Assembly (NCBI GenBank): GCA_947478395.1
Contig: CANJVR010000002.1
Span: forward strand, 288,001-352,000
Length of the DNA stretch: 64,000 nucleotides
Reading direction: 5' to 3'
Origin: Opitutia bacterium
GTDB taxonomy: Bacteria > Verrucomicrobiota > Verrucomicrobiia > Opitutales > Opitutaceae
The notes under the pieces were generated by a model. It saw nothing but the letters and a program-made list of their open reading frames with translations. It was not told where the DNA came from and searched no databases. This document shows positions 1-64,000 of the stretch, in pieces. Numbering within the stretch: position 1 is the stretch's first letter; every line of letters begins with the position of its first letter. A program made the position numbers and the translations under genes.

Positions 1-117
1 CGCGGCGCTGAGGGCGATGAGGAAAAAAGACTTCGGGACGAGTTTCATGGAGGATCAATTAGTAAGACGTGAAGGAAACCTTTGGGCCAAGCTTTTTGGG
101 GCGGCAAGGGTTTTGTT

Positions 118-765
118 TCAGTCCGTCTTTTTCGGTGTGATGATGCCGACTTCGCGCGCGTAGCGCGTATGGCTGCCCGCATCGTGTAAATCCAGTTTCC
201 GCGTGAGATTCGGGAGGTGGTTATCGGACCGGCTTCACGCTGATGAGAAGTTTCGTGGGAATTCCGCACGTATTTTGCCTCTCGGCGACAAGTCGAAGAA
301 CCTCCCGCTCACTCCCGGTGCTAAAATCCGGAGTTCGGCTGGCCATCGGATTCGCGATGGTGTTGCGGAGCAGTCCGGCGCCGGCCGGGCCGAGGGACGT
401 GCCGCCGTTCGCGCCGGTCTCGAGCCCTTTCTTGGCTCAAAGAGTCTGGCGGTTTTTCCAGGAAGCCGTGTGCATCGGCTTCAAACGTTTCTCGGAGGAG
501 GACCGGATTTTCGCGCCCTGAGCAGACCAGTACGCGGTACGAAGGGAACTTTCTTTGGGACGCGCCTATGCAGGTCGACGCCGTTGGGAGAGGGCATTTT
601 GGGATCGAGAACCAGGACATCAGGGTTCTCGTCGAGGATCAGCAGGACGGCGGGCTGGCCGTCTCCGGCTTCGTGGATAAGTTCGTAACTGGGTTCGAGG
701 CGGACGATTTCCGCGCGCATTTCGCAGCTGGCGGTCTCCTCTTCGGTGACGCCGGGTCGCTTCAC
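118..765 (-). pseudogene. Frameshifted, heavily substituted NarL/LuxR-family response regulator (receiver + HTH)
   Basis: Fragments in successive frames: receiver (EAGDGQPAVLLILDENPDVLVLDPKMPSPNGVD; RVLVCSGRENPVLLRETFEADAHGFLEK), linker (KKGLETGANGGTSLGP) and LuxR HTH (EREVLRLVAE...ISVKPV / DNHLPNLTRKLDLHDAGSHTRYAREVGII*). At least three frame changes are needed to join them. Confidence 0.75.
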
Positions 766-814
766 GTTAGAACGTAAATCCGCTTTGTTTTGCTGGCGGC
801 AGCGACTCCAAGGG

Positions 815-889
815 TGGTGGGTTGGCCGGGACTCGAACCCGGAACCAACAACTTAAAAGGATGCTGCTCTACCATTGAGCTACCAACCC
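815..889 (-). tRNA. tRNA-Lys (anticodon TTT)
   Basis: Reverse complement GGGTTGGTAGCTCAATGGTAGAGC...CTTTTAA...GGTTCGAGTCCCGGCCAACCCACCA: cloverleaf, TTCGA T-loop, encoded CCA. Confidence 0.95.
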
Positions 890-1063
890 GAACCCGTGGA
901 AGGGTCAAAAATGCATTTCGCGCGGCGCGCATGGCAAGAAATTTCTCGGAAGCTTGTCGCGCGGCGATTGACCCGCGAGGTTGGCGGCCCTAATTCACCG
1001 CGCAGTTTCGAAAATCTCGTGGGAACAATTCAAAAATACGCCGATCAGAGCGAGGCTGACCGT

Positions 1064-1666
1064 ATGTCAACCAAAGCTCACGAAGTGGCCCTCGATCACG
1101 CGCTCGTTCACCGTTTCAAGGGGGGAGATCAAGCGGCGTTTGACGAGATGGTGAGCCGTTACTGGGATCGCATCTATTCAATGGTGCACCAGTTGCTCCG
1201 CAATCAACAGGATGCCGAAGAAGTTACGCAGGATGCGTTTATTCGTGCGCACCGCGGGTTGGCGAATTTTCGCGGGGAATCCGCTTTCTCCACTTGGCTC
1301 TATCAGATCGCAACGAATCTTGCGCGCAACCGCTACTGGTATTGGTGGCGGCGAAAACGGGATAAATCCATTTCCTTCGACGCCCCCGTGAGCATGGACA
1401 ACGACACGACCCTGGCCGACATCATCCCTGCGGAGGTGGAAAGCCCCGACGATATTGCTGTCACGTCCGAGTTCGTCGCCCGGATTGCGCGGGGTATGGA
1501 GCGCCTCAGCGCCAAACATCGTGAAATTTTAACCCTCCGAAATGTGAAAAACTTGTCCTACGAGGAGATTGCCGAAATCCTGCACATCTCCGTGGGGACC
1601 GTTAAGAGTCGGATTGCGCGGGCCCGCGACAGCCTAAAAGCCAAACTGGGGGAAGATTTTAAATGA
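1064..1666 (+). CDS. ECF (sigma-70 group 4, RpoE-like) RNA polymerase sigma factor
   Basis: DAEEVTQDAFIRA, FRGESAFSTWLYQIATNLARN, LSYEEIAEILHISVGTVKSRIARAR; ATG at 1064 preferred over the longer ORF start. Confidence 0.93.
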   Translation: MSTKAHEVALDHALVHRFKGGDQAAFDEMVSRYWDRIYSMVHQLLRNQQDAEEVTQDAFIRAHRGLANFRGESAFSTWLYQIATNLARNRYWYWWRRKRDKSISFDAPVSMDNDTTLADIIPAEVESPDDIAVTSEFVARIARGMERLSAKHREILTLRNVKNLSYEEIAEILHISVGTVKSRIARARDSLKAKLGEDFK

Positions 1667-2370
1667 AAGACTCCGAATTCATCGAACTCCTTAATCTCTA
1701 CCTCGACCATGAGATCGGCGCAGCCGATGCGGCGCGGCTTGAGGCTGAAGTCCAAAAGCATCCGCACCGGCGGAACATTTACCACGAATATTGCCGCATG
1801 CAGAAAGCGTGCGTCGTGCTCGCGCAGCAATCCGAGGATGCGGCCGTTTCAGCCCCGCAACGGGTGGTGGCGTTTGAGCCCGGTCTACGGTGGGGGTTGG
1901 GCACCTACGCGCTCAGTTTGGGTGCGGCAGCCGCCTGTATAGCGCTCGTGTTCGTGGTGCGTAATCGGACTGTTCCGATCAGCGAGCCGACTCAAATGCC
2001 AGCTGCGATCGCCGTTTCCTCTCCCGCGCTGGCCGCGGCGGTTGCGCAAGCCCAGCCGGAGGGTTGGCCCGCGCGATCCATAGCCCGGACGGTTTCTGTG
2101 ACGCCGCGCGCGGTCGAACTAAAATCCGTACTTGTTTCGCAGGCCTTGGCCCTCTCGCGCGACACCGCGCAAACGGCGGATCTTTTGCCCGTTAGCGACA
2201 GCCGCTTTGAATGGATGAACCGGGTCCAAGTTTCGTCGCTGCGTCTCGTTCCGGCGGATGAGCTCGTTTTCGAGGTAAAGCCGGTGCGGCCTTCTGCAAC
2301 TCGTACCATCACGAGCCAGCGTTTAAATGAGGGCCAAGTTGAGTGGACGGCTTATCAGTTCCAACGCTGA
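1663..2370 (+). CDS. Putative membrane anti-sigma factor
   Basis: Overlaps the sigma stop (ATGA); N-terminal ELLNLYLDHEI zf-HC2-like anti-sigma start; one TM helix. Confidence 0.75.
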   Translation: MKDSEFIELLNLYLDHEIGAADAARLEAEVQKHPHRRNIYHEYCRMQKACVVLAQQSEDAAVSAPQRVVAFEPGLRWGLGTYALSLGAAAACIALVFVVRNRTVPISEPTQMPAAIAVSSPALAAAVAQAQPEGWPARSIARTVSVTPRAVELKSVLVSQALALSRDTAQTADLLPVSDSRFEWMNRVQVSSLRLVPADELVFEVKPVRPSATRTITSQRLNEGQVEWTAYQFQR

Positions 2371-2390
2371 TTCAAAAACCGTCGGGCGCT

Positions 2391-2993
2391 TCAGCTCAGC
2401 GCTCTTTTGATGAGCGCCTCGGTCGTCGCTTTCAGGCCGAGGACGAGGGCCGCCTGACGGACAGCAGCATCGGCGTCGCTCGCCTTGTAGCCGAGTGCAA
2501 CCAATGCGGCTACCGCGTCCTGATGCGCATTGCTGGCTGCACGAGGTTCGGCTGAATTCGGCGCCAGGGCCGTTTCATTGTTAGTACTGGCGCCGACTTT
2601 GGATTTGAGTTCCACGACGAGGCGCTCGGCGGTTTTTTTCCCGATGCCGGGACATTTCGCGAGCGTGGCGATGTCGCCGCTTCGGATTGCACTTTCAAGC
2701 AGAGGCACCGAAAGCCGGCTCATGATCCCGATCGCCCCCTTGGGGCCCACGCCGGTCACGTGTTCGATCATCAACCGGAAAAAATCGCGATCCGCCGGTG
2801 TCGCAAAACCGTACAGCGTCTGGGCGTCCTCCCGATAAATCACATGCGTGTGCAATTTGACGGTCGAACCCACGGCGGGCATTTTTTCCGCCGTCGTTAA
2901 CGGAACGTTCACCTCATAGCCGAAGCCATTGAGTTCAATGGTGGCGTGAAGCGCGGTGGCCGCGGTAAGCAGGCCCTGAATCGAAGTTATCAT
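2391..2993 (-). CDS. ruvA: Holliday junction branch migration protein RuvA
   Basis: MITSIQG...GYEV, REDAQTLYGF, VTGVGPKGA, PGIGKKTAERLVVELK, ALVALGY. Confidence 0.97.
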   Translation of the reverse strand: MITSIQGLLTAATALHATIELNGFGYEVNVPLTTAEKMPAVGSTVKLHTHVIYREDAQTLYGFATPADRDFFRLMIEHVTGVGPKGAIGIMSRLSVPLLESAIRSGDIATLAKCPGIGKKTAERLVVELKSKVGASTNNETALAPNSAEPRAASNAHQDAVAALVALGYKASDADAAVRQAALVLGLKATTEALIKRALS

Positions 2994-3724
2994 TACTTCA
3001 GTCCGAGCACGTCCTGCATGTCGTAAACTCCGGGCGTCTGTCCGACGACCCATTGTGCAGCGCGCAATGCCCCTGACGCGAAGATGCCGCGGTCGCTGGC
3101 GCGGTGCGTGAGTTCAATGCGCTCTCCAAGGGCAGCGAACATGACGGTGTGATCGCCCACGACATCGCCACCGCGCAGTGCGTGAATTCCAACTTCGGTT
3201 GAGGTTCGTTCGCCAACGATGCCCTCGCGTCCGTGACGCAGGGCGGAGGATGTCAGCTTGCGTTCCTCGAGGATAATCTCGAGCAGCCGCGCGGCCGTGC
3301 CGCTGGGGGCGTCCTTCTTGAACCGATGATGCATCTCAATCACCTCGGCGTCGTAGTCGGCGCCGAGTACGCTGGCGGCGCGGCGGGTGAGGGCAAAAAG
3401 AAGATTCACGCCGACGGAAAAATTTCCTGCCCACACGCATGGCACGTTGGCAGCAAGTTCGAGCAACTTTGTTTTCTCTTCGGCGCTGTGTCCGGTGGTG
3501 CCGATCACGACTGCCTTGTGCCGCGCAACCGCGAGTTCGAGCAAATTTCGCGTGGCGCGATGCGAGCTGAAATCGATCACCACGTCGCACGTGTCGAGGT
3601 GCGTGGCGAGATCGTCTCCGGCGTCGATCGCTGCAGAGACGGTGATTCCAAGCAGCGGCGCGGCCGCCGCGATGGCCTGGCCCATGCGGCCCTTGGCGCC
3701 ATTTAGAAGTACGTTAATTGCCAT
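2993..3724 (-). CDS. dapB: 4-hydroxy-tetrahydrodipicolinate reductase
   Basis: GAKGRMG, VIDFS, VIGTTG, NFSVGVN, EMHHRFKKDAPSGTA. Confidence 0.97.
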   Translation of the reverse strand: MAINVLLNGAKGRMGQAIAAAAPLLGITVSAAIDAGDDLATHLDTCDVVIDFSSHRATRNLLELAVARHKAVVIGTTGHSAEEKTKLLELAANVPCVWAGNFSVGVNLLFALTRRAASVLGADYDAEVIEMHHRFKKDAPSGTAARLLEIILEERKLTSSALRHGREGIVGERTSTEVGIHALRGGDVVGDHTVMFAALGERIELTHRASDRGIFASGALRAAQWVVGQTPGVYDMQDVLGLK

Positions 3725-3740
3725 GACGCGGAGGAACAAT

Positions 3741-4628
3741 TCAGCGCGCCAGACTGGCGAGCACGTGGCGGAGCGCTGGGATATTGGCCGCTGTCATTTC
3801 GCTCAGCGGTAGTCGCACCTCCGGCGAACCGATGACCCCAGCGTCGGCCAATGCGAGTTTGATTGGAGAGGGGTTCGACTCGACAAAGATCGCCTTGAAC
3901 ATCGGGTAGAGCCGGCGGTGCAACGTCACGGCCTTCGCAAAGTCACCGGCGAGAGCGAGGCGCACAAGTTTGCTGACCTCGCGCACGTACATGTTTGACG
4001 CCACGCTGATCACACCTTCCGCGCCCAAGGCCATGAAGGGCAGGGTGAGGGAGTCGTCGCCACTCAACACCGTGATGTCGCGACCGAGCGCCTGCTTGAG
4101 TTGATCGACGCGATCGACGCTGCCGCCGGCTTCTTTGATCCAGCGCACGTGATTGTATTTCGCGCGCAGCCGCTCGACCACGGGCACGCCGATCTCTATA
4201 CCGCAACGACCGGGAATGGAGTAGAGAATGATCGGCCGGTCGGTTGCCTCGGCGACGGCGCTGAAATGGCGAAACAGGCCTTCGGCCCCGGGCTTGTTGT
4301 AGTAAGGCGCGACGACGAGCATCGCGTCCGCCCCCGCGGCGTGCGCTTGCTGGGTGAGATCGACCGCCTCTTGCGTCGAGTTCGAGCCGGTGCCAGCGAT
4401 GACGGGCACCCGACCTCGCGCGGCCACGACGGTGGCGCGAATCACCTCGATGTGCTCTTCGTGATTGAGCGTCGGTGACTCTCCGGTGGTGCCGACCGGG
4501 ACCAAGCCATCGATCCCGCCCTTGATCTGGTATTCCACCAGCTTTTTCAAATCGTCATAGGCAACCTGACCTTGGCGAAAGGGGGTGACGAGGGCGGTGA
4601 TCGCACCGGTAAGCGGACGAAGTTTCAT
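3741..4628 (-). CDS. dapA: 4-hydroxy-tetrahydrodipicolinate synthase
   Basis: ALVTPF, GTTGESPTL, PYYNKP, ILYSIPGR, IKEA, LSGDD. Confidence 0.97.
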   Translation of the reverse strand: MKLRPLTGAITALVTPFRQGQVAYDDLKKLVEYQIKGGIDGLVPVGTTGESPTLNHEEHIEVIRATVVAARGRVPVIAGTGSNSTQEAVDLTQQAHAAGADAMLVVAPYYNKPGAEGLFRHFSAVAEATDRPIILYSIPGRCGIEIGVPVVERLRAKYNHVRWIKEAGGSVDRVDQLKQALGRDITVLSGDDSLTLPFMALGAEGVISVASNMYVREVSKLVRLALAGDFAKAVTLHRRLYPMFKAIFVESNPSPIKLALADAGVIGSPEVRLPLSEMTAANIPALRHVLASLAR

Positions 4629-5066
4629 GAGAGTTTTGCGAAGGCGAGGATTGGTGCCTCGCCGATGAAAGCAGGGCGATTTAAAGATTCCGCAACGCTT
4701 TTTTGCCTAGGGCCGACATCACCCTAATCGCTGAAATTTTCCACGACCGGTTCAAGCTCGTGGCGGACCCTGGGGCCAGCCAGAGCGTGAGCGAATCGGA
4801 CAAGTCGGGTTACTTTCGCCCTCCAGGCCGCTTGAACATGGACCGCGGGCTTTAAAAAATGAGCAGACGAGGGGCAAATCGACTTTGCTTACGAGGCCGG
4901 AAATATTGGACGTTTTCCGCGGAGGAATCCGATTTCGCCGACGCTTTCCGCGATCTAGCCGAGTTCACTTCCTGGCCGGTGGCCGCGCGAAAATATTTCC
5001 CACAATTGAAGCGTTTTTAGGGCTTGGTTTTCATCTGGGCGGGCGATTGTCTAACCGGTTTCAAAC

Positions 5067-5972
5067 ATGGGACTGGCACTTTTATTTGCAGGACAAGGCG
5101 CCCAGAAGGTGGGCATGGGAAAATCGCTCCACGACGGTTCCCCGGCCGCCCGGGCGGTTTACGCCGAGGCTAATCGTGTTTTGGGCTGGGATCTCGCCGC
5201 CATCAGCTTCGCTGGTCCTGAAGCCGATCTCACGCCGACGAAGGTCTGCCAGCCGGCGCTTTTTGTGCACGGTCTAGCCGTCCTCGCCGCTTTGCGCGAA
5301 CAGGGCAAGGCGCAGATGATCGATTTTGCGCTGGGTCTGAGTCTCGGTGAAGTCACGGCGTATACCGCCGCGGGAGTTTTCGATTTTGCGACCGGATTGA
5401 AGGTGGTCGCCGAACGCGGACGACTCATGCAGCAGGCCTGCGAGCGAACTGTCGGCGGGATGGCGGCGATCATCGGCGAGGAACGCGCGAAAGTCGCCGA
5501 GTTGTGCCGCGAGTTCGATATCGAGGCGGCCAATTTCAACGCGCCGGGACAAATCATCGTCTCCGGTGAAAAATCGAAGGTGGAGTCGGCGGTGGCCGCC
5601 GCCAAGGAGCGTGGTATTAAAAAGGCGATCCCGCTGAACGTCGCCGGCGCCTATCATTCGCGGCTGATGGAGCCGGCGCGCGTGGCCTTCGCGGCGTTTT
5701 TGGACGGTATCACTTTTTCTGCGCCGCACTTCACCGTGCTGACCAACACCACCGGGCAGATCGTGCGCGATCCCGCCGCGATCAAGGCCGCGCTGGTGAA
5801 GCAAGTGGTGTCGCCCGTACTCTGGGAAGATTGTACGCGCGCCGCCGTCGCGGCTGGGGCCACGGAGTTCTGGGAACTTGGACCGGGCGGAGTCCTGGCC
5901 GGTTTGGCGCGACGCACCGACAAGGCCTGGAATGTGAAAAGTTTTTCCGAGTTTACTGATCTGACCGCCTGA
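5067..5972 (+). CDS. fabD: Malonyl-CoA:ACP transacylase
   Basis: FAGQGAQ, QPALF, GLSLGE, NAPGQI, AGAYHS, ELGPG. Confidence 0.95.
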   Translation: MGLALLFAGQGAQKVGMGKSLHDGSPAARAVYAEANRVLGWDLAAISFAGPEADLTPTKVCQPALFVHGLAVLAALREQGKAQMIDFALGLSLGEVTAYTAAGVFDFATGLKVVAERGRLMQQACERTVGGMAAIIGEERAKVAELCREFDIEAANFNAPGQIIVSGEKSKVESAVAAAKERGIKKAIPLNVAGAYHSRLMEPARVAFAAFLDGITFSAPHFTVLTNTTGQIVRDPAAIKAALVKQVVSPVLWEDCTRAAVAAGATEFWELGPGGVLAGLARRTDKAWNVKSFSEFTDLTA

Positions 5973-5974
5973 AA

Positions 5975-7771
<1,797 letters not shown>

Positions 7772-7785
7772 CACCGTTCCCCGCT

Positions 7786-9087
7786 ATGTTCGGTTTCTTC
7801 GCCTCACCGGAAAAGAAAATGCGCGACAACGCGGCCAACTGGATCGAGCTGGCCGAGAAGATTTACCATTTCCGCCGCGATGTGCTGCCGCACGACCAGC
7901 TGTCCCGGCTCGTCCAGCAAACTGCGGCGTTGAAGCAAGGCGTGAAACAGCGGGTCGAGACGGCGAAGCTCAAGCTGATCATCGAGGAAACGGAGGCGGT
8001 TCTGCGCGAGACGGGCGGGACGCTTTATCCACGGGGTTCGCTGGTGGAGAACATCGAATTTTTCGTCGTAGCGGCCATCGTGATCCTCGGCATTCGCACG
8101 TATTTTGTGCAGCCGTTTAAGATTCCCACGAATTCAATGTGGCCGAGCTACTACGGTATGACGGGGGAAAATATTCCATCGGACGGGCCGTCGCCCAGTT
8201 TTGTGCAGCGGGCCTTTCGACTCGTGGCGTTTGGCGCGCAGCGCAAGGAAGTGATTGCGCCCCGCAGCGGCGAGGTTTCGGCGTTGTTTACGGAGTCCGG
8301 TACCATGCTGGCGGCACCGCGCAACGGTCGCAACTGGTTCGTTTTTCCGGCGACGATGAGCGAGTATACGTTCTTCGTGGACGGTCAGCCGGCGACGGTG
8401 CGCGTCCCGGTCGACTTCCACGATTTCGATCGCATGGTGATCGAGACTTATTTTGGAACGCAGGCTAAGTTCGAGTCTGAGTGGAACCGGCTTTTCAAGG
8501 AGCGGGGCTTGGAGTCGACCACGGCGAAATACGACGAAGCCGGCCACATGGTGCGGGCGATTCGCATGCCGTTGGGCAAGGTGGCGAAGTCGGGAGAACC
8601 CGTGCTGCGTTTCGATTTGTTAACGGGCGACCAGCTTTTGGTCGACCGCATGAGTTATCATTTTGTCCGGCCTTCCGTCGGGCAGGGCTTTGTTTTTCGC
8701 ACCGACAACATTCGCAGCGAAATGATGCGTGATCGGGCCGGGCAGCAAATTGTTTCCTATTACATCAAACGTCTCGTGGGCACGCCGGGTGATACACTGG
8801 AGGTCAGGCCCCCGCAGATTTTCCGTAATGAAAAGCCGATCACGGGAGCGTCGGCTTTTGAGGCCAACGCGCAGCGCAGCGGAAAATACACCGGCTACGT
8901 GAATGCGTATCTGCTGGGTTCAGGAAAAACCGTGACCGTGCCGCCGCGGAGCTACTTCGCGATGGGCGACAACTCGAGCAACAGCCAGGACAGCCGCTAC
9001 TGGGGTTTTGTCCCGTCCAAGGATGTCGTGGGCCGACCGATTTTCATCTATTATCCCTTTACCAAACGCTGGGGCGCGGCGAAGTGA
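7786..9087 (+). CDS. lepB: Signal peptidase I
   Basis: FVQPFKIPTNSM, YIKRLVGTPGD, MGDNSSNSQDSRYWGFVP; follows lepA. Confidence 0.95.
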   Translation: MFGFFASPEKKMRDNAANWIELAEKIYHFRRDVLPHDQLSRLVQQTAALKQGVKQRVETAKLKLIIEETEAVLRETGGTLYPRGSLVENIEFFVVAAIVILGIRTYFVQPFKIPTNSMWPSYYGMTGENIPSDGPSPSFVQRAFRLVAFGAQRKEVIAPRSGEVSALFTESGTMLAAPRNGRNWFVFPATMSEYTFFVDGQPATVRVPVDFHDFDRMVIETYFGTQAKFESEWNRLFKERGLESTTAKYDEAGHMVRAIRMPLGKVAKSGEPVLRFDLLTGDQLLVDRMSYHFVRPSVGQGFVFRTDNIRSEMMRDRAGQQIVSYYIKRLVGTPGDTLEVRPPQIFRNEKPITGASAFEANAQRSGKYTGYVNAYLLGSGKTVTVPPRSYFAMGDNSSNSQDSRYWGFVPSKDVVGRPIFIYYPFTKRWGAAK

Positions 9088-9706
9088 GCTGGATGCGGTG
9101 TTGAGTCGGGTTCGCGGGAATTTCCCGCGCCGTGCCGGCCCCACGATGATCCAAACGTGGTTCGATGGGACGGATGGCGACGATTTGGGCGCGAGCGCTC
9201 CACGATGATGTAGATGCGTCGCATTCCCAATCTAACCCCTGAAACGAGAGATCATAGTGCGTTTTATAATCGCGGTGAATTCAGCAGCACGGGTGGGCTG
9301 ATTACGAAAGAGCGTTTCGAGAGCGACGATGTTGCGACGCAAAAAGCCAGATTACGGCCAGCGTTGATACGTTGCCGTAATTCAGATTCTGGCATCACCC
9401 GCTTTCCGTAGTCGGAACGAGGTGACGGAGTACGAAACCGGAGAATCGCGACGCTCTGAGAAGGGAAGTAACCTCCAAGCGTCAGAAGATTTTGTGGGAT
9501 CAGGTCTCGGTTCCAAAGCAAAGTGGGGGCGCGGTCCAAAACCATAAGCCATGTCCACACCGATGGCGGGGTCAGAGCGGAGAGCGGGACCTCGCTCCAA
9601 CGCGAAGCGGAAGAAATTCGAGGACGAAAAAAGGGGCCAAGGCCCGCGTGTTCAGTCGTCTTTTGCGATTCACTGTCTTTTCCGTGGAAGCACAGCGGCG
9701 CCCAAT

Positions 9707-10126
9707 TCAGGGTTGGGCTAATTTCCTAGCTTTGGTCTTGGGAAGTTTATTTTGCGCCTGCTCGATGCAGTTCAAAATTCGCTTAACATCGCCCGCACTG
9801 AACCAATCCTGCCTGTTAAGTGCCAGGAACAATTTGAGATCCATCAAAGGGCCATCGCTTTCAATAATGTAGCACGGTAACCAGCGAAACTGTTTTTCGT
9901 GCCCGTTATTTTGCAGCTCCCAAACCGCCTTTAAAATGAGGCGACCCTTCAAAACGACGTAACAATGGTCATCGCTGGCTCGAACGACTATAGGAGAAAG
10001 GATGCCGTATTCTAAGATTTCCGCCATCAGAGGGGCCAGAGGCGCTGTGAACTGCCGTTCCGGGAACGACATCGACAGCGTAAGTTGAGCGGGTTTCAGA
10101 TGAACGAAGCGTCGATTTGCAGGCAT
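9707..10126 (-). CDS. Small stand-alone ParB/Srx N-terminal-domain-like protein with degenerate CTP-binding motif
   Basis: LMAEILEYGILSPIVVR...YVVLKGRLILKA resembles ParB LAxSIxxxGxLQPIxVR...YxIIAGERRxRA. Confidence 0.65.
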   Translation of the reverse strand: MPANRRFVHLKPAQLTLSMSFPERQFTAPLAPLMAEILEYGILSPIVVRASDDHCYVVLKGRLILKAVWELQNNGHEKQFRWLPCYIIESDGPLMDLKLFLALNRQDWFSAGDVKRILNCIEQAQNKLPKTKARKLAQP

Positions 10127-10242
10127 GGCCTAATTAAGGCGGCCCAAGCCTGGACATCTCCGCCCCCTGCTTAGCGTCAGTGATCTGATGCAGGACGGCC
10201 GGAAGATATTGATTACCGCCCCGTATTTAGGGGGTTTTTGGC

Positions 10243-12351
10243 CTAAGAGTCCTGGGGATCTTCCAGCGTATCATCTTTGCTTTGTTTGGTGAGGATAACT
10301 CGTTGATTTCGACTGCCAGGGGTCATTTGCAACGATGCCCCCTCCGGAGATTTTTTCGCGTAGGATGAAATCAAACGCTTAACTCGCAATTTGCCCTCGT
10401 TCAATTCGTGCTCGCTGAAGCGCTTCAAGGCTTCATTTGCGGATGTGGCCTGTAGCAAAACCGAAAGGGCTAATTCCTCGGAGGGAGAGAAAAATTTGTT
10501 TAAAATTGCTCGAACCTCGAGCGCGGCTTCTTCGAGTTGAGAGCTGGTGATCGGGTTTTCGGTATGCGTAGCCCAATCGAGGTCTATAGTTCTCGATTCG
10601 TCATCGCCTTCCTTGGTCACGGAGAGGCTTTGAGTTTGAGAAAAAAGCAGTAGATCTGCGACCTGCGCAGCAGAAAGAGAGTGTTTCCCGCTGCCTCCAT
10701 ACAGCAGATTATAGCGTTCGGCGATATCAACGTAGTAATTCGGGTCGGAACACAAAAGCTCACTTTCCGTTGAAAGATGATAAACTCGCGGTTGAGCAGT
10801 GGTAAGATCTGCGCTCAATTTTATAGCTTGGCGCTCTTGATGCGGCTTTCGCCGCAACTCCATGTTTATTCGATTGAAAGCGTAGGTGGAGAAATAATTA
10901 CCTGATGTGTAATTAAAACTTGCGATGGTCTTTAACATTTCCTCCTTCACCATTGAACTTACATTTTCTTTGTCGTGCGATGAGTAGGATGCGTTCTTGC
11001 TATAAAAACTTCCTGTGATCGCGCCACATAAGCCGCGATTATGCGAGTAGAGTATGTTAAGGAAACTGTGGATTTCCTCCGCTTTCTTCCCGAAATTATT
11101 GGAAAGAATACGAGCTTCCTCGATTGTTTTGCCGTTCAGGAAATTCAACGCATCATCACGCCTAAGGATCGCGGGCAAAGCGCGCACCCAGCCCACAAGT
11201 TTTAGCGCATTGATGTGTTTGAAGGCGAGGCCGCCGGCTTTGTTCTTTGCGGCTGTAATGCATCCCGCGAGGATCGCCGGGTCACGCGCGTGATTCTCCC
11301 GCGCAGAAACCTCTTTAAACGAATGAATTATGTGCGTTAAAGCCTGGTGAATCGCGCCGCATTCAGCGTGAGTAAACTCGAAGCGGCGGCCATCGGGAAG
11401 GCTCTCCGCTGCTTTTGACGTCGAAGTCTCTTTCGACCAAAACAGCATCGGAAACTCGGCCATGACGAGCTCGCCAAACAGAGATTCCTGCAATCGGCCA
11501 AAGTGCCGGTGGGTTTGATGGAGCAGTTCCGGCGTTATTTTTTTCAGAACATAATCATAAACGAAATCAGCGTTTTTTTGTTTTGATAATGGGACTGCTG
11601 TTACCAGATTCGAAGCGATAAAATTAGCGCGATCTTTGAGTTGTTCGCGCCCTTCGGCCTTTAAGGTCAGCTCACCAGAAAGACTAAAGAGTTGGCTCGT
11701 TTTGACTTCAGTTGAAGTTTCTTCGCGGCTCGGGTCTGGTATAATCTTGGTGAAGTCTTCAACTTTTTGTAAGATGGAATCCGAAAAATAAGAAACGACC
11801 CGAACTGAGTAATTCGCCGTGTTATCACGCTGCTTAGATTTGGACCAGTCGATAAATCTGACCGCTGTGTTGACGGATTGTAGGGGCTGGAAGATGGGCA
11901 GATGGTCCCACCAGGCCTCATTTTTTCTGCGAGATATCGCGCCGTACCAAAATAGCGCGAACGCGTGTAAGTCCCTGAGTGAGCCGGCGGTAAAATGTTC
12001 ACACAGGAATTGGGCGCCGTCTAAGATTGGTTTCGACGGGTCTGCTCTGTCAGAACTTAGCCTCTGGTTATATAATCTGATTAATTTATCGCGGGCCGAA
12101 TTGTAGCTCATTTTCCCGGACGCGCCCTCGCGAAATACCGGGACCCAAGATTTGGATGTTGCTGGTAAAGGCGCAAACCACGGAGCGAGGGGCCAGTTTA
12201 GTGCATGGGCGAGGATCTGCCAAGTGGGTGGTTGTTTGGCCAACTGCCACGCCTCCTCCTCAAGAATCCTTGAGATGTGGAGTAAATCACTAGACAGTAA
12301 ACGTTTGTCTGCGAATGAAAGCGGCTTTTTATCTGAGGTGATGCACGCCAT
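10243..12351 (-). CDS. Highly divergent sigma-70-family-like protein with ~430-aa unknown N-terminal region
   Basis: C-terminal part colinear with RpoD regions 2-3: LYSHNRGLC...MLKTIASFNYTSGNYFSTYAFNRINMELRR...QAIKLS...VDIAERY...QSLSVTKEGDDES. Confidence 0.65.
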   Translation of the reverse strand: MACITSDKKPLSFADKRLLSSDLLHISRILEEEAWQLAKQPPTWQILAHALNWPLAPWFAPLPATSKSWVPVFREGASGKMSYNSARDKLIRLYNQRLSSDRADPSKPILDGAQFLCEHFTAGSLRDLHAFALFWYGAISRRKNEAWWDHLPIFQPLQSVNTAVRFIDWSKSKQRDNTANYSVRVVSYFSDSILQKVEDFTKIIPDPSREETSTEVKTSQLFSLSGELTLKAEGREQLKDRANFIASNLVTAVPLSKQKNADFVYDYVLKKITPELLHQTHRHFGRLQESLFGELVMAEFPMLFWSKETSTSKAAESLPDGRRFEFTHAECGAIHQALTHIIHSFKEVSARENHARDPAILAGCITAAKNKAGGLAFKHINALKLVGWVRALPAILRRDDALNFLNGKTIEEARILSNNFGKKAEEIHSFLNILYSHNRGLCGAITGSFYSKNASYSSHDKENVSSMVKEEMLKTIASFNYTSGNYFSTYAFNRINMELRRKPHQERQAIKLSADLTTAQPRVYHLSTESELLCSDPNYYVDIAERYNLLYGGSGKHSLSAAQVADLLLFSQTQSLSVTKEGDDESRTIDLDWATHTENPITSSQLEEAALEVRAILNKFFSPSEELALSVLLQATSANEALKRFSEHELNEGKLRVKRLISSYAKKSPEGASLQMTPGSRNQRVILTKQSKDDTLEDPQDS

Positions 12352-12507
12352 TTCGGTAGAATATGGCGCGAAACGTTCGCGATAAACTTAGTTTTTACAA
12401 GATATTTACGAGAAGTTTTTACAAGTTAATAAGTCGATGTATAACAAGGAGCTTCCGTATTAATCGAAATTAGGCCTATAATTAACGAACAATTCCTTAA
12501 TTAAAAA

Positions 12508-14172
12508 ATGAAACTGGAATATACCAGCTCAGGCCTTGCAAAGTATTCAATCCTGCCGCCCAACAATCCGGAGCGGCGCGATTGGCTAATTTTTTCGGAA
12601 GCGTTACACCTCGATCAACCGGAAAAGCCAGCGGACGGTGCGACATCGGCCCAAGCGGCAGATCATATGCGCGCTCTCCTTTTCAAATGCCTAAAATCCA
12701 GGGAAAGCTTCGACGCGATTATCTTAAAATGTGCAGGCGGCGCTATTTCACGGCGAACCAACGAGGATACCGCGGCCAAACCCAAATTTACGGAAGTGAT
12801 GTCGTTCGTTAGGACGCGGCTTTGGAATTGCGACTTCGATGGCAGCAAAACCGTAAGTAGCGTCGGGCGCGGACACTCCTCGAACGATATCGTTTTATCG
12901 TGGAATCCGGAGGCGGGTGGTATTGGGCACTATATTGCGGTTAATGTCTCGAAGATCCTTAATCGCGATTGGAAAGCGGCGACGATGGAGCTATCAGACG
13001 CCCAGCAGCTTTCGGGGGATTTTCCGGAGCGAAAACAGGGCCATCTCGATTCAACGGGCAGAATTTCAGGACCGGCCGCGGCGCAGCCAGAGAATGATGC
13101 GCCAGATTACGTCGAGGGTGACTCGGTCCTAGAAAAAGCCCCGCAAAATTTTTCGGTCACAAGTAAGGGCCAGGCATCGGATGGGGAGAACGGCCTAGAG
13201 CGGCTGCAAGCCACCAGCTTAGAACAGAGCACTGAGAAAGACAAAATTCCTGGGATTCGGCCCCACGAAGGACCTCCAGTTACTGAGTTGAGGCGGGAGT
13301 TTGATACCGCGCTAATAGCTTCCCGGATTTCTACGCCCCAATCGGAAGTGTTACGCAGTCCTCAGCATCCCGATTTCAGGGTATTTGCTGCGGCGCTTAT
13401 TGAGGATGTGACAGAGCCTGAGCTCGACGAGCCCGGTAGAACAGCCCAGCTGCGCGATTTGGCCGGTAGGGTACTGGCCATGCACTGTGCTGATCTCGAT
13501 GATTACGAAGGGTCGCGGGAAGCCCTGCTTGAGTGGCGTCCTGCCGAGGTGCCTTTCGCGCGATATTTCCCCGAGGTATGCCTCCAAGTGGCTGACTCGC
13601 TCAACCGCGTCGAGGTGCAGAAGGTGCGCGATCAACCGCTGCAGCTTGAGTTCGCGGCTGAGTTTCTAATTATCGGTAGCGAGATAACCCGTCAGTCGAA
13701 AAATCTAAATCCTCGTCCTCAGGGGATGTCGGCAGACGAATGGGCTGAAATCACAGATAAGGCCAAAAACTGGTTGGAGCGTGAATGCACTTCGAGCGAG
13801 GAATTGTTGAGTGCAGATCGACCCGATTATATTGCGTTGTGCCACCTCACCGGCAGGCTGATTGATCGTAAGATTGAGCCAGAAGTTATGGGGGAAAGGC
13901 TCAGGACGATGTATAGGGAGTGGACGGACGATCGCTTTTATGCCGCTTGGAGTAGGGCTGATCCGGTATTCAGCGCGTCGCCTGCTTGGTCGGAAAACCG
14001 TGAAAGCATAAACGAAATGAATAAGAGCATGGAAACGTGGGAACCGCTGAAGGACGGTTTTGCCGGTGAAACCATGAAGCGCCACTTGCATCAGGCGCGG
14101 TTAGAAATTGAATCGAGGGAAGAGATTGCGCGCCATGCCCGAAACGAGCCAACGGGTAAATCTCGAGGCTAG
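12508..14172 (+). CDS. Hypothetical protein (554 aa)
   Basis: Long ORF divergent from the sigma-like gene after an AT-rich intergenic region; no clear family. Confidence 0.7.
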   Translation: MKLEYTSSGLAKYSILPPNNPERRDWLIFSEALHLDQPEKPADGATSAQAADHMRALLFKCLKSRESFDAIILKCAGGAISRRTNEDTAAKPKFTEVMSFVRTRLWNCDFDGSKTVSSVGRGHSSNDIVLSWNPEAGGIGHYIAVNVSKILNRDWKAATMELSDAQQLSGDFPERKQGHLDSTGRISGPAAAQPENDAPDYVEGDSVLEKAPQNFSVTSKGQASDGENGLERLQATSLEQSTEKDKIPGIRPHEGPPVTELRREFDTALIASRISTPQSEVLRSPQHPDFRVFAAALIEDVTEPELDEPGRTAQLRDLAGRVLAMHCADLDDYEGSREALLEWRPAEVPFARYFPEVCLQVADSLNRVEVQKVRDQPLQLEFAAEFLIIGSEITRQSKNLNPRPQGMSADEWAEITDKAKNWLERECTSSEELLSADRPDYIALCHLTGRLIDRKIEPEVMGERLRTMYREWTDDRFYAAWSRADPVFSASPAWSENRESINEMNKSMETWEPLKDGFAGETMKRHLHQARLEIESREEIARHARNEPTGKSRG

Positions 14173-14329
14173 GCTGGTGAAAGGAACCGGACATGTTGCT
14201 CTCAGGCCCACCAGCGTATGTTCCGTACCCCTTAAGTCCTGAAACGACTTATGCACAGACTTGTGGTTCGGCCCCGTTCTTGCACACAGTGCGCCTGCCA
14301 AGCTGCATAAAGCTAAGGATTTTCACCCA

Positions 14330-15256
14330 ATGAACGGTTTAGCCTTTGAGCATTATGTCGATCAACCTTGGTTGTTATTTCAACTGGGGCACACGGAACT
14401 GCTCCAAACGAAACTCAGGAACAGTGTCGAAGAAGCCATCGATGCGCGGCGCCAAATTGACGATCTTACGGTCGCCCGGTTGCGGTGGTATCCCTCACTT
14501 GTCGGAGGGTTGATTATGGAGGGACTCATCACAGCCCCAGATATCGAGCGAATCCTAAATAATCCGGTTTCCCGATTTTACGCCCTGGCCAGTCATTATG
14601 AAGCTTTGGCTCCAGTTCTAGAATCGAAGCTCCTGGTTGATCCTGAAGGGGTCGAACGTATGGTGCGGTGGTTACGGTACAAAAAATACAAACCCTTTCG
14701 CGATGAGCGGGAGTACATGGCTATGTTGGGTGACGATCCGAATCGTCAGTATCGACTCACGCCGCCGGCGGAAAGAATAAGTCCAGAGCAGGTCAAGGCT
14801 GAGGCGGAAAAAAGGAAGTATCAGTCCGCGGCCTGGGCTTACCTTTTTGTGAGTAGCAGCCAAGATCCGCTCCTGGATTCCTCGCTTCTTTCCGTGCTAA
14901 AAAGCAACGAGGAATATGCCTATTTGAGCGCCTATATCCTGCGCCGGAGAAATCTAGAAATGTCACGTTGGGTGGAGTTAGTTTCGGAAATCAGGAATCC
15001 TCGCTGGGCTTTCCATGTGATGCGCGACATTGAACCCGGCGGAGCTATGCCTATTGGCATCCGGTCCCGTTTGCTTCGTTGCGTGCATACGTCGCCCCCG
15101 TGGGCCGTCCAACTGTGGGTAAGTCGCGGTTGGCGCGGTGAGCACCTTGGGTTAGTTTCCTGCGAATGCGGTCTGCTTTCAGCCGGGCACGAATGCGAAA
15201 TTGAGCTCAGCGCGTGGTTGCGGTTAGCAAAATTAAACGCCGGCCGAAAATCCTAG
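14330..15256 (+). CDS. Hypothetical alpha-helical repeat protein
   Basis: ORF with recurring xx(W/Y)A(Y/F/V) units: SAAWAYLF, EEYAYLSA, NPRWAFHV, SPPWAVQL; ATG at 14330 preferred. Confidence 0.65.
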   Translation: MNGLAFEHYVDQPWLLFQLGHTELLQTKLRNSVEEAIDARRQIDDLTVARLRWYPSLVGGLIMEGLITAPDIERILNNPVSRFYALASHYEALAPVLESKLLVDPEGVERMVRWLRYKKYKPFRDEREYMAMLGDDPNRQYRLTPPAERISPEQVKAEAEKRKYQSAAWAYLFVSSSQDPLLDSSLLSVLKSNEEYAYLSAYILRRRNLEMSRWVELVSEIRNPRWAFHVMRDIEPGGAMPIGIRSRLLRCVHTSPPWAVQLWVSRGWRGEHLGLVSCECGLLSAGHECEIELSAWLRLAKLNAGRKS

Positions 15257-15392
15257 AAGCGGAAGCTGGCCAGGCACAGATCTGACTCGTCATAATTTGG
15301 TCGAAAAAGACCGAACGTTTTAGAATTCTTGCTGGCATTCGAAATCCCGATAAGCGTTATATATTGCTCCCTAAAATTAACTCGCGCGCCAC

Positions 15393-16175
15393 ATGATGTT
15401 CCGACCCAAAATAATATTGGCTCGAGGACTTCCGGGCTCTGGTAGGACCAATGCGATCAACGATTTGCGGAAATATTACCCCGGGATGGTTTATGTTGAT
15501 GCTGATCCTCCGGAACAAGGGGAGGACTTCTCGGATCCTGAAAAGCACGAACAAGCCCTAAGCCAAGCTACTGCGGATATTGAGCTGTTTGTGGAGCACG
15601 GCATCAAGGTCATCGCCGTTGAAACCTCGACGCCATCAAGCCAGAATGTGCGAAAACTGATTTCCCCGGCGCTGGCTGCAAATTACGCGCTAGAAATCAC
15701 GGATTTTGCCATAAACGAGCCTTTCGAGGTGATGAGCTATGTTAGGAATAGCAGCCACAAGCCAGATCCAGGATTTCTTTATGGCCTCGTGGCTAAGTGG
15801 GAAGAGTTTGATTTGGCGGTAAGCACTCCGACCAGAGAAAACGAGAGAGCACGGGAAAGACTCAGAAGAAAGGAAGCGTGGTCGGTATATGCTCAAGCTT
15901 TAGCTGCGGTTACGGAAGATGAGGCTAGAGTTTTACTGAAGCGTGTTTTTGACGAATACCCTGACGAAGCTGAGGCTTTGATGCTGATTGCGGGTCCCCA
16001 GTGGGGGCGTTTGAATTTAATTACCGAGCCTCCTGCATTCCCATGGGCGCGAGTCAGTCCCTATTGGAAAGACGTGGAAAACGAGTCGGCCGGGATTGTT
16101 TCAGACAAAGGATATGGCCGGCCTAAAAAGCCGCGTCCAACTCAAGTTTCGCCGGAGCAGAGGCAGGAGCTTTGA
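15393..16175 (+). CDS. P-loop nucleotide/polynucleotide-kinase-like protein (AAA_33-like), Walker A K->R
   Basis: IILARGLPGSGRT at the N-terminus followed by YVDAD and VIAVETS. Confidence 0.6.
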   Translation: MMFRPKIILARGLPGSGRTNAINDLRKYYPGMVYVDADPPEQGEDFSDPEKHEQALSQATADIELFVEHGIKVIAVETSTPSSQNVRKLISPALAANYALEITDFAINEPFEVMSYVRNSSHKPDPGFLYGLVAKWEEFDLAVSTPTRENERARERLRRKEAWSVYAQALAAVTEDEARVLLKRVFDEYPDEAEALMLIAGPQWGRLNLITEPPAFPWARVSPYWKDVENESAGIVSDKGYGRPKKPRPTQVSPEQRQEL

Positions 16176-16238
16176 TTTGGAAGAGGTGACAGCAGCAGAG
16201 AAATCAGTAACCGCATCCCGTGAGATGGCACCGATTCA

Positions 16239-16607
16239 TCAAACGTAGCGAAACTCAATCCGCGCCATAATAGAATCTAAGGTGGCCGCTTTGTGCCGCG
16301 CGAAAATTTGAGCCACTCGGGCTGACGGCGAAATGATACTCGAGATACCCTCGAGTCGTAGTTCGCGCTGACCGTACTCAATATCGTCGATAATCGCGCG
16401 TAATGGCTCGGGTTTCACTGATATAACTTCCAGCGTGCCCAACAAGGGGACTTTAATTGGGCAAATAAGCATCCAATCAGAGGACACGGCCTCGATTATG
16501 GTACCTGGATTGATGGGGAGATATTTGCTGCCAAAGCGGCGCGTCACCGTTTGCTGACGTTCTCGGATGGCGTGAGCAGTTTCTGAAAACACTAAACGCA
16601 TCGTCAT
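16239..16607 (-). CDS. ASCH-domain-like protein
   Basis: MRLVFSETAHAIRERQQTVTRR...LEVISVKPEPLRAI...ELRLEG...RIEFRY matches the ASCH layout. Confidence 0.65.
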   Translation of the reverse strand: MTMRLVFSETAHAIRERQQTVTRRFGSKYLPINPGTIIEAVSSDWMLICPIKVPLLGTLEVISVKPEPLRAIIDDIEYGQRELRLEGISSIISPSARVAQIFARHKAATLDSIMARIEFRYV

Positions 16608-16619
16608 GATTTTTGGGGT

Positions 16620-18701
16620 TCACAGATGCGTGCTAAGAAACATATCGCGGTGTAATCCTGAGGCGAACGAGCTGAGGGCGGTGATTTCCCGAGAAATGGA
16701 GGAATCTAACACCACATGTTGCTTACGCAGCGTCGATAGATAGGTATCCATCGAATTAAGCTCTTCGATCATGCCTTTGAGGCGGTCGGACAAAATCGCC
16801 GGCTCGCGCCCTTGAGTTTTAAACTCGCCTATAGAATTGAGCTCTCGCGAAAAACCCACGAGCGAAGCTCGTACCTTGCCAAGAGATGCCTCTTTGGGGT
16901 CAAAAATGGGGCGGTCGAAGCTGGGGTCTTCGGGCCATACCCTAGGCAAAAGCCGAGTAAACGAGCTATGCTGCGGCCGTAAAATACGCGGCGTGATGTA
17001 GACCATCATGTTCGAACGGGTCGCTTTGTCGCTGTCCGCGCGAAAAAGTCTCCCGGCGAATGGGATGTCGCCTAGGAAGGGGACCTTCTTGCTTATCCGA
17101 TTAACGGAACTCGAGACTAGCCCGCCGATGGCCAGAGTTTCACTTTCATTGACCTCTGCTGAGAACTCAAAGCGACGTCGGGCGGTGACTGGTACGGGAT
17201 TTCCGTCGATCAATTTTTCGCCGATCAAAGAGGATACGACCAGAGAAACATGGAGGCGGATTATTTTTTTGCCGTCATCGGTTTTCCGCACGATGGGGAA
17301 GATATTAACGATCGTTCCGATATCGAGGCGCTCGACCGACGAGCTGCTTGAAGTGCCTGAAGTCGAGCTGCCGACATTGAAACTGCTTTGCGCGTAGGGC
17401 ACTTGGGTGGTGGCATCGAGGACAGTTTTACGATTGGGCATGCCTAAGACGGATGGATTCTGGACGACTGCGCTCTCACTGTCTTGGGCCGTGAATTTCA
17501 TGGCCGCCGCAAACTGAAACGCGGACAGAATACTGGCTCGAGGAATGGTGAAGCGTTCCGCGGGACCCGAATTTCCGTCAGCGCTTACGTTAATGGCGGT
17601 GTCCCAATTTAACCCGATTTCGCGCTGTGGGTCTCGCGACGATTCAACGAAATATGTGGAGAATTCGATTTGATCGAGGGGTTGATCTACTTTCGCTAAG
17701 TATTGCTGCACCAAGCCGTGGTGAAATTTGCTCGCGAGGACGAACAAGTCGCCGGTTTCAGCGATGTATTTTACTTTGCCGCCGGTAGCCGTTGGGCCGG
17801 CTTTATCCTTATCAGCCCCAATGGAAGCAGGGCCTGGAGCGGTCAGCAGGTCTGCTATATCTTTTTCCAGCGCGGTATAACTGACCTTAAAAGAGCCGTT
17901 GCTGCTCGATCCCGATCCGCCACCACTCGAGTTCGAATTCGATCCGCTGGCGCCTTGTCCACTGCTACCGCTGCTTGTGTTGATGGTGGGCGAACTGATA
18001 TCCACCTCTTCGCGGTTATTATTTTTTATCCGGTAAGTTTTTAACACGAGTGAATCCGGTGCAGCTTTAGAGAAACGCCAAATTCCGTGACCAAATTCGA
18101 GGGACGCTCCGTAGTGGTCTTGGAGGACATCCAGCAAATCGAGGATGTTATAGACTCCGGAGATTGAAACCGTTGCGGATAATGCTTCGGATGACAGCGA
18201 GATGTAACGCATTTGAGCGTGCTCCGCTAAGGCGCGAATGACGTCGCCCAGCGCAGCATTGCGAAATTGCGCTTCGAAGTCACCGCTCTGTCGAATCCGC
18301 GCGCGCTCTTTGGTCAGCGCATCCAGCTCAAGGTCGGAGGACGTCTCAGGGTTGAGCTCAGCGATGACCTTATCCATGGAGTCCTCTGGTTTTTTGTCGG
18401 AAAAAATCGTGTTCCCGCCTCCCGTCACCGAAGGAAGTGATGGGGTTGGCGCAGGTACTTGCTCTTGTTGGATTGGTTTTAAGCTGATGGTGGCCTCCCT
18501 TTCGGCCTTTTCCATCGCGGCTGCACTGATGGAAACCAAAAGCGGCGCCGGGTTGGCTTGGACCGTAGGCGCCGGGCTTATGGCAGTTTCAAGGGGGGGG
18601 ATTTGCGCGCGCTCAGCCGCCGAGGGAGGTGACTCCGCTAAGGCAAAGTTCACAATGCCCGTGCACACTACGACAGATAGTCCCCAAAAAGAGTGCTTCA
18701 T
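16620..18701 (-). CDS. Secretin (PilQ/GspD family)
   Basis: Signal peptide; FRNAALGDVIRALA N-domain; VDQPLDQIEF; NPSVLGMPN; LAIGGL...KVPFLGDIPFAGRLFR...MMVYITPRIL. Confidence 0.93.
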   Translation of the reverse strand: MKHSFWGLSVVVCTGIVNFALAESPPSAAERAQIPPLETAISPAPTVQANPAPLLVSISAAAMEKAEREATISLKPIQQEQVPAPTPSLPSVTGGGNTIFSDKKPEDSMDKVIAELNPETSSDLELDALTKERARIRQSGDFEAQFRNAALGDVIRALAEHAQMRYISLSSEALSATVSISGVYNILDLLDVLQDHYGASLEFGHGIWRFSKAAPDSLVLKTYRIKNNNREEVDISSPTINTSSGSSGQGASGSNSNSSGGGSGSSSNGSFKVSYTALEKDIADLLTAPGPASIGADKDKAGPTATGGKVKYIAETGDLFVLASKFHHGLVQQYLAKVDQPLDQIEFSTYFVESSRDPQREIGLNWDTAINVSADGNSGPAERFTIPRASILSAFQFAAAMKFTAQDSESAVVQNPSVLGMPNRKTVLDATTQVPYAQSSFNVGSSTSGTSSSSSVERLDIGTIVNIFPIVRKTDDGKKIIRLHVSLVVSSLIGEKLIDGNPVPVTARRRFEFSAEVNESETLAIGGLVSSSVNRISKKVPFLGDIPFAGRLFRADSDKATRSNMMVYITPRILRPQHSSFTRLLPRVWPEDPSFDRPIFDPKEASLGKVRASLVGFSRELNSIGEFKTQGREPAILSDRLKGMIEELNSMDTYLSTLRKQHVVLDSSISREITALSSFASGLHRDMFLSTHL

Positions 18702-18788
18702 GGCTCAATTAAGGCGGTTCTGGTTGATGGAATCGTCCCTGTTTTTGTAATTACGATCCAGAGAGCCTTTCTTGAATCGGCTCCTGGC

Positions 18789-20543
18789 TTAGCGCGATTT
18801 CCAAACCTCGATCGACTGGGTTCGCGTCGGGCTAGGGCCAAACCAAATCTGCAGATCTGGGCTAGGATAATTCCGCGCGTTCACGGTTCGCGTATAAACT
18901 CCCTGAACCACACTGAACGCTAGGTTCGCCGAAGAGGTAAGGCCCTGTTCGTGGGTGGCGATCACCTCAAACGTGTAGACCCCGGTTGTAGTTGGAGTAA
19001 AAGGGTGACTTCCAATTAACGACGGAAGCGGTCCAATAAATCTACTCCATATAGTTGCTCCCGATGGTTTTATGACGCGCCAGTCGTAGTAGGCAATGTT
19101 ACCTTGGTTTGCATCGACCCGAGCATTTAAAGCGAGCACATCATTGGGGAATATGAGCGCTAGACTGGTGATGCTGAGGGAGATGGTGGGAGGCAATACT
19201 TCGGCTGTCGCAGTGCCGGTAAGATCGTAGGCGATGGTTGGGAGTAAACCATCTGTGGTTATGGCTACTAACCGTCCACTGCGCGATCCCAGCGCGGATC
19301 CCTGAGGATTAAAAGTAACGGTATTCGTGATGTTGGAGTCGCCGGCGATGCTTCCGAGATTCGAACTTACAGAAAAATCCGGTGAGCCACTGATAATTTG
19401 AACAGCGCGGAGTTCGATGGATCCGTTCCCGACATTAGCCATGATCAAATCGCGCAATGCACTATTTTTTCCCGTGCCGCTGGGGATCGAGGCGGGGCCG
19501 AAATCTATCGTCGATTGAGTGGTGATATTACTAACGTCCACAAATCTCGCTGTAAGACTGTAAGCCGCAGACATCAATATGGCGCCCGGGTTGGCGAGTG
19601 CCGAAGTAAGGCTTCCGGCGTCAGGACCATACCAGCCAGCGAAAACAAAACCTGCATTTGCAGAAGCTGCAGGAGTAGCGGTTGCGCCGCTGGCATAAAG
19701 GCCGGCCCCTGCGACGCTGCCACCAGAGTCGGAGGTTAGAGTTAAGGTGAAGGAGGGGGTTACCGTAATGCTCGCAGATGCTACGTTTGACGCTAGGTAG
19801 TTAGTGCTACTGAGGTTTTGGACGGTGACCGTGTACGTCCCAGCAACAGGAAAATAAACTGTTTTGGTTATTCCGGTTCCAGTGACGCCAGCGGTGCCAC
19901 CCCAACTGTAGCTATTAACTCCGCCCGATACCGTTAAGGTCACAGACTCGGTCGCTAAAATCGCCGATGACGTTGGGGTGATGACGATCGACTGAGGAGC
20001 CTTAGCGACCGAAAAAATCTGAGATACGTTAGTTGCGGCGCTGTAGAAAGTATTACCCGATTGTGAGGCCGCGACGGTTACGGTTCCAGCACCCGTCAGG
20101 GTGATCGTGTTGCCGCTAATTATTGCTGGGCCGCTTGAGATCGCCAAGCTTACGGGTAAGCCTGAGCTTGCAGTCGCTGAGACTGCAAATGGAGCGTCGC
20201 CATATGTTTTGTTTGGAATGGCTCCAAAACTGATCGTCTGAGCAATCTTGGCGATCGACCAGGCGACCTGGCTAGAGGTTCCGGTGTAATTCCCGGTCGC
20301 TGTCACCGTGACGGAGTAGGAGCCGACGTTGGTCGCGGTTGCCGTACCGGAGGTGGAGTAGGTGGCGCCTGCGGGCGAAGACGTGATGGTCGGGCCTTGA
20401 GCCGCGCCATTGTAGGTGAAGGTGGTAGGCGAGACGGTGAAGGTCGTCGGGATCGAGTTAAGATTAGCGGCTTGAGTGGTAAAATTTAACCCGGATATCA
20501 ACACCGCAGCTAAAACGAGGTTTTTTGTTTTAAAAAGAATCAT
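18789..20543 (-). CDS. Secreted Ig-like multi-domain adhesin (MBG-like, InlB-B-repeat-like, ASH-like and PKD-like domains)
   Basis: Signal peptide; Thr/Ser/Gly-rich beta modules; QTISFGAIPNKTYGDAPF; ANAGFVFAGW; shares a DNA-level module with the upstream gene. Confidence 0.75.
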   Translation of the reverse strand: MILFKTKNLVLAAVLISGLNFTTQAANLNSIPTTFTVSPTTFTYNGAAQGPTITSSPAGATYSTSGTATATNVGSYSVTVTATGNYTGTSSQVAWSIAKIAQTISFGAIPNKTYGDAPFAVSATASSGLPVSLAISSGPAIISGNTITLTGAGTVTVAASQSGNTFYSAATNVSQIFSVAKAPQSIVITPTSSAILATESVTLTVSGGVNSYSWGGTAGVTGTGITKTVYFPVAGTYTVTVQNLSSTNYLASNVASASITVTPSFTLTLTSDSGGSVAGAGLYASGATATPAASANAGFVFAGWYGPDAGSLTSALANPGAILMSAAYSLTARFVDVSNITTQSTIDFGPASIPSGTGKNSALRDLIMANVGNGSIELRAVQIISGSPDFSVSSNLGSIAGDSNITNTVTFNPQGSALGSRSGRLVAITTDGLLPTIAYDLTGTATAEVLPPTISLSITSLALIFPNDVLALNARVDANQGNIAYYDWRVIKPSGATIWSRFIGPLPSLIGSHPFTPTTTGVYTFEVIATHEQGLTSSANLAFSVVQGVYTRTVNARNYPSPDLQIWFGPSPTRTQSIEVWKSR

Positions 20544-20555
20544 GAAAAACTCCCC

Positions 20556-23500
20556 TTATAGGTTCCTTATGGCGGACCATGAAGGGACCAGAATCCCCTC
20601 CACTCCAAGGCCAGTTAGAACCAAGTTAAACGTAGGGTTATTTGTCGACGTGTTGATAATTGAGAGTGTCCCGGGGCGTGTTCCCGGCGCGGTCGCGTTG
20701 AATGTGATCGTCAGTGTCACCGAGGATCCCGCCCCTATAGTTACCGGATATGTCACGCCTCCAGCGTTGATCGATGTAATCGAAAAATCTCCGTTGGTCG
20801 AAGCGCCTGTAACACTCATTGAAATCCCCCCCGTATTACTGAGCGTAAAAGTCTGAGTTGAGGTGAGGGGGGATCCGGTATTAACGCGGATAGTGCCGAA
20901 GTCGGTGACACCGTAGACTGAAAGCAGAGCGGGTGGGACGACCGTAATGGTCGAGGTGGCAACGTTTGATGCCGCGTAGTTGCCGCCAGCCGAACTCTGC
21001 GCTGAGACCGTGAAGGCGCCTAGCGAAGAGAAGGTAATCGTTCTTGTGGCGCCGATACCGGAAGCCCCGGCGGTGCCGGACCAGGAGTAATTATTTTGGC
21101 CACCCGAAGGGGTAAAGGTGAGCGAAGTGCCTTGAACGACGGTTTGGTCGGAGGGGGCAAGGATCACAGTCGGGATGGCCTGAACGATGGACCATGAAAC
21201 CGAACTAGAACCGGAATAAAGGCCGGTTGCGTTGGCTGTGACAGAGAAATTCCCAACGTTAATAGCGGAAGTGGTTCCGCTGGTCGTGAAGGTGGCGCCC
21301 GCGGGCGACGGCGTGATGGTTGGACCTTGAGCCGCGCCATTATAGGTAAAGGTGGTAGGCGAGAAGGTAAATGAAGTGGCGATCGGGATAACCGTGAGTG
21401 TAAAGTTAGCCGTGGTGGCGGATTGATTGTAGTTACTATCGGCCGCTCTGTAGCATTTGAAAACGACGGTGCCGACGCTCGAAGCGGAGACGACGCCGGT
21501 GGAAGCGTTAATCGCGGCGCCGGCTGCGGTAGAACCTGTGCCCAACGCCCAGACGATGGCCCCGCTGCCATTACCGCCGCTAGCTGTCGCTGTGTAGGAG
21601 TTGCCAACCGTGCTCGTTGAACTCGAGGTGATCGAGACAGCGCCTTGGTTGGCTTTCGTGATCGTCCAGGCGACCGCGCCAGAAGTCCCGGTGTAATTCC
21701 CATTCGCCGTGGCCGTGACGGAGTAGGAACCGACGTTGGTCGCGGTGGCGGTACCCGAGGTCAAATAGGTGGTGGCGGCGGGTGACGGCGTGATGGTCGG
21801 GCCTTGAGCCGCGCCATTATAGGTAAAAGTGGTAGGCGAGACGGTATACCAGGTGGCGATCGGGATAACCGTGAGTGTAAAGTTAGCCGTGGTCGCGGAT
21901 TGATTATAGTTACCATCGGCCGCTCTGTAGCAGTTGAAAACAACGGTGCCGACGCTCAGAGCGGTGACAACGCCGGTGGAAGCGTTAATCGCGGCGCCGG
22001 CTGCGGTCGATCCAGGACCCAGCGCCCAGACGATGGCTCCGCTGCCACTACCGCCGCTAGCTGTCGCCGTGTAGGAGTTGCCGAGCGTGCTCGTCGTATT
22101 AGAGGTGATCGAGACGGCGCCCTGATTAGCTTTCGCGATGGTCCAAGCGACCGCGCCAGAGGTCCCGGAGTAAATTCCATTCGCGGTGGCCGTGACGGAG
22201 TAGGAACCGACGTTAGTCGCGGTTGCCGTTCCGGAGATGGAGTAGGTGGCGCCCGCGGGCGACGGCGTGATGGTCGGGCCTTGGGTTGAACCCGAGTAAA
22301 CGAAGCTGAGGGGACTAATCGAAAAAGTAGCCGTGACAGGTAAAACGGTGATCGTGGCAGTAGCTACGTTTGAAGCATTCCAGTTAGCGCCGCCCGGATC
22401 CTGCACGGTGACGGTGAATGTGCCGATCGTGGTAAAGGAAACCGTGGTGGTAGCCCCGGCGCCGGCGGCCCCGGCAGATCCAGCCCAAATGTAGCTATTT
22501 TGCCCGCCGGAAGCATTAAAGGTGATTGAGCCACCTACGGTGACCGATGGAGCAGTGGGTGAAATCAATACACTCTGCGTGCCCTTGCCGATCGTCCACG
22601 CGACGGCGCCAGAGCTTCCAGTGTAACTGCCGTTCGCCGTGGCCGTGACGGAGTAGGAACCGGCGTTCGTCGCGGTTGCTGTACCGGAGGTGGAGTAGGT
22701 GGCGCCCGCGGGCGACGGCGTGATGGTCGGGCCTTGAGCCGCGCCAGTATAGGTAAAGGTGGTGGGCGAGACGGTAAATGAGACGGTAGGCTGGCTACTA
22801 ATGGTAAGAGTAAAATTAGCCGTAGTGGCGGACTGATTGTAGTTACTATCGGCCGCTCTGTAGCATTTGAAAACGACGGTGCCGATGCTCGAAGCGGAGA
22901 CAACGCCGGTGGAAGCGTTAATTGCGGCGCCGGCTGCGGTAGAACCTGTGCCGAGCGCCCAGACAATAGCCCCGCTGCCATTACCGCCGCTGGCTGTCGC
23001 CGTGTAGGAGTTGCCGAGCGTGCTCGTCGAACTCGAGGTGATCGAGACGACGCCCTGGTTAGCTTTCGCGATTGTCCAAGCGACGGCGCCAGAGCTTCCG
23101 GTGTAATTGCCGTTCGCCGTCGCCGTGACGGAGTAGGAACCGGCGTTCGTCGCGCTTGCGGTACCCGTGGTCGTGTAGGTGGTGGCCGCGGGCGACGGTG
23201 TGATGGTCGGGCCTTGAGCCGCGCCATTATAGGTAAAAGTGGTAGGCGTTACAGAAAACGTGGCTGGAGTGGCCCCAGTTGTTACCGTGATATTTGCAGT
23301 GGCATCAGCCGACGCATTCCAGTCGGAGTTTCCGGGGTCTTTAACGGTTACGGTAAAGGAGCCGGTCGTGGGAAAAGTAACGGTCTTGGTTGCGCCTGTC
23401 CCAGTTGCTCCAGAGGTGCCACCCCATACGTACCCCGTTTGTGCGCCTGAGGCGGTAAAAGTAATCGACTGCCCAGCCGTGATCGTCCGAGCGGTCGGGG

Positions 23501-24236
23501 ATATGGTTACATTGGTCGACCCTTTGTTTACAATAATGGTAGCCGTCGATGGAGTAACGGTCTGCCACCAAGTCCAATTAGATTCGATGGTGGTGCGTAC
23601 ATAGGTTTTAAATATGTAGGTGCCCGCGGCTGATGGACTAAAAGTATAATCAATATTGCCGGGACCGTACCCCGCCACTATAGTTTGAGCCCCACTAGGA
23701 TCTGTCATGTCGATCCGATTTTGGACCAGGAAATCAACTCCCGTATCCAAGGAATAAAGGCCGTGAACAACCGTAGATTGTCCTAGGTTGAGCACCGAGG
23801 TATCAGATCTCACCCAAGCCTTAACAGGGTTTGCTACTTTAACCGTAAAAGACGTCGTGGAATTGAACCACCCGAACCCGGCTTCCAAGCCACAATAATA
23901 GTAAGTGTAGGTCTGGGGAATGCCTGGTGCTTGCCAGGTGAACGTCCCGCTCCGGCTGGCCCCTAGGCCTACGCCATTGGCCGAGATTGAGGACTTTGCA
24001 TTGAAGGAACCGTCGCGAACCATCGCATAGTGATTCGAGTCAAAAGGTTTGGAGCCATTGTTGGTGAAAGTGGCATCGGCCGTAAAGTAGGTATCGGGAT
24101 AAACGGGGCCATGCACTGTAAACGAAGTGTAGGCGATTGAGTTCTCTTGTATCGGAGGGATTGATTTAAGTTCAGTTTTCGTCCCTATAACGATAAATAC
24201 GACTACAAGCGCCAAATAATTAAAAATGCTCTTCAT
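20556..24236 (-). CDS. Large secreted Ig-repeat adhesin with three interleaved repeat types and a C-terminal ASH-like domain
   Basis: Signal peptide (MKSIFNYLALVVVFIV); repeats FTYNGAAQGPTITPSP (x5), NQGAVSITSSSTST...CYRAADSNY (x3), VTISPT...TFTASG (x3). Confidence 0.85.
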   Translation of the reverse strand: MKSIFNYLALVVVFIVIGTKTELKSIPPIQENSIAYTSFTVHGPVYPDTYFTADATFTNNGSKPFDSNHYAMVRDGSFNAKSSISANGVGLGASRSGTFTWQAPGIPQTYTYYYCGLEAGFGWFNSTTSFTVKVANPVKAWVRSDTSVLNLGQSTVVHGLYSLDTGVDFLVQNRIDMTDPSGAQTIVAGYGPGNIDYTFSPSAAGTYIFKTYVRTTIESNWTWWQTVTPSTATIIVNKGSTNVTISPTARTITAGQSITFTASGAQTGYVWGGTSGATGTGATKTVTFPTTGSFTVTVKDPGNSDWNASADATANITVTTGATPATFSVTPTTFTYNGAAQGPTITPSPAATTYTTTGTASATNAGSYSVTATANGNYTGSSGAVAWTIAKANQGVVSITSSSTSTLGNSYTATASGGNGSGAIVWALGTGSTAAGAAINASTGVVSASSIGTVVFKCYRAADSNYNQSATTANFTLTISSQPTVSFTVSPTTFTYTGAAQGPTITPSPAGATYSTSGTATATNAGSYSVTATANGSYTGSSGAVAWTIGKGTQSVLISPTAPSVTVGGSITFNASGGQNSYIWAGSAGAAGAGATTTVSFTTIGTFTVTVQDPGGANWNASNVATATITVLPVTATFSISPLSFVYSGSTQGPTITPSPAGATYSISGTATATNVGSYSVTATANGIYSGTSGAVAWTIAKANQGAVSITSNTTSTLGNSYTATASGGSGSGAIVWALGPGSTAAGAAINASTGVVTALSVGTVVFNCYRAADGNYNQSATTANFTLTVIPIATWYTVSPTTFTYNGAAQGPTITPSPAATTYLTSGTATATNVGSYSVTATANGNYTGTSGAVAWTITKANQGAVSITSSSTSTVGNSYTATASGGNGSGAIVWALGTGSTAAGAAINASTGVVSASSVGTVVFKCYRAADSNYNQSATTANFTLTVIPIATSFTFSPTTFTYNGAAQGPTITPSPAGATFTTSGTTSAINVGNFSVTANATGLYSGSSSVSWSIVQAIPTVILAPSDQTVVQGTSLTFTPSGGQNNYSWSGTAGASGIGATRTITFSSLGAFTVSAQSSAGGNYAASNVATSTITVVPPALLSVYGVTDFGTIRVNTGSPLTSTQTFTLSNTGGISMSVTGASTNGDFSITSINAGGVTYPVTIGAGSSVTLTITFNATAPGTRPGTLSIINTSTNNPTFNLVLTGLGVEGILVPSWSAIRNL

Positions 24237-24585
24237 AATTACCCGGTTATTGCGCCGGTAAGACGCGAGAAACATTTACGCCGGAGCCACATTTTTTTGG
24301 CGCCACTGCGGACACCAACGCAGCGTGAGTTTTCTGCCGGTCTGGAATCCCGAAGGAGGCAGCGCCTGCCGGCACGCTTCGCTCGGCGATCGGTCGGCAC
24401 AGTGCGATTTCCATTCCCCAAGTATGGGGGGGGCAGCCGGCTCAAACGTCGCTAGTACTCCCCAAGGGGCGACGCGCTTGCATGCCGCACCGCGCGGTCC
24501 CGACTCCATTTCTGGGGTCAAAGGGTGAAAACCCATCCGCCTCGGTGAAAGACGGCGGGCTCGCTCCTGAAATTCTACTTTTGAC

Positions 24586-25104
24586 TTACGGCTTCGTAGC
24601 CACCGGAGCGGCCGTTTTGGACGGTCCAACTTTCTCGAGCGCTTTTTGGATTTTATCGCCCACCTCTTTGGCCCCTAGATCTGATTCTAAGGCCTTTTTG
24701 CGCAAGACTTCCAATTCGGCCTGTAATACCTGCATCTCTTTAACGTGGACCATGATTTTGTCGTTCAGGATTTTGATTTCCGGCTGGTTACGCAGGTAGG
24801 TCTGGTATTCGACATATTTTTTGAACTCTTCGACCGTCACAACACCCTCGAGGTACTTCGGAAGCGGCGCCTCTTGAATTGGGGCCGCGGGGGCAGGGGC
24901 TGAAGAGCCAAGTTTAGGGGCCAACTTACCGGCGGGAGCTTGCGGTGCAATCGCCGCCGGCATCGGCTGCTTACTCATCGATGATGCTGGGGCGATATTG
25001 GCTTGGGCGATCACCGGAATTTGAAAAGCACAGGCGAAATTTGGCGCTAACAGGAAGCTGGCCAAAATGCTGATCCTGATTGAGCGAGATTTTAGCATTT
25101 CCAT
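24586..25104 (-). CDS. Exported hypothetical protein with Pro/Ala-rich linker and coiled coil
   Basis: Signal peptide ending AFQ; PAAP-rich stretch; helical C-terminus. Confidence 0.7.
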   Translation of the reverse strand: MEMLKSRSIRISILASFLLAPNFACAFQIPVIAQANIAPASSMSKQPMPAAIAPQAPAGKLAPKLGSSAPAPAAPIQEAPLPKYLEGVVTVEEFKKYVEYQTYLRNQPEIKILNDKIMVHVKEMQVLQAELEVLRKKALESDLGAKEVGDKIQKALEKVGPSKTAAPVATKP

Positions 25105-25153
25105 AAAAAGGTTCCGGGCGCAACGAAGTCAGACGGGGCAAAGGCCTGCTTTG

Positions 25154-26482
25154 TTATTTGGCCCCTCCCTTGAGCGCATCAAGGAGTAGGGTAAATGTCG
25201 GCAGAAACACCGCCATAACGAGTGCGCCTATAATAACGGTCGCAAGGACTGTGACCAACGGGCCGAGCAGCTTTGGCAGGGCATCTAATTTGGCGTCGGC
25301 GGTTTCCTTCAAAATGGTGGCCGTTACACTCAAAGACTCGGAAATCTGGCCAGTCACGCTGGCGGATTCCATGCGCGCCGCAATATCAGCTCCTTCGGGA
25401 CCGATCCGATGACGTTCCGACATGAAAGCCGAAAAGGGCTTTCTGCCTTTGAGCAGCTGTTTTAAAACTTCATGAAAAAAATCGCTGTATTCGTAATGAC
25501 CGGAAACTTTAGCGGCTAGTTTGTAGCAACGCTCAAGGGGAACAGCCTCGGCGTTAAGCAGGGCCAAAGCGTCAAGCGCACGCGCCATGATGATCAGCCG
25601 GTAGGCCGTACCGACCACTGGAACGCGAACAGAGAAACGCTGGAACCATTTGGCGGCAAAAATAGCTCTCCAGCCAAAAAATATCGTTATAAAACTCCCA
25701 ATGGGAATCGCCCAGATGACGGGATAATTGCGAATAAAGTTCGAGACGCCGACCACGATTTGCGTGGGAAGGGGGAGGACGCTGCCGTTGAGCCGAATGG
25801 CTTTGAAATTATCCTCTAAAGTCGGGAAGACGAAGAAATGCAGGATCGTCATCGCCGCGAAAACGAAAAACAGCGTCACGCCGGGGGTCACGAGCGCTGA
25901 GAGGAATTTGCTAGTCAAACTGCGTGACGAAGCGGAGCGCACGGCAAGCCGCGCAAAAATCACGGCTTGCTGGCCGGAAGTTTCACCCGCTCGCACGAGG
26001 GCGACCGCGACCTCATCAAAAGCGGACGGAAATTGCTCCATGGCCTCGCCCAATTTTTGGCCATGCTGCTCTAGCAGATAGCGTAATCCGGACATGACGC
26101 CGCGGAAGTACGGCGATTTGCAAAGCGGCGTAACGAGCTTGAGCGACTGCGCGGGCGGTAGGCCTGCGCGCAGGCAGCGCTCCATTTCAGAAAAAAACGA
26201 TTCAAGTTCTGGGCCTGATACGCGTTTTGACGTCGTGGCCCGAGTGAGGCTCGCGCTAGCCGCGTCAAACGGATGCGGCGTCACAACCTCATCGGCCGCG
26301 GCACCGGTGCTTGAGGCGGCGTACTGAGGGAAAGGGGCCAAAACGATGACGACTCGCTCCGTATTGCGGTAGCGGACGCGAAAGCGCATGGCCTTCCAGG
26401 TCGAAGGCGGGCCTGCGCGTGGCACCCGCGAAGCCACGGCCTGCGTTTGCACCGTTGGCGCACCGAGTGGATCTGATGTCAT
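25154..26482 (-). CDS. pilC: Type IV pilus / T2SS inner-membrane platform protein (PilC/GspF)
   Basis: FFSEMERCLRAGLP, LGEAMEQFPSAFD...LVRAGETSG, LPLPTQIV, three TM segments, MAVFLPTF. Confidence 0.9.
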   Translation of the reverse strand: MTSDPLGAPTVQTQAVASRVPRAGPPSTWKAMRFRVRYRNTERVVIVLAPFPQYAASSTGAAADEVVTPHPFDAASASLTRATTSKRVSGPELESFFSEMERCLRAGLPPAQSLKLVTPLCKSPYFRGVMSGLRYLLEQHGQKLGEAMEQFPSAFDEVAVALVRAGETSGQQAVIFARLAVRSASSRSLTSKFLSALVTPGVTLFFVFAAMTILHFFVFPTLEDNFKAIRLNGSVLPLPTQIVVGVSNFIRNYPVIWAIPIGSFITIFFGWRAIFAAKWFQRFSVRVPVVGTAYRLIIMARALDALALLNAEAVPLERCYKLAAKVSGHYEYSDFFHEVLKQLLKGRKPFSAFMSERHRIGPEGADIAARMESASVTGQISESLSVTATILKETADAKLDALPKLLGPLVTVLATVIIGALVMAVFLPTFTLLLDALKGGAK

Positions 26483-26504
26483 CGCTAAATTAAATCGCGG
26501 TCGG

Positions 26505-28628
26505 TCAATCCCAGCCGCTGGTGAGTCGGGCCGCTTCCGTGATGCTGATTATGCCGGCTGCCGCTTTGACTAACGTGTGGTAGGAGAGCGGCCGAAATCC
26601 CTCCTGTTTGCAGATATCCTGGATTTCAGATTCGCTGGCCTTCTGGATAACAGCCCGACGTAGCCGGCGGTTAAATTTAACAATTTCAAAAATCGGCAGT
26701 AAGCCCCGAATCCCGTTATGGCACTGCGGGCAGCCGTCGTGATTGGGTTCGAATATTGAGGTGGGCGCAGTTATTTCGGCGCGGGCAAAAATTGCTTTGT
26801 CCTGATCGTCCGGCGTGCGGTGAATTTTACAGTTTGGGCACAGCCGTGGGACGAGGCGTTGCGCGATCAGCGTCAGAAGCGAACCGTCAAGCTCGTGAGC
26901 CGGAATCCCCATCCCGAGCAGTCGAGCGATGGTCTCGACCGCGCCATTGGTGTGAAGGGTTGAAAAAACCAAGTGGCCGGTTCGAGCCGCTTCAATGGCC
27001 GTCGTGGCGGTTTCGAGGTCGCGAATTTCACCGACTAGAATGACATCCGGATCTTGCCGCAAAAACACTTTCAAGGCTCTCGCAAAGGGAACGTGTTTGG
27101 TGACGGAGATTTGTTGGACTCCATCGATGGTGTATTCGACCGGGTCTTCGATGGTAATAATTTTTTGCGGTTCCTTATTGGAGGGATCCAAACCTCCGGT
27201 CGCAAGGTGCTTGAGCATCGCGTTGAGCGTGGTCGTTTTGCCCGAGCCCGTCGGGCCCGTAACTAAAACGATGCCGTCCGGTTTGCCCATGGTCGCCAGC
27301 AGGATCTGCAATTCCTCCTTTTCCAGCATCAGATCGTTGAGGGATTTTACGCCTCCGTCTTTGGGCAAGAAACGTAAGACCGCAAAACCTTGCCCAGAAA
27401 TAGCGGCGTCGCCGGCCGGTAGAATACTGACTCGAACATCGAAGTACTTATCGTCGAGGCGGAGCGTGAATTTGCCGTCGACCGGTTGGAGGTCTCCCCC
27501 GTTGGCATCGATGTACACGCGCAGCAACTGGATCAGAGCGGCCAGGCGATCCAGCTTGAACCGGCCGGAATCGAGGTAACGCATGGTGCCGTGCTGACGA
27601 ATGCGCATGCTGCCCATTCCAGCCGACGAATCGATGTGCAAGTCGGAGGCCCCTGCAGCGATTGCGCGTAGGCACGCCAACTGGAGCAGCGTCGTGTCGC
27701 TGATGTTTTGGGCGTCGATGCGAATTTTGGCCAAGTCCTTTTGCTTGATCGTCATCTTGGCGACCACCGCAACTGCCGCCTGGATCACGCCACGATTAAC
27801 CGTGGTTGGGACGATCGCCTGCTTTGCTGCGCGCTTCGTGATGACCGAGCGCGCGCTGGCCGGGCACAAAATCAACGCGAGGCGCGCGTTGGCCGCGGTC
27901 CCGGTGCGGACGGTTTTCCAAGCGCTTTGGATAGATTTGGGCTGGGAGCCGTAAGCGGTATTAGGCCCAGCGGCGTAGAGGGTTTCCCCCTCAAAGACTA
28001 TGGGGATGAGTTGGTGTTCGGTCGCAAAGCTTTCCGGCATCAGCTCGGCAACACCGGGCGGAACCGAGAACGATGTCAGGTCGAGCAACGGGCAATCGTG
28101 TTGGATCGACAGGATCGCCTCACGCCAGCCCGCCGGGAGAGCTTCGAGTAATTGAGTAGGTTCGGTAACGCCCGAACCCAAGATGGCTTCAATGGCCAGC
28201 TGATCAGCTTTAGCTCCGGGAAAACGGGCTAGCGTCTGCACTAGCTGCCGCGTGCCCTCGATTCCGTGCTTTTCATTTGGTAGACGGATTTGAGCGGAAT
28301 CAAATTCGTACTCTTGGACATCGGGCGAACAAAGCCGATCCGCGGTAAGCACGCTAAGAACCTTATGCGATTCTAACGAGATACGGGTGAGGCCGAACGC
28401 CCAGAGAGGAAACTTAGGCGGTGCCGCGCTTTCGGGACTGGGATGTCCGAGCACGACCATGGGGCCAACGCGTCCTACCGGCACCCACATGTTGTCGGCT
28501 GGCGTTTGATCCATGTACGCCAGGCTCCAAGCGCAATACATGGCGAGCGCTTCGACCGGCGGCTGCGTCAACTCAATCGGGCAAGGCGCAATACGGGCTT
28601 TCAGGTCTTCGGTGATAGCAATCGGCAT
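26505..28628 (-). CDS. pilB: Type IV pilus assembly ATPase (PilB/GspE) with atypical N-terminal region
   Basis: ASDLHID, LVTGPTGSGKTTTL, ITIEDPVEY, LRQDPDVILVGEIRD, TGHLVFSTLHTN, CPNC...CPQC zinc motif. Confidence 0.95.
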   Translation of the reverse strand: MPIAITEDLKARIAPCPIELTQPPVEALAMYCAWSLAYMDQTPADNMWVPVGRVGPMVVLGHPSPESAAPPKFPLWAFGLTRISLESHKVLSVLTADRLCSPDVQEYEFDSAQIRLPNEKHGIEGTRQLVQTLARFPGAKADQLAIEAILGSGVTEPTQLLEALPAGWREAILSIQHDCPLLDLTSFSVPPGVAELMPESFATEHQLIPIVFEGETLYAAGPNTAYGSQPKSIQSAWKTVRTGTAANARLALILCPASARSVITKRAAKQAIVPTTVNRGVIQAAVAVVAKMTIKQKDLAKIRIDAQNISDTTLLQLACLRAIAAGASDLHIDSSAGMGSMRIRQHGTMRYLDSGRFKLDRLAALIQLLRVYIDANGGDLQPVDGKFTLRLDDKYFDVRVSILPAGDAAISGQGFAVLRFLPKDGGVKSLNDLMLEKEELQILLATMGKPDGIVLVTGPTGSGKTTTLNAMLKHLATGGLDPSNKEPQKIITIEDPVEYTIDGVQQISVTKHVPFARALKVFLRQDPDVILVGEIRDLETATTAIEAARTGHLVFSTLHTNGAVETIARLLGMGIPAHELDGSLLTLIAQRLVPRLCPNCKIHRTPDDQDKAIFARAEITAPTSIFEPNHDGCPQCHNGIRGLLPIFEIVKFNRRLRRAVIQKASESEIQDICKQEGFRPLSYHTLVKAAAGIISITEAARLTSGWD

Positions 28629-28650
28629 CTTGTGACTCCAGTGAGCGCGA

Positions 28651-29178
28651 TCAGCGCTGCATGAACTCCAGCAGAATCACCGGTACATTTAGGGGAGGGT
28701 GATCGGGGTCTAGAATATGCTTAACCGAAAGTTGCAGCGCTTGCGCAGTGACGCTGGTCAGGATGACGATATGATCGGCGACAAGCGGAATACCGGTGCG
28801 AGATTTTGCGGTGAATTGCTGGAGCTTCTGTCCCTCCCGATAGATATTCCCTCCCAAAATAATAGTGCCGGCGCAAATCGGCGTTGAGGGTATAACGCCG
28901 GTCAAACCCATTTCGGTGAATTTTGCCAACACGGCTGATACATTAGGCCCGGATGGTTTGACCTGAGCAGCTGCCTGATCAGCGCGGGCTTCCGGTTTTT
29001 TGAAGGGGCTAATGTCGGTACTTTCCAATTTAGAAACCTGACGATAACTCGGGGTGCGCAAAAATGGATCAGCTGCCGCGGTTTGAATAGGCGCGCTCGG
29101 GGGAGTTGACGTGGCAGAAAAACCCAAGGGAACGCACGCCACTGAGACCGAAATCAAAACAAGCATTCGAGTTTTCAC
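28651..29178 (-). CDS. Exported pilus alignment-complex protein (PilP-like position)
   Basis: Signal peptide, DPF/SPF motifs, LTGVI...IILGGNIYREGQ; synteny after the PilM/N/O-like genes. Confidence 0.55.
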   Translation of the reverse strand: MKTRMLVLISVSVACVPLGFSATSTPPSAPIQTAAADPFLRTPSYRQVSKLESTDISPFKKPEARADQAAAQVKPSGPNVSAVLAKFTEMGLTGVIPSTPICAGTIILGGNIYREGQKLQQFTAKSRTGIPLVADHIVILTSVTAQALQLSVKHILDPDHPPLNVPVILLEFMQR

Positions 29179-29738
29179 GGTGAAGAAAGAGATTTTCCGT
29201 CCGTTAAAAACGTGGGGTATGAAATTTTGAGGGCGAGCTGGAGCGACTGACCTTTTTGCTCCAAAGCAATTTGCTCAAAACGGGATAGGGGCCAGGCGCG
29301 TTCCATTTCTCCGAGCCAATTCATCAAGCGGTAATATTCGCTCGAGACCCCGGTGGCTTCGGCGAATCGGACCCGCTGGGGCTTGCCGCGCCAACTGTAG
29401 TCCGAGATTCCTGACTTTCGATTTTGGACTGAAATGGTAGATTCCGTGCCGAGACGAGTTAGATCGGTCAGCATGGCGGTCTCGTCGCGTTCAGCCCCGA
29501 GGGCTGAGTTCCAGGCGGCGATGAAGGTGTTGGCGGGCGAGGACGCCTTTTTCATGCTGTCCAGCGTAAGACTTTTGATTTTGAGGGAGTTCTCGATGGC
29601 GACCGCTTTCTCCTTGTTTTGATCGAGCGACGCGGTGGCGAGGGTTAAACTTTTGTGACTCTTAAACACCGCGAACGCGAAAATACAGACGACGCAAAGC
29701 AAGATGACCGAGGGCAATAAATAGCGGTTCGATTCCAT
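29175..29738 (-). CDS. PilO-like bitopic membrane protein
   Basis: N-terminal TM, coiled coil, YYRLMNWLGEMERAWPLSRFEQI ferredoxin-like C-terminus; synteny. Confidence 0.65.
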   Translation of the reverse strand: MESNRYLLPSVILLCVVCIFAFAVFKSHKSLTLATASLDQNKEKAVAIENSLKIKSLTLDSMKKASSPANTFIAAWNSALGAERDETAMLTDLTRLGTESTISVQNRKSGISDYSWRGKPQRVRFAEATGVSSEYYRLMNWLGEMERAWPLSRFEQIALEQKGQSLQLALKISYPTFLTDGKSLSSP

Positions 29739-29739
29739 T

Positions 29740-30333
29740 TTAGTTTAATTTTTCCCGTTTCAGCAGGGAGAAGTCCCCATTGCGGGGCAGGGCGACAATG
29801 GCGGAGAATTTCCAGCCCTCAGGGGAAGGGGAGTCGGTGTCGATCGTTGCCGTGCGAAAGCCAGCGAGATCGAGTGCGGACTGAATTTTAGCTATCTGGC
29901 GCGTGGCGGATTCTTGCTTAGAGGTCGTCAGCTCGACGGTAATTTTTGCGTTGGGCTGGGCCTGCTCCATCTCGATCGCTAGCCGAGAAAACGTCACGTT
30001 GGGTTCGAGTTGCTGCGTGATTAAAATAACTAGGGCTTGAGCCGGCGGGGTGATACTGAGCCAGTCGGACAAATCGCCGGCTTTGGCTCGGAGTTGCGCA
30101 ATACTATCGGCCTCTTTTTCGATCGCGCTTAGCTTCGATTCGTCCAACAAAAATTGCTTGGCTAGGATTTCGGATTCGGCCGTGACGCGAACCCCTTTTA
30201 GCACGGTGGTCCCGATGTAGATCGAAAAAGCAAGGATGGTCACATAAAACAGGACGATAGCGTTACTCAGCGCTGGCTTAAGCGGCCTTGGCAGCTCAGG
30301 CGGATTTATTTGGAGATCGTGCGCTAAAGTCAT
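29740..30333 (-). CDS. PilN-like bitopic membrane protein
   Basis: N-terminal TM, coiled coil, LEPNVTFSRLAI; synteny. Confidence 0.65.
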   Translation of the reverse strand: MTLAHDLQINPPELPRPLKPALSNAIVLFYVTILAFSIYIGTTVLKGVRVTAESEILAKQFLLDESKLSAIEKEADSIAQLRAKAGDLSDWLSITPPAQALVILITQQLEPNVTFSRLAIEMEQAQPNAKITVELTTSKQESATRQIAKIQSALDLAGFRTATIDTDSPSPEGWKFSAIVALPRNGDFSLLKREKLN

Positions 30334-30337
30334 AATA

Positions 30338-31240
30338 TTAATTGAGCACCGTTGAGTGAAACGCGAGGTGCGGGGTTTGCTTCATCACATCGAATTTGCG
30401 CGTTTCAGGGATGTCCCCGATCAAGTTGGAAAAATCCGCCATGCCCCCGTCGACGTAGGCGAGGCGACCGGATTCCCCGGGGGGCAGGGCATCGGCAATC
30501 GCCGTGGCAATCGCGCTGGCAGTGCTTTCATCGACGCTCGGATCGTACAGGATGGAGTGCCATCCCTCGTGATCAACGCGCAGAAACATATAGCTGCTTG
30601 GAAGCGTAATGAGCAGCGCGCGCACGTCTTTGGCGGCGGATAAACCTGATGCGTAAGCCAATTGAAGCATTTGGGCTTGTTCGCTCACGATTCTGACCAG
30701 ATGGAGGCCGGCGACATTGCAGATCTCAGCGATCTGATTGATTTCGGCCGCGCGGATTTTAAAGCGGGCGCTCGAATTACTCGACTCAGGGTGATGCACC
30801 AAAGCGTTTACGTCGTCGGTAATTTTATCATCCGGGAACAGAATCATCGGCTCGGTTCGCATCACTTTCATGGTTTCGACGTCGGCCAATATGCTAACCG
30901 AGGATAGAGCGGTTACGCTAAAACCATAGCCCAAGCCTACGGCGATATAGGTCGTATTATGTTTCGCGGCATAGGCACGGAGCGAATCGTTGAACTTATC
31001 GCGATCGGATAACGAAAAAAGCTGCTCATCGAAGAAAGACGGCCGGCCTTCTGCATCAAAAACGGCCAGAACCACCCTCCAGCTGTTTTTCGAGACGGAA
31101 GCCACCATGATTCGATTTTTACCGAGTTTGAAAAATCCCAAAAGCTTTCGCTCCATGAACCGACTGGAAATCGTTGATTCGATATCCAAGGGATCGGGTC
31201 GAAACCCGGAGAAGGAAAGTAGCGCCGTGAGTGGGTTCAC
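30338..31240 (-). CDS. Divergent PilM-like cytoplasmic protein
   Basis: ~300-aa soluble alpha/beta protein preceding the PilN/O-like genes; EICNVAGLHLVRI resembles the PilM AGLxxxxID motif. Confidence 0.55.
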   Translation of the reverse strand: MNPLTALLSFSGFRPDPLDIESTISSRFMERKLLGFFKLGKNRIMVASVSKNSWRVVLAVFDAEGRPSFFDEQLFSLSDRDKFNDSLRAYAAKHNTTYIAVGLGYGFSVTALSSVSILADVETMKVMRTEPMILFPDDKITDDVNALVHHPESSNSSARFKIRAAEINQIAEICNVAGLHLVRIVSEQAQMLQLAYASGLSAAKDVRALLITLPSSYMFLRVDHEGWHSILYDPSVDESTASAIATAIADALPPGESGRLAYVDGGMADFSNLIGDIPETRKFDVMKQTPHLAFHSTVLN

Positions 31241-31271
31241 GACTCAATTAAGGGGCGGCCGACTGAACAGA

Positions 31272-32348
31272 TTACAGCATTCCTGCAGCGATCCGCTTCA
31301 GCCTGGATTGTTCGAACAATTGCATGCCTTCGTTCGTCCCAACCTCAATGTCCTGCTTAAGGTGACCATAACGCCCGCCTCGGATTTTTGAGCTTATGGA
31401 CTGGTTCCAGGTCAATATCTCGTGGATCGGCACGACGGCCCGACGCTGATTAGCGGGATAAAGGAGTTGTTGCGCGACGCATATGCTCAGAGCCATGGCT
31501 AATGCGCCGGCTCCGCTTGAGCCAATTTCGGCGACCAGATCGCCCATGCGTTGCATGGCGCTCCCCACATCTTGTCCATGGATGGTGGAGACCACTTTAA
31601 CCCCCGTTAACGAAGCTTCCAGGGCGACTTCTGCTTCGTCCGAGTCCCGGATTTCACCCACCATGATGATGTCAGCGTGCATGCGTAGAGCCCGCTTCAG
31701 CGCTGAGGCAAACGTGGCGGTATGGGGGCCAACGGAAATCGAGGTGAAGCTGCTGCCGTTAGGTAAATCTTGGAACTCGAACTCGACCGGATCCTCGATG
31801 GTAACGACTCGAACTGGCCGGCGTTTCGCGTTTTCAACTAGAAGTGAAGCGATCGAGGTGGATTTTCCGTTGCCGGTTGATCCCGCGAACAGGACTAGAC
31901 CCGATTTGAGCTGCACGAATCGGTCCACCAAATCTGGAGGTAATAATAGATCCTCTGGCTTGGGTGCGACCCGAGGCAAAACTCGAAGGGTAAATTCTTC
32001 CCCGAAGGTGGCGCGCACGCGCGAAACACGCAGCCGTTGATAGCCAATCGAGCATCCATCTTCGCGGTAATTTTCACCGGGCGCCAGGTCGGGTGCTTCG
32101 GGATGGATGACTTGGCATAACTCGCTCCAGCCCCTCGGTCCGATTAATTTCTCGTTGAGGGGGGGGGATAAATAAGCGCCCCGTCCTTTCAGTCGGACCC
32201 GGCCAAGGTTGTTCACGCAGATGTCCGAAACTCCCTTGATAGCCGCCAGCGCCTGGAGCGTTTCCGACCAGGAATCGAGCGCCGTGAAGTCGTGCTTATC
32301 CGTAATGTTCGATGGTTTATCGCTGACCGATTGGGGCGGGATATTCAT
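31272..32348 (-). CDS. pilT: Type IV pilus retraction ATPase (PilT/PilU family)
   Basis: SDICV, GLVLFAGSTGNGKSTS, VTIEDPVEF, ALRMHADIIMVGEIRD, STIHG, GMQLFEQS. Confidence 0.9.
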   Translation of the reverse strand: MNIPPQSVSDKPSNITDKHDFTALDSWSETLQALAAIKGVSDICVNNLGRVRLKGRGAYLSPPLNEKLIGPRGWSELCQVIHPEAPDLAPGENYREDGCSIGYQRLRVSRVRATFGEEFTLRVLPRVAPKPEDLLLPPDLVDRFVQLKSGLVLFAGSTGNGKSTSIASLLVENAKRRPVRVVTIEDPVEFEFQDLPNGSSFTSISVGPHTATFASALKRALRMHADIIMVGEIRDSDEAEVALEASLTGVKVVSTIHGQDVGSAMQRMGDLVAEIGSSGAGALAMALSICVAQQLLYPANQRRAVVPIHEILTWNQSISSKIRGGRYGHLKQDIEVGTNEGMQLFEQSRLKRIAAGML

Positions 32349-32350
32349 GG

Positions 32351-33484
32351 TTACGGCGCCCTAACCGTGATGCTTTCTCCGCTGGATACAGTGGGTGAAG
32401 TGGAGTCGACTGCGGCATCAATGGCATAGCGAATAATTGAGCCCGGGACGGATGATGTCATCGCGACCTCCACCGCGCTAGACGAACCGCCGGTTGAGAG
32501 TGTAGGTTGCGGCAACGTCGTAACCAGCGGAGTTAAGGTTACACTGAGTACCGGCGTGGTGATGTTGTTACTGCCCGTTTCCGCGTAGGCTTTGAGCGAC
32601 ACGGTTGAAGACCATGAACCCAATGGGACATGGAAAGGCGAAGAGTAAGAGGTCGATGCAGCGCTTGGATTTGAGCCGTCGTAGGTAAAATAAATGCGAG
32701 TGCCGGCTGGTGCATTGCTGACCGAAAGAACGATCGGGTTAGTGGCCCCTGTGATCTCCGCGTAGGTAAAGCTCGTGGAGGACCCGCCCCCGGAGCGCGC
32801 GTAAACAATCGACAGTTGGCGGGATAAATTCGTTAAAACCGTCGGGCTCGCAGAGAACTGCGGGTCGGAATTAAACGCCGCCGTTTTGATCAACGAAGGC
32901 AGGGGATCAGCGCTCAAGGTAGAGGTAGCCGTGATCCAAATAGGGGACGTTGCGGTGGGATCGGAACCATCCGTAGTGTAGCGGTAGACCGTACCCGCGG
33001 GATTACCTGCAGCCGCTAAAATCAGGTTGGAAAGCCCTGGGCTGAATTCGCTTTCGGGCACCACCCCTGAGACGCGAAAACTGGGGGGCGAAAGCGCGAC
33101 TGCGACAGGGGCTGCGACGGCTGATCCCGTTGAGGAGATAACGTAGCCAAGCGCGGTCGAACGCCCACTGGCGTCGGAGGTCGCAGTGTAGCCGATGATA
33201 TCGGCTGAGCCGGTTAAATTCCGGCCCAAAGCGGCTGAACTGGCGAAGGTCGCGTTTGGATTCGAGCCTAATCCACTCACGGCGTGGGCCAGGGGGTTAG
33301 CGGTTGGGCCCGTTGCACTCGGTGCAGAAAGAGCCAACTCACTCTGGAATACCCGGTAGGCATCCTCTTGCACCCGGGTATTCATCTCGCGCCGTTCTTG
33401 GCCGACGGAATTCGAATACTGCACGATACCGGCGGTGGTTAGACCCAATAGAACCACGGCCAGAACTACGGATACGAGGTTCAT
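32351..33484 (-). CDS. Minor pilin-like protein with chitobiase/beta-hexosaminidase C-terminal (Fn3-associated)-type domains
   Basis: Hydrophobic N-terminal helix; YRYTTDGSDPTATSP and IYFTYDGSNPSAASTSYSSPF motifs. Confidence 0.7.
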   Translation of the reverse strand: MNLVSVVLAVVLLGLTTAGIVQYSNSVGQERREMNTRVQEDAYRVFQSELALSAPSATGPTANPLAHAVSGLGSNPNATFASSAALGRNLTGSADIIGYTATSDASGRSTALGYVISSTGSAVAAPVAVALSPPSFRVSGVVPESEFSPGLSNLILAAAGNPAGTVYRYTTDGSDPTATSPIWITATSTLSADPLPSLIKTAAFNSDPQFSASPTVLTNLSRQLSIVYARSGGGSSTSFTYAEITGATNPIVLSVSNAPAGTRIYFTYDGSNPSAASTSYSSPFHVPLGSWSSTVSLKAYAETGSNNITTPVLSVTLTPLVTTLPQPTLSTGGSSSAVEVAMTSSVPGSIIRYAIDAAVDSTSPTVSSGESITVRAP

Positions 33485-34794
33485 GGTAAATTTGAGCGGG
33501 TCGAAAGCAGCAGCACGCGGGGCGTGATATTTTCGAGGTCGGTTTGGGCTTGGGTGTCGGGGTAAGCCGTAAGATTGGGGGCTGCCGCGAATAGTTGGGG
33601 GTAGGCTACGAGACCCGAGACGGAGAAAGCGCCATCCACGGCGGTGGTCGGGAACATCAAAAGTGCGCCCCGGATTGAAATGTTGGCGCTCTGCGGGGTG
33701 ATGGTTGTATTCGGGGCGTAGAGTAAAACGGTCCGTGAATTATTATTTAGCAGTCTTACCTGAGTCTTGGTGGAGGTGAAATTTCTGACTGCGATCACCA
33801 CGGGGAGTCCGTTTGAGGCAGAACCTGTGATTTCGACTACCCCCGTGCCGAGTGAGTCTACGAAGACGATCAGACCGGCCGTGGTTACGGATAAGTTCAC
33901 CGCTGCGACGGACCCATTCCAAATTACGCCGCTCGGCACATTGTCAGGCTTGGTGAAATCGAAAGTCCCGCTGGCACCGGCGCTGGTCAGCAGCGCGTTT
34001 TGGTAAGTCAGGCTGGTCCAAAATTCGAAGGCGTTCCAAGTGAGGGAAACAAGATCGCGGTAAAAATAAGGTAAGCCCGTGCCTAAGCCGTTAAACAGGG
34101 AGGGGAACGTGCCCGATTCACCCGCGTACGAATTGGCCAGCGGTGAAACGAAGCTCGATGGGCGAGTAAAGGTCGGTGCGTTGGGGGTGCCGCTTGATAC
34201 CCCGCCGACTGCAGAAGGTTGCCCGTATGCGATCCACGTAAAATTACCAAGAGGGACGGAGAACAAGCGGGCGGTGATGTCGTACTGGGTGGTTTCACCG
34301 GGGATCGCGGAGTTCGTTTCCGTGAATGCGAATACGCGGGTGCCCAAATCCGCAAATCGGCCGGCGCTCAGGAGTGCCTGCAAATTGCGGCCCACGGGAG
34401 TAAGGCTCGAGAAATTGCCGACCGCAGCATTTACAGGAGACCCAAAGGGGAACTGGGGATTGTCGGGCAGCGTAATGGTATTATTGGACGCGTTACTTAC
34501 GATCACGCTGGTGCCTGAACTAACGGCTCCCACGCGGGTAGCTATCGCGCTCGAGAGGGTTGCCGTTGATGTTGTCGGTGCAGTCTCAGCGACTGACAAA
34601 ATAGCCTCCTTGGTTGCTGAGGCCACCGCGCGGGCCTCGATTTGCCGCTGACGCCGGATATCCCACGCCAAAGAGGTGGTAAACGCGGCCAAGGAGACCT
34701 GAAAGAGAGCCGCCAGTAACAGCATCATCGCGACAACCATGACCGCGACGTAGGCCGCGATATAACCACGAGTTAAATTTGGCCGTGTATCCAT
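33481..34794 (-). CDS. PilX/GspK-like minor pilin
   Basis: RG|YIAAYV class III signal lacking Glu5, then QIEARAVASAT; large beta-rich C-terminus. Confidence 0.7.
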   Translation of the reverse strand: MDTRPNLTRGYIAAYVAVMVVAMMLLLAALFQVSLAAFTTSLAWDIRRQRQIEARAVASATKEAILSVAETAPTTSTATLSSAIATRVGAVSSGTSVIVSNASNNTITLPDNPQFPFGSPVNAAVGNFSSLTPVGRNLQALLSAGRFADLGTRVFAFTETNSAIPGETTQYDITARLFSVPLGNFTWIAYGQPSAVGGVSSGTPNAPTFTRPSSFVSPLANSYAGESGTFPSLFNGLGTGLPYFYRDLVSLTWNAFEFWTSLTYQNALLTSAGASGTFDFTKPDNVPSGVIWNGSVAAVNLSVTTAGLIVFVDSLGTGVVEITGSASNGLPVVIAVRNFTSTKTQVRLLNNNSRTVLLYAPNTTITPQSANISIRGALLMFPTTAVDGAFSVSGLVAYPQLFAAAPNLTAYPDTQAQTDLENITPRVLLLSTRSNLP

Positions 34795-34795
34795 G

Positions 34796-35650
34796 TCAAA
34801 AAGACGAGGTGTTCGCGAAATAAACGAACCGGGACATGGGTTTCACCTTCGTGTCCGAAGCGTTAACGGACAAAACGAAAGGGTCGGGAAAAATTAAGCG
34901 CGAGCCGGCCTGTTCGCTTCGACCCCACCAAGTTGACTCGTTGCGGTACCAGTAATGTTGCGCCCCGATTCCCATCGACCAGACGTCTTCGTCGGGGGGG
35001 AGCCAAAAGCGGTAGGCATACGTCTTCCAAGTTGTGGAAGGGAGCGTCCGGCTTTGGAGTCTGGTTTCGTAGAGGACGCGGGCACTGCCATCGATTGCAA
35101 CGCTGTAGCGCCTCACTTGGGCGATCGCGATGATCTGGTTTAGGCCCTGCAAAACTAGCACCGTGAAATCGTTTACAGATGCGGTGGTTTCAAAATGCCC
35201 AGCCAGGTCACTCGCAGCCGCCGAAACGAAGTTTGGGGTGGTGGTAGTGGCCGTGGGGGGGAGCGATGCCAGGGAGGTCAATGTTTGGGTCGAAAACGTG
35301 AGCCTAAGCGGGTTAGTCACCGCCGGGGCTAAGGCGTCGAAATTAGACCCACCCAGCACGACCACCAAATCACCCGCCGAGAGCTGGCTTGAAAGCTCTT
35401 GGTGCAGATCCATCGCGTCGAGGAGGTCGGTTTTTGCAACGCCGTCCTGAGTCGAGCGCATCACGGGCGCCAAGACATAGTTCTGCCCGTTATAGACCAC
35501 GACTGGCCTCACGAGCGTAGTTTGCAGCGACGAGAAAAACATAATCGTCGAGGCCAAGATTATTACTGTCAGCAAGGCTCCTCCGATCAATTCGACCAGC
35601 GTGAATCCACGATGAGGCTTGAGAAAGGATCTGCGCATCTTGCGCCTCAA
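34796..35650 (-). CDS. PilW/GspJ-like minor pilin
   Basis: RG|FTLVELI prepilin motif. Confidence 0.8.
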   Translation of the reverse strand: MRRKMRRSFLKPHRGFTLVELIGGALLTVIILASTIMFFSSLQTTLVRPVVVYNGQNYVLAPVMRSTQDGVAKTDLLDAMDLHQELSSQLSAGDLVVVLGGSNFDALAPAVTNPLRLTFSTQTLTSLASLPPTATTTTPNFVSAAASDLAGHFETTASVNDFTVLVLQGLNQIIAIAQVRRYSVAIDGSARVLYETRLQSRTLPSTTWKTYAYRFWLPPDEDVWSMGIGAQHYWYRNESTWWGRSEQAGSRLIFPDPFVLSVNASDTKVKPMSRFVYFANTSSF

Positions 35651-36042
35651 TACGGAACAGGACCCGCGGGGCCTGTAATTGTGACGCGAGTTGAAAGCGA
35701 CGTGCCTAGGCTGAATGTATAGCCCGGAGGTGTAAATTGAGACAGGGTCAGGCTCTCAGCGTAGGAAACCCGATCCCGAATCAACAACCAGCTCGCGTTA
35801 TCATCCGCGGCGGCAGCCCAAGTTGTAGCGGCGGTAGACACCCGCAATTCGTAGCTTTTTTTGGCTGAATTAATACTATTAGCCAGCGACACGGCATTGC
35901 GATCTCGGCCGGTCGCGACGCCGTCTTTAACGAAGGAGACTGTTATGGCGCCAAAAATCCCCAGCAAGACCGTAACGCACAGTAACTCAACAAGAGTAAA
36001 AGCGCGGATTCGGGCGTAAATCGTAATTGATCTATGGGTCAT
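35647..36042 (-). CDS. Type IV pilin (minor), paralogous to the major pilins
   Basis: RA|FTLVELLCVTVLLGI; N-terminus resembles the twin major pilins. Confidence 0.85.
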   Translation of the reverse strand: MTHRSITIYARIRAFTLVELLCVTVLLGIFGAITVSFVKDGVATGRDRNAVSLANSINSAKKSYELRVSTAATTWAAAADDNASWLLIRDRVSYAESLTLSQFTPPGYTFSLGTSLSTRVTITGPAGPVPY

Positions 36043-36060
36043 CTTCCAATCGCAGGCAGG

Positions 36061-36097
36061 AAAAAAGCAAAAGGCCGGCTTTGAAAGCCGGCCTTGC
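36061..36097 (-). terminator. Intrinsic terminator/attenuator downstream of the major pilins
   Basis: Minus strand reads GCAAGGCCGGCTTTCAAAGCCGGCCTTTTGCTTTTTT: strong hairpin followed by a T-run. Confidence 0.8.
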
Positions 36098-36120
36098 GTA
36101 CATTTAAAACTAAAGCGCTA

Positions 36121-36588
36121 TCATGGATTGCTACCTGCAATGCCCGTAAATACCGGTGCGCCGTTGACCCACGTATAGGTATACGAAGTGGTCGTGATGG
36201 CGCGGCCCAAAGCAGCGGTATTACCATAAGATTGAATACCTGCTCCGGAGAGTAACGTTAGGAAGTTGGTCACATCCGCCGCAACCGCAGCGGCTGGCAA
36301 CGCAACGGTGGCCGCGGTTGTCGCTGTGCCTTGGGTAACAGCGTAGGCCGCCTGATTTAGGTTTGAGCCAGCCGAGCGCAGGTTGTTGACCAGATTGTTG
36401 ATCTCGTTGGCGTTTTTCGCCAGAGCGTTAGCGCGACCGGTGGTGGCTGTATCGCGCATGAGCGAGACGCCAATACCGCCGAGAATGCCCAAGAGAACAA
36501 CGACGCAAAGGATCTCTACGAGAGTAAAGCCCTTCGATTTTTTGATCGATTGGGTGATGTTTTTGATCGAACTTTTAACTGTATTCAT
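36121..36588 (-). CDS. Major type IV pilin, copy 2
   Basis: KG|FTLVEILCVVVLLGILGGIG; 155 aa. Confidence 0.9.
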   Translation of the reverse strand: MNTVKSSIKNITQSIKKSKGFTLVEILCVVVLLGILGGIGVSLMRDTATTGRANALAKNANEINNLVNNLRSAGSNLNQAAYAVTQGTATTAATVALPAAAVAADVTNFLTLLSGAGIQSYGNTAALGRAITTTSYTYTWVNGAPVFTGIAGSNP

Positions 36589-36645
36589 ATATTTTGATTT
36601 GAGGTTTATCTGTCAGGTGGATTTTCCTTACGGAAAGTAGCTAAA

Positions 36646-37113
36646 TTAAGGATTTGAGCCTGCAATGCCCGTAAACACCGGTGCGCCGTTGACCCACGTA
36701 TAGGTATACGAAGTGGTCGTGATAACGCGGCCCAAAGCAGCGGTATTACCATAAGATTGAATACCTGCTCCGGAGAGTAACGTTAGGAAGGCGGTCACAT
36801 CCGCCGCAACCGCAGCGGCTGGCAACGCAACGGTGGCCGGGGTTGTCCCCGTACCTTGGGTAACAGCGTAGACTGCCTGATTAAAGTTTGAGCCAGCAGA
36901 CCGCAGGTTGTTAACGGCGCTATTGATCTCACGGGCGTTTTTCGCCAAGGCGTTAGCACGGCCCGTGGCGGCGGTGTCACGCATAAGCGAGATGCCAATA
37001 CCGCCGAGAATGCCCAGAAGAACAACGACACAGAGGATTTCTACCAAGGTAAAACCCTTCGAGTTTTTGATCGAATGAGTAACTTTTCGGATAGAACTTT
37101 TAATCTGAACCAT
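36646..37113 (-). CDS. Major type IV pilin, copy 1
   Basis: KG|FTLVEILCVVVLLGILGGIG; 155 aa; near-identical paralog of 36121..36588. Confidence 0.9.
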   Translation of the reverse strand: MVQIKSSIRKVTHSIKNSKGFTLVEILCVVVLLGILGGIGISLMRDTAATGRANALAKNAREINSAVNNLRSAGSNFNQAVYAVTQGTGTTPATVALPAAAVAADVTAFLTLLSGAGIQSYGNTAALGRVITTTSYTYTWVNGAPVFTGIAGSNP

Positions 37114-37256
37114 TTTTCCGGCTATGGGTTAGTAAAACATTTGTTAATAAAGATCTGCCCTTCCCAATTAAGGGGGAGCTAAAGCAGGTTTCCGCGTTAG
37201 CCCCGGGCAGGGATTCCAGTGGATCAATCAACTAAATTTCCGATTTCTGCGGATGA

Positions 37257-37278
37257 AAATTTACCGGTAAATTTACCG
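37257..37278. promoter_or_regulatory. Candidate operator: perfect 18-bp palindrome AAATTTACCGGTAAATTT overlapping a second palindrome CGGTAAATTTACCG
   Basis: Seen directly ~145 bp upstream of the first pilin start codon. Confidence 0.5.
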
Positions 37279-38288
37279 CAAATCATTGGTTTAAAGTCGT
37301 CTCCGTAATTAAACTTGCCCTATTCCGGACGAATTTAGGCTAATTTTAATATCTCCGACGGGGACTATGGAGGGGCGATGCCGGATGAAAAAATCCGGGA
37401 ATTGGGACCACCTAGAGAAGAAATAGGGCCTCGGTAGAGTCGAACGCTCAGGGGCGAACTAAAGTGCGATTTCTCGGCGGTGAGACTCCCAGAAAGCGGT
37501 GTTTTCTGAATTTCTCCTCTGAGATATACTTACTTTGGAACGTAAAATGGCCCTGAAAATGGCCCAAAAATGCACGATTTCGCGCCCACAATCCCTTGAG
37601 GATTACCGTCCCGAAAAATGATTTTTTCTAAGACTACAAAAAACGTTTATGCCCCCCGTTTTCTCCTCTGAAGCGATAGGGTGGGGGTGGTGGCTTAAAA
37701 AGCCCCAACGGGAGTAACCGTGAACGAGGTCGCCGCCGAGCGCCCAACCAGACGGGCCCAACCAGCGCAGCAGGTAGATGACCCGTGATAGCTATACCAA
37801 TCCCCGTTCACTCGGGGGCAACTACCCTCGAACCCATGTCTCAAACCGCGTTTAGGGCGCCTGTATCCTGTCCGCTTTGCATACGAAAAGAGAACACTAT
37901 GAAAACATTCCGCCCGTTAATATTTTTGGCCTTCGTTGCCTTCCGTGTTGTCCAGGTCCGGGCGCGAACCAATACCCTTGCCAAGGCCGTAATTTTTGGA
38001 CGACAAAAAACCGTTTCGTCCCCTAGTTTTAGCTCTGAGAGTGCAGGGATGGGGTGGGGGTCGTAAACCGTGCCGATTTCGTGCGGTCCAACGTAACGGG
38101 GCTAGGGTAGGGGGAAACGTCAGCCGCAAACCAACCGCCGGCCTTTGATTTGACGTGCTGGGCCCGCCGAGCAACGCCCCCAAAAAAATAGGCGGACGTC
38201 ATCGGGCGGGATGGTGCGCGCCAGAACGCCCCTTCATTGCGCCCATAATGTATTTCATGAACAGGCCATTATTTTTCGCCGCTTTATC

Positions 38289-38453
38289 ATGAAGCTTATC
38301 ATTTTTGTCTTCATGAGCGTATTCAATTATCTGGGTTGGGCTTTAGCTGATTCGTGCGGCTTCGAAATATTCGGATGTTTTGTGATCAGCGGCTTGATCA
38401 GTATAATCGGCGTTTGGGTCGGATGGAAAATCGGTACTCGTCTCGGATACTAA
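38289..38453 (+). CDS. Small two-TM membrane protein
   Basis: MKLIIFVFMSVFNYLGWALAD...FVISGLISIIGVWVGWKIG: two hydrophobic helices with Gly-Trp motifs. Confidence 0.7.
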   Translation: MKLIIFVFMSVFNYLGWALADSCGFEIFGCFVISGLISIIGVWVGWKIGTRLGY

Positions 38454-38715
38454 ACCAAATCGGCACGCGAACGATCACGTCCCTGCCAAGCCCGTGAGCT
38501 CCTCGAGCTGCATCCGCGGTCTCTCGCCTTTCTGGCATCAGCCGATCGTGTCACTGAAATACCAATTGACCTGCTAATTCGGGTGGCAAACTCCGCGAAC
38601 GTGTAGTTTTTTTTAAATCCCAGTAAACTCGATCAATGTCCGCCGAATCTTCGTCTCAAAAAAATGTGGATCTAGCTTCGGATGCGACGCCCCACGTTAC
38701 AGCCCTGAAAATTCA

Positions 38716-39600
38716 ATGATGACAGAAGTCCAGTTTCGGCAACGTCTTCACGATTGTCAGGATTTGGCGTCGTTACGCTGTAACTTACTCGCACTCGAAA
38801 GGGTCTTCAACAATCAGCACACCCATGTTGAAGAATTTGCGAAGATCATTGCTCGTGATCCCTCGCTGACGACGCGCATGCTGCGCATGGTGAACAGCGC
38901 TTATTTTGGACTTAGCGCCAAAATCAACACCATCGAAGGCGCGGTCCTTTATCTCGGGTTAGGCAATGTTCGTTTGCTGATGTCCACCACACCCGTGATC
39001 GAAGATCTCGAGGTCATGGCTCAGGATGGTACGCAAGTTCCTTGGCGGGAATTTTGGTTACACGCTCTAGGCTGTGCGTTTGCCACCCGCGAGATACTTA
39101 ACCAATTCGACCTTGGAGTGGACAATGATACCGACCACATCAGCGGACTGCTGCAAAACGTTGGGAATATTGTCATGGCTAAAGCATTTCCGGCGGAATT
39201 AGCCCAATTGGTTCAGACTTCCTACGAAGACGAAGCCCAGTTTCTCGCTGCCGAGCGCGCCCTGCTTGGCTGGGACCATGCGGCCATTGGCGCCTTCTAC
39301 CTCGAGACGCATAATATTCCCAAGGAAGTCGTCGAAGCCGTCGGATTTCATCACGATCCCTGTAATGCTCCAAACCACAAGCAGCTGGTCGCGGCTACGC
39401 ATCTTGCTGACGTTATGGTTCGCATGGCTGGACTTCGAAGTGGGACAGAAAAGCGGCCAGTTTTAACTGAACGCCAACTGATGGAAATTCCTGCGATAGG
39501 ACTGCTGCGGCCGAAAAAAGGGCCGATTCTCAACGGCAAAATGCGTAAGATCACCGAACGCATCTCTAAAATCCCGGATCTTTGCCGGGTTATGCTTTGA
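38716..39600 (+). CDS. HDOD-domain signalling protein
   Basis: IARDPSLTTRMLRMVNSAYFG, AVLYLG, FWLHALGCA, GLLQNVG, LGWDHAAIGA, AVGFHHDP. Confidence 0.92.
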   Translation: MMTEVQFRQRLHDCQDLASLRCNLLALERVFNNQHTHVEEFAKIIARDPSLTTRMLRMVNSAYFGLSAKINTIEGAVLYLGLGNVRLLMSTTPVIEDLEVMAQDGTQVPWREFWLHALGCAFATREILNQFDLGVDNDTDHISGLLQNVGNIVMAKAFPAELAQLVQTSYEDEAQFLAAERALLGWDHAAIGAFYLETHNIPKEVVEAVGFHHDPCNAPNHKQLVAATHLADVMVRMAGLRSGTEKRPVLTERQLMEIPAIGLLRPKKGPILNGKMRKITERISKIPDLCRVML

Positions 39601-40029
39601 TTTCGGGTCGGGGCGGCGCTCGATCGCCAGCTCCGCGATAGGGGAAGTTTTTTTCGTTATTTTGCGACCGCCGTGGTGGGATTAAAGAGCGGTCCGGTGC
39701 ACGCGTGCGACGCCCGCCTGAGGAATATTTTAGCAGGTTGGCTTGAAAACAGCTTTTCCTGAACCTGAGACGCGTTTCATCCAAGTCGCGACGAAAGGAA
39801 TCGATCGGCGTACGACTCGGAGATCTCGCGGTATAAAAACTGCATAATTTTACCCGAAAACGCCCGTTCATCACTTTTCCACCTTGTTCGCCCCATTGGC
39901 GTTTACAACGAGTCTGGCGCTGAGCTCGTACGAGAACGCGCATCGTATGCTGACCAAAAATTATCAGTTAACTGAGCAAGGAGGGCTACAGGAGGGGGCT
40001 CGATTCCATTTTGGTTTCGAGGGTGAATT

Positions 40030-40824
40030 ATGAATTTCGTACCCGGAGCGTATAATTCCGCTCAAGCCGTAGAAAATTCAGCAGAGAGCAGCGGTAATTT
40101 CAGCGAACAAAAACAATGGAAATTAGAGTGGCAAAAGCGGGGCGGACGCGCGGGTGAGGACTGGGTGCTACGTACGGGGATTGTCGTCGCCGACGAAAAT
40201 GGCCAGGTATGGCCGCTTCATGTTTATCTCAGGCGAGAGCTGACATCCATTGCGACCGATATTCTTTCCCCGACATCGCCCGAAAGCGTTCCGGCGGCGT
40301 GGATCGAAAATGCGATCAACACGCGCTTGGTTCGGGCTCACATGGCATTCTCTAAGCCGCTCGAGATGCCCTCTAATTACGCAACCTTGTTGTCAGCGGC
40401 GATGCTGTGGGGAAATTTCGTCTCGGCGGTATTCGCCTTGGTTGAAACCAGCCTCAATCCGGAGGCAGAAAAAATCTGTATCGACGCTTATACTTTGGGT
40501 TTTGTAGCGCCGAAATATTTTTCAGTAAAACGTGCGTCGATTCCATCCGCCGAGCCGATCACCACGGAATATTACGCGGCGATTACTCCAGACCGACAAG
40601 ATAAAGCCTGGACCACCTACGCTGATGACGGACAACTCTCATCGTCATTTATTCGGGCGCTATCGAACGCGCTCAATGTAGATTTCCCCGGGAGTTCATG
40701 GACGGGAAAAACGGAAATGCGGAAATGGTGCGCTGGCCTTAGCCGGAGCTTTTTCGCCCGCTGCGCAGCGAGCGGGGTGACGCAGGACGAGATCAAAGCC
40801 CTGGCCGCTTACATCGAAAATTGA
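40030..40824 (+). CDS. Hypothetical protein
   Basis: 264-aa ORF with an upstream GAGG-like sequence; no recognisable motif. Confidence 0.6.
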   Translation: MNFVPGAYNSAQAVENSAESSGNFSEQKQWKLEWQKRGGRAGEDWVLRTGIVVADENGQVWPLHVYLRRELTSIATDILSPTSPESVPAAWIENAINTRLVRAHMAFSKPLEMPSNYATLLSAAMLWGNFVSAVFALVETSLNPEAEKICIDAYTLGFVAPKYFSVKRASIPSAEPITTEYYAAITPDRQDKAWTTYADDGQLSSSFIRALSNALNVDFPGSSWTGKTEMRKWCAGLSRSFFARCAASGVTQDEIKALAAYIEN

Positions 40825-40993
40825 GGCTATTGAAAACTAATTTCTTAAACCGACCGTGCGGGAATCCCTGCTCTGTTGAGCGATGGGAAGGGGTCGGGGG
40901 AGTGATCCTCCATCATGTCCATCAAATCGGGGTAACCTCAAAATTGTTTTCTAAATCGACCATTTTACCATGCGGGAGGCCCATCCTTAGTAC

Positions 40994-41428
40994 ATGAACG
41001 TCCATTGCAGTGAGGAGATTTCTGCCGAATTCGAATACAGCGACAAGACCGTGCCATGGCGTGGTCAAGGCACGGTACTGCTCATCGACGACGACTATTT
41101 CGTGCGGCTTGTCACCACGACTAGTTTGCGTTCCTTCGGCCTCAAGGTTGAAGCCGCGAGCGACGGCCGTGCAGGTCTTGCCACTTGGGAAGCCGCTCCG
41201 GATGAGTTCGATCTGGTCGTACTTGACCTACTTATGCCCAGTTTAAACGGAGAAGATACCCTGGTCGAGCTGCGCAAACTCCGTCCAGACGTGCCAGTTC
41301 TTATCATCAGCGGTTTCAGCGAAGGTGATTTTCTGACCCGGCACGCCTGCAGTGGCCCCATCGCTTACCTGCAAAAGCCGTTTCGATTAGCCAATCTGGA
41401 GAACGCCGCTCGCAGCCTGCTCGGCTAA
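40994..41428 (+). CDS. Stand-alone response regulator receiver (copy 1)
   Basis: VLLIDDD, DLVVLDLLMP, ISG, YLQKPF. Confidence 0.88.
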   Translation: MNVHCSEEISAEFEYSDKTVPWRGQGTVLLIDDDYFVRLVTTTSLRSFGLKVEAASDGRAGLATWEAAPDEFDLVVLDLLMPSLNGEDTLVELRKLRPDVPVLIISGFSEGDFLTRHACSGPIAYLQKPFRLANLENAARSLLG

Positions 41429-41537
41429 GAACGAAGTCGATTCCCGCCAGGCTCGTATTCGGGAAACGATCGCCGGTTACAAATAGGTTACAAAAAGTCT
41501 TTACTCACCCCGCAATTCTTGGAAAAAATCCAGTAGA

Positions 41538-41960
41538 ATGTCCGACGTTGGGACAATTGGTCCAAGAAGCATTGGGGATACCGTGCCCTGGCGTGGCCAA
41601 GGGACTGTACTGCTCATCGACGACGACTATTACGTGCGACTTGTCACCGCCACGATCTTGCGTTCCTTCGGCCTCAAGGTTGAAACCGTGAACGACGGCC
41701 GTGCAGGTCTCGCCGCTTGGAAAGCCGCTCCGGATGGCTTCGATCTCGTCGTACTTGACCTACTCATGGCCGGCTTAAACGGAGAAGATACCCTGGTCGA
41801 GCTGCGCACACTCCGTCCAGACGTGCCGGTTCTTATCATCAGCGGTTTCGAGGAAGGCGATTTCCTGACCCGCCACGCCTGCAGTGGCCCCATTGCTTAC
41901 CTGCAAAAGCCGTTTCGATTGGCGAATTTAGAGAACGCCGCTCGCAGCCTGCTTGGTTGA
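41538..41960 (+). CDS. Stand-alone response regulator receiver (copy 2)
   Basis: Near-identical tandem duplicate of 40994..41428 with a different N-terminus. Confidence 0.88.
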   Translation: MSDVGTIGPRSIGDTVPWRGQGTVLLIDDDYYVRLVTATILRSFGLKVETVNDGRAGLAAWKAAPDGFDLVVLDLLMAGLNGEDTLVELRTLRPDVPVLIISGFEEGDFLTRHACSGPIAYLQKPFRLANLENAARSLLG

Positions 41961-42008
41961 ACCCTATAGTCGCACAATAAATATTATGTTTAATTGAACG
42001 AAAACGGA

Positions 42009-42155
42009 ATCGCCCCGCTCTTCGGAGCGGGGCGCGGATTGAAACATGTACCGCCGGACGATGTAAGCGGGGAGCTAGCATCGCCCCGCTCTTCGGAGCG
42101 GGGCGCGGATTGAAACGACCCAAGCAACTCACTGATGGCGGGCGCGGATTGAAAA
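42009..42155 (+). CRISPR. Orphan mini CRISPR array: two identical 37-nt repeats plus a 3' half repeat
   Basis: ATCGCCCCGCTCTTCGGAGCGGGGCGCGGATTGAAAC at 42009-42045 and 42080-42116; 34-nt spacer; 20-nt second spacer; partial GGCGGGCGCGGATTGAAAA at 42137-42155; AT-rich leader-like region upstream. Confidence 0.8.
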
Positions 42156-42177
42156 TCGTACGCCTAAGGCTGCTCGA

Positions 42178-42570
42178 TTAGACGACGTGCCCAAACGGCT
42201 TCGCCCGGTGGCAGAATTGCAGCGGTACACCCCAAGGATCACGCATCATCAGCAGTTTGGTGCCGTCCGGCAAAATGTCTTCCTGGCCACGATCGGCGCC
42301 CGCGGCAACGAGGCGCGCGCGGATCGCGTCGTTGTCGGTCGAGACAAACGCGATGTGGAACACCAGCGGATTGACCGCCGCGTAATCCGGCACCACCGCG
42401 TCGGTGCGCGCATAAATTTCGATGATCGTCCGACCGGTTTCATCGGCCAGAAAGGCCGTGTAGGGCGCGACGTCCATTTGACGCGCAATCTTTAGGCCGA
42501 GGTGCTCGACGTACCAGCGCGTGACCGCACGGGCGTCGGCCGTATTGATGGCAAAATGTTCGAATTTCAT
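42178..42570 (-). CDS. VOC/glyoxalase family protein
   Basis: FEHFAIN, WYVEHLG, IIEIY, FHIAF, RDPWGVPLQF. Confidence 0.88.
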   Translation of the reverse strand: MKFEHFAINTADARAVTRWYVEHLGLKIARQMDVAPYTAFLADETGRTIIEIYARTDAVVPDYAAVNPLVFHIAFVSTDNDAIRARLVAAGADRGQEDILPDGTKLLMMRDPWGVPLQFCHRAKPFGHVV

Positions 42571-42655
42571 AAATGACGATGACGTTGTGGTTGGGAACTA
42601 GCCTGAAAATTCACACCGAAATCAAGACGTTGGCCTTGCGGTGGGAAAAAAGTTT

Positions 42656-43573
42656 TCACGAACCGGGTGATGGTTGCGAGCTCTCCCGCAGAAAGGCACC
42701 GATGAGGTTGAGCGCGACCGCGCCGGAATCATTGAGCACGTAGTGGCCGGATTCGGCCAAGCGCTCTACCCGCGCGGCGGGATAAATCTTCCGCCACCGT
42801 TCGAGGAAAGAATCGTTGAAGCAAAAATCCCGCCCACCCCACACGATCAGTTTTTCGTGACCGGCCAGCAGGCTCAATCGCGACTCGATCGCGCCGAGCG
42901 TGGCCCGCGTGGGATGCTCCGCTTCCATCGGGATGTCGGTGACAAACCGGTGCACCGCGACGCGATTGGCCCACGAGCCGTAGGGAAAAAGATAGCCGTA
43001 TTTTTCGTCTGCGGTCAGAGCGCGGGCGTGCATTGCCATGCTTGTGGCCGGCCCGGCGAATCCGTTTAGGCCTCGGACGAGCCACTCGCCGAGCAGTGGC
43101 CATCGGCACACCGCAATCCGGAATGGAATGCGCGCCGACAAAAACGCCGCGGTGTTCAGAATGGTGATCCTGCCAATCAATGCGGGCTGACGCGTCGCGA
43201 GCCCAAATCCAACCGCACCACCCCAATCGTGCACGACAAGATGCACCCGTTTCAGCCCGAGGTTTGCCACCAGCGCCTCGATATCGGCGATGCGGGTGGC
43301 GAGCGTGTAATCGTAATTCTCCGGCTTTTCCGACAACCCCATGCCGATGTGGTCGGGCGCAATGCAGCGCATGATCGAAGAAAGTCCGCGGATGAGATCC
43401 CGATAGAAAAACGACCAGGTCGGATTGCCGTGCAGCATCAGCACGGCCTCAGCGGAGCGCGGACCGACATCGACGTAGCTCATGCGCGCACCGCCCGGGG
43501 TTTGAAACGCGGCCGGCGTGAACGGGTAAAGCCGGGCGAGCCGCGCGGGGATTTGGGGGGCGACGCTTACCAT
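42656..43573 (-). CDS. oleB: OleB-like alpha/beta hydrolase (haloalkane dehalogenase fold; beta-lactone decarboxylase-like)
   Basis: LHGNPTWSF, PDHIGMGLS, VHDWGG nucleophile, WGGRDFCF, GHY; directly follows the oleA-like gene. Confidence 0.75.
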   Translation of the reverse strand: MVSVAPQIPARLARLYPFTPAAFQTPGGARMSYVDVGPRSAEAVLMLHGNPTWSFFYRDLIRGLSSIMRCIAPDHIGMGLSEKPENYDYTLATRIADIEALVANLGLKRVHLVVHDWGGAVGFGLATRQPALIGRITILNTAAFLSARIPFRIAVCRWPLLGEWLVRGLNGFAGPATSMAMHARALTADEKYGYLFPYGSWANRVAVHRFVTDIPMEAEHPTRATLGAIESRLSLLAGHEKLIVWGGRDFCFNDSFLERWRKIYPAARVERLAESGHYVLNDSGAVALNLIGAFLRESSQPSPGS

Positions 43574-44598
43574 TCGAGCGCGAGCATCAGGCAATTCAAG
43601 CCGCTGCCAATCCCCAGCAAGCTGACGCGGTCGCCCTTGCGCACCGCGCCGGCCTCAACCGCCGCTGCGAGCGTCGCGGGCAACGCGACCGAGCCCGTAT
43701 TGCCGAGAACTTCAAAGGTCGAAAAATCCTTGGCCACATCGAGCCCCAGCGCTTCGTAGAGTTTTCGCCGGTGGGTGCTGCCGACCTGGTGGCAGATAAA
43801 ACGGTCGGTGTTGGCCTCGGTCCAACCGGTGATCGTTTTGAAATCCGTCCACGTCGCCCGCGCGAGTTCGACGCCGGCCAGCAGCAGTTGCTCGGAGTCG
43901 GTCTGCATCGCCAACGCTTCGGCGCCGTGCGTGTCGCCCTGACAAAGTTCGCTGTGTTGGGTCGCGGCCCGCGCCACGCCTCCGACTAGCCGGTGGCCCT
44001 GCGGCGCGAGGTCGCGATGGCACACGAGTGCGGCGACCGCGCCGGAACCGATCGTGAGATTCGCAAAGTACGGCTTGATTTCGTTTCGGGTCAGCGGCCT
44101 TTCGAGCAAAGTCTTGATCGTCTGCTCGACCAGCGGTCGCCCGTGCTCGCCGGCGACCACCAACGCGCAGCGGATCTGGCCGCTCTCAATCATCGCCGCC
44201 GCCAGCGTGAGCGAGTTCAGAAAACCCAGGCACGCATTGGACACGTCGAAGATCTGCGCCGAGGCGGGCAACCCGATCTTGCGGTGGGCAAAGGATGCGG
44301 TGGCCGGTTCCAACATATCCCGCGAGACCGCGGCATGAATGAACAACTCGACTTGCTCGGCGCGCAGCGTCGATTGCTCGAGCACCTTTTTTCCGGCTGC
44401 GGCGCTTGCATCGGATGGGCGCGTGCCGGCGGGCCAGACTCGGCGTTCGCGAATGCCCGTCATCAACTCCAAACGGCCGAAGGGCAGCTTGAGCCGCTCG
44501 TACAGCGGACGGAGTTGCGCTTCGACCGCGGCGGACGTCAGCACTTCGTCGGGCAGTGCGACGGCGAGTGACTCGATGTGGACGTGCTCAAACTTCAT
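43567..44598 (-). CDS. oleA: OleA-like acyl-CoA condensing enzyme (thiolase/FabH superfamily)
   Basis: LELMTGIRERR, LEPATA, DVSNACLGF, ANLTIGSGA, CHQVG, GNTGSV, LLGIGSGLNC. Confidence 0.85.
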   Translation of the reverse strand: MKFEHVHIESLAVALPDEVLTSAAVEAQLRPLYERLKLPFGRLELMTGIRERRVWPAGTRPSDASAAAGKKVLEQSTLRAEQVELFIHAAVSRDMLEPATASFAHRKIGLPASAQIFDVSNACLGFLNSLTLAAAMIESGQIRCALVVAGEHGRPLVEQTIKTLLERPLTRNEIKPYFANLTIGSGAVAALVCHRDLAPQGHRLVGGVARAATQHSELCQGDTHGAEALAMQTDSEQLLLAGVELARATWTDFKTITGWTEANTDRFICHQVGSTHRRKLYEALGLDVAKDFSTFEVLGNTGSVALPATLAAAVEAGAVRKGDRVSLLGIGSGLNCLMLALEW

Positions 44599-44691
44599 GG
44601 GAGAAATCCCTGACGCCAGAGTGCCAAAATCCGAAGATCCGATGTGGGCGGGGTGCCCTCGCTCCGCCTAAATCCCCATCGCCGCGTAGGT

Positions 44692-45546
44692 TCATTTGGC
44701 GTTTGGAGTTTTGACAGGCGCGGATCCCCGCGGTGCAGCGGTGGGCCGCATGGCCAGTTGAATGATTTCCTGGTCGAAGAAATTGCAGCCAAGTCCGGCG
44801 TCGACCACGAGCGTGGTGCCGTTGATGCCGCTGCTGCGCTCGCTCAGCAGGAACAGCGTCGCGTTGGCTACTTCCTGCGTTGCGAGGTTGCGCTTTCGAA
44901 ACGTGAGTTTCTCGGCGTAAAGGTAGCTCTCGATGTAGCCTGGAATCCCCGCCGACGCGCTGGTCTTGAGCGGCCCGGAGCCGACGACGTTGCAACGCAC
45001 CTCGCTGTCGGCGCTGAAGGATTTGGCCAAAAACCGGGCGGCGGACTCGAGTGCGGCTTTGATTGGCCCCATGTAACCGTAATTGTCGGGCGTGACCTGC
45101 AGCGAAGAGATGCCGATGGTCACGATCGAAGCCGTGCGCGCGAGGTGGGGCTTAAACGCGCGCGCGATCTCCACGAGCGAGAACGCCGAGACGGCCGTGG
45201 CTTGGAGAAAATCGGCCCGCTTCGTTTCGTGGAAGGCCTTGAAGCCATCGCTGTAATTGGCGAACGCGACCGAGTGCATGATGCCCTGTAGTGGCGCGTG
45301 CCCGCCCGCGGCAATTTCGGCGGCGAGCCGTGGCACGGCGCCCTCGTCTTCCACGTCGCAGACAAAAACCGGTTTTCCCGCGAGCAACGTTTCCAGCGAT
45401 TTGCGCCGCGCCTCGGAACGGACGCTGTAGACGACTTTGGCCCCCTGCTCTTCCAGCGATTGTGCCACGAACCACGCGACGCTCTTGCGATTGGCCACGC
45501 CAAAGACGAGAAACGTTTTTCCGGCGACTTGGAGAAAATCGCTCAT
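44692..45546 (-). CDS. fabI: Enoyl-ACP reductase (FabI-like)
   Basis: GVANRKSVAW, HSVAFA, YGYMGPIKAALE, GPLKTSAS, VDAG. Confidence 0.85.
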   Translation of the reverse strand: MSDFLQVAGKTFLVFGVANRKSVAWFVAQSLEEQGAKVVYSVRSEARRKSLETLLAGKPVFVCDVEDEGAVPRLAAEIAAGGHAPLQGIMHSVAFANYSDGFKAFHETKRADFLQATAVSAFSLVEIARAFKPHLARTASIVTIGISSLQVTPDNYGYMGPIKAALESAARFLAKSFSADSEVRCNVVGSGPLKTSASAGIPGYIESYLYAEKLTFRKRNLATQEVANATLFLLSERSSGINGTTLVVDAGLGCNFFDQEIIQLAMRPTAAPRGSAPVKTPNAK

Positions 45547-46001
45547 GCTTGCGGCGCGCCGGCGGGCGTGGTCCAGGCCACGGTAAATTCGACGGTGAGC
45601 ACGCGCTTTTCGCCGCTCTTCACGCTGCCGCTCATCATGGTGAAGCCGCCGAGCGACTCCTTCTTTTTCACTTCGATGGTGATGGTCTCGCCGGGATAAA
45701 CGGGATTCCGAAAACGTACGTCGCTGATTTTCGCCATCAACGGCACGCCGCTCGAAGCGCCCGATGCGGGGGTCGTGAGCGCGAGATAGAGTGCGCCGGT
45801 TTGAAAAACCGCTTCGCACAGCAGTACGCCGGGAGTGATCGGCGCACTTGGATAGTGGCCTTGGTAGAAGGCTTCGTCGGCGCGAAACGTGCGGCGTGCA
45901 ATCAGGCCGTCGGCGGTTTCGGCCACGATCTCGTCGACAAACAGAAACGGTGGGCGATGCGGAATGAGATCGGTGATGCGGCGGGACATGGTCGGGTTCA
46001 T
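45543..46001 (-). CDS. fabZ: 3-hydroxyacyl-ACP dehydratase (FabZ/FabA family)
   Basis: IPHRPPFLFVD, FYQGHYP..PITPGVLLCEA, VRFRNPVYPG. Confidence 0.88.
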   Translation of the reverse strand: MNPTMSRRITDLIPHRPPFLFVDEIVAETADGLIARRTFRADEAFYQGHYPSAPITPGVLLCEAVFQTGALYLALTTPASGASSGVPLMAKISDVRFRNPVYPGETITIEVKKKESLGGFTMMSGSVKSGEKRVLTVEFTVAWTTPAGAPQA

Positions 46002-47464
46002 CAGGCGTGGGTCGATACAGGCGGGCGCGCCGCTTGCTTCAGCGCGAACAAATATTTGTCGACCTTGTTGGCGGTGATCACGCCGTAGTTAATGGTACCG
46101 AGCCAGCCCGACATGATGATGCCGACGCTACCGGCGTGGAAAAGCCCGGGAAGTTTTTCGGAAAGGCTCATTGAAACGGGCAGGCCTTCGAACTTCGTGC
46201 CGAACGATGTGCCCGAAAAATGCGTGGTGTAGCGCTCGATCGTGCGGGGCGTCGCGGCTTCCTGCCAGTCGATCTTAGCGCGGACGTCCGGAATGAATTT
46301 CTCCAGCGCCGTGATCGATTCCTCAATCATCCTCGCTTTCTGCGCCTCGTAGTCGGCATCGGATAGCGCCTTCCAATCGGGATAAAGGCCGTTGAGCGAC
46401 GCGACGACGGTGTAGCGGTCGGCGCCGGGACGCGTGTCAGGATAATAGACGGAGAAAGTCCGACTCGTCGTGTGCAGCGCGGTGAGCTCGGAATTGCTGT
46501 ACTCCGGCGCCGCAGACGTGAACACCAAGTCGCCGATGTGCGGGATGCTTTCGCCTTTCCGGATGCCAAGGTAGACTTGGCAGGAGCTCGAGTTAATGCG
46601 AACGGCGTTAGCCTGCGCGATATAATCGGCGGGGAAATTTTCGGCGCCGGCCAGACGGAAGATGGTGTTTTTGATGTTCGCGTTGGACAGCACGGCCTTG
46701 GCCCGGATGACGCGGCCGTTGCCCGCGACTACGCCGCACGCGATTTTTTGGCCGTCGCGTTCTTCCACGAGAATCTTGTCGACCAGCACTTTTTTACGGA
46801 GTTCGACGCCATTCTTTTTCAGTTCGGCGACCATTTTTTCGATGAGGAGATCGGAGCCGCCGCGAAAGGTGAAGACCCCCGCGCCCATGAAATTCGAGAA
46901 CACGATGCCAAACGTGATGGCCGGATCGTCGAAGTCGGAGCCGTTGGCGTACGAGATGGGTTCCATCAACAGCCGGTGAACATCGGCGCGCCCCGGAAAA
47001 AACCGGTTCAGCATCTGTCCCGTGGTTTCCGGGTTGTTGTCGTAGTAGTTCATCGCGCGGAGGTAGTCGTAGAACGCTTCGACCTCGGCGCGGGGCAATT
47101 TGAACTGCTCGACGAGCACGCGGGTGTAGTCCTCGCGGGTGAAGGTCGTCCAGACGTCCATCTGCGGATTGATGAACCGGATGTCCTTTAACGGCACGAT
47201 CGAGTCGGAGATTTCCTTGGTCCAGTAACGGCGGCACGACTTGATCATCCCGCTGGGAAACCCGTGCAGCGAGATGTCGAAGATGTGCCCGCCCTTGCGG
47301 GTGAACCACGTGGCGAGTCCGCCGAACTGATAGTGATGCTCGAGCAGAAGGACTTTGTGGCCGGCCTTGGCGAGCACGTTGGCCCCCGTCAGGCCGCCCA
47401 GCCCGCTGCCGATCACGATCACATCATACTCGTCGTTTACGCCCTTGAGCCAATCGTAAGCCAT
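46001..47464 (-). CDS. Phytoene desaturase (CrtI)-like FAD oxidoreductase
   Basis: [40 protein letters not shown]. Confidence 0.85.
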
Positions 47465-47504
47465 GAAGGGCCGAAAGTGAGGCGTCGGCCCCGCAAAGCG
47501 CAAC

Positions 47505-48353
47505 TCAGAGTTTGAGTGCGCGCAAATACGTCAGGCTGGCCGGAATCGCCTCGATGGGATTCGGCGTTTCGTCTTCCAGAAAATGGTATTTCGCGCCGGC
47601 TTTCTCCGCCGCGCTGATGACTGCGGGCCAGGGAATCTGGCCTGCGCCCACGGCGACTTGATCGGCGGCGACCGTGCGATTGCCGAGGCCGATCGGGCCA
47701 TCCTTGCGGAGGTCCTTAAGGTGCAGCATCACCCAGCGATTGGGATATTTATTGATCAACTTCACCGGATCCTGCCCGGCTTGGTAGGTCCAAAAAACAT
47801 CCATCTCGTAGCTCACCAAGTCGGCCTTGGTTTCACGTACGATGATGTCGAAAAGCGTTTCACCGTTTCCGGCGGCACTCGGCGTCATCTCGGCGCCATG
47901 GGTATGATAGCCGAATTTCAGCCCGGCGGCTTTGAGCGCGGCGCCCCACGTGTTGAAATCGGCGGCGATTTTATGCGCGTCCTCGTCCTTCAAATTGCGC
48001 CCGGTTAAAATCGGCACGATGACGTACTGGACTCCGAGTGTCTTCGCGGTGGCGATGACGACGTTCACGTCCTTCTGGAAGTCGGCATAGCCGATGTGAG
48101 CGCTGACCGCTTTGATCCCGCGCGCCTTTAATTCGGTCGAGAGTTGTTCTGGCGTCAGACCGGTGCCGCTCCAAGTTTCGACTTCGGTGATACCGTAACT
48201 CTTGAGCAGGTCCAAAGTTTTGACCGGGCCGTCGGCTTTGAACTGATTCCGGAGACTGTAGAGCTGCATGCCGAGATGCTCTTTGAAATCGGCGGCGACC
48301 AGCGGCAGGGCGGCGAGGAGCGCTAATGCGATCAGGCGAATATTTTTCATCAT
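47505..48353 (-). CDS. Exported sugar phosphate isomerase/epimerase (xylose isomerase-like TIM barrel)
   Basis: Signal peptide; [39 protein letters not shown]. Confidence 0.85.
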
Positions 48354-48366
48354 GGGGGTAAATTGG

Positions 48367-49830
48367 CTATGTCGTAGGGCCGGCGTTTTTTTGCAAGATA
48401 TGATAATTGGCCATGGAAATGCCGCTCAGCATCGCGCCGACAATGCCGAGAAAGCCTTGGTCGGTACCGCAGAGGTAGAGGTTGGAAAGGGCGGTTCGGC
48501 CCTGCCGGTTTTTCAACGGCGAACCGTAGATCGCACCGCCCAGATGACCGGTGAATTTCGTGATCGTCCGCGGGGTAAACATATCGGTGGCGAGGGTCGC
48601 GGCGGAAAGCTGGGCGTCGTTCACCAACGGTAGAAAACGCCGGGCGCTCGTTTGCGCCTCGTTGAACCAGTGCAGTTTCGCCGCGCGATAGTCGTCTTCT
48701 GGCAAATGGGCCCACTGCCCGTAATTCGCGAGACACGTGACACGGAAAATCCCCTCGCTCAGCGTGCGATCCGCGCCGTAGTCGAAATTATTCGGAATAC
48801 AGATGACGCCGCTGCGCGGGTCGACGGGTCCCGCCGGTTGCTCGTACGTAAAGCGCGCGGAATCGTTAAAGAAAATAATCGTGTCGCTACCCCACCCCAG
48901 CGCGGCGGGTTGGCGGTCGAGCATCGTGATCGTCTCGATGAATGACAGCCGGCCGGTCGGAGCCGGAATCTCAGATTGGGGATTTTCGATTTGTGATCGC
49001 GACCGGTCGATCAACCGACTGGTTTCTGGTGCGCCGATCGATGAGATGACGTGATCGGCCGTGATTTTTTCGCCGGTGTCGAGGACGAGAGCCGTCGCTT
49101 GGCCGCTCTGCGTCTCGATTCGTGCGACGCCGCATTTCATGCGGCGCTCGCCGCCGGCTGCGCGGTATTTCTCGAGTAGCACGCGCAGAATCACGCGCAC
49201 GCCGTCGAAAGGGCGGGCGAAGCCTTCGAGGAAGAGGGCCTTGAACATGATTACGAACTGGCCGAACTCCATGTCATGCTCCTGCGGGCTGCCGTAATAC
49301 ATCACGGGGCAAAACAGCATGTCCTCGAGCAAAGGATCACTTACATACCCGCGTACGGTGGCCCGCGCCGAAACCGGCGCGGCGTCGAGCGAAACGTCGT
49401 CGAACGCTTTGATCGCTGCGACGAGGCGCCGAAACCCGTCGATTTGAGCGGGGAATTTCATCGCGATCTCGGCTTCCAGGACCGCGAAGTCGTTCGTGAA
49501 ACGCAGCGACGTTTCGCCGCGCGGGCCGAAGGCGATGCGCGATTGCTTCTGCTCGCACAGCGCGAATTCGTCGCGCTCGATACGTAACTGGCGCAGGAGT
49601 TTCGTGAGCGGCGTGCCCTTCACGCCGGGCCGCACGAAGTTAGTCATCGCGTGCAGCCCGACATCGAATTTTCGGCCGCTCAGGCTGTAGAAACTATTTA
49701 ACCCGCCGACGGCATTGTGGCGCTCGAAGATGCAGACGCGTTTGCCGAAGTGCGCGAGCCGGATACCTGCGGCGAGCCCGGACATCCCCGCGCCGATGAT
49801 GGCGACATCGTAGTGCGAAGAACTATTCAC
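48367..49830 (-). CDS. Second phytoene desaturase (CrtI)-like FAD oxidoreductase
   Basis: YDVAIIGAGMSGL, FERHNAVGGL, FDVGLHA, FTPRTITKFTG, LYLCG. Confidence 0.85.
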   Translation of the reverse strand: MNSSSHYDVAIIGAGMSGLAAGIRLAHFGKRVCIFERHNAVGGLNSFYSLSGRKFDVGLHAMTNFVRPGVKGTPLTKLLRQLRIERDEFALCEQKQSRIAFGPRGETSLRFTNDFAVLEAEIAMKFPAQIDGFRRLVAAIKAFDDVSLDAAPVSARATVRGYVSDPLLEDMLFCPVMYYGSPQEHDMEFGQFVIMFKALFLEGFARPFDGVRVILRVLLEKYRAAGGERRMKCGVARIETQSGQATALVLDTGEKITADHVISSIGAPETSRLIDRSRSQIENPQSEIPAPTGRLSFIETITMLDRQPAALGWGSDTIIFFNDSARFTYEQPAGPVDPRSGVICIPNNFDYGADRTLSEGIFRVTCLANYGQWAHLPEDDYRAAKLHWFNEAQTSARRFLPLVNDAQLSAATLATDMFTPRTITKFTGHLGGAIYGSPLKNRQGRTALSNLYLCGTDQGFLGIVGAMLSGISMANYHILQKNAGPTT

Positions 49831-50047
49831 CGGGAGGATTTCGGATTAGGCGCGAAGCCGCGAAAGGAAAAAGGTCGGAGCCAAAGCGGATGATCCCGCG
49901 GAGAACTCGATCAAATTTTGCTCCGTCGCGTCGTTGGGCTTTAGGCAAAAAGGCGGAGGTCTTTAATCGCCCGGGGGAGCGCGGACGCCCTTGTCCTCAG
50001 CTACAATCCTGCGAAGCGTTCGAGGGCGTCGCCGCTCCGATCGAAGC

Positions 50048-50311
50048 TCAGCTCTTCGCCGCGAGCGCGTTGAACTTCGGCGTGAGGTATTCGGCGCAGC
50101 TGTCGAGCGAGGCGAGGTGTTGATAATCGGCTTCCGGCACTTCGAGGCCGTGGCGTTTGCGGAGCTCCATTACGATGTCCAAAAAATCCATGCTATCGAG
50201 CTGGAGCTGGTCGCGGAGGCGAATCTCGGGCTTCACGTTCGACAGATCTTCGTCGGGTGCGATATCGGCGATGATATCGATTACGACTTGCTTGCATTCT
50301 TCTTTGGTCAT
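50048..50311 (-). CDS. Acyl carrier protein
   Basis: LQLDSMDFLDIV phosphopantetheine motif; acidic 87 aa. Confidence 0.93.
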   Translation of the reverse strand: MTKEECKQVVIDIIADIAPDEDLSNVKPEIRLRDQLQLDSMDFLDIVMELRKRHGLEVPEADYQHLASLDSCAEYLTPKFNALAAKS

Positions 50312-50332
50312 GTGGGCTTGGTAAAAGTCGGA

Positions 50333-51571
50333 TTACGGGTGAAACCGTTTAACAATCAACGCGGAATTTATCCCGAGCATTCCGAAGGAATTGTTAAGGA
50401 TGGTCTCCACTTTTTCAACCTTCCGCGGTTGATTTAGGACCAGGCCCGGGATTGCACACTGCGGGTCGAGATCATCGACGTTGATGCTGGGATGCACGAT
50501 CAGGTCATCGAACGACGGCAGGTTGCCCGCCAGTTCGAGCGCGCCGGCGGCACCCATGCAGTGCCCGATGAAACTCTTGGTGTTGTTAATGTAAGTATCG
50601 GGACAGCCCTCGCCAAACACCGCGCGGATCGCCTCGCATTCCTGGATGTCGCCGAGTGGCGTCGCGGTGGCGTGGGTGTTGACGATGTGGATGTCGCGGG
50701 GCGTGAGGCCAGCGCGGGAGATCGAGGCCCGCACGCATTCGGCCTGCCGGACCGGATTGGGGAGGACGTAGTCGGAAGCGTCGGAATTAACGTGGTAGCC
50801 GGCGATCTCGGCGTAGATTTTCGCGCCGCGGGCCACGGCGTCGTCGAGGCGTTCCAGTGTGTAGAGACAGCCGCCTTCGGAGATGACGATGCCGTTCCGG
50901 GCCTTGTCGAATGGGCGCGAGGCTTTCTTCGGGTCTTCGTGCGTCGCGAGTGCGTTCTGGGATTTGAAGCCCGCGAAAATTCCGAACGTGTGGATGCTTT
51001 CGCTCACGCCGCCGCAAATCGCGAAGTCCACTTCACCCAAGCGCAGCATTTGCGTGGCGTGAATGAGACCCATGTTACCGGCGGCGCAGGCGGCGCCGAT
51101 CGTGTAGGCGGGACCGGTGATACCGAGATTGAGCGAAGTTTCGCCCGCTGGGTTGTTGGCGACGGTGCGGGGATTATGGTAGTGCGACCAAAACTTCGTG
51201 TCGTAGTTAAATTTCGAGATGTTGTAGATTTCGTTCTCGGTTTCGACGTTACCATGTTCGGTGCAGCCGATGTAGATGCCGATGCGATCCTTCGGCAGCG
51301 CCTCGTAGTTTACCCCGCTGTCGGCCAGTGCTTCGCGCGCGCAGTAGATCGAGATCGAGCCGGCACGGGTGCCGACGCGGACTTCTTTTTTCTTCTGATA
51401 CTTCAGCGGGTCGTAGTGGCAGACCCCCGCGAGTTGGGAGCCCATGTAGCGAACTTCCATCCGCTCGATGCCCGCGACGCCGTTGAGCAGGTTTTGCCGG
51501 AATTCGGCCAGCGTGTTGCCGTTCGGGGCGGTGAGACCTAGTCCAGTGATGACGATGCGCGCGGGCTTCAT
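50333..51571 (-). CDS. Beta-ketoacyl-ACP synthase (FabF/FabB family)
   Basis: IVITGLG, GAACAAG, SRPFD..RNG, NTHATAT, KSFIGHCMGAAG, NNSFG. Confidence 0.93.
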   Translation of the reverse strand: MKPARIVITGLGLTAPNGNTLAEFRQNLLNGVAGIERMEVRYMGSQLAGVCHYDPLKYQKKKEVRVGTRAGSISIYCAREALADSGVNYEALPKDRIGIYIGCTEHGNVETENEIYNISKFNYDTKFWSHYHNPRTVANNPAGETSLNLGITGPAYTIGAACAAGNMGLIHATQMLRLGEVDFAICGGVSESIHTFGIFAGFKSQNALATHEDPKKASRPFDKARNGIVISEGGCLYTLERLDDAVARGAKIYAEIAGYHVNSDASDYVLPNPVRQAECVRASISRAGLTPRDIHIVNTHATATPLGDIQECEAIRAVFGEGCPDTYINNTKSFIGHCMGAAGALELAGNLPSFDDLIVHPSINVDDLDPQCAIPGLVLNQPRKVEKVETILNNSFGMLGINSALIVKRFHP

Positions 51572-51633
51572 TAAATAGGGAGCGGAAATCGCTAGCCAAC
51601 CTCCGCTCGAAAGCAATACAACGATCATTCATT

Positions 51634-52632
51634 ATGAACGTTCTTGTCGTCGGAGGAGCCGGGTATATCGGCAGTCACTGTGTCCGCCAACTGCTCGCTG
51701 CCGGCCATCAGCCGGTGGTGCTCGACAACCTGGTTTTCGGCCACCGTGCGGCCGTGCCCAAGGACGTGCCGTTTTACAGCGTCAACCTCGGTAACGAGAG
51801 CGAAGTCGGCAAGATCTTCAAGAAGGAGAAGATCGAGGTGGTCATGCATTTCGCGGCCTACGCTTATGTGGGTGAAAGCGTGACCGATCCGTTGAAGTAT
51901 TATTTCAACAACGTCGCCGCCCCACTCCATCTCCTCCGCTGCATGCTGGGCTTTGGCGTGAAGAAATTTGTACTCTCGTCCACGTGTGCGACCTACGGCG
52001 TGCCGTCCGCGATGCCGATCGTCGAAACGACGCCGCAGGTGCCGATCAATCCCTACGGCCAGACCAAACTCGATCTCGAGAACGCGCTCAAGGCGCTCGC
52101 GCATGCGCACGGTTTCAGCTTTGCCGCTTTTCGCTACTTCAACGCTGCGGGCGCCGCCGAAGACGGAACCATCGGCGAGGACCACGCGCCCGAGATGCAC
52201 CTCATTCCGGGTGCGATCGGCGCGGCGACGGGCCAGCGCCCTGCCCTGCAAGTTTTTGGGACCGACTACCCGACGCCCGACGGCACGTGCCTTCGCGACT
52301 ATGTGCACGTCGACGACATCAGCCGCGCTCACATCGCCGTCTTCAAACAGCTCGAGCAACCTGGAGCCGCTCATTTCTACAACCTTGGCACTGGCAAACC
52401 GACGTCGGTCTTGGAAGTGATCCGTGCGATCGAAAAGGTGACCGGAAAAACGGTGCCCTACACGACCGCCCCGCGGCGGGCCGGCGATCCGCCCGCGCTT
52501 TACGCGGACTCCACCAAGGCAAAGACAGAACTCGGCTGGGAAACCAAATTCAACGACATCGAGTCCATCGTGGCCTCGGCTTGGAAATGGCATTCCGCGC
52601 ACCCGAAGGGTTATGATGACCGGAAAAAATAA
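51634..52632 (+). CDS. galE: UDP-glucose 4-epimerase
   Basis: GGAGYIGSH, HFAA, VGES, NPYGQTK, RYFNAAGA, DGTCLRDYVHV, RRAGDP. Confidence 0.95.
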   Translation: MNVLVVGGAGYIGSHCVRQLLAAGHQPVVLDNLVFGHRAAVPKDVPFYSVNLGNESEVGKIFKKEKIEVVMHFAAYAYVGESVTDPLKYYFNNVAAPLHLLRCMLGFGVKKFVLSSTCATYGVPSAMPIVETTPQVPINPYGQTKLDLENALKALAHAHGFSFAAFRYFNAAGAAEDGTIGEDHAPEMHLIPGAIGAATGQRPALQVFGTDYPTPDGTCLRDYVHVDDISRAHIAVFKQLEQPGAAHFYNLGTGKPTSVLEVIRAIEKVTGKTVPYTTAPRRAGDPPALYADSTKAKTELGWETKFNDIESIVASAWKWHSAHPKGYDDRKK

Positions 52633-52747
52633 TTCTTCGCTGATTTGAGATCAGGATCACGATTCTTTCAATCGGCCCACGCGGGGTCCGACTGCCTCGA
52701 TCTTCGGGATTCGTTCGGAAGCTGACCGCAATCTGGCGCGCTCCGCG

Positions 52748-53033
52748 ATTTTCGCCCGATGCCTAGAGCGGTTTAAGCGAATACTTAGACGCTCAGGTTG
52801 TAGCGGCGGGCGTCCCTGCCGGCCGAAGCGAGGACGCCGACGGCGGCAGGCAGAGACGCCTGCCGCTACGTAAAACGGCCACGTTCCGCTATTTTCGCCC
52901 GATGCCTAGAGCGGTTTAAGCGAATACTTAGACGCTCAGGTTGCAGCGGCGGGCGTCCCTGCCGGCCGAAGCGAGCACGCCGACGGCAGCAGGCAGAGAC
53001 GCCTGCCGCTACGCAAAACGGCCACGTGCCGCT
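52748..53033. repeat. Tandem duplication of a 143-bp unit, each with an inverted pair of GTAG-type REP-like sequences
   Basis: Copies 52748-52890 and 52891-53033 differ at a few positions; internal GTAGCGGCGGGCGTCCCTGCC ... GGCAGAGACGCCTGCCGCTAC. Confidence 0.85.
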
Positions 53034-53060
53034 GGCCCAGTCGTAGCGGCGGACCCAGCC

Positions 53061-53498
53061 TTATTTCGCTATTTTGACGATGAGGTAGAGAAACGTGCCG
53101 TTCACTTCGCTGAACCAATGCGGGACGCCGCTGGGAATGACGATGATGTCGCCCTTCGTCAGCTTGTGCGCCACGCCACCGATAATTTTATCCCCGCGGA
53201 TTTCGCCGACCGCCGTCGTTTTTGGGTTCTCGATGGTTCCACCGGTGATGAAGGTCGCGGTGCCCTCGGTGACGTAAAGGATGTCCGTGTCGTGCTCGTG
53301 CTGTTCGACCGTCCCGGGCATCACACGATGACCGCCTTGAATTTTGTAGCTCGTGTTGATGAGCATCGGGAGGCCTTTGGCGAAGGCATCGTCGACCTGA
53401 GCATGGCTGAGCAGGACGGGTTCCTTCGGCGGGGCGTCGACCGCCACGGCGCGGGACAGGAGCGCGAGGGAGAAAAGTAAGAGCTTGGGGGTTTTCAT
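53061..53498 (-). CDS. Exported cupin-domain protein
   Basis: Signal peptide; EQHEHDTDILYVTEG; KGDIIVIPSGVPHWF. Confidence 0.85.
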   Translation of the reverse strand: MKTPKLLLFSLALLSRAVAVDAPPKEPVLLSHAQVDDAFAKGLPMLINTSYKIQGGHRVMPGTVEQHEHDTDILYVTEGTATFITGGTIENPKTTAVGEIRGDKIIGGVAHKLTKGDIIVIPSGVPHWFSEVNGTFLYLIVKIAK

Positions 53499-53538
53499 AT
53501 GGGGTAAGGAAGTGGACACCAGAGTGACGACGATTTTT

Positions 53539-54330
53539 TTATTTTCCACCCGGACCGTAGCCGGCGGCGGGTTGGCCATCATCCTTTAATTTACCGCACG
53601 CCCACAACAGACCGCGGGTGACGAGATCGAGATACGCTGGCGTGGACATCGTTTCATTAGTGTGACCGAGCGTCGTGACGAACGAGCGGCCTTTGCCATA
53701 GGTGTTGGTCCAGATCACGACGTGCTCCTGCTTTGTTTCCTGGCCGTAGGATTTCGCCATGGGCACGACGGACGGCCACGTCTTCTCGATTTTGTAGAGT
53801 TCATCCTGCGCGTCGGCCCACGTCTCGGGAAATCCTTGCATCACTGAGCTGCCGGTTCCGAGTGATTTGATCACAATATCCCGCCTGGTCTCGTGGCTCA
53901 TCGAGCGCTGGCCGATCACCTGACGCCATTCGTCCGTCGGCGCGTTACGGAAGCTGTGCACCGAGGCATGTAAAATGACGGCGGGCAGTCCGGCGCGGTG
54001 CGGAGCGGCGACGCGTTCGACGAACTCCTTGTCGTCGACCAGGCCGAAGCATTCGTTGTGCACAATCACATCGTAGCCTTTGGCCCAGTCGGCTTTTTCG
54101 TAGATGCTCATGCGGTGCTCGCGCGTGTCGCCTTCCTGCACGACGGTGAACTCGACGTTGGCGCGGGCCGAGATGCCCTCGGCTAGAATCTTCTTTTGCG
54201 CGGTGTAATCGTGGAACCCACCACCCGTCACGAGCAGAACTTTCAGCGGCTTGATTTTCTCGGCGGCGCCGAGGAACCCGGCGGAGAGCGCGATCCCGAG
54301 AAGCCAGGGGAGAAACCGGATTTTTTTCAC
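53539..54330 (-). CDS. ThuA-like (class I glutamine amidotransferase-like) exported protein
   Basis: GTG start, signal peptide; LLVTGGGFHDY, DELY, WTNTYGKGRSFVTTLGH, RGLLWA. Confidence 0.82.
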   Translation of the reverse strand: MKKIRFLPWLLGIALSAGFLGAAEKIKPLKVLLVTGGGFHDYTAQKKILAEGISARANVEFTVVQEGDTREHRMSIYEKADWAKGYDVIVHNECFGLVDDKEFVERVAAPHRAGLPAVILHASVHSFRNAPTDEWRQVIGQRSMSHETRRDIVIKSLGTGSSVMQGFPETWADAQDELYKIEKTWPSVVPMAKSYGQETKQEHVVIWTNTYGKGRSFVTTLGHTNETMSTPAYLDLVTRGLLWACGKLKDDGQPAAGYGPGGK

Positions 54331-54353
54331 GGAGGGTCGAAGTGGAGCGACGT

Positions 54354-55352
54354 TTACTTGGCTGCGGCCGGGGCGGGAGCTGGCCCGGGCACGGGCGCGA
54401 CGGCCGCCCGGGGCCCCGGGAATTTCGGGAGGGCATTCGCCTGCGGAGCGAATTGGGCCAGGTTGGGTGTCACGTCCGCCTCGACGCGGCCCAACGCCCA
54501 GTTCAAGCCGCCGACGAGCACCGATTGAAAAACCGGATTGGCCCACACATCGATCCGGTGACCCATGCTCGTGTAAAACACCCGGCCTTTGCCCTGCATC
54601 CGGGCCCACGTCGAGGGATAGGCCGCACGCGCGTAGGACGGGCCTTTCATCCCGGACGTGTCGTGAACGAGCAGGACGTGCAGGTCGGAGGGAAAATTCT
54701 TCAATGAATACCATTCCTCTTCCGGGCCGAAGTCGGTCGGCACGGCGCTCATCCCGGGAAATTTGGCGTCGGCGATGATGAATTTCGTTGGTTGCTGCGC
54801 GTCGTGCTTGATGAACTCGCCGCCCAACATCCGGACGTATGGGTCGGCTTTGTCGCCGTCGGTTATGTAACGCGCGGGTGTGCTGTCATCGCGGCCGTCC
54901 GGCGAATGAAACGTGTCGGCCGCGCTGTGGACGCCGATGAATCCCTTGCCCATTTCGATCGCCTTCAGGAACGCCGCCTTGCCCTCGGGGGACATCGGCG
55001 GGTTGCCGTCGCCGGCTTGGGCGGTGTTTTTCGCCAGCGTGAGATCGCCGGTCGAGTAAAAGAGAAAGGCATCGAACTGCGCGAGGTAGGCCGGCGTGAA
55101 GAGACTGCCGTCTTTCGAGACCGTGAATTCGATGTTATTTTTTTCGCCCAGTTCCTTAAGGACCGGGAGGGCGTAGCCGGGTTGGCCGTTGCGCATGGCG
55201 ACCTTCACGGCGTCGTGCTCGTAACCCGACGATTTCGTGAAGACCAAAACTTTTTTCGGGGCCGGGGTGGACGCGGCGCGAACGGCGGAGGCGAACGTCA
55301 GCGCGGCGCCGAGGCTGCAAACGAGGAGGAGGCGGAATGGGGCAGTTTTCAT
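54354..55352 (-). CDS. ThuA-like exported protein
   Basis: KVLVFTKSSGYEH, GFIGVHSAADT, EEWY, GKGRVFYTSMGH. Confidence 0.85.
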   Translation of the reverse strand: MKTAPFRLLLVCSLGAALTFASAVRAASTPAPKKVLVFTKSSGYEHDAVKVAMRNGQPGYALPVLKELGEKNNIEFTVSKDGSLFTPAYLAQFDAFLFYSTGDLTLAKNTAQAGDGNPPMSPEGKAAFLKAIEMGKGFIGVHSAADTFHSPDGRDDSTPARYITDGDKADPYVRMLGGEFIKHDAQQPTKFIIADAKFPGMSAVPTDFGPEEEWYSLKNFPSDLHVLLVHDTSGMKGPSYARAAYPSTWARMQGKGRVFYTSMGHRIDVWANPVFQSVLVGGLNWALGRVEADVTPNLAQFAPQANALPKFPGPRAAVAPVPGPAPAPAAAK

Positions 55353-55501
55353 GGGGTAAAGATGGCTGAGAATATCTTTAGAAGCGACGAGAGGCCGGAG
55401 GCGGAAATGCGCCCGCCCCGCCCGTTTGGGCCTCCGCTTTGGGGCGGATTTTTCCGGGTTACCCGCTGGCTAGAGGCGAGGCGTTGTTTTGGGGTGCGCG
55501 G

Positions 55502-56998
<1,497 letters not shown>

Positions 56999-57078
56999 GT
57001 GCTATCGGAACGAAGACGAACTCGCAGAACCTAACGAAGACGCTGGCGATTTCCGTCAGTCCGCTTTGTTTAATTTGC

Positions 57079-57885
57079 ATGCTAAGGTGGTCAATAAACT
57101 TGTTCCGCATTCGGGGCATCCAACTCGCGTTGCACGGCAGCTTTCTCCTTCTCCTCGCCTACTCGGCGTGGGAAGGCTGGCAGGATTCCGGTATGCAAGG
57201 CATGGCGTGGAGCACGGTCATCCTACTGGCGTTTTTTACCTGCGTGGTGCTGCACGAACTGGGGCATTCGTTCGCGGCCATGCATTTCGGAGTCGGTGTG
57301 CGTCGTATTTTATTGATGCCCATTGGCGGCATGGCCGAATTCAGTGCGATCCCGCGTGAGCCGGGCCGCGAGTTCCTGATCACGATCGCCGGGCCGGCCG
57401 TGAATTTCGTAATCGTCGGTATTCTTTGGCTGTGGGTCGGGCTACCGGACGTCTGGTTCAGCGCCGATTATCCGGCCGGCCTCACCGATTTCCTTCATGT
57501 GCTGCTACGGTGGAATTTGACCATGGGCATTTTCAACCTCGCGCCGGTGTTCCCGATGGATGGTGGACGGATTTTGCGCGCGGTGCTCGCGACGTGGCTG
57601 CCGTATCTCCGCGCCACGTTCTGGGCGGCGACGATCGGGAAGATTCTGGCCGCAATTGCGGCCGTGACGGTGGTGTGGCTTTTAGATGCCTACATGCTCG
57701 GTGCGCTTTTTGCGTTCATCTACTTTGCCGCCGACCTGGAGTACAAATCGGCGCAGCAGCGGGAAATGCAGGATGAACAATGGCGCCAGAGTTGGGCGGG
57801 CTTCGGAGCCTCGCCGCTGATCGCGGAGCCTCCTTTGCTGAGTTCGTTTGCGGAGCCAGCCCCGCCCGGAAACGGTCCGGCTTGA
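57079..57885 (+). CDS. Site-2 protease family (M50) metalloprotease
   Basis: HELGH, IAGPAVN, FNLAPVFPMDGGRI. Confidence 0.93.
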   Translation: MLRWSINLFRIRGIQLALHGSFLLLLAYSAWEGWQDSGMQGMAWSTVILLAFFTCVVLHELGHSFAAMHFGVGVRRILLMPIGGMAEFSAIPREPGREFLITIAGPAVNFVIVGILWLWVGLPDVWFSADYPAGLTDFLHVLLRWNLTMGIFNLAPVFPMDGGRILRAVLATWLPYLRATFWAATIGKILAAIAAVTVVWLLDAYMLGALFAFIYFAADLEYKSAQQREMQDEQWRQSWAGFGASPLIAEPPLLSSFAEPAPPGNGPA

Positions 57886-57945
57886 AAAAACTCCTTGCGT
57901 TCGCCGGCGGAATTTTGATTTTCCTCGCCCCTCGCGCAAGCGAAT

Positions 57946-58021
57946 GGGCTCTTAGCTCAGTTGGTAGAGCGCCTCAATGGCATTGAGGAGGTCAGCGGTT
58001 CAAGCCCGCTAGGGTCCACCA
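57946..58021 (+). tRNA. tRNA-Ala (anticodon GGC)
   Basis: GGGCTCTTAGCTCAGTTGGTAGAGCGCCTCAATGGCATTGAGG...TTCAAG...AGGGTCCACCA; G3:U70 pair. Confidence 0.96.
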
Positions 58022-58025
58022 TTTT

Positions 58026-58072
58026 AAAAACGCCGCAGGGCCAACCGAGACGGTTGGCCCTGCGGCGTTTTT
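58026..58072. terminator. Bidirectional intrinsic terminator
   Basis: AAAAACGCCGCAGGGCCAACCG AGA CGGTTGGCCCTGCGGCGTTTTT between the convergent tRNA and tonB-like gene. Confidence 0.85.
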
Positions 58073-58138
58073 CAGTTTTGGGTTTCGAGTTGTCGGAAAT
58101 CGGAGGGGGATGTCGGGCAAAACACCGATCGCTCCTGC

Positions 58139-59047
58139 TCAGTTCGCGTCTTCGTCGCGCATTTTGAAATCGAGTTTCACCTCGTCGCCTTTGCCGTCCG
58201 GACGTTTCCCGATCGATTCGGTTTTTCGAATGGCGTCCATGACCGACCGGTCAAATTCGGCATTACGCGAAGATTTCACGATGCGGGGCCGTGAAATAGC
58301 GCCGTCGGCCGAAACGAAGAACGCCACGGTTGCCGTGAGCGTGTCGCTCACGCCCGGAGGCTTTTCGTGGTTTTCCTTCAGGCGTGCCTTCAACAGGGCA
58401 AAATAGGACTCGTTCAGGTCCATTTCTTCCCGCGTCAGCGCTTTGCCACCGGCGCCACCGACTTTGTTTTCTTGCGAGCCACCGATGACGCCTTGGCGAA
58501 TGCCTGCGGCGTCGATGTGTTTGATCTTCGCTGCCGCTTCCTCGGCCTTCTGGCGGCGCAAGGCTTCGGCCGCCAATTTTTGCTTATACTGCGCTTCCAG
58601 CCGGGTGGCGCGTTTTGTGGCGATGCGTTTGACGTCAGCGGCGAAATCCGGGGCCTTTTCAGGTTTGGCCGGCGCTGTCGCGGACGGTGTGGTCGGGGCC
58701 GGCGGTTTCGGCACCGGCGCGGGCGCGGGTACGGGCTTAGGCGGCGGGGGTTCTTCGATTGGGGCGGCTACGATCGGCGAAGCCTCGGGCGCCGGCGGCA
58801 CGGGTTCCACCACCGGCGGCGCAGGCTTGGGTGGATCGGGAATACTGACTTTAATACCGTCTGGCGTTCCAAGGGCGGCCGCGACCGTCGCCGCGTAATT
58901 ATTGCCTGGACCCGCCACCAGTTCGAAAATTTTGGCCTGATCTTTGACGGGTTCCATCGCGACGTAGCCACCGAGGAAAATCAACGCGACGATCACGGCG
59001 TGCATCAGCGCCGAGAGGATAAAAGCGTTTCGCGTGCGATCGGACAT
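58139..59047 (-). CDS. TonB/TolA-family energy transducer
   Basis: N-terminal TM with SALMH, Pro-rich linker, C-terminal VSADGAI...SSRNAEFDRSVMDAI. Confidence 0.88.
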   Translation of the reverse strand: MSDRTRNAFILSALMHAVIVALIFLGGYVAMEPVKDQAKIFELVAGPGNNYAATVAAALGTPDGIKVSIPDPPKPAPPVVEPVPPAPEASPIVAAPIEEPPPPKPVPAPAPVPKPPAPTTPSATAPAKPEKAPDFAADVKRIATKRATRLEAQYKQKLAAEALRRQKAEEAAAKIKHIDAAGIRQGVIGGSQENKVGGAGGKALTREEMDLNESYFALLKARLKENHEKPPGVSDTLTATVAFFVSADGAISRPRIVKSSRNAEFDRSVMDAIRKTESIGKRPDGKGDEVKLDFKMRDEDAN

Positions 59048-59076
59048 TGCGGAAAAGTGCGCTCGCGTCGGTCAGA

Positions 59077-59511
59077 TCACCCACCGGTCTGCGTGTCCAA
59101 TGTGAATTTCAGCAGGTTGGCCCGTTTCAGTTCGTCGGTGAGTTGTACGATGCGTTTGTAGGAAACGTCGCCGTCGCCCCGGACCCGCATAATGGGCGGT
59201 TTGGCCTCGGTCGCGTAAGCGCGGAGACGGGTCCTCAGCTCGGGCACCGTGAGCGGCGTGGGCTTCCCATCGAGGAAGAAATTACCCTTCGCATCCACGG
59301 CGATGGCGACGAAACGAACGTCCTTGTCGGGCTTCTCCTGCGGGCTCTTTGATTCGACCGGCAGGTTAACTGGAATCGTCTGCTCGTTCTTGATGACCGA
59401 TGCCGCGACCATGAAAATAATCAGCAGCATGAACCCGAGATCGATCAGGTTGGTCACGTTCAGCTCCGCGATCGGATGGGTAGCGTGTTTCCGGCGGAAG
59501 GTGCGAGCCAT
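59077..59511 (-). CDS. ExbD/TolR family protein
   Basis: ELNVTNLIDLGFMLLIIFMV, VNLP, VRGDGDVSY. Confidence 0.9.
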   Translation of the reverse strand: MARTFRRKHATHPIAELNVTNLIDLGFMLLIIFMVAASVIKNEQTIPVNLPVESKSPQEKPDKDVRFVAIAVDAKGNFFLDGKPTPLTVPELRTRLRAYATEAKPPIMRVRGDGDVSYKRIVQLTDELKRANLLKFTLDTQTGG

Positions 59512-59525
59512 GGCGTGTGCTCCCG

Positions 59526-60269
59526 TTAAATGCTTTCCAACTCGATACGGTCAGCGAGTGAACTCGCGTAATTTTCGAGGTCGGTGACCATTTCGCGCGT
59601 GTGGCCGAGCAGCAGATTGTACCCGAAGACGGATGGAATCGCGACGACCAGACCAGCGATCGTGGCGAGCATCGCACCCGAAACGCCGGGGGCGAGTTCC
59701 TGGATGCCAGCCGTCTGCTGAACTGCGATGGAGCTGAAGGCTTCCATCACGCCCCAGACTGTACCCAGCAGGCCGATAAACGGTGCGCCGGATACGATCG
59801 AAGCCAGGAAAATCATGCTGGATTCGTAGCGGAGCGTCTGTCGGGCGAGCGCGCGTTGGAGCGCATTTTCCGCGTGCTCGAGGCTGGCGCGCGAATTGAC
59901 CGCCCCGCGCTCTTTGCCAATCGCGGCGGCCCGCCAGTAACTCTCCACGGCGTCGGCGAAAAGATCCGCGTACGGAATCGCGCGCTTGTTGCGAAACGAC
60001 TCAGGCAGGTCGAGCAGCGTGCGCTGGTCGCGCAGGTGGGCGTCGAAGCTCTGGTTTAGTAGTCGCAGGCGCTTTAGTTCGAAATATTTCCCCAGCATCA
60101 CCGTCCAGGCGACGAGACTAAAAACCGAGAGGCCGAGGACGATGACCTTGTCGACATTGTCGCAGCGATTGAAGACGTCGATGATGCTGGTCGATGCCAA
60201 CACAGGAGAAGGAAAGGACGGCACAAGCATGATGATGGGCGCAAGAGTTGGCGGCTTTGACGGGCGCAT
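59526..60269 (-). CDS. ExbB/TolQ/MotA family proton channel (start uncertain)
   Basis: LASIVSGAPFIGLLGTVWGVM, APGVSGAMLATIAGLVVAIPS. Confidence 0.92.
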   Translation of the reverse strand: MRPSKPPTLAPIIMLVPSFPSPVLASTSIIDVFNRCDNVDKVIVLGLSVFSLVAWTVMLGKYFELKRLRLLNQSFDAHLRDQRTLLDLPESFRNKRAIPYADLFADAVESYWRAAAIGKERGAVNSRASLEHAENALQRALARQTLRYESSMIFLASIVSGAPFIGLLGTVWGVMEAFSSIAVQQTAGIQELAPGVSGAMLATIAGLVVAIPSVFGYNLLLGHTREMVTDLENYASSLADRIELESI

Positions 60270-60419
60270 TCAACGGAAATTCCCACAAAGATATTCATGG
60301 TCCGCGCGATTCTGTTTGCCGCGGACAAACCGCGATTTTTTGCTGCGCTCCGATCCCGTTCGCTGCCGCAGCACGAAACCCTCCTCGCTAACGACGACGA
60401 ACGCGGCTCCACTTTTCCC

Positions 60420-61067
60420 ATGCCGCACAACCAAAAACCTCTAGGCAAACTGCTCTCGTTCGAAGGCTCCGAAGGCTCCGGCAAGTCCACGCAGATTTCT
60501 CGCCTTGCGGCCCATTTCCAGAAGGCCGGTCGCGACGTGGTTACGGTCCGCGAGCCCGGCGGCACCGAGATTGGCGAGCAAATCCGCAATATTATTGTCC
60601 ACAATTCGAAGGGCGACGAGATGTGCGCGGAGACCGAGCTGCTGCTCTTCGCCGCCGCCCGGGCCCAACTTGTACGGGAGATCATCGCCCCCGCCCTGAT
60701 CGCGGGCAAAATTGTGCTGAGCGATCGCTTCCTCGACTCTTCGACGGTGTACCAAGGGATCGCGCGCAACTTGGCCGCCGACCCCGTGGCGCAAATCAAC
60801 CGCTTCGCCGTTGGCGACGTGATGCCGAGCCTGACCGTCGTGATCGACGTGCCCACCGAGGTGAGCCTCGCCCGACTTAAGCAGCGCGCCACCGATTTGC
60901 CGGATCGCATGGAGCGCGAGAACCTCGATTTCTATACGAAGGTCCGCGAAGGCTACCTGGTTCTGGCCAAAAGCATGCCGGAACGTTTCATCGTCGTCGA
61001 CGGCACCAAATCAGAGGACGCCGTGGAAAAGAAAATCTGGGCTGAGGTGCAGGCGCGGCTCAGCTGA
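60420..61067 (+). CDS. tmk: Thymidylate kinase
   Basis: FEGSEGSGKSTQ, REPGGT, ELLLFAAARAQ, SDRFLDSSTVYQG. Confidence 0.95.
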   Translation: MPHNQKPLGKLLSFEGSEGSGKSTQISRLAAHFQKAGRDVVTVREPGGTEIGEQIRNIIVHNSKGDEMCAETELLLFAAARAQLVREIIAPALIAGKIVLSDRFLDSSTVYQGIARNLAADPVAQINRFAVGDVMPSLTVVIDVPTEVSLARLKQRATDLPDRMERENLDFYTKVREGYLVLAKSMPERFIVVDGTKSEDAVEKKIWAEVQARLS

Positions 61068-61124
61068 TTAATTTCCGGCAGCGCAGGCCACCGCACTTCC
61101 CTTTCCCGATCACGCTCATTCCCG

Positions 61125-62108
61125 ATGTCCGTCGCCGTTGTCGCTTGGCCCGATTCGCTTATTGGCACGCCGGGGATAGCCGTGATCGAACAGGCCATAG
61201 CTCGCGGCCGGCTTTCGCATAGTCTGCTTCTGCACGGCGACGACCTCGGGACGCTCGTCGGCGTGGCTCACGCGATCGCGGATCGCCTGCTGAACACGCC
61301 GGAATCATTCGCGCACTTCGCGGTCAAGGAGCATCCCGACTATTTGCCGCTGCGCCCGAAAGGGAAAATGCGGATCATCCCGATCGGCAAGGCCGATTCG
61401 CCCGAGCCAGGTACCATGCGGGAATTTCTGCCGAAGCTCTACGTGACCGCGGCCGTCGCGCGCCGGAAAGTTGCCATCATCTACGAAGCGGACCGGATGA
61501 ATCACGAATCGGCCAACGCGTTTCTCAAGACCCTCGAGGAGCCGCCCGCGCACACCATGCTCCTGTTGCTGACGACGCGACCCTACGCGTTGCTACCGAC
61601 CATCCGGAGCCGCGTGCTGCATTTCCGTTTTCCTTCGGCCGCCGAGCCCGTCTCGGTTGATGGCTGGACGGCGTGGATCGAAGATTACCGCGCTTGGCTA
61701 GCGCGCCTGGGTGAAAGCACGACCGACAAACGTGCGGTCGCAGATCACGTTTTCACGATCTACGGTTTGGTCGCTCGATTTGCCGCGGTCCTGGATTTCG
61801 CGACGGCTGAAATCTGGAAACAGCAAAAGGAAAAACTTCCGGCGGATATCAAGGACGACGAAATTGACGCGATCGAAACCGGCATCGCCAACGGTATTAG
61901 GCTGCGTCTCTTCGCCGAGATCGAAGCCGCGACGCGCAATCATGCCCTGCCTCGCGTCATCGCGGGCGACCTCGCGTCGGGCCGCGCGTTGACCGCCAGT
62001 GTCGATATCCTCGAACACACCGTAGGCTTGCTGCGGCTGAATTTGAATGAATCCGCTGCGCTGGAAAATTTTTTGCTGAGTGCGCTCCGAATCTGGACGC
62101 GACGCTAG
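61125..62108 (+). CDS. holB: DNA polymerase III delta' subunit-like
   Basis: RLSHSLLLHG, HPDY, ADRMNHESANAFLKTLEEPP, LLPTIRSR; follows tmk. Confidence 0.88.
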   Translation: MSVAVVAWPDSLIGTPGIAVIEQAIARGRLSHSLLLHGDDLGTLVGVAHAIADRLLNTPESFAHFAVKEHPDYLPLRPKGKMRIIPIGKADSPEPGTMREFLPKLYVTAAVARRKVAIIYEADRMNHESANAFLKTLEEPPAHTMLLLLTTRPYALLPTIRSRVLHFRFPSAAEPVSVDGWTAWIEDYRAWLARLGESTTDKRAVADHVFTIYGLVARFAAVLDFATAEIWKQQKEKLPADIKDDEIDAIETGIANGIRLRLFAEIEAATRNHALPRVIAGDLASGRALTASVDILEHTVGLLRLNLNESAALENFLLSALRIWTRR

Positions 62109-62184
62109 GAGCGTGGCCGAACAACTCTCGGCCCGGAGGTCAGCGCGGTCCTTCTGATTGCCGGTGCGAACGCCGCCGAGGGCG

Positions 62185-62943
62185 CTACACCAACCGCACG
62201 AACGCCTCGCGCGTTTCCATGTGCGGGTTGTGGCCCGAATGCGGGATAATCTCCAGGCGCGCGTTCGGGAAATAGCCCGTCACTGCGCCCCAGTCTCCCG
62301 GCTCGACGTAGTGCGACTTTCCGCCCGCGATCAACTGCGTCGAGCCGTCGAAGCGATCCGCGGGCCCGAGTGGATTTTTTTCCAAGGCGGGAAGCGCCGC
62401 GGTCAACGCGGGAAGATTGACGATCCAGCGCCAGGCTCCGGAGGGAGTTTGCTCAAGATTGGTCGCGAGAAATTTTCGCATCGCCCAGTCGTCCACCCGC
62501 GCCTCGAACCGCAGCTCGGCTTCGGCCCGTGACTGCAGGCTGCCCAGATCGAGTTCGTTCATCGCGGCAAACTCGGCCCGGTGCGCGAGCCAGAAATAGT
62601 CTTTCGGGGCCGTGTCGACGATGATCAACCGCTCCACCCGCTCGGGGTGGCGCGAGGCCAATAGCATCGCCACCTTTCCGCCCATGCTGTGCCCCATCAG
62701 CGTCACGCGGGGCAGCTGTTGCGCATTCAGCCATTCCACGACGTCGTTCATCATCGCCGCGTAGCTCATGTCGGCTGCGTGGGGCGAACCGCCGTGATTC
62801 CGCAGATCGAGCGCAAAAACATGAAACCTCGCGGAGAGATCGCGTCCCGCCGTCTGCCAGTTGCGCGACGAGCCCAGCAGCCCGTGCAGAATGACGAGCG
62901 GCGGCTGGCCCGTACCACCCAGATCGCGATGTGAAAGCACCAT
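62185..62943 (-). CDS. Alpha/beta hydrolase (YbfF-like esterase)
   Basis: LHGLLGSSRNW, DLRNHGGS, GHSMGGKVAM, SGHNPH. Confidence 0.9.
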   Translation of the reverse strand: MVLSHRDLGGTGQPPLVILHGLLGSSRNWQTAGRDLSARFHVFALDLRNHGGSPHAADMSYAAMMNDVVEWLNAQQLPRVTLMGHSMGGKVAMLLASRHPERVERLIIVDTAPKDYFWLAHRAEFAAMNELDLGSLQSRAEAELRFEARVDDWAMRKFLATNLEQTPSGAWRWIVNLPALTAALPALEKNPLGPADRFDGSTQLIAGGKSHYVEPGDWGAVTGYFPNARLEIIPHSGHNPHMETREAFVRLV

Positions 62944-63069
62944 TCAAAAAAGGTGGGGGTGGCGAGCCGCGTGGAGCGAGTAGAAATCCCTTTTTCCGGC
63001 TAAGGCCTTTCGGGTAAATTTCCTCCTCGCTACCCGCCAATCACTCCTCGCACCTTTTCGCTGCCGAAC

Positions 63070-64000
63070 ATGTCCGCACCCGCCGAAACCACCAAGCTGA
63101 CGCCGATGATGCAGCAGTACTTCGAGGTGAAACGCGGTCTCGCGCCTGATACCCTGCTGCTGTTTCGCCTCGGGGATTTTTACGAAATGTTCTTCGACGA
63201 CGCCGTGGTCGCGTCGCGCCTGCTGGGTCTCACGCTGACCAAGCGCCAGGAAACGCCGATGGCCGGCCTGCCGTTTCACGCCGCCGACAACTACATCGGC
63301 AAACTCCTCGCGGCCGGGAAAAAAGTCGCCATCTGCGATCAGGCCGAACCGGCCAAGGCCGGGAAACTTGTCCGACGTCAGCTCACGCGCATCCTCTCGC
63401 CCGGCACCACGCTTGCGGCCAGCCAGCTCGACGCCGCCCGCAATCACTACCTGTGCGCCGTGGTTTTTGATCAAGCCGGCCTGCACGCCGCGTGGCTCGA
63501 TCTTTCCACGGGCGAATTCAAACTGGCGACCGACATCCGCATCGCCGATCTGCTGCCGGTCCTGACGGCCCTCGATCCCGCGGAACTCCTCGTCGTCGAA
63601 GGCGCCCTCGCCCACTGGCAGTCCGCACCGCACGATCAAACTGCGACCCACGCGCTGCACGCGTTTGCGGCCGCGCGCATCGTCACCGAGCAGCCCGCCT
63701 ACCAGTTTGAAACCGCCACGGGCGCGAAGACCGTGATGGACACGCTCGGGGTCATCAACCTGCAAGGCTTCGGTCTCGCGCATTCCCACCCTGCCCTCGG
63801 CCCGGCGGGCGCGCTCGTTTACTACGCGACCGAAAATCTTTGCGCGAAGCCGGAAAATCTCCGCGGCCTGCAGGAATACCGCAGCGCCCGCACGCTCCTC
63901 CTCGACCCGGCGACGCTGCGCAACCTGGAGATTTTCTCGTCGAGTCACGGCGCCCGCGAAGGCTCCCTGCTTAACGCCGTCAACCGCACCGCGACGTCGG
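63070..64000 (+). CDS. mutS: DNA mismatch repair protein MutS (5' part; runs off the window)
   Basis: Translation from ATG 63070: LTPMMQQYFEVK...LLLFRLGDFYEMFFDDA...PMAGLPFHA...KVAICDQ; absent from the ORF track because it has no stop in the window. Confidence 0.96.
   Translation, partial: MSAPAETTKLTPMMQQYFEVKRGLAPDTLLLFRLGDFYEMFFDDAVVASRLLGLTLTKRQETPMAGLPFHAADNYIGKLLAAGKKVAICDQAEPAKAGKLVRRQLTRILSPGTTLAASQLDAARNHYLCAVVFDQAGLHAAWLDLSTGEFKLATDIRIADLLPVLTALDPAELLVVEGALAHWQSAPHDQTATHALHAFAAARIVTEQPAYQFETATGAKTVMDTLGVINLQGFGLAHSHPALGPAGALVYYATENLCAKPENLRGLQEYRSARTLLLDPATLRNLEIFSSSHGAREGSLLNAVNRTATS

Follow-up and report, generated by a model that had tools for sequence, protein, structure and literature searches.

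A strongly diverged sigma-70 derivative in verrucomicrobial pilus islands and a candidate promoter motif associated with it

SigN (ZpdN) of plasmid pBS32 from Bacillus subtilis has been described as an element-encoded sigma factor whose regulon lies on the element itself and which activates its own expression (PMC6751061). ComX/SigX of streptococci is presented as an alternative sigma factor for type-IV-pilus-like genes, which it reaches through a single box at the -10 position, the cin-box (PMC9300618). At the positions of the tryptophan dyad (WW), sigma28 is reported to carry I79 and R80, of which R80 contacts the -12 base and is conserved in group 3 (PMC12784957). Activity has been ranked as WW > HW > QR, with QR still supporting transcription, in an account that equates W108 of sigma32 with W434 (PMC10216364). 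The -10 element of sigma32 is given as CCCCATWT, with the C at -13 read by W108 and E112 (PMC6687850).

We analysed a 64,000-nucleotide stretch from an Opitutia bacterium (assembly GCA_947478395.1, contig CANJVR010000002.1, positions 288,001 to 352,000; hereafter the window), in which 10243..12351 on the minus strand encodes a 702-aa protein that a sequence-only reading had called sigma-70-like. The open reading frame and the peptides quoted from it in that reading are both present. By its region 2 the protein belongs to the sigma-70 family, and it lacks the tested defining features of group 1, of the ECF proteins and of MzaA. It and its relatives (the island sigma family) are a rare, heavily reworked relative of the housekeeping sigma factor, which forms a single clade and sits in verrucomicrobial pilus islands.

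Like SigN, the island sigma is element-encoded and, by analogy, may have a regulon of its own and activate itself. SigN differs in being ECF-like, in using both -35 and -10 boxes and in its link to cell death, whereas the island family is RpoD-sized, apparently -10-only and linked to pilus genes. ComX, a small protein that shares membership of the sigma family, is by contrast a chromosomal competence regulator with a different box. MzaA, the ankyrin-sigma70 protein of the Mza defence system, is similarly a long island-borne sigma70 derivative. MzaA models matched the family weakly and far below cut-off, the PADLOC model in 5 of the 15 aligned members (best 5e-6) and the NCBIfam model in 2; in the host genome RpoD is by far the better match to MzaA, at 401 bits, and the matches listed do not include the island gene. 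Membership in MzaA was rejected because NF041931 stays below its cut-off and neither ankyrin repeats nor Mza partner genes were detected.

The assignment to sigma-70 depends on the use of homologues. As a single query the 702-aa protein gave 0 Pfam sigma matches and no sigma factor in a PDB sequence search, misses that reflect too low a search sensitivity. NCBIfam returned only sub-cut-off matches, among them RpoD_Cterm (E=0.0066, residues 472-627); the RpoD C-terminal model TIGR02393 scored 16.1 bits against a cut-off of 354, and the best single family member reached 21.1 bits against Pfam region 2, below the 24-bit cut-off. The profile search that the sequence-only reading had suggested thus came out negative for the single sequence, and with homologues included the sigma assignment is firm. 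With a profile built from 15 members (alignment A3, 15 rows, 2 of them fragments), sigma chains made up 59 of the 60 PDB matches listed (67 in total), the best being SigA (E=1.3e-5) with regions 2.2-2.4 and 3.1-4.1 collinear. In profile-profile alignment with verrucomicrobial RpoD and RpoD-like proteins (29 reference sequences, from 30 loci of which 1 was left out because it had no locator motif), residues 405-680 match RpoD regions 2-4 at 97.9%, with E=5e-13 and a score of 92.6 where 20 column shuffles gave 19.3 at most, which bears out the RpoD order previously read in the C-terminal part. Region 2 alone, whose profile match had been named among the tests of the sigma reading, matches at 97.0% and regions 3-4 together at 83.7%; region 4 alone scores 16.5, just above its shuffle maximum of 13.7.

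An AlphaFold model built from A3 had a mean pLDDT of 77 and a pTM of 0.65. Foldseek returned sigma-containing entries in 46 of 47 rows, none at E<=0.001. In an unbiased structure search of 48,161 chains, rows 1-21 were all sigma-family chains (top Z 7.9); sigma32 was one of the tied top rows, and row 13 is a chain that we take to be T4 gp55. Residues ~204-575 of the model superpose on sigma70 79-509 (regions 1.2, NCR, 2 and 3) with Z 8-9.8 and an rmsd of 6-9 A. Since Z values of 7-9.8 fall in the range where the tool warns of chance matches among helical proteins, they are modest, yet they agree with the sequence evidence. ESM Atlas clusters for residues 400-690 contain sigma factors, which we treat as a lead, and phage-sigma matches in BFVD were weak, none at E<=0.001. 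Judged by its sequence, the 702-aa protein is a strongly diverged sigma-70 derivative. Ordinary Sigma70_r2 matches number 12 in the host genome; a normal RpoD is among them, and the 702-aa gene is not.

With the group 1/2 sigma70 proteins (RpoD, SigA, RpoS) the island sigma shares collinear regions 2.1-4.1 and a similar length and, in the model, apparently also a helix like that of region 1.2 and, where the NCR would lie, a large helical insert. It differs from them in lacking WW, in having M/L/F and R at the Q437 and T440 positions, in an insertion in region 4.2 and in an N-domain of ~200 aa unmatched to region 1.1 by sequence profile; it is, moreover, a rare accessory protein of a genome that encodes a normal RpoD at another site. 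The W433-W434 dyad of group 1 is found in 0 of 15 members, and the RpoD C-terminal model stays below cut-off. ECF proteins (group 4) consist of regions 2 and 4 only, whereas here regions 3-4 align with RpoD at 83.7%. Likeness to group 3 lies in the putative C-rich extended -10 with C at -12, for which sigma32 is reported to use CCCCATWT, in a Glu at the position equivalent to sigma32 E112 (PMC6687850) and in an Arg at the W434 position, as described for sigma28 (PMC10216364, PMC12784957). Unlike sigma32 and sigma28, the island sigma is more than twice as long, and no -35 element was seen at its candidate sites. The family profile gives 4 bits with the host FliA-like protein, 17-35 bits with the RpoD-like proteins and at most 4.4 bits with the ECFs, so the resemblance to group 3 may be convergent. 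The SigBFG model matches 8 of the 15 members weakly, and R stands at the W434 position in 12 of 15.

The family is small. A protein search found 4 relatives at 43-73% identity, and others were recovered from two genomes, G031 (36%) and G344 (28%). When 1.84 billion representatives were searched with a profile, 15 matched at E<=0.001: 10 belong to the family, all of them below 1e-30, 4 are ordinary sigma-70 proteins by Pfam, and the last is a fragment of 85 aa. The gene is present in 3 of 401 genomes of the taxonomic family; across the order-level and phylum-level sets (401 genomes each) it was found in the host genome only, and viral contigs and a first metagenome scan gave 0 relatives. A literature search of titles and abstract starts found no paper on the family. 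In a tree of regions 2-4 its members form one clade (100/100) with a stem of 3.56 changes per column, and with so long a branch the tree does not place them with any particular sigma group. A stem of this length, and a single sequence that misses every Pfam sigma model, would be expected of a decaying or repurposed sigma copy without a role in transcription, in which case the motif described below would be an unrelated translation-start or AT-rich feature. We regard this as very improbable, because the 13 full-length members (24-73% identity) retain their length and the invariant sigma-core residues, and because the motif exceeds composition-preserving shuffles and is kept before orthologous genes.

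Region 2 occupies residues ~426-507 (10831..11076, minus strand). F487, T489, Y490 and R501 are present in 15 of 15 rows; we take them to be E. coli F427, T429, Y430 and R441, a numbering carried over through the alignment of the host RpoD. The longest conserved block, residues 487-522, covers regions 2.3-3.0, the DNA-reading surface. Besides the R at the W434 position, the W433 position is N in 10 of 15 rows, the A438 position E in 13 and the T440 position R in 14. E112 of sigma32 stands four residues after W108 and corresponds to E498 of the island family. The replacement of WW by NR that had been seen in the 702-aa protein is real, and it extends to the family without exception, no member (0/15) having W at either position.

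The loss of WW had also been offered as a ground for viewing the protein as a sigma mimic. On this point the sequence-only reading does not hold up, for sigma28 is active with I/R or Q/R, so that the loss is no mark of an inactive sigma. A mimic or competitor that binds RNA polymerase without productive melting, with the motif read instead by a host sigma (RpoD or a 360-aa RpoD paralogue), would nonetheless account for the dyad missing in 15 of 15 members and for the lack of a region 4.2 helix-turn-helix in the model. Against it, conservation is strongest on the DNA-reading stretch 2.3-3.0, and together with the motif data considered below this leaves such a protein unlikely, if still worth keeping in view.

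Downstream of region 2, residues ~508-600 (10552..10830, minus strand) comprise the region 3.0/3.1 helices and an acidic sigma-finger-like linker, and residues ~601-670 (10342..10551, minus strand) comprise region 4.1 and a degenerate region 4.2. Doubts already raised about a helix-turn-helix in region 4.2 were well placed: the alignment has a 5-residue insertion within the recognition helix, the -35-reading positions vary among members, and the model has a single long helix at 638-667 (pLDDT 63-79) with no helix-turn-helix.

The first ~430 aa had been said to resemble nothing recognisable, which stands for about half of that length. Residues 1-204 (11740..12351, minus strand) form a helical, family-specific N-terminal domain in place of region 1.1, with W44, W69 and WW 147-148 kept across full-length members. 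Full-model searches found no match for this domain, which lies outside the span of the structural matches, and residues 1-215 against RpoD 1-125 gave a sequence-profile score within the shuffles. Residues ~205-425 (11077..11739, minus strand), on the other hand, are modelled as region-1.2-like helices (~205-297) followed, where the NCR would lie, by a helical insert (~298-425); the long 1.2 helix is at 261-297 or ~271-297 and the first helix at 207-220 or ~258-270. Sequence-profile scores for regions 1.2 and NCR are not above the shuffles, so their placement is a structural one. A by-eye assignment of region 1.2 to residues 218-245 was unsupported by the profile alignment and was rejected. On the model, the novel N-terminus is ~200 aa long, not 430.

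No other 33 kb of the genome is as low in GC as ~9.1-42.1 kb of the window (53.9% against 61-62%), at whose left edge the sigma-like gene sits. This island also encodes a ParB_N-only protein of 139 aa (9707..10126, minus strand), with homologues in the metagenome locus L047 (47%) and in G031 (48%), and four proteins of no known function (554, 331, 260 and 122 aa; 12508..16607), whose genes L047 has in the same arrangement beside its own sigma-like gene. A type IV pilus/T2SS-like cluster (16620..37113, minus strand) includes 4 prepilins, a PilT-like protein, PilB, PilC, the secretin and repeat surface proteins. Further on, a 264-aa protein of no known family (40030..40824, plus strand) occurs in 4 of 401 genomes of the taxonomic family, including all 3 with the sigma-like gene; it has conserved MLWGNF and NAxNxxFPG motifs and a partial copy near a contig end in G009, and ESM Atlas gave nothing usable for it.

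Type IV pilus genes adjoin the sigma-like gene in 4 of the 4 loci with context (the window, G344, L047 and G031). The G344 island, 20 kb of 50-56% GC in a contig of 63-68%, holds the sigma-like gene, a homologue of the 264-aa protein and a pilin-to-secretin core in the window's order. In L047 the sigma-like gene (25% identity) is divergent from homologues of the genes at 12508, 14261 and 15393, which are followed by a homologue of the gene at 16239 and the secretin gene; ParB_N, topoisomerase I, SSB and Rad52-like genes surround it (1982-22256 of a 250-kb contig), a gene set that suggests a large plasmid or an ICE. In G031 it adjoins PilB-, PilT/DotB-, TraC/VirB4-, TrbI- and TraV-like genes and a homologue of the 264-aa protein gene, and this is the 1 locus of the 4 to have conjugation genes. 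No integrase was found among the window-island ORFs scanned, neither a tRNA nor a direct (att) repeat was seen at the island flanks, and the VirB4 of G031 was not found when searched against the host genome. The window island, we infer, belonged to a larger conjugative element of which it is a stranded piece.

Two identical hairpin-forming copies of 37 nt stand 71 nt apart at the island's right edge (42009-42116). Between PilC and the secretin, 18789-24275 (minus strand) encodes 2 surface proteins with MBG/Ig-like repeats in units of ~477 nt, which are missing from the G344 island, where pilC and the secretin gene are adjacent. There are tandem duplications of pilin genes (36121-37113, 90% DNA identity) and of stand-alone receiver-domain genes (40994-41960, 89%), the latter near an HDOD-domain gene, and a small hydrophobic ORF (38289-38453, plus strand) has a similar-looking counterpart, by eye, beside the G344 secretin gene.

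Comparison of upstream regions gave the pattern CC(A/T)TA(A/G)T, then 6-9 nt, then a start codon. In the window the ParB-like gene has CCTTAAT 6 nt ahead of its ATG (10133..10139, minus strand); the motif also precedes the homologues in L047 and, at 7 nt, in G031, so that it is upstream of this gene in 3 of the 3 loci possessing it. CCTTAAT is likewise 6 nt from the start codons of the divergent 554-aa gene (ATG; 12495..12501, plus strand), the secretin gene (ATG; 18708..18714, minus strand) and a 300-aa pilus-cluster gene (GTG; 31247..31253, minus strand), and a further copy of the motif, CCCCCTTAATT, precedes the first pilin gene by 53 nt (37167..37173, minus strand) as a candidate leadered promoter. 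The sigma-like gene of the window has TATTCT 6 nt before its ATG (12358..12363, minus strand), a candidate leaderless -10 of the host TANNNT type and a presumed promoter, which overlaps CCATATT, a variant of the island motif; in G031 the sigma-like gene is itself preceded by the island motif. Motif and spacing have the geometry of a putative leaderless -10 element whose positions -12 and -13 are both C, and the window's sites have T, not A, at -11. By eye no -35 motif common to the sites is visible upstream, an absence that matches the degenerate region 4.2. The proposal of an island-specific sigma with altered recognition, possibly controlling the pilus operon, is partly supported by the proximity of pilus genes at all 4 loci with context and by this -10-like motif before the secretin, ParB-like and other island genes.

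The motif is concentrated in the islands. There are 6 copies of CCTTAATT within the 33-kb island and 23 across the 3.28 Mb of the genome outside it, and a count of 6 is reached in 0 of 300 local shuffles. With the window, L047 and G031 pooled and ORFs of at least 60 aa counted, CCWTART stands exactly 6 nt before a start at 9 of 34 sites in the three islands and at 2 of 266 host sites beyond the island (Fisher p=5e-8, which is optimistic because the motif was derived from the same loci). Seven of the nine sites precede genes with homologues or family matches and 2 precede putative frames. A more independent check comes from a further 20 kb of G031, whose genes had not been inspected beforehand: the sole site there lies 7 nt before a ParB-like homologue. 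Across 5 genomes the pattern is rare, at 16-26 matches per genome, and 4 of the 26 in G031 fall within 7 kb around the sigma-like gene.

These counts bear on the possibility that a host sigma reads the motif beside a mimic. CATAAT, the form in L047 and G031, differs from TATAAT by one base, as that possibility would have it, and the host has an excess of TANNNT at the same 6-nt spacing (39 against 20.7 expected). On the other side, host genes beyond the island almost never have CATAAT or CTTAAT at that spacing (0 and 2, respectively, of 4169 candidate starts), and the window's CTTAAT-TRR sites hold no in-register TANNNT.

Two further sequence patterns were recorded in the host genome. A second low-GC region (~55%; C4:143000-187000), used as a control, has no motif at gene-start spacing. 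An inverted-repeat element with the core GTCACTTAATAGGTGAC occurs 24 times (for example at C1:125348, C2:731031, C4:64693 and C5:78545), and GTCAC-N7-9-GTGAC has 40 matches; the element is possibly a REP-like repeat or an operator.

Protein and motif do not correspond at every locus. In the G344 island 0 of 9 motif sites stand before a gene start, and no alternative motif was found by eye; the G344 protein has R/K/V at the 433/434/438 positions, which would fit a changed promoter specificity. P0012, the L047 member, has T/T/T at these positions and L at 440, and its island carries the motif strongly. The retention of the motif beside a protein without the region 2.4 residues counts in favour of a mimic and argues against the residue readout proposed here: either the readout model is wrong, or there is another sigma-like copy elsewhere on the 250-kb L047 contig.

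ParB_N homologues are present in exactly the three motif-bearing loci and were not found on the G344 contig; in its distribution the ParB_N protein thus follows the motif no less closely than the sigma-like gene. The motif might then be the site of another island protein, or depend on a co-activator (the ParB_N protein, the 264-aa protein or the divergent 554-aa protein), with the sigma derivative insufficient alone or a mere scaffold. That all 3 genomes with the sigma-like gene also encode the 264-aa protein is in keeping with this, as is the frequent dependence of a degenerate sigma region 4 on a helper protein. T4 gp55 requires gp33, and ICEclc employs the ParB-like BisD. We nevertheless think it decidedly unlikely that another protein accounts for the motif, given that the ParB protein is by Pfam an N-terminal domain only, with no DNA-binding helix-turn-helix detected, that the motif has a direction, keeps to -10 spacing and is not consistently palindromic, and that the 264-aa protein is present in G344, an island without the motif before its genes.

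Our preferred reading, which we hold to be probably correct, is that the protein is an island-specific sigma, predicted to bind the host core RNA polymerase and to start mostly leaderless transcripts at the extended -10 CC(A/T)TA(A/G)T with no -35 element. We infer its polymerase binding, melting and residue readout as follows. Region 2 would dock on the beta' clamp helices, and the invariant F-S-T-Y of region 2.3 would flip the -11 base. The Arg at the W434 position and the Glu at the A438 position would read the C:G pairs at -12 and -13, as in sigma28 and sigma32, and the degenerate region 4.2 would leave promoters independent of a -35 element. Host RpoD would transcribe the window's sigma-like gene from TATTCT-N6-ATG, whereas that of G031, preceded by the island motif, would autoactivate. 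Pilus, ParB-like and other island genes would in this way be switched on together.

More tentatively, and with rather less confidence than we would need to assert it, we suggest that the family may be a new RpoD-sized sigma lineage on a verrucomicrobial conjugative-pilus element. Region 1.1 would have been swapped for a new domain and -35 recognition lost, and the lineage would read C-rich leaderless promoters of its own, among them a CTTAAT core that lacks the canonical A-11, as a private phage-like programme run on the host polymerase.

If this is true, standard annotation has overlooked a sigma-70 lineage that comes with a directly testable predicted promoter. The housekeeping sigma scaffold would then be open to rebuilding, with no tryptophan dyad, a degenerate region 4.2, a new N-domain and possibly no -11 A, and would still initiate transcription. 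The protein and its motif would be a natural orthogonal sigma-promoter pair and would offer a first regulatory handle on verrucomicrobial pilus and conjugation elements. Should the island sigma steer host RNA polymerase to the island signal, the island would have its own transcription switch.
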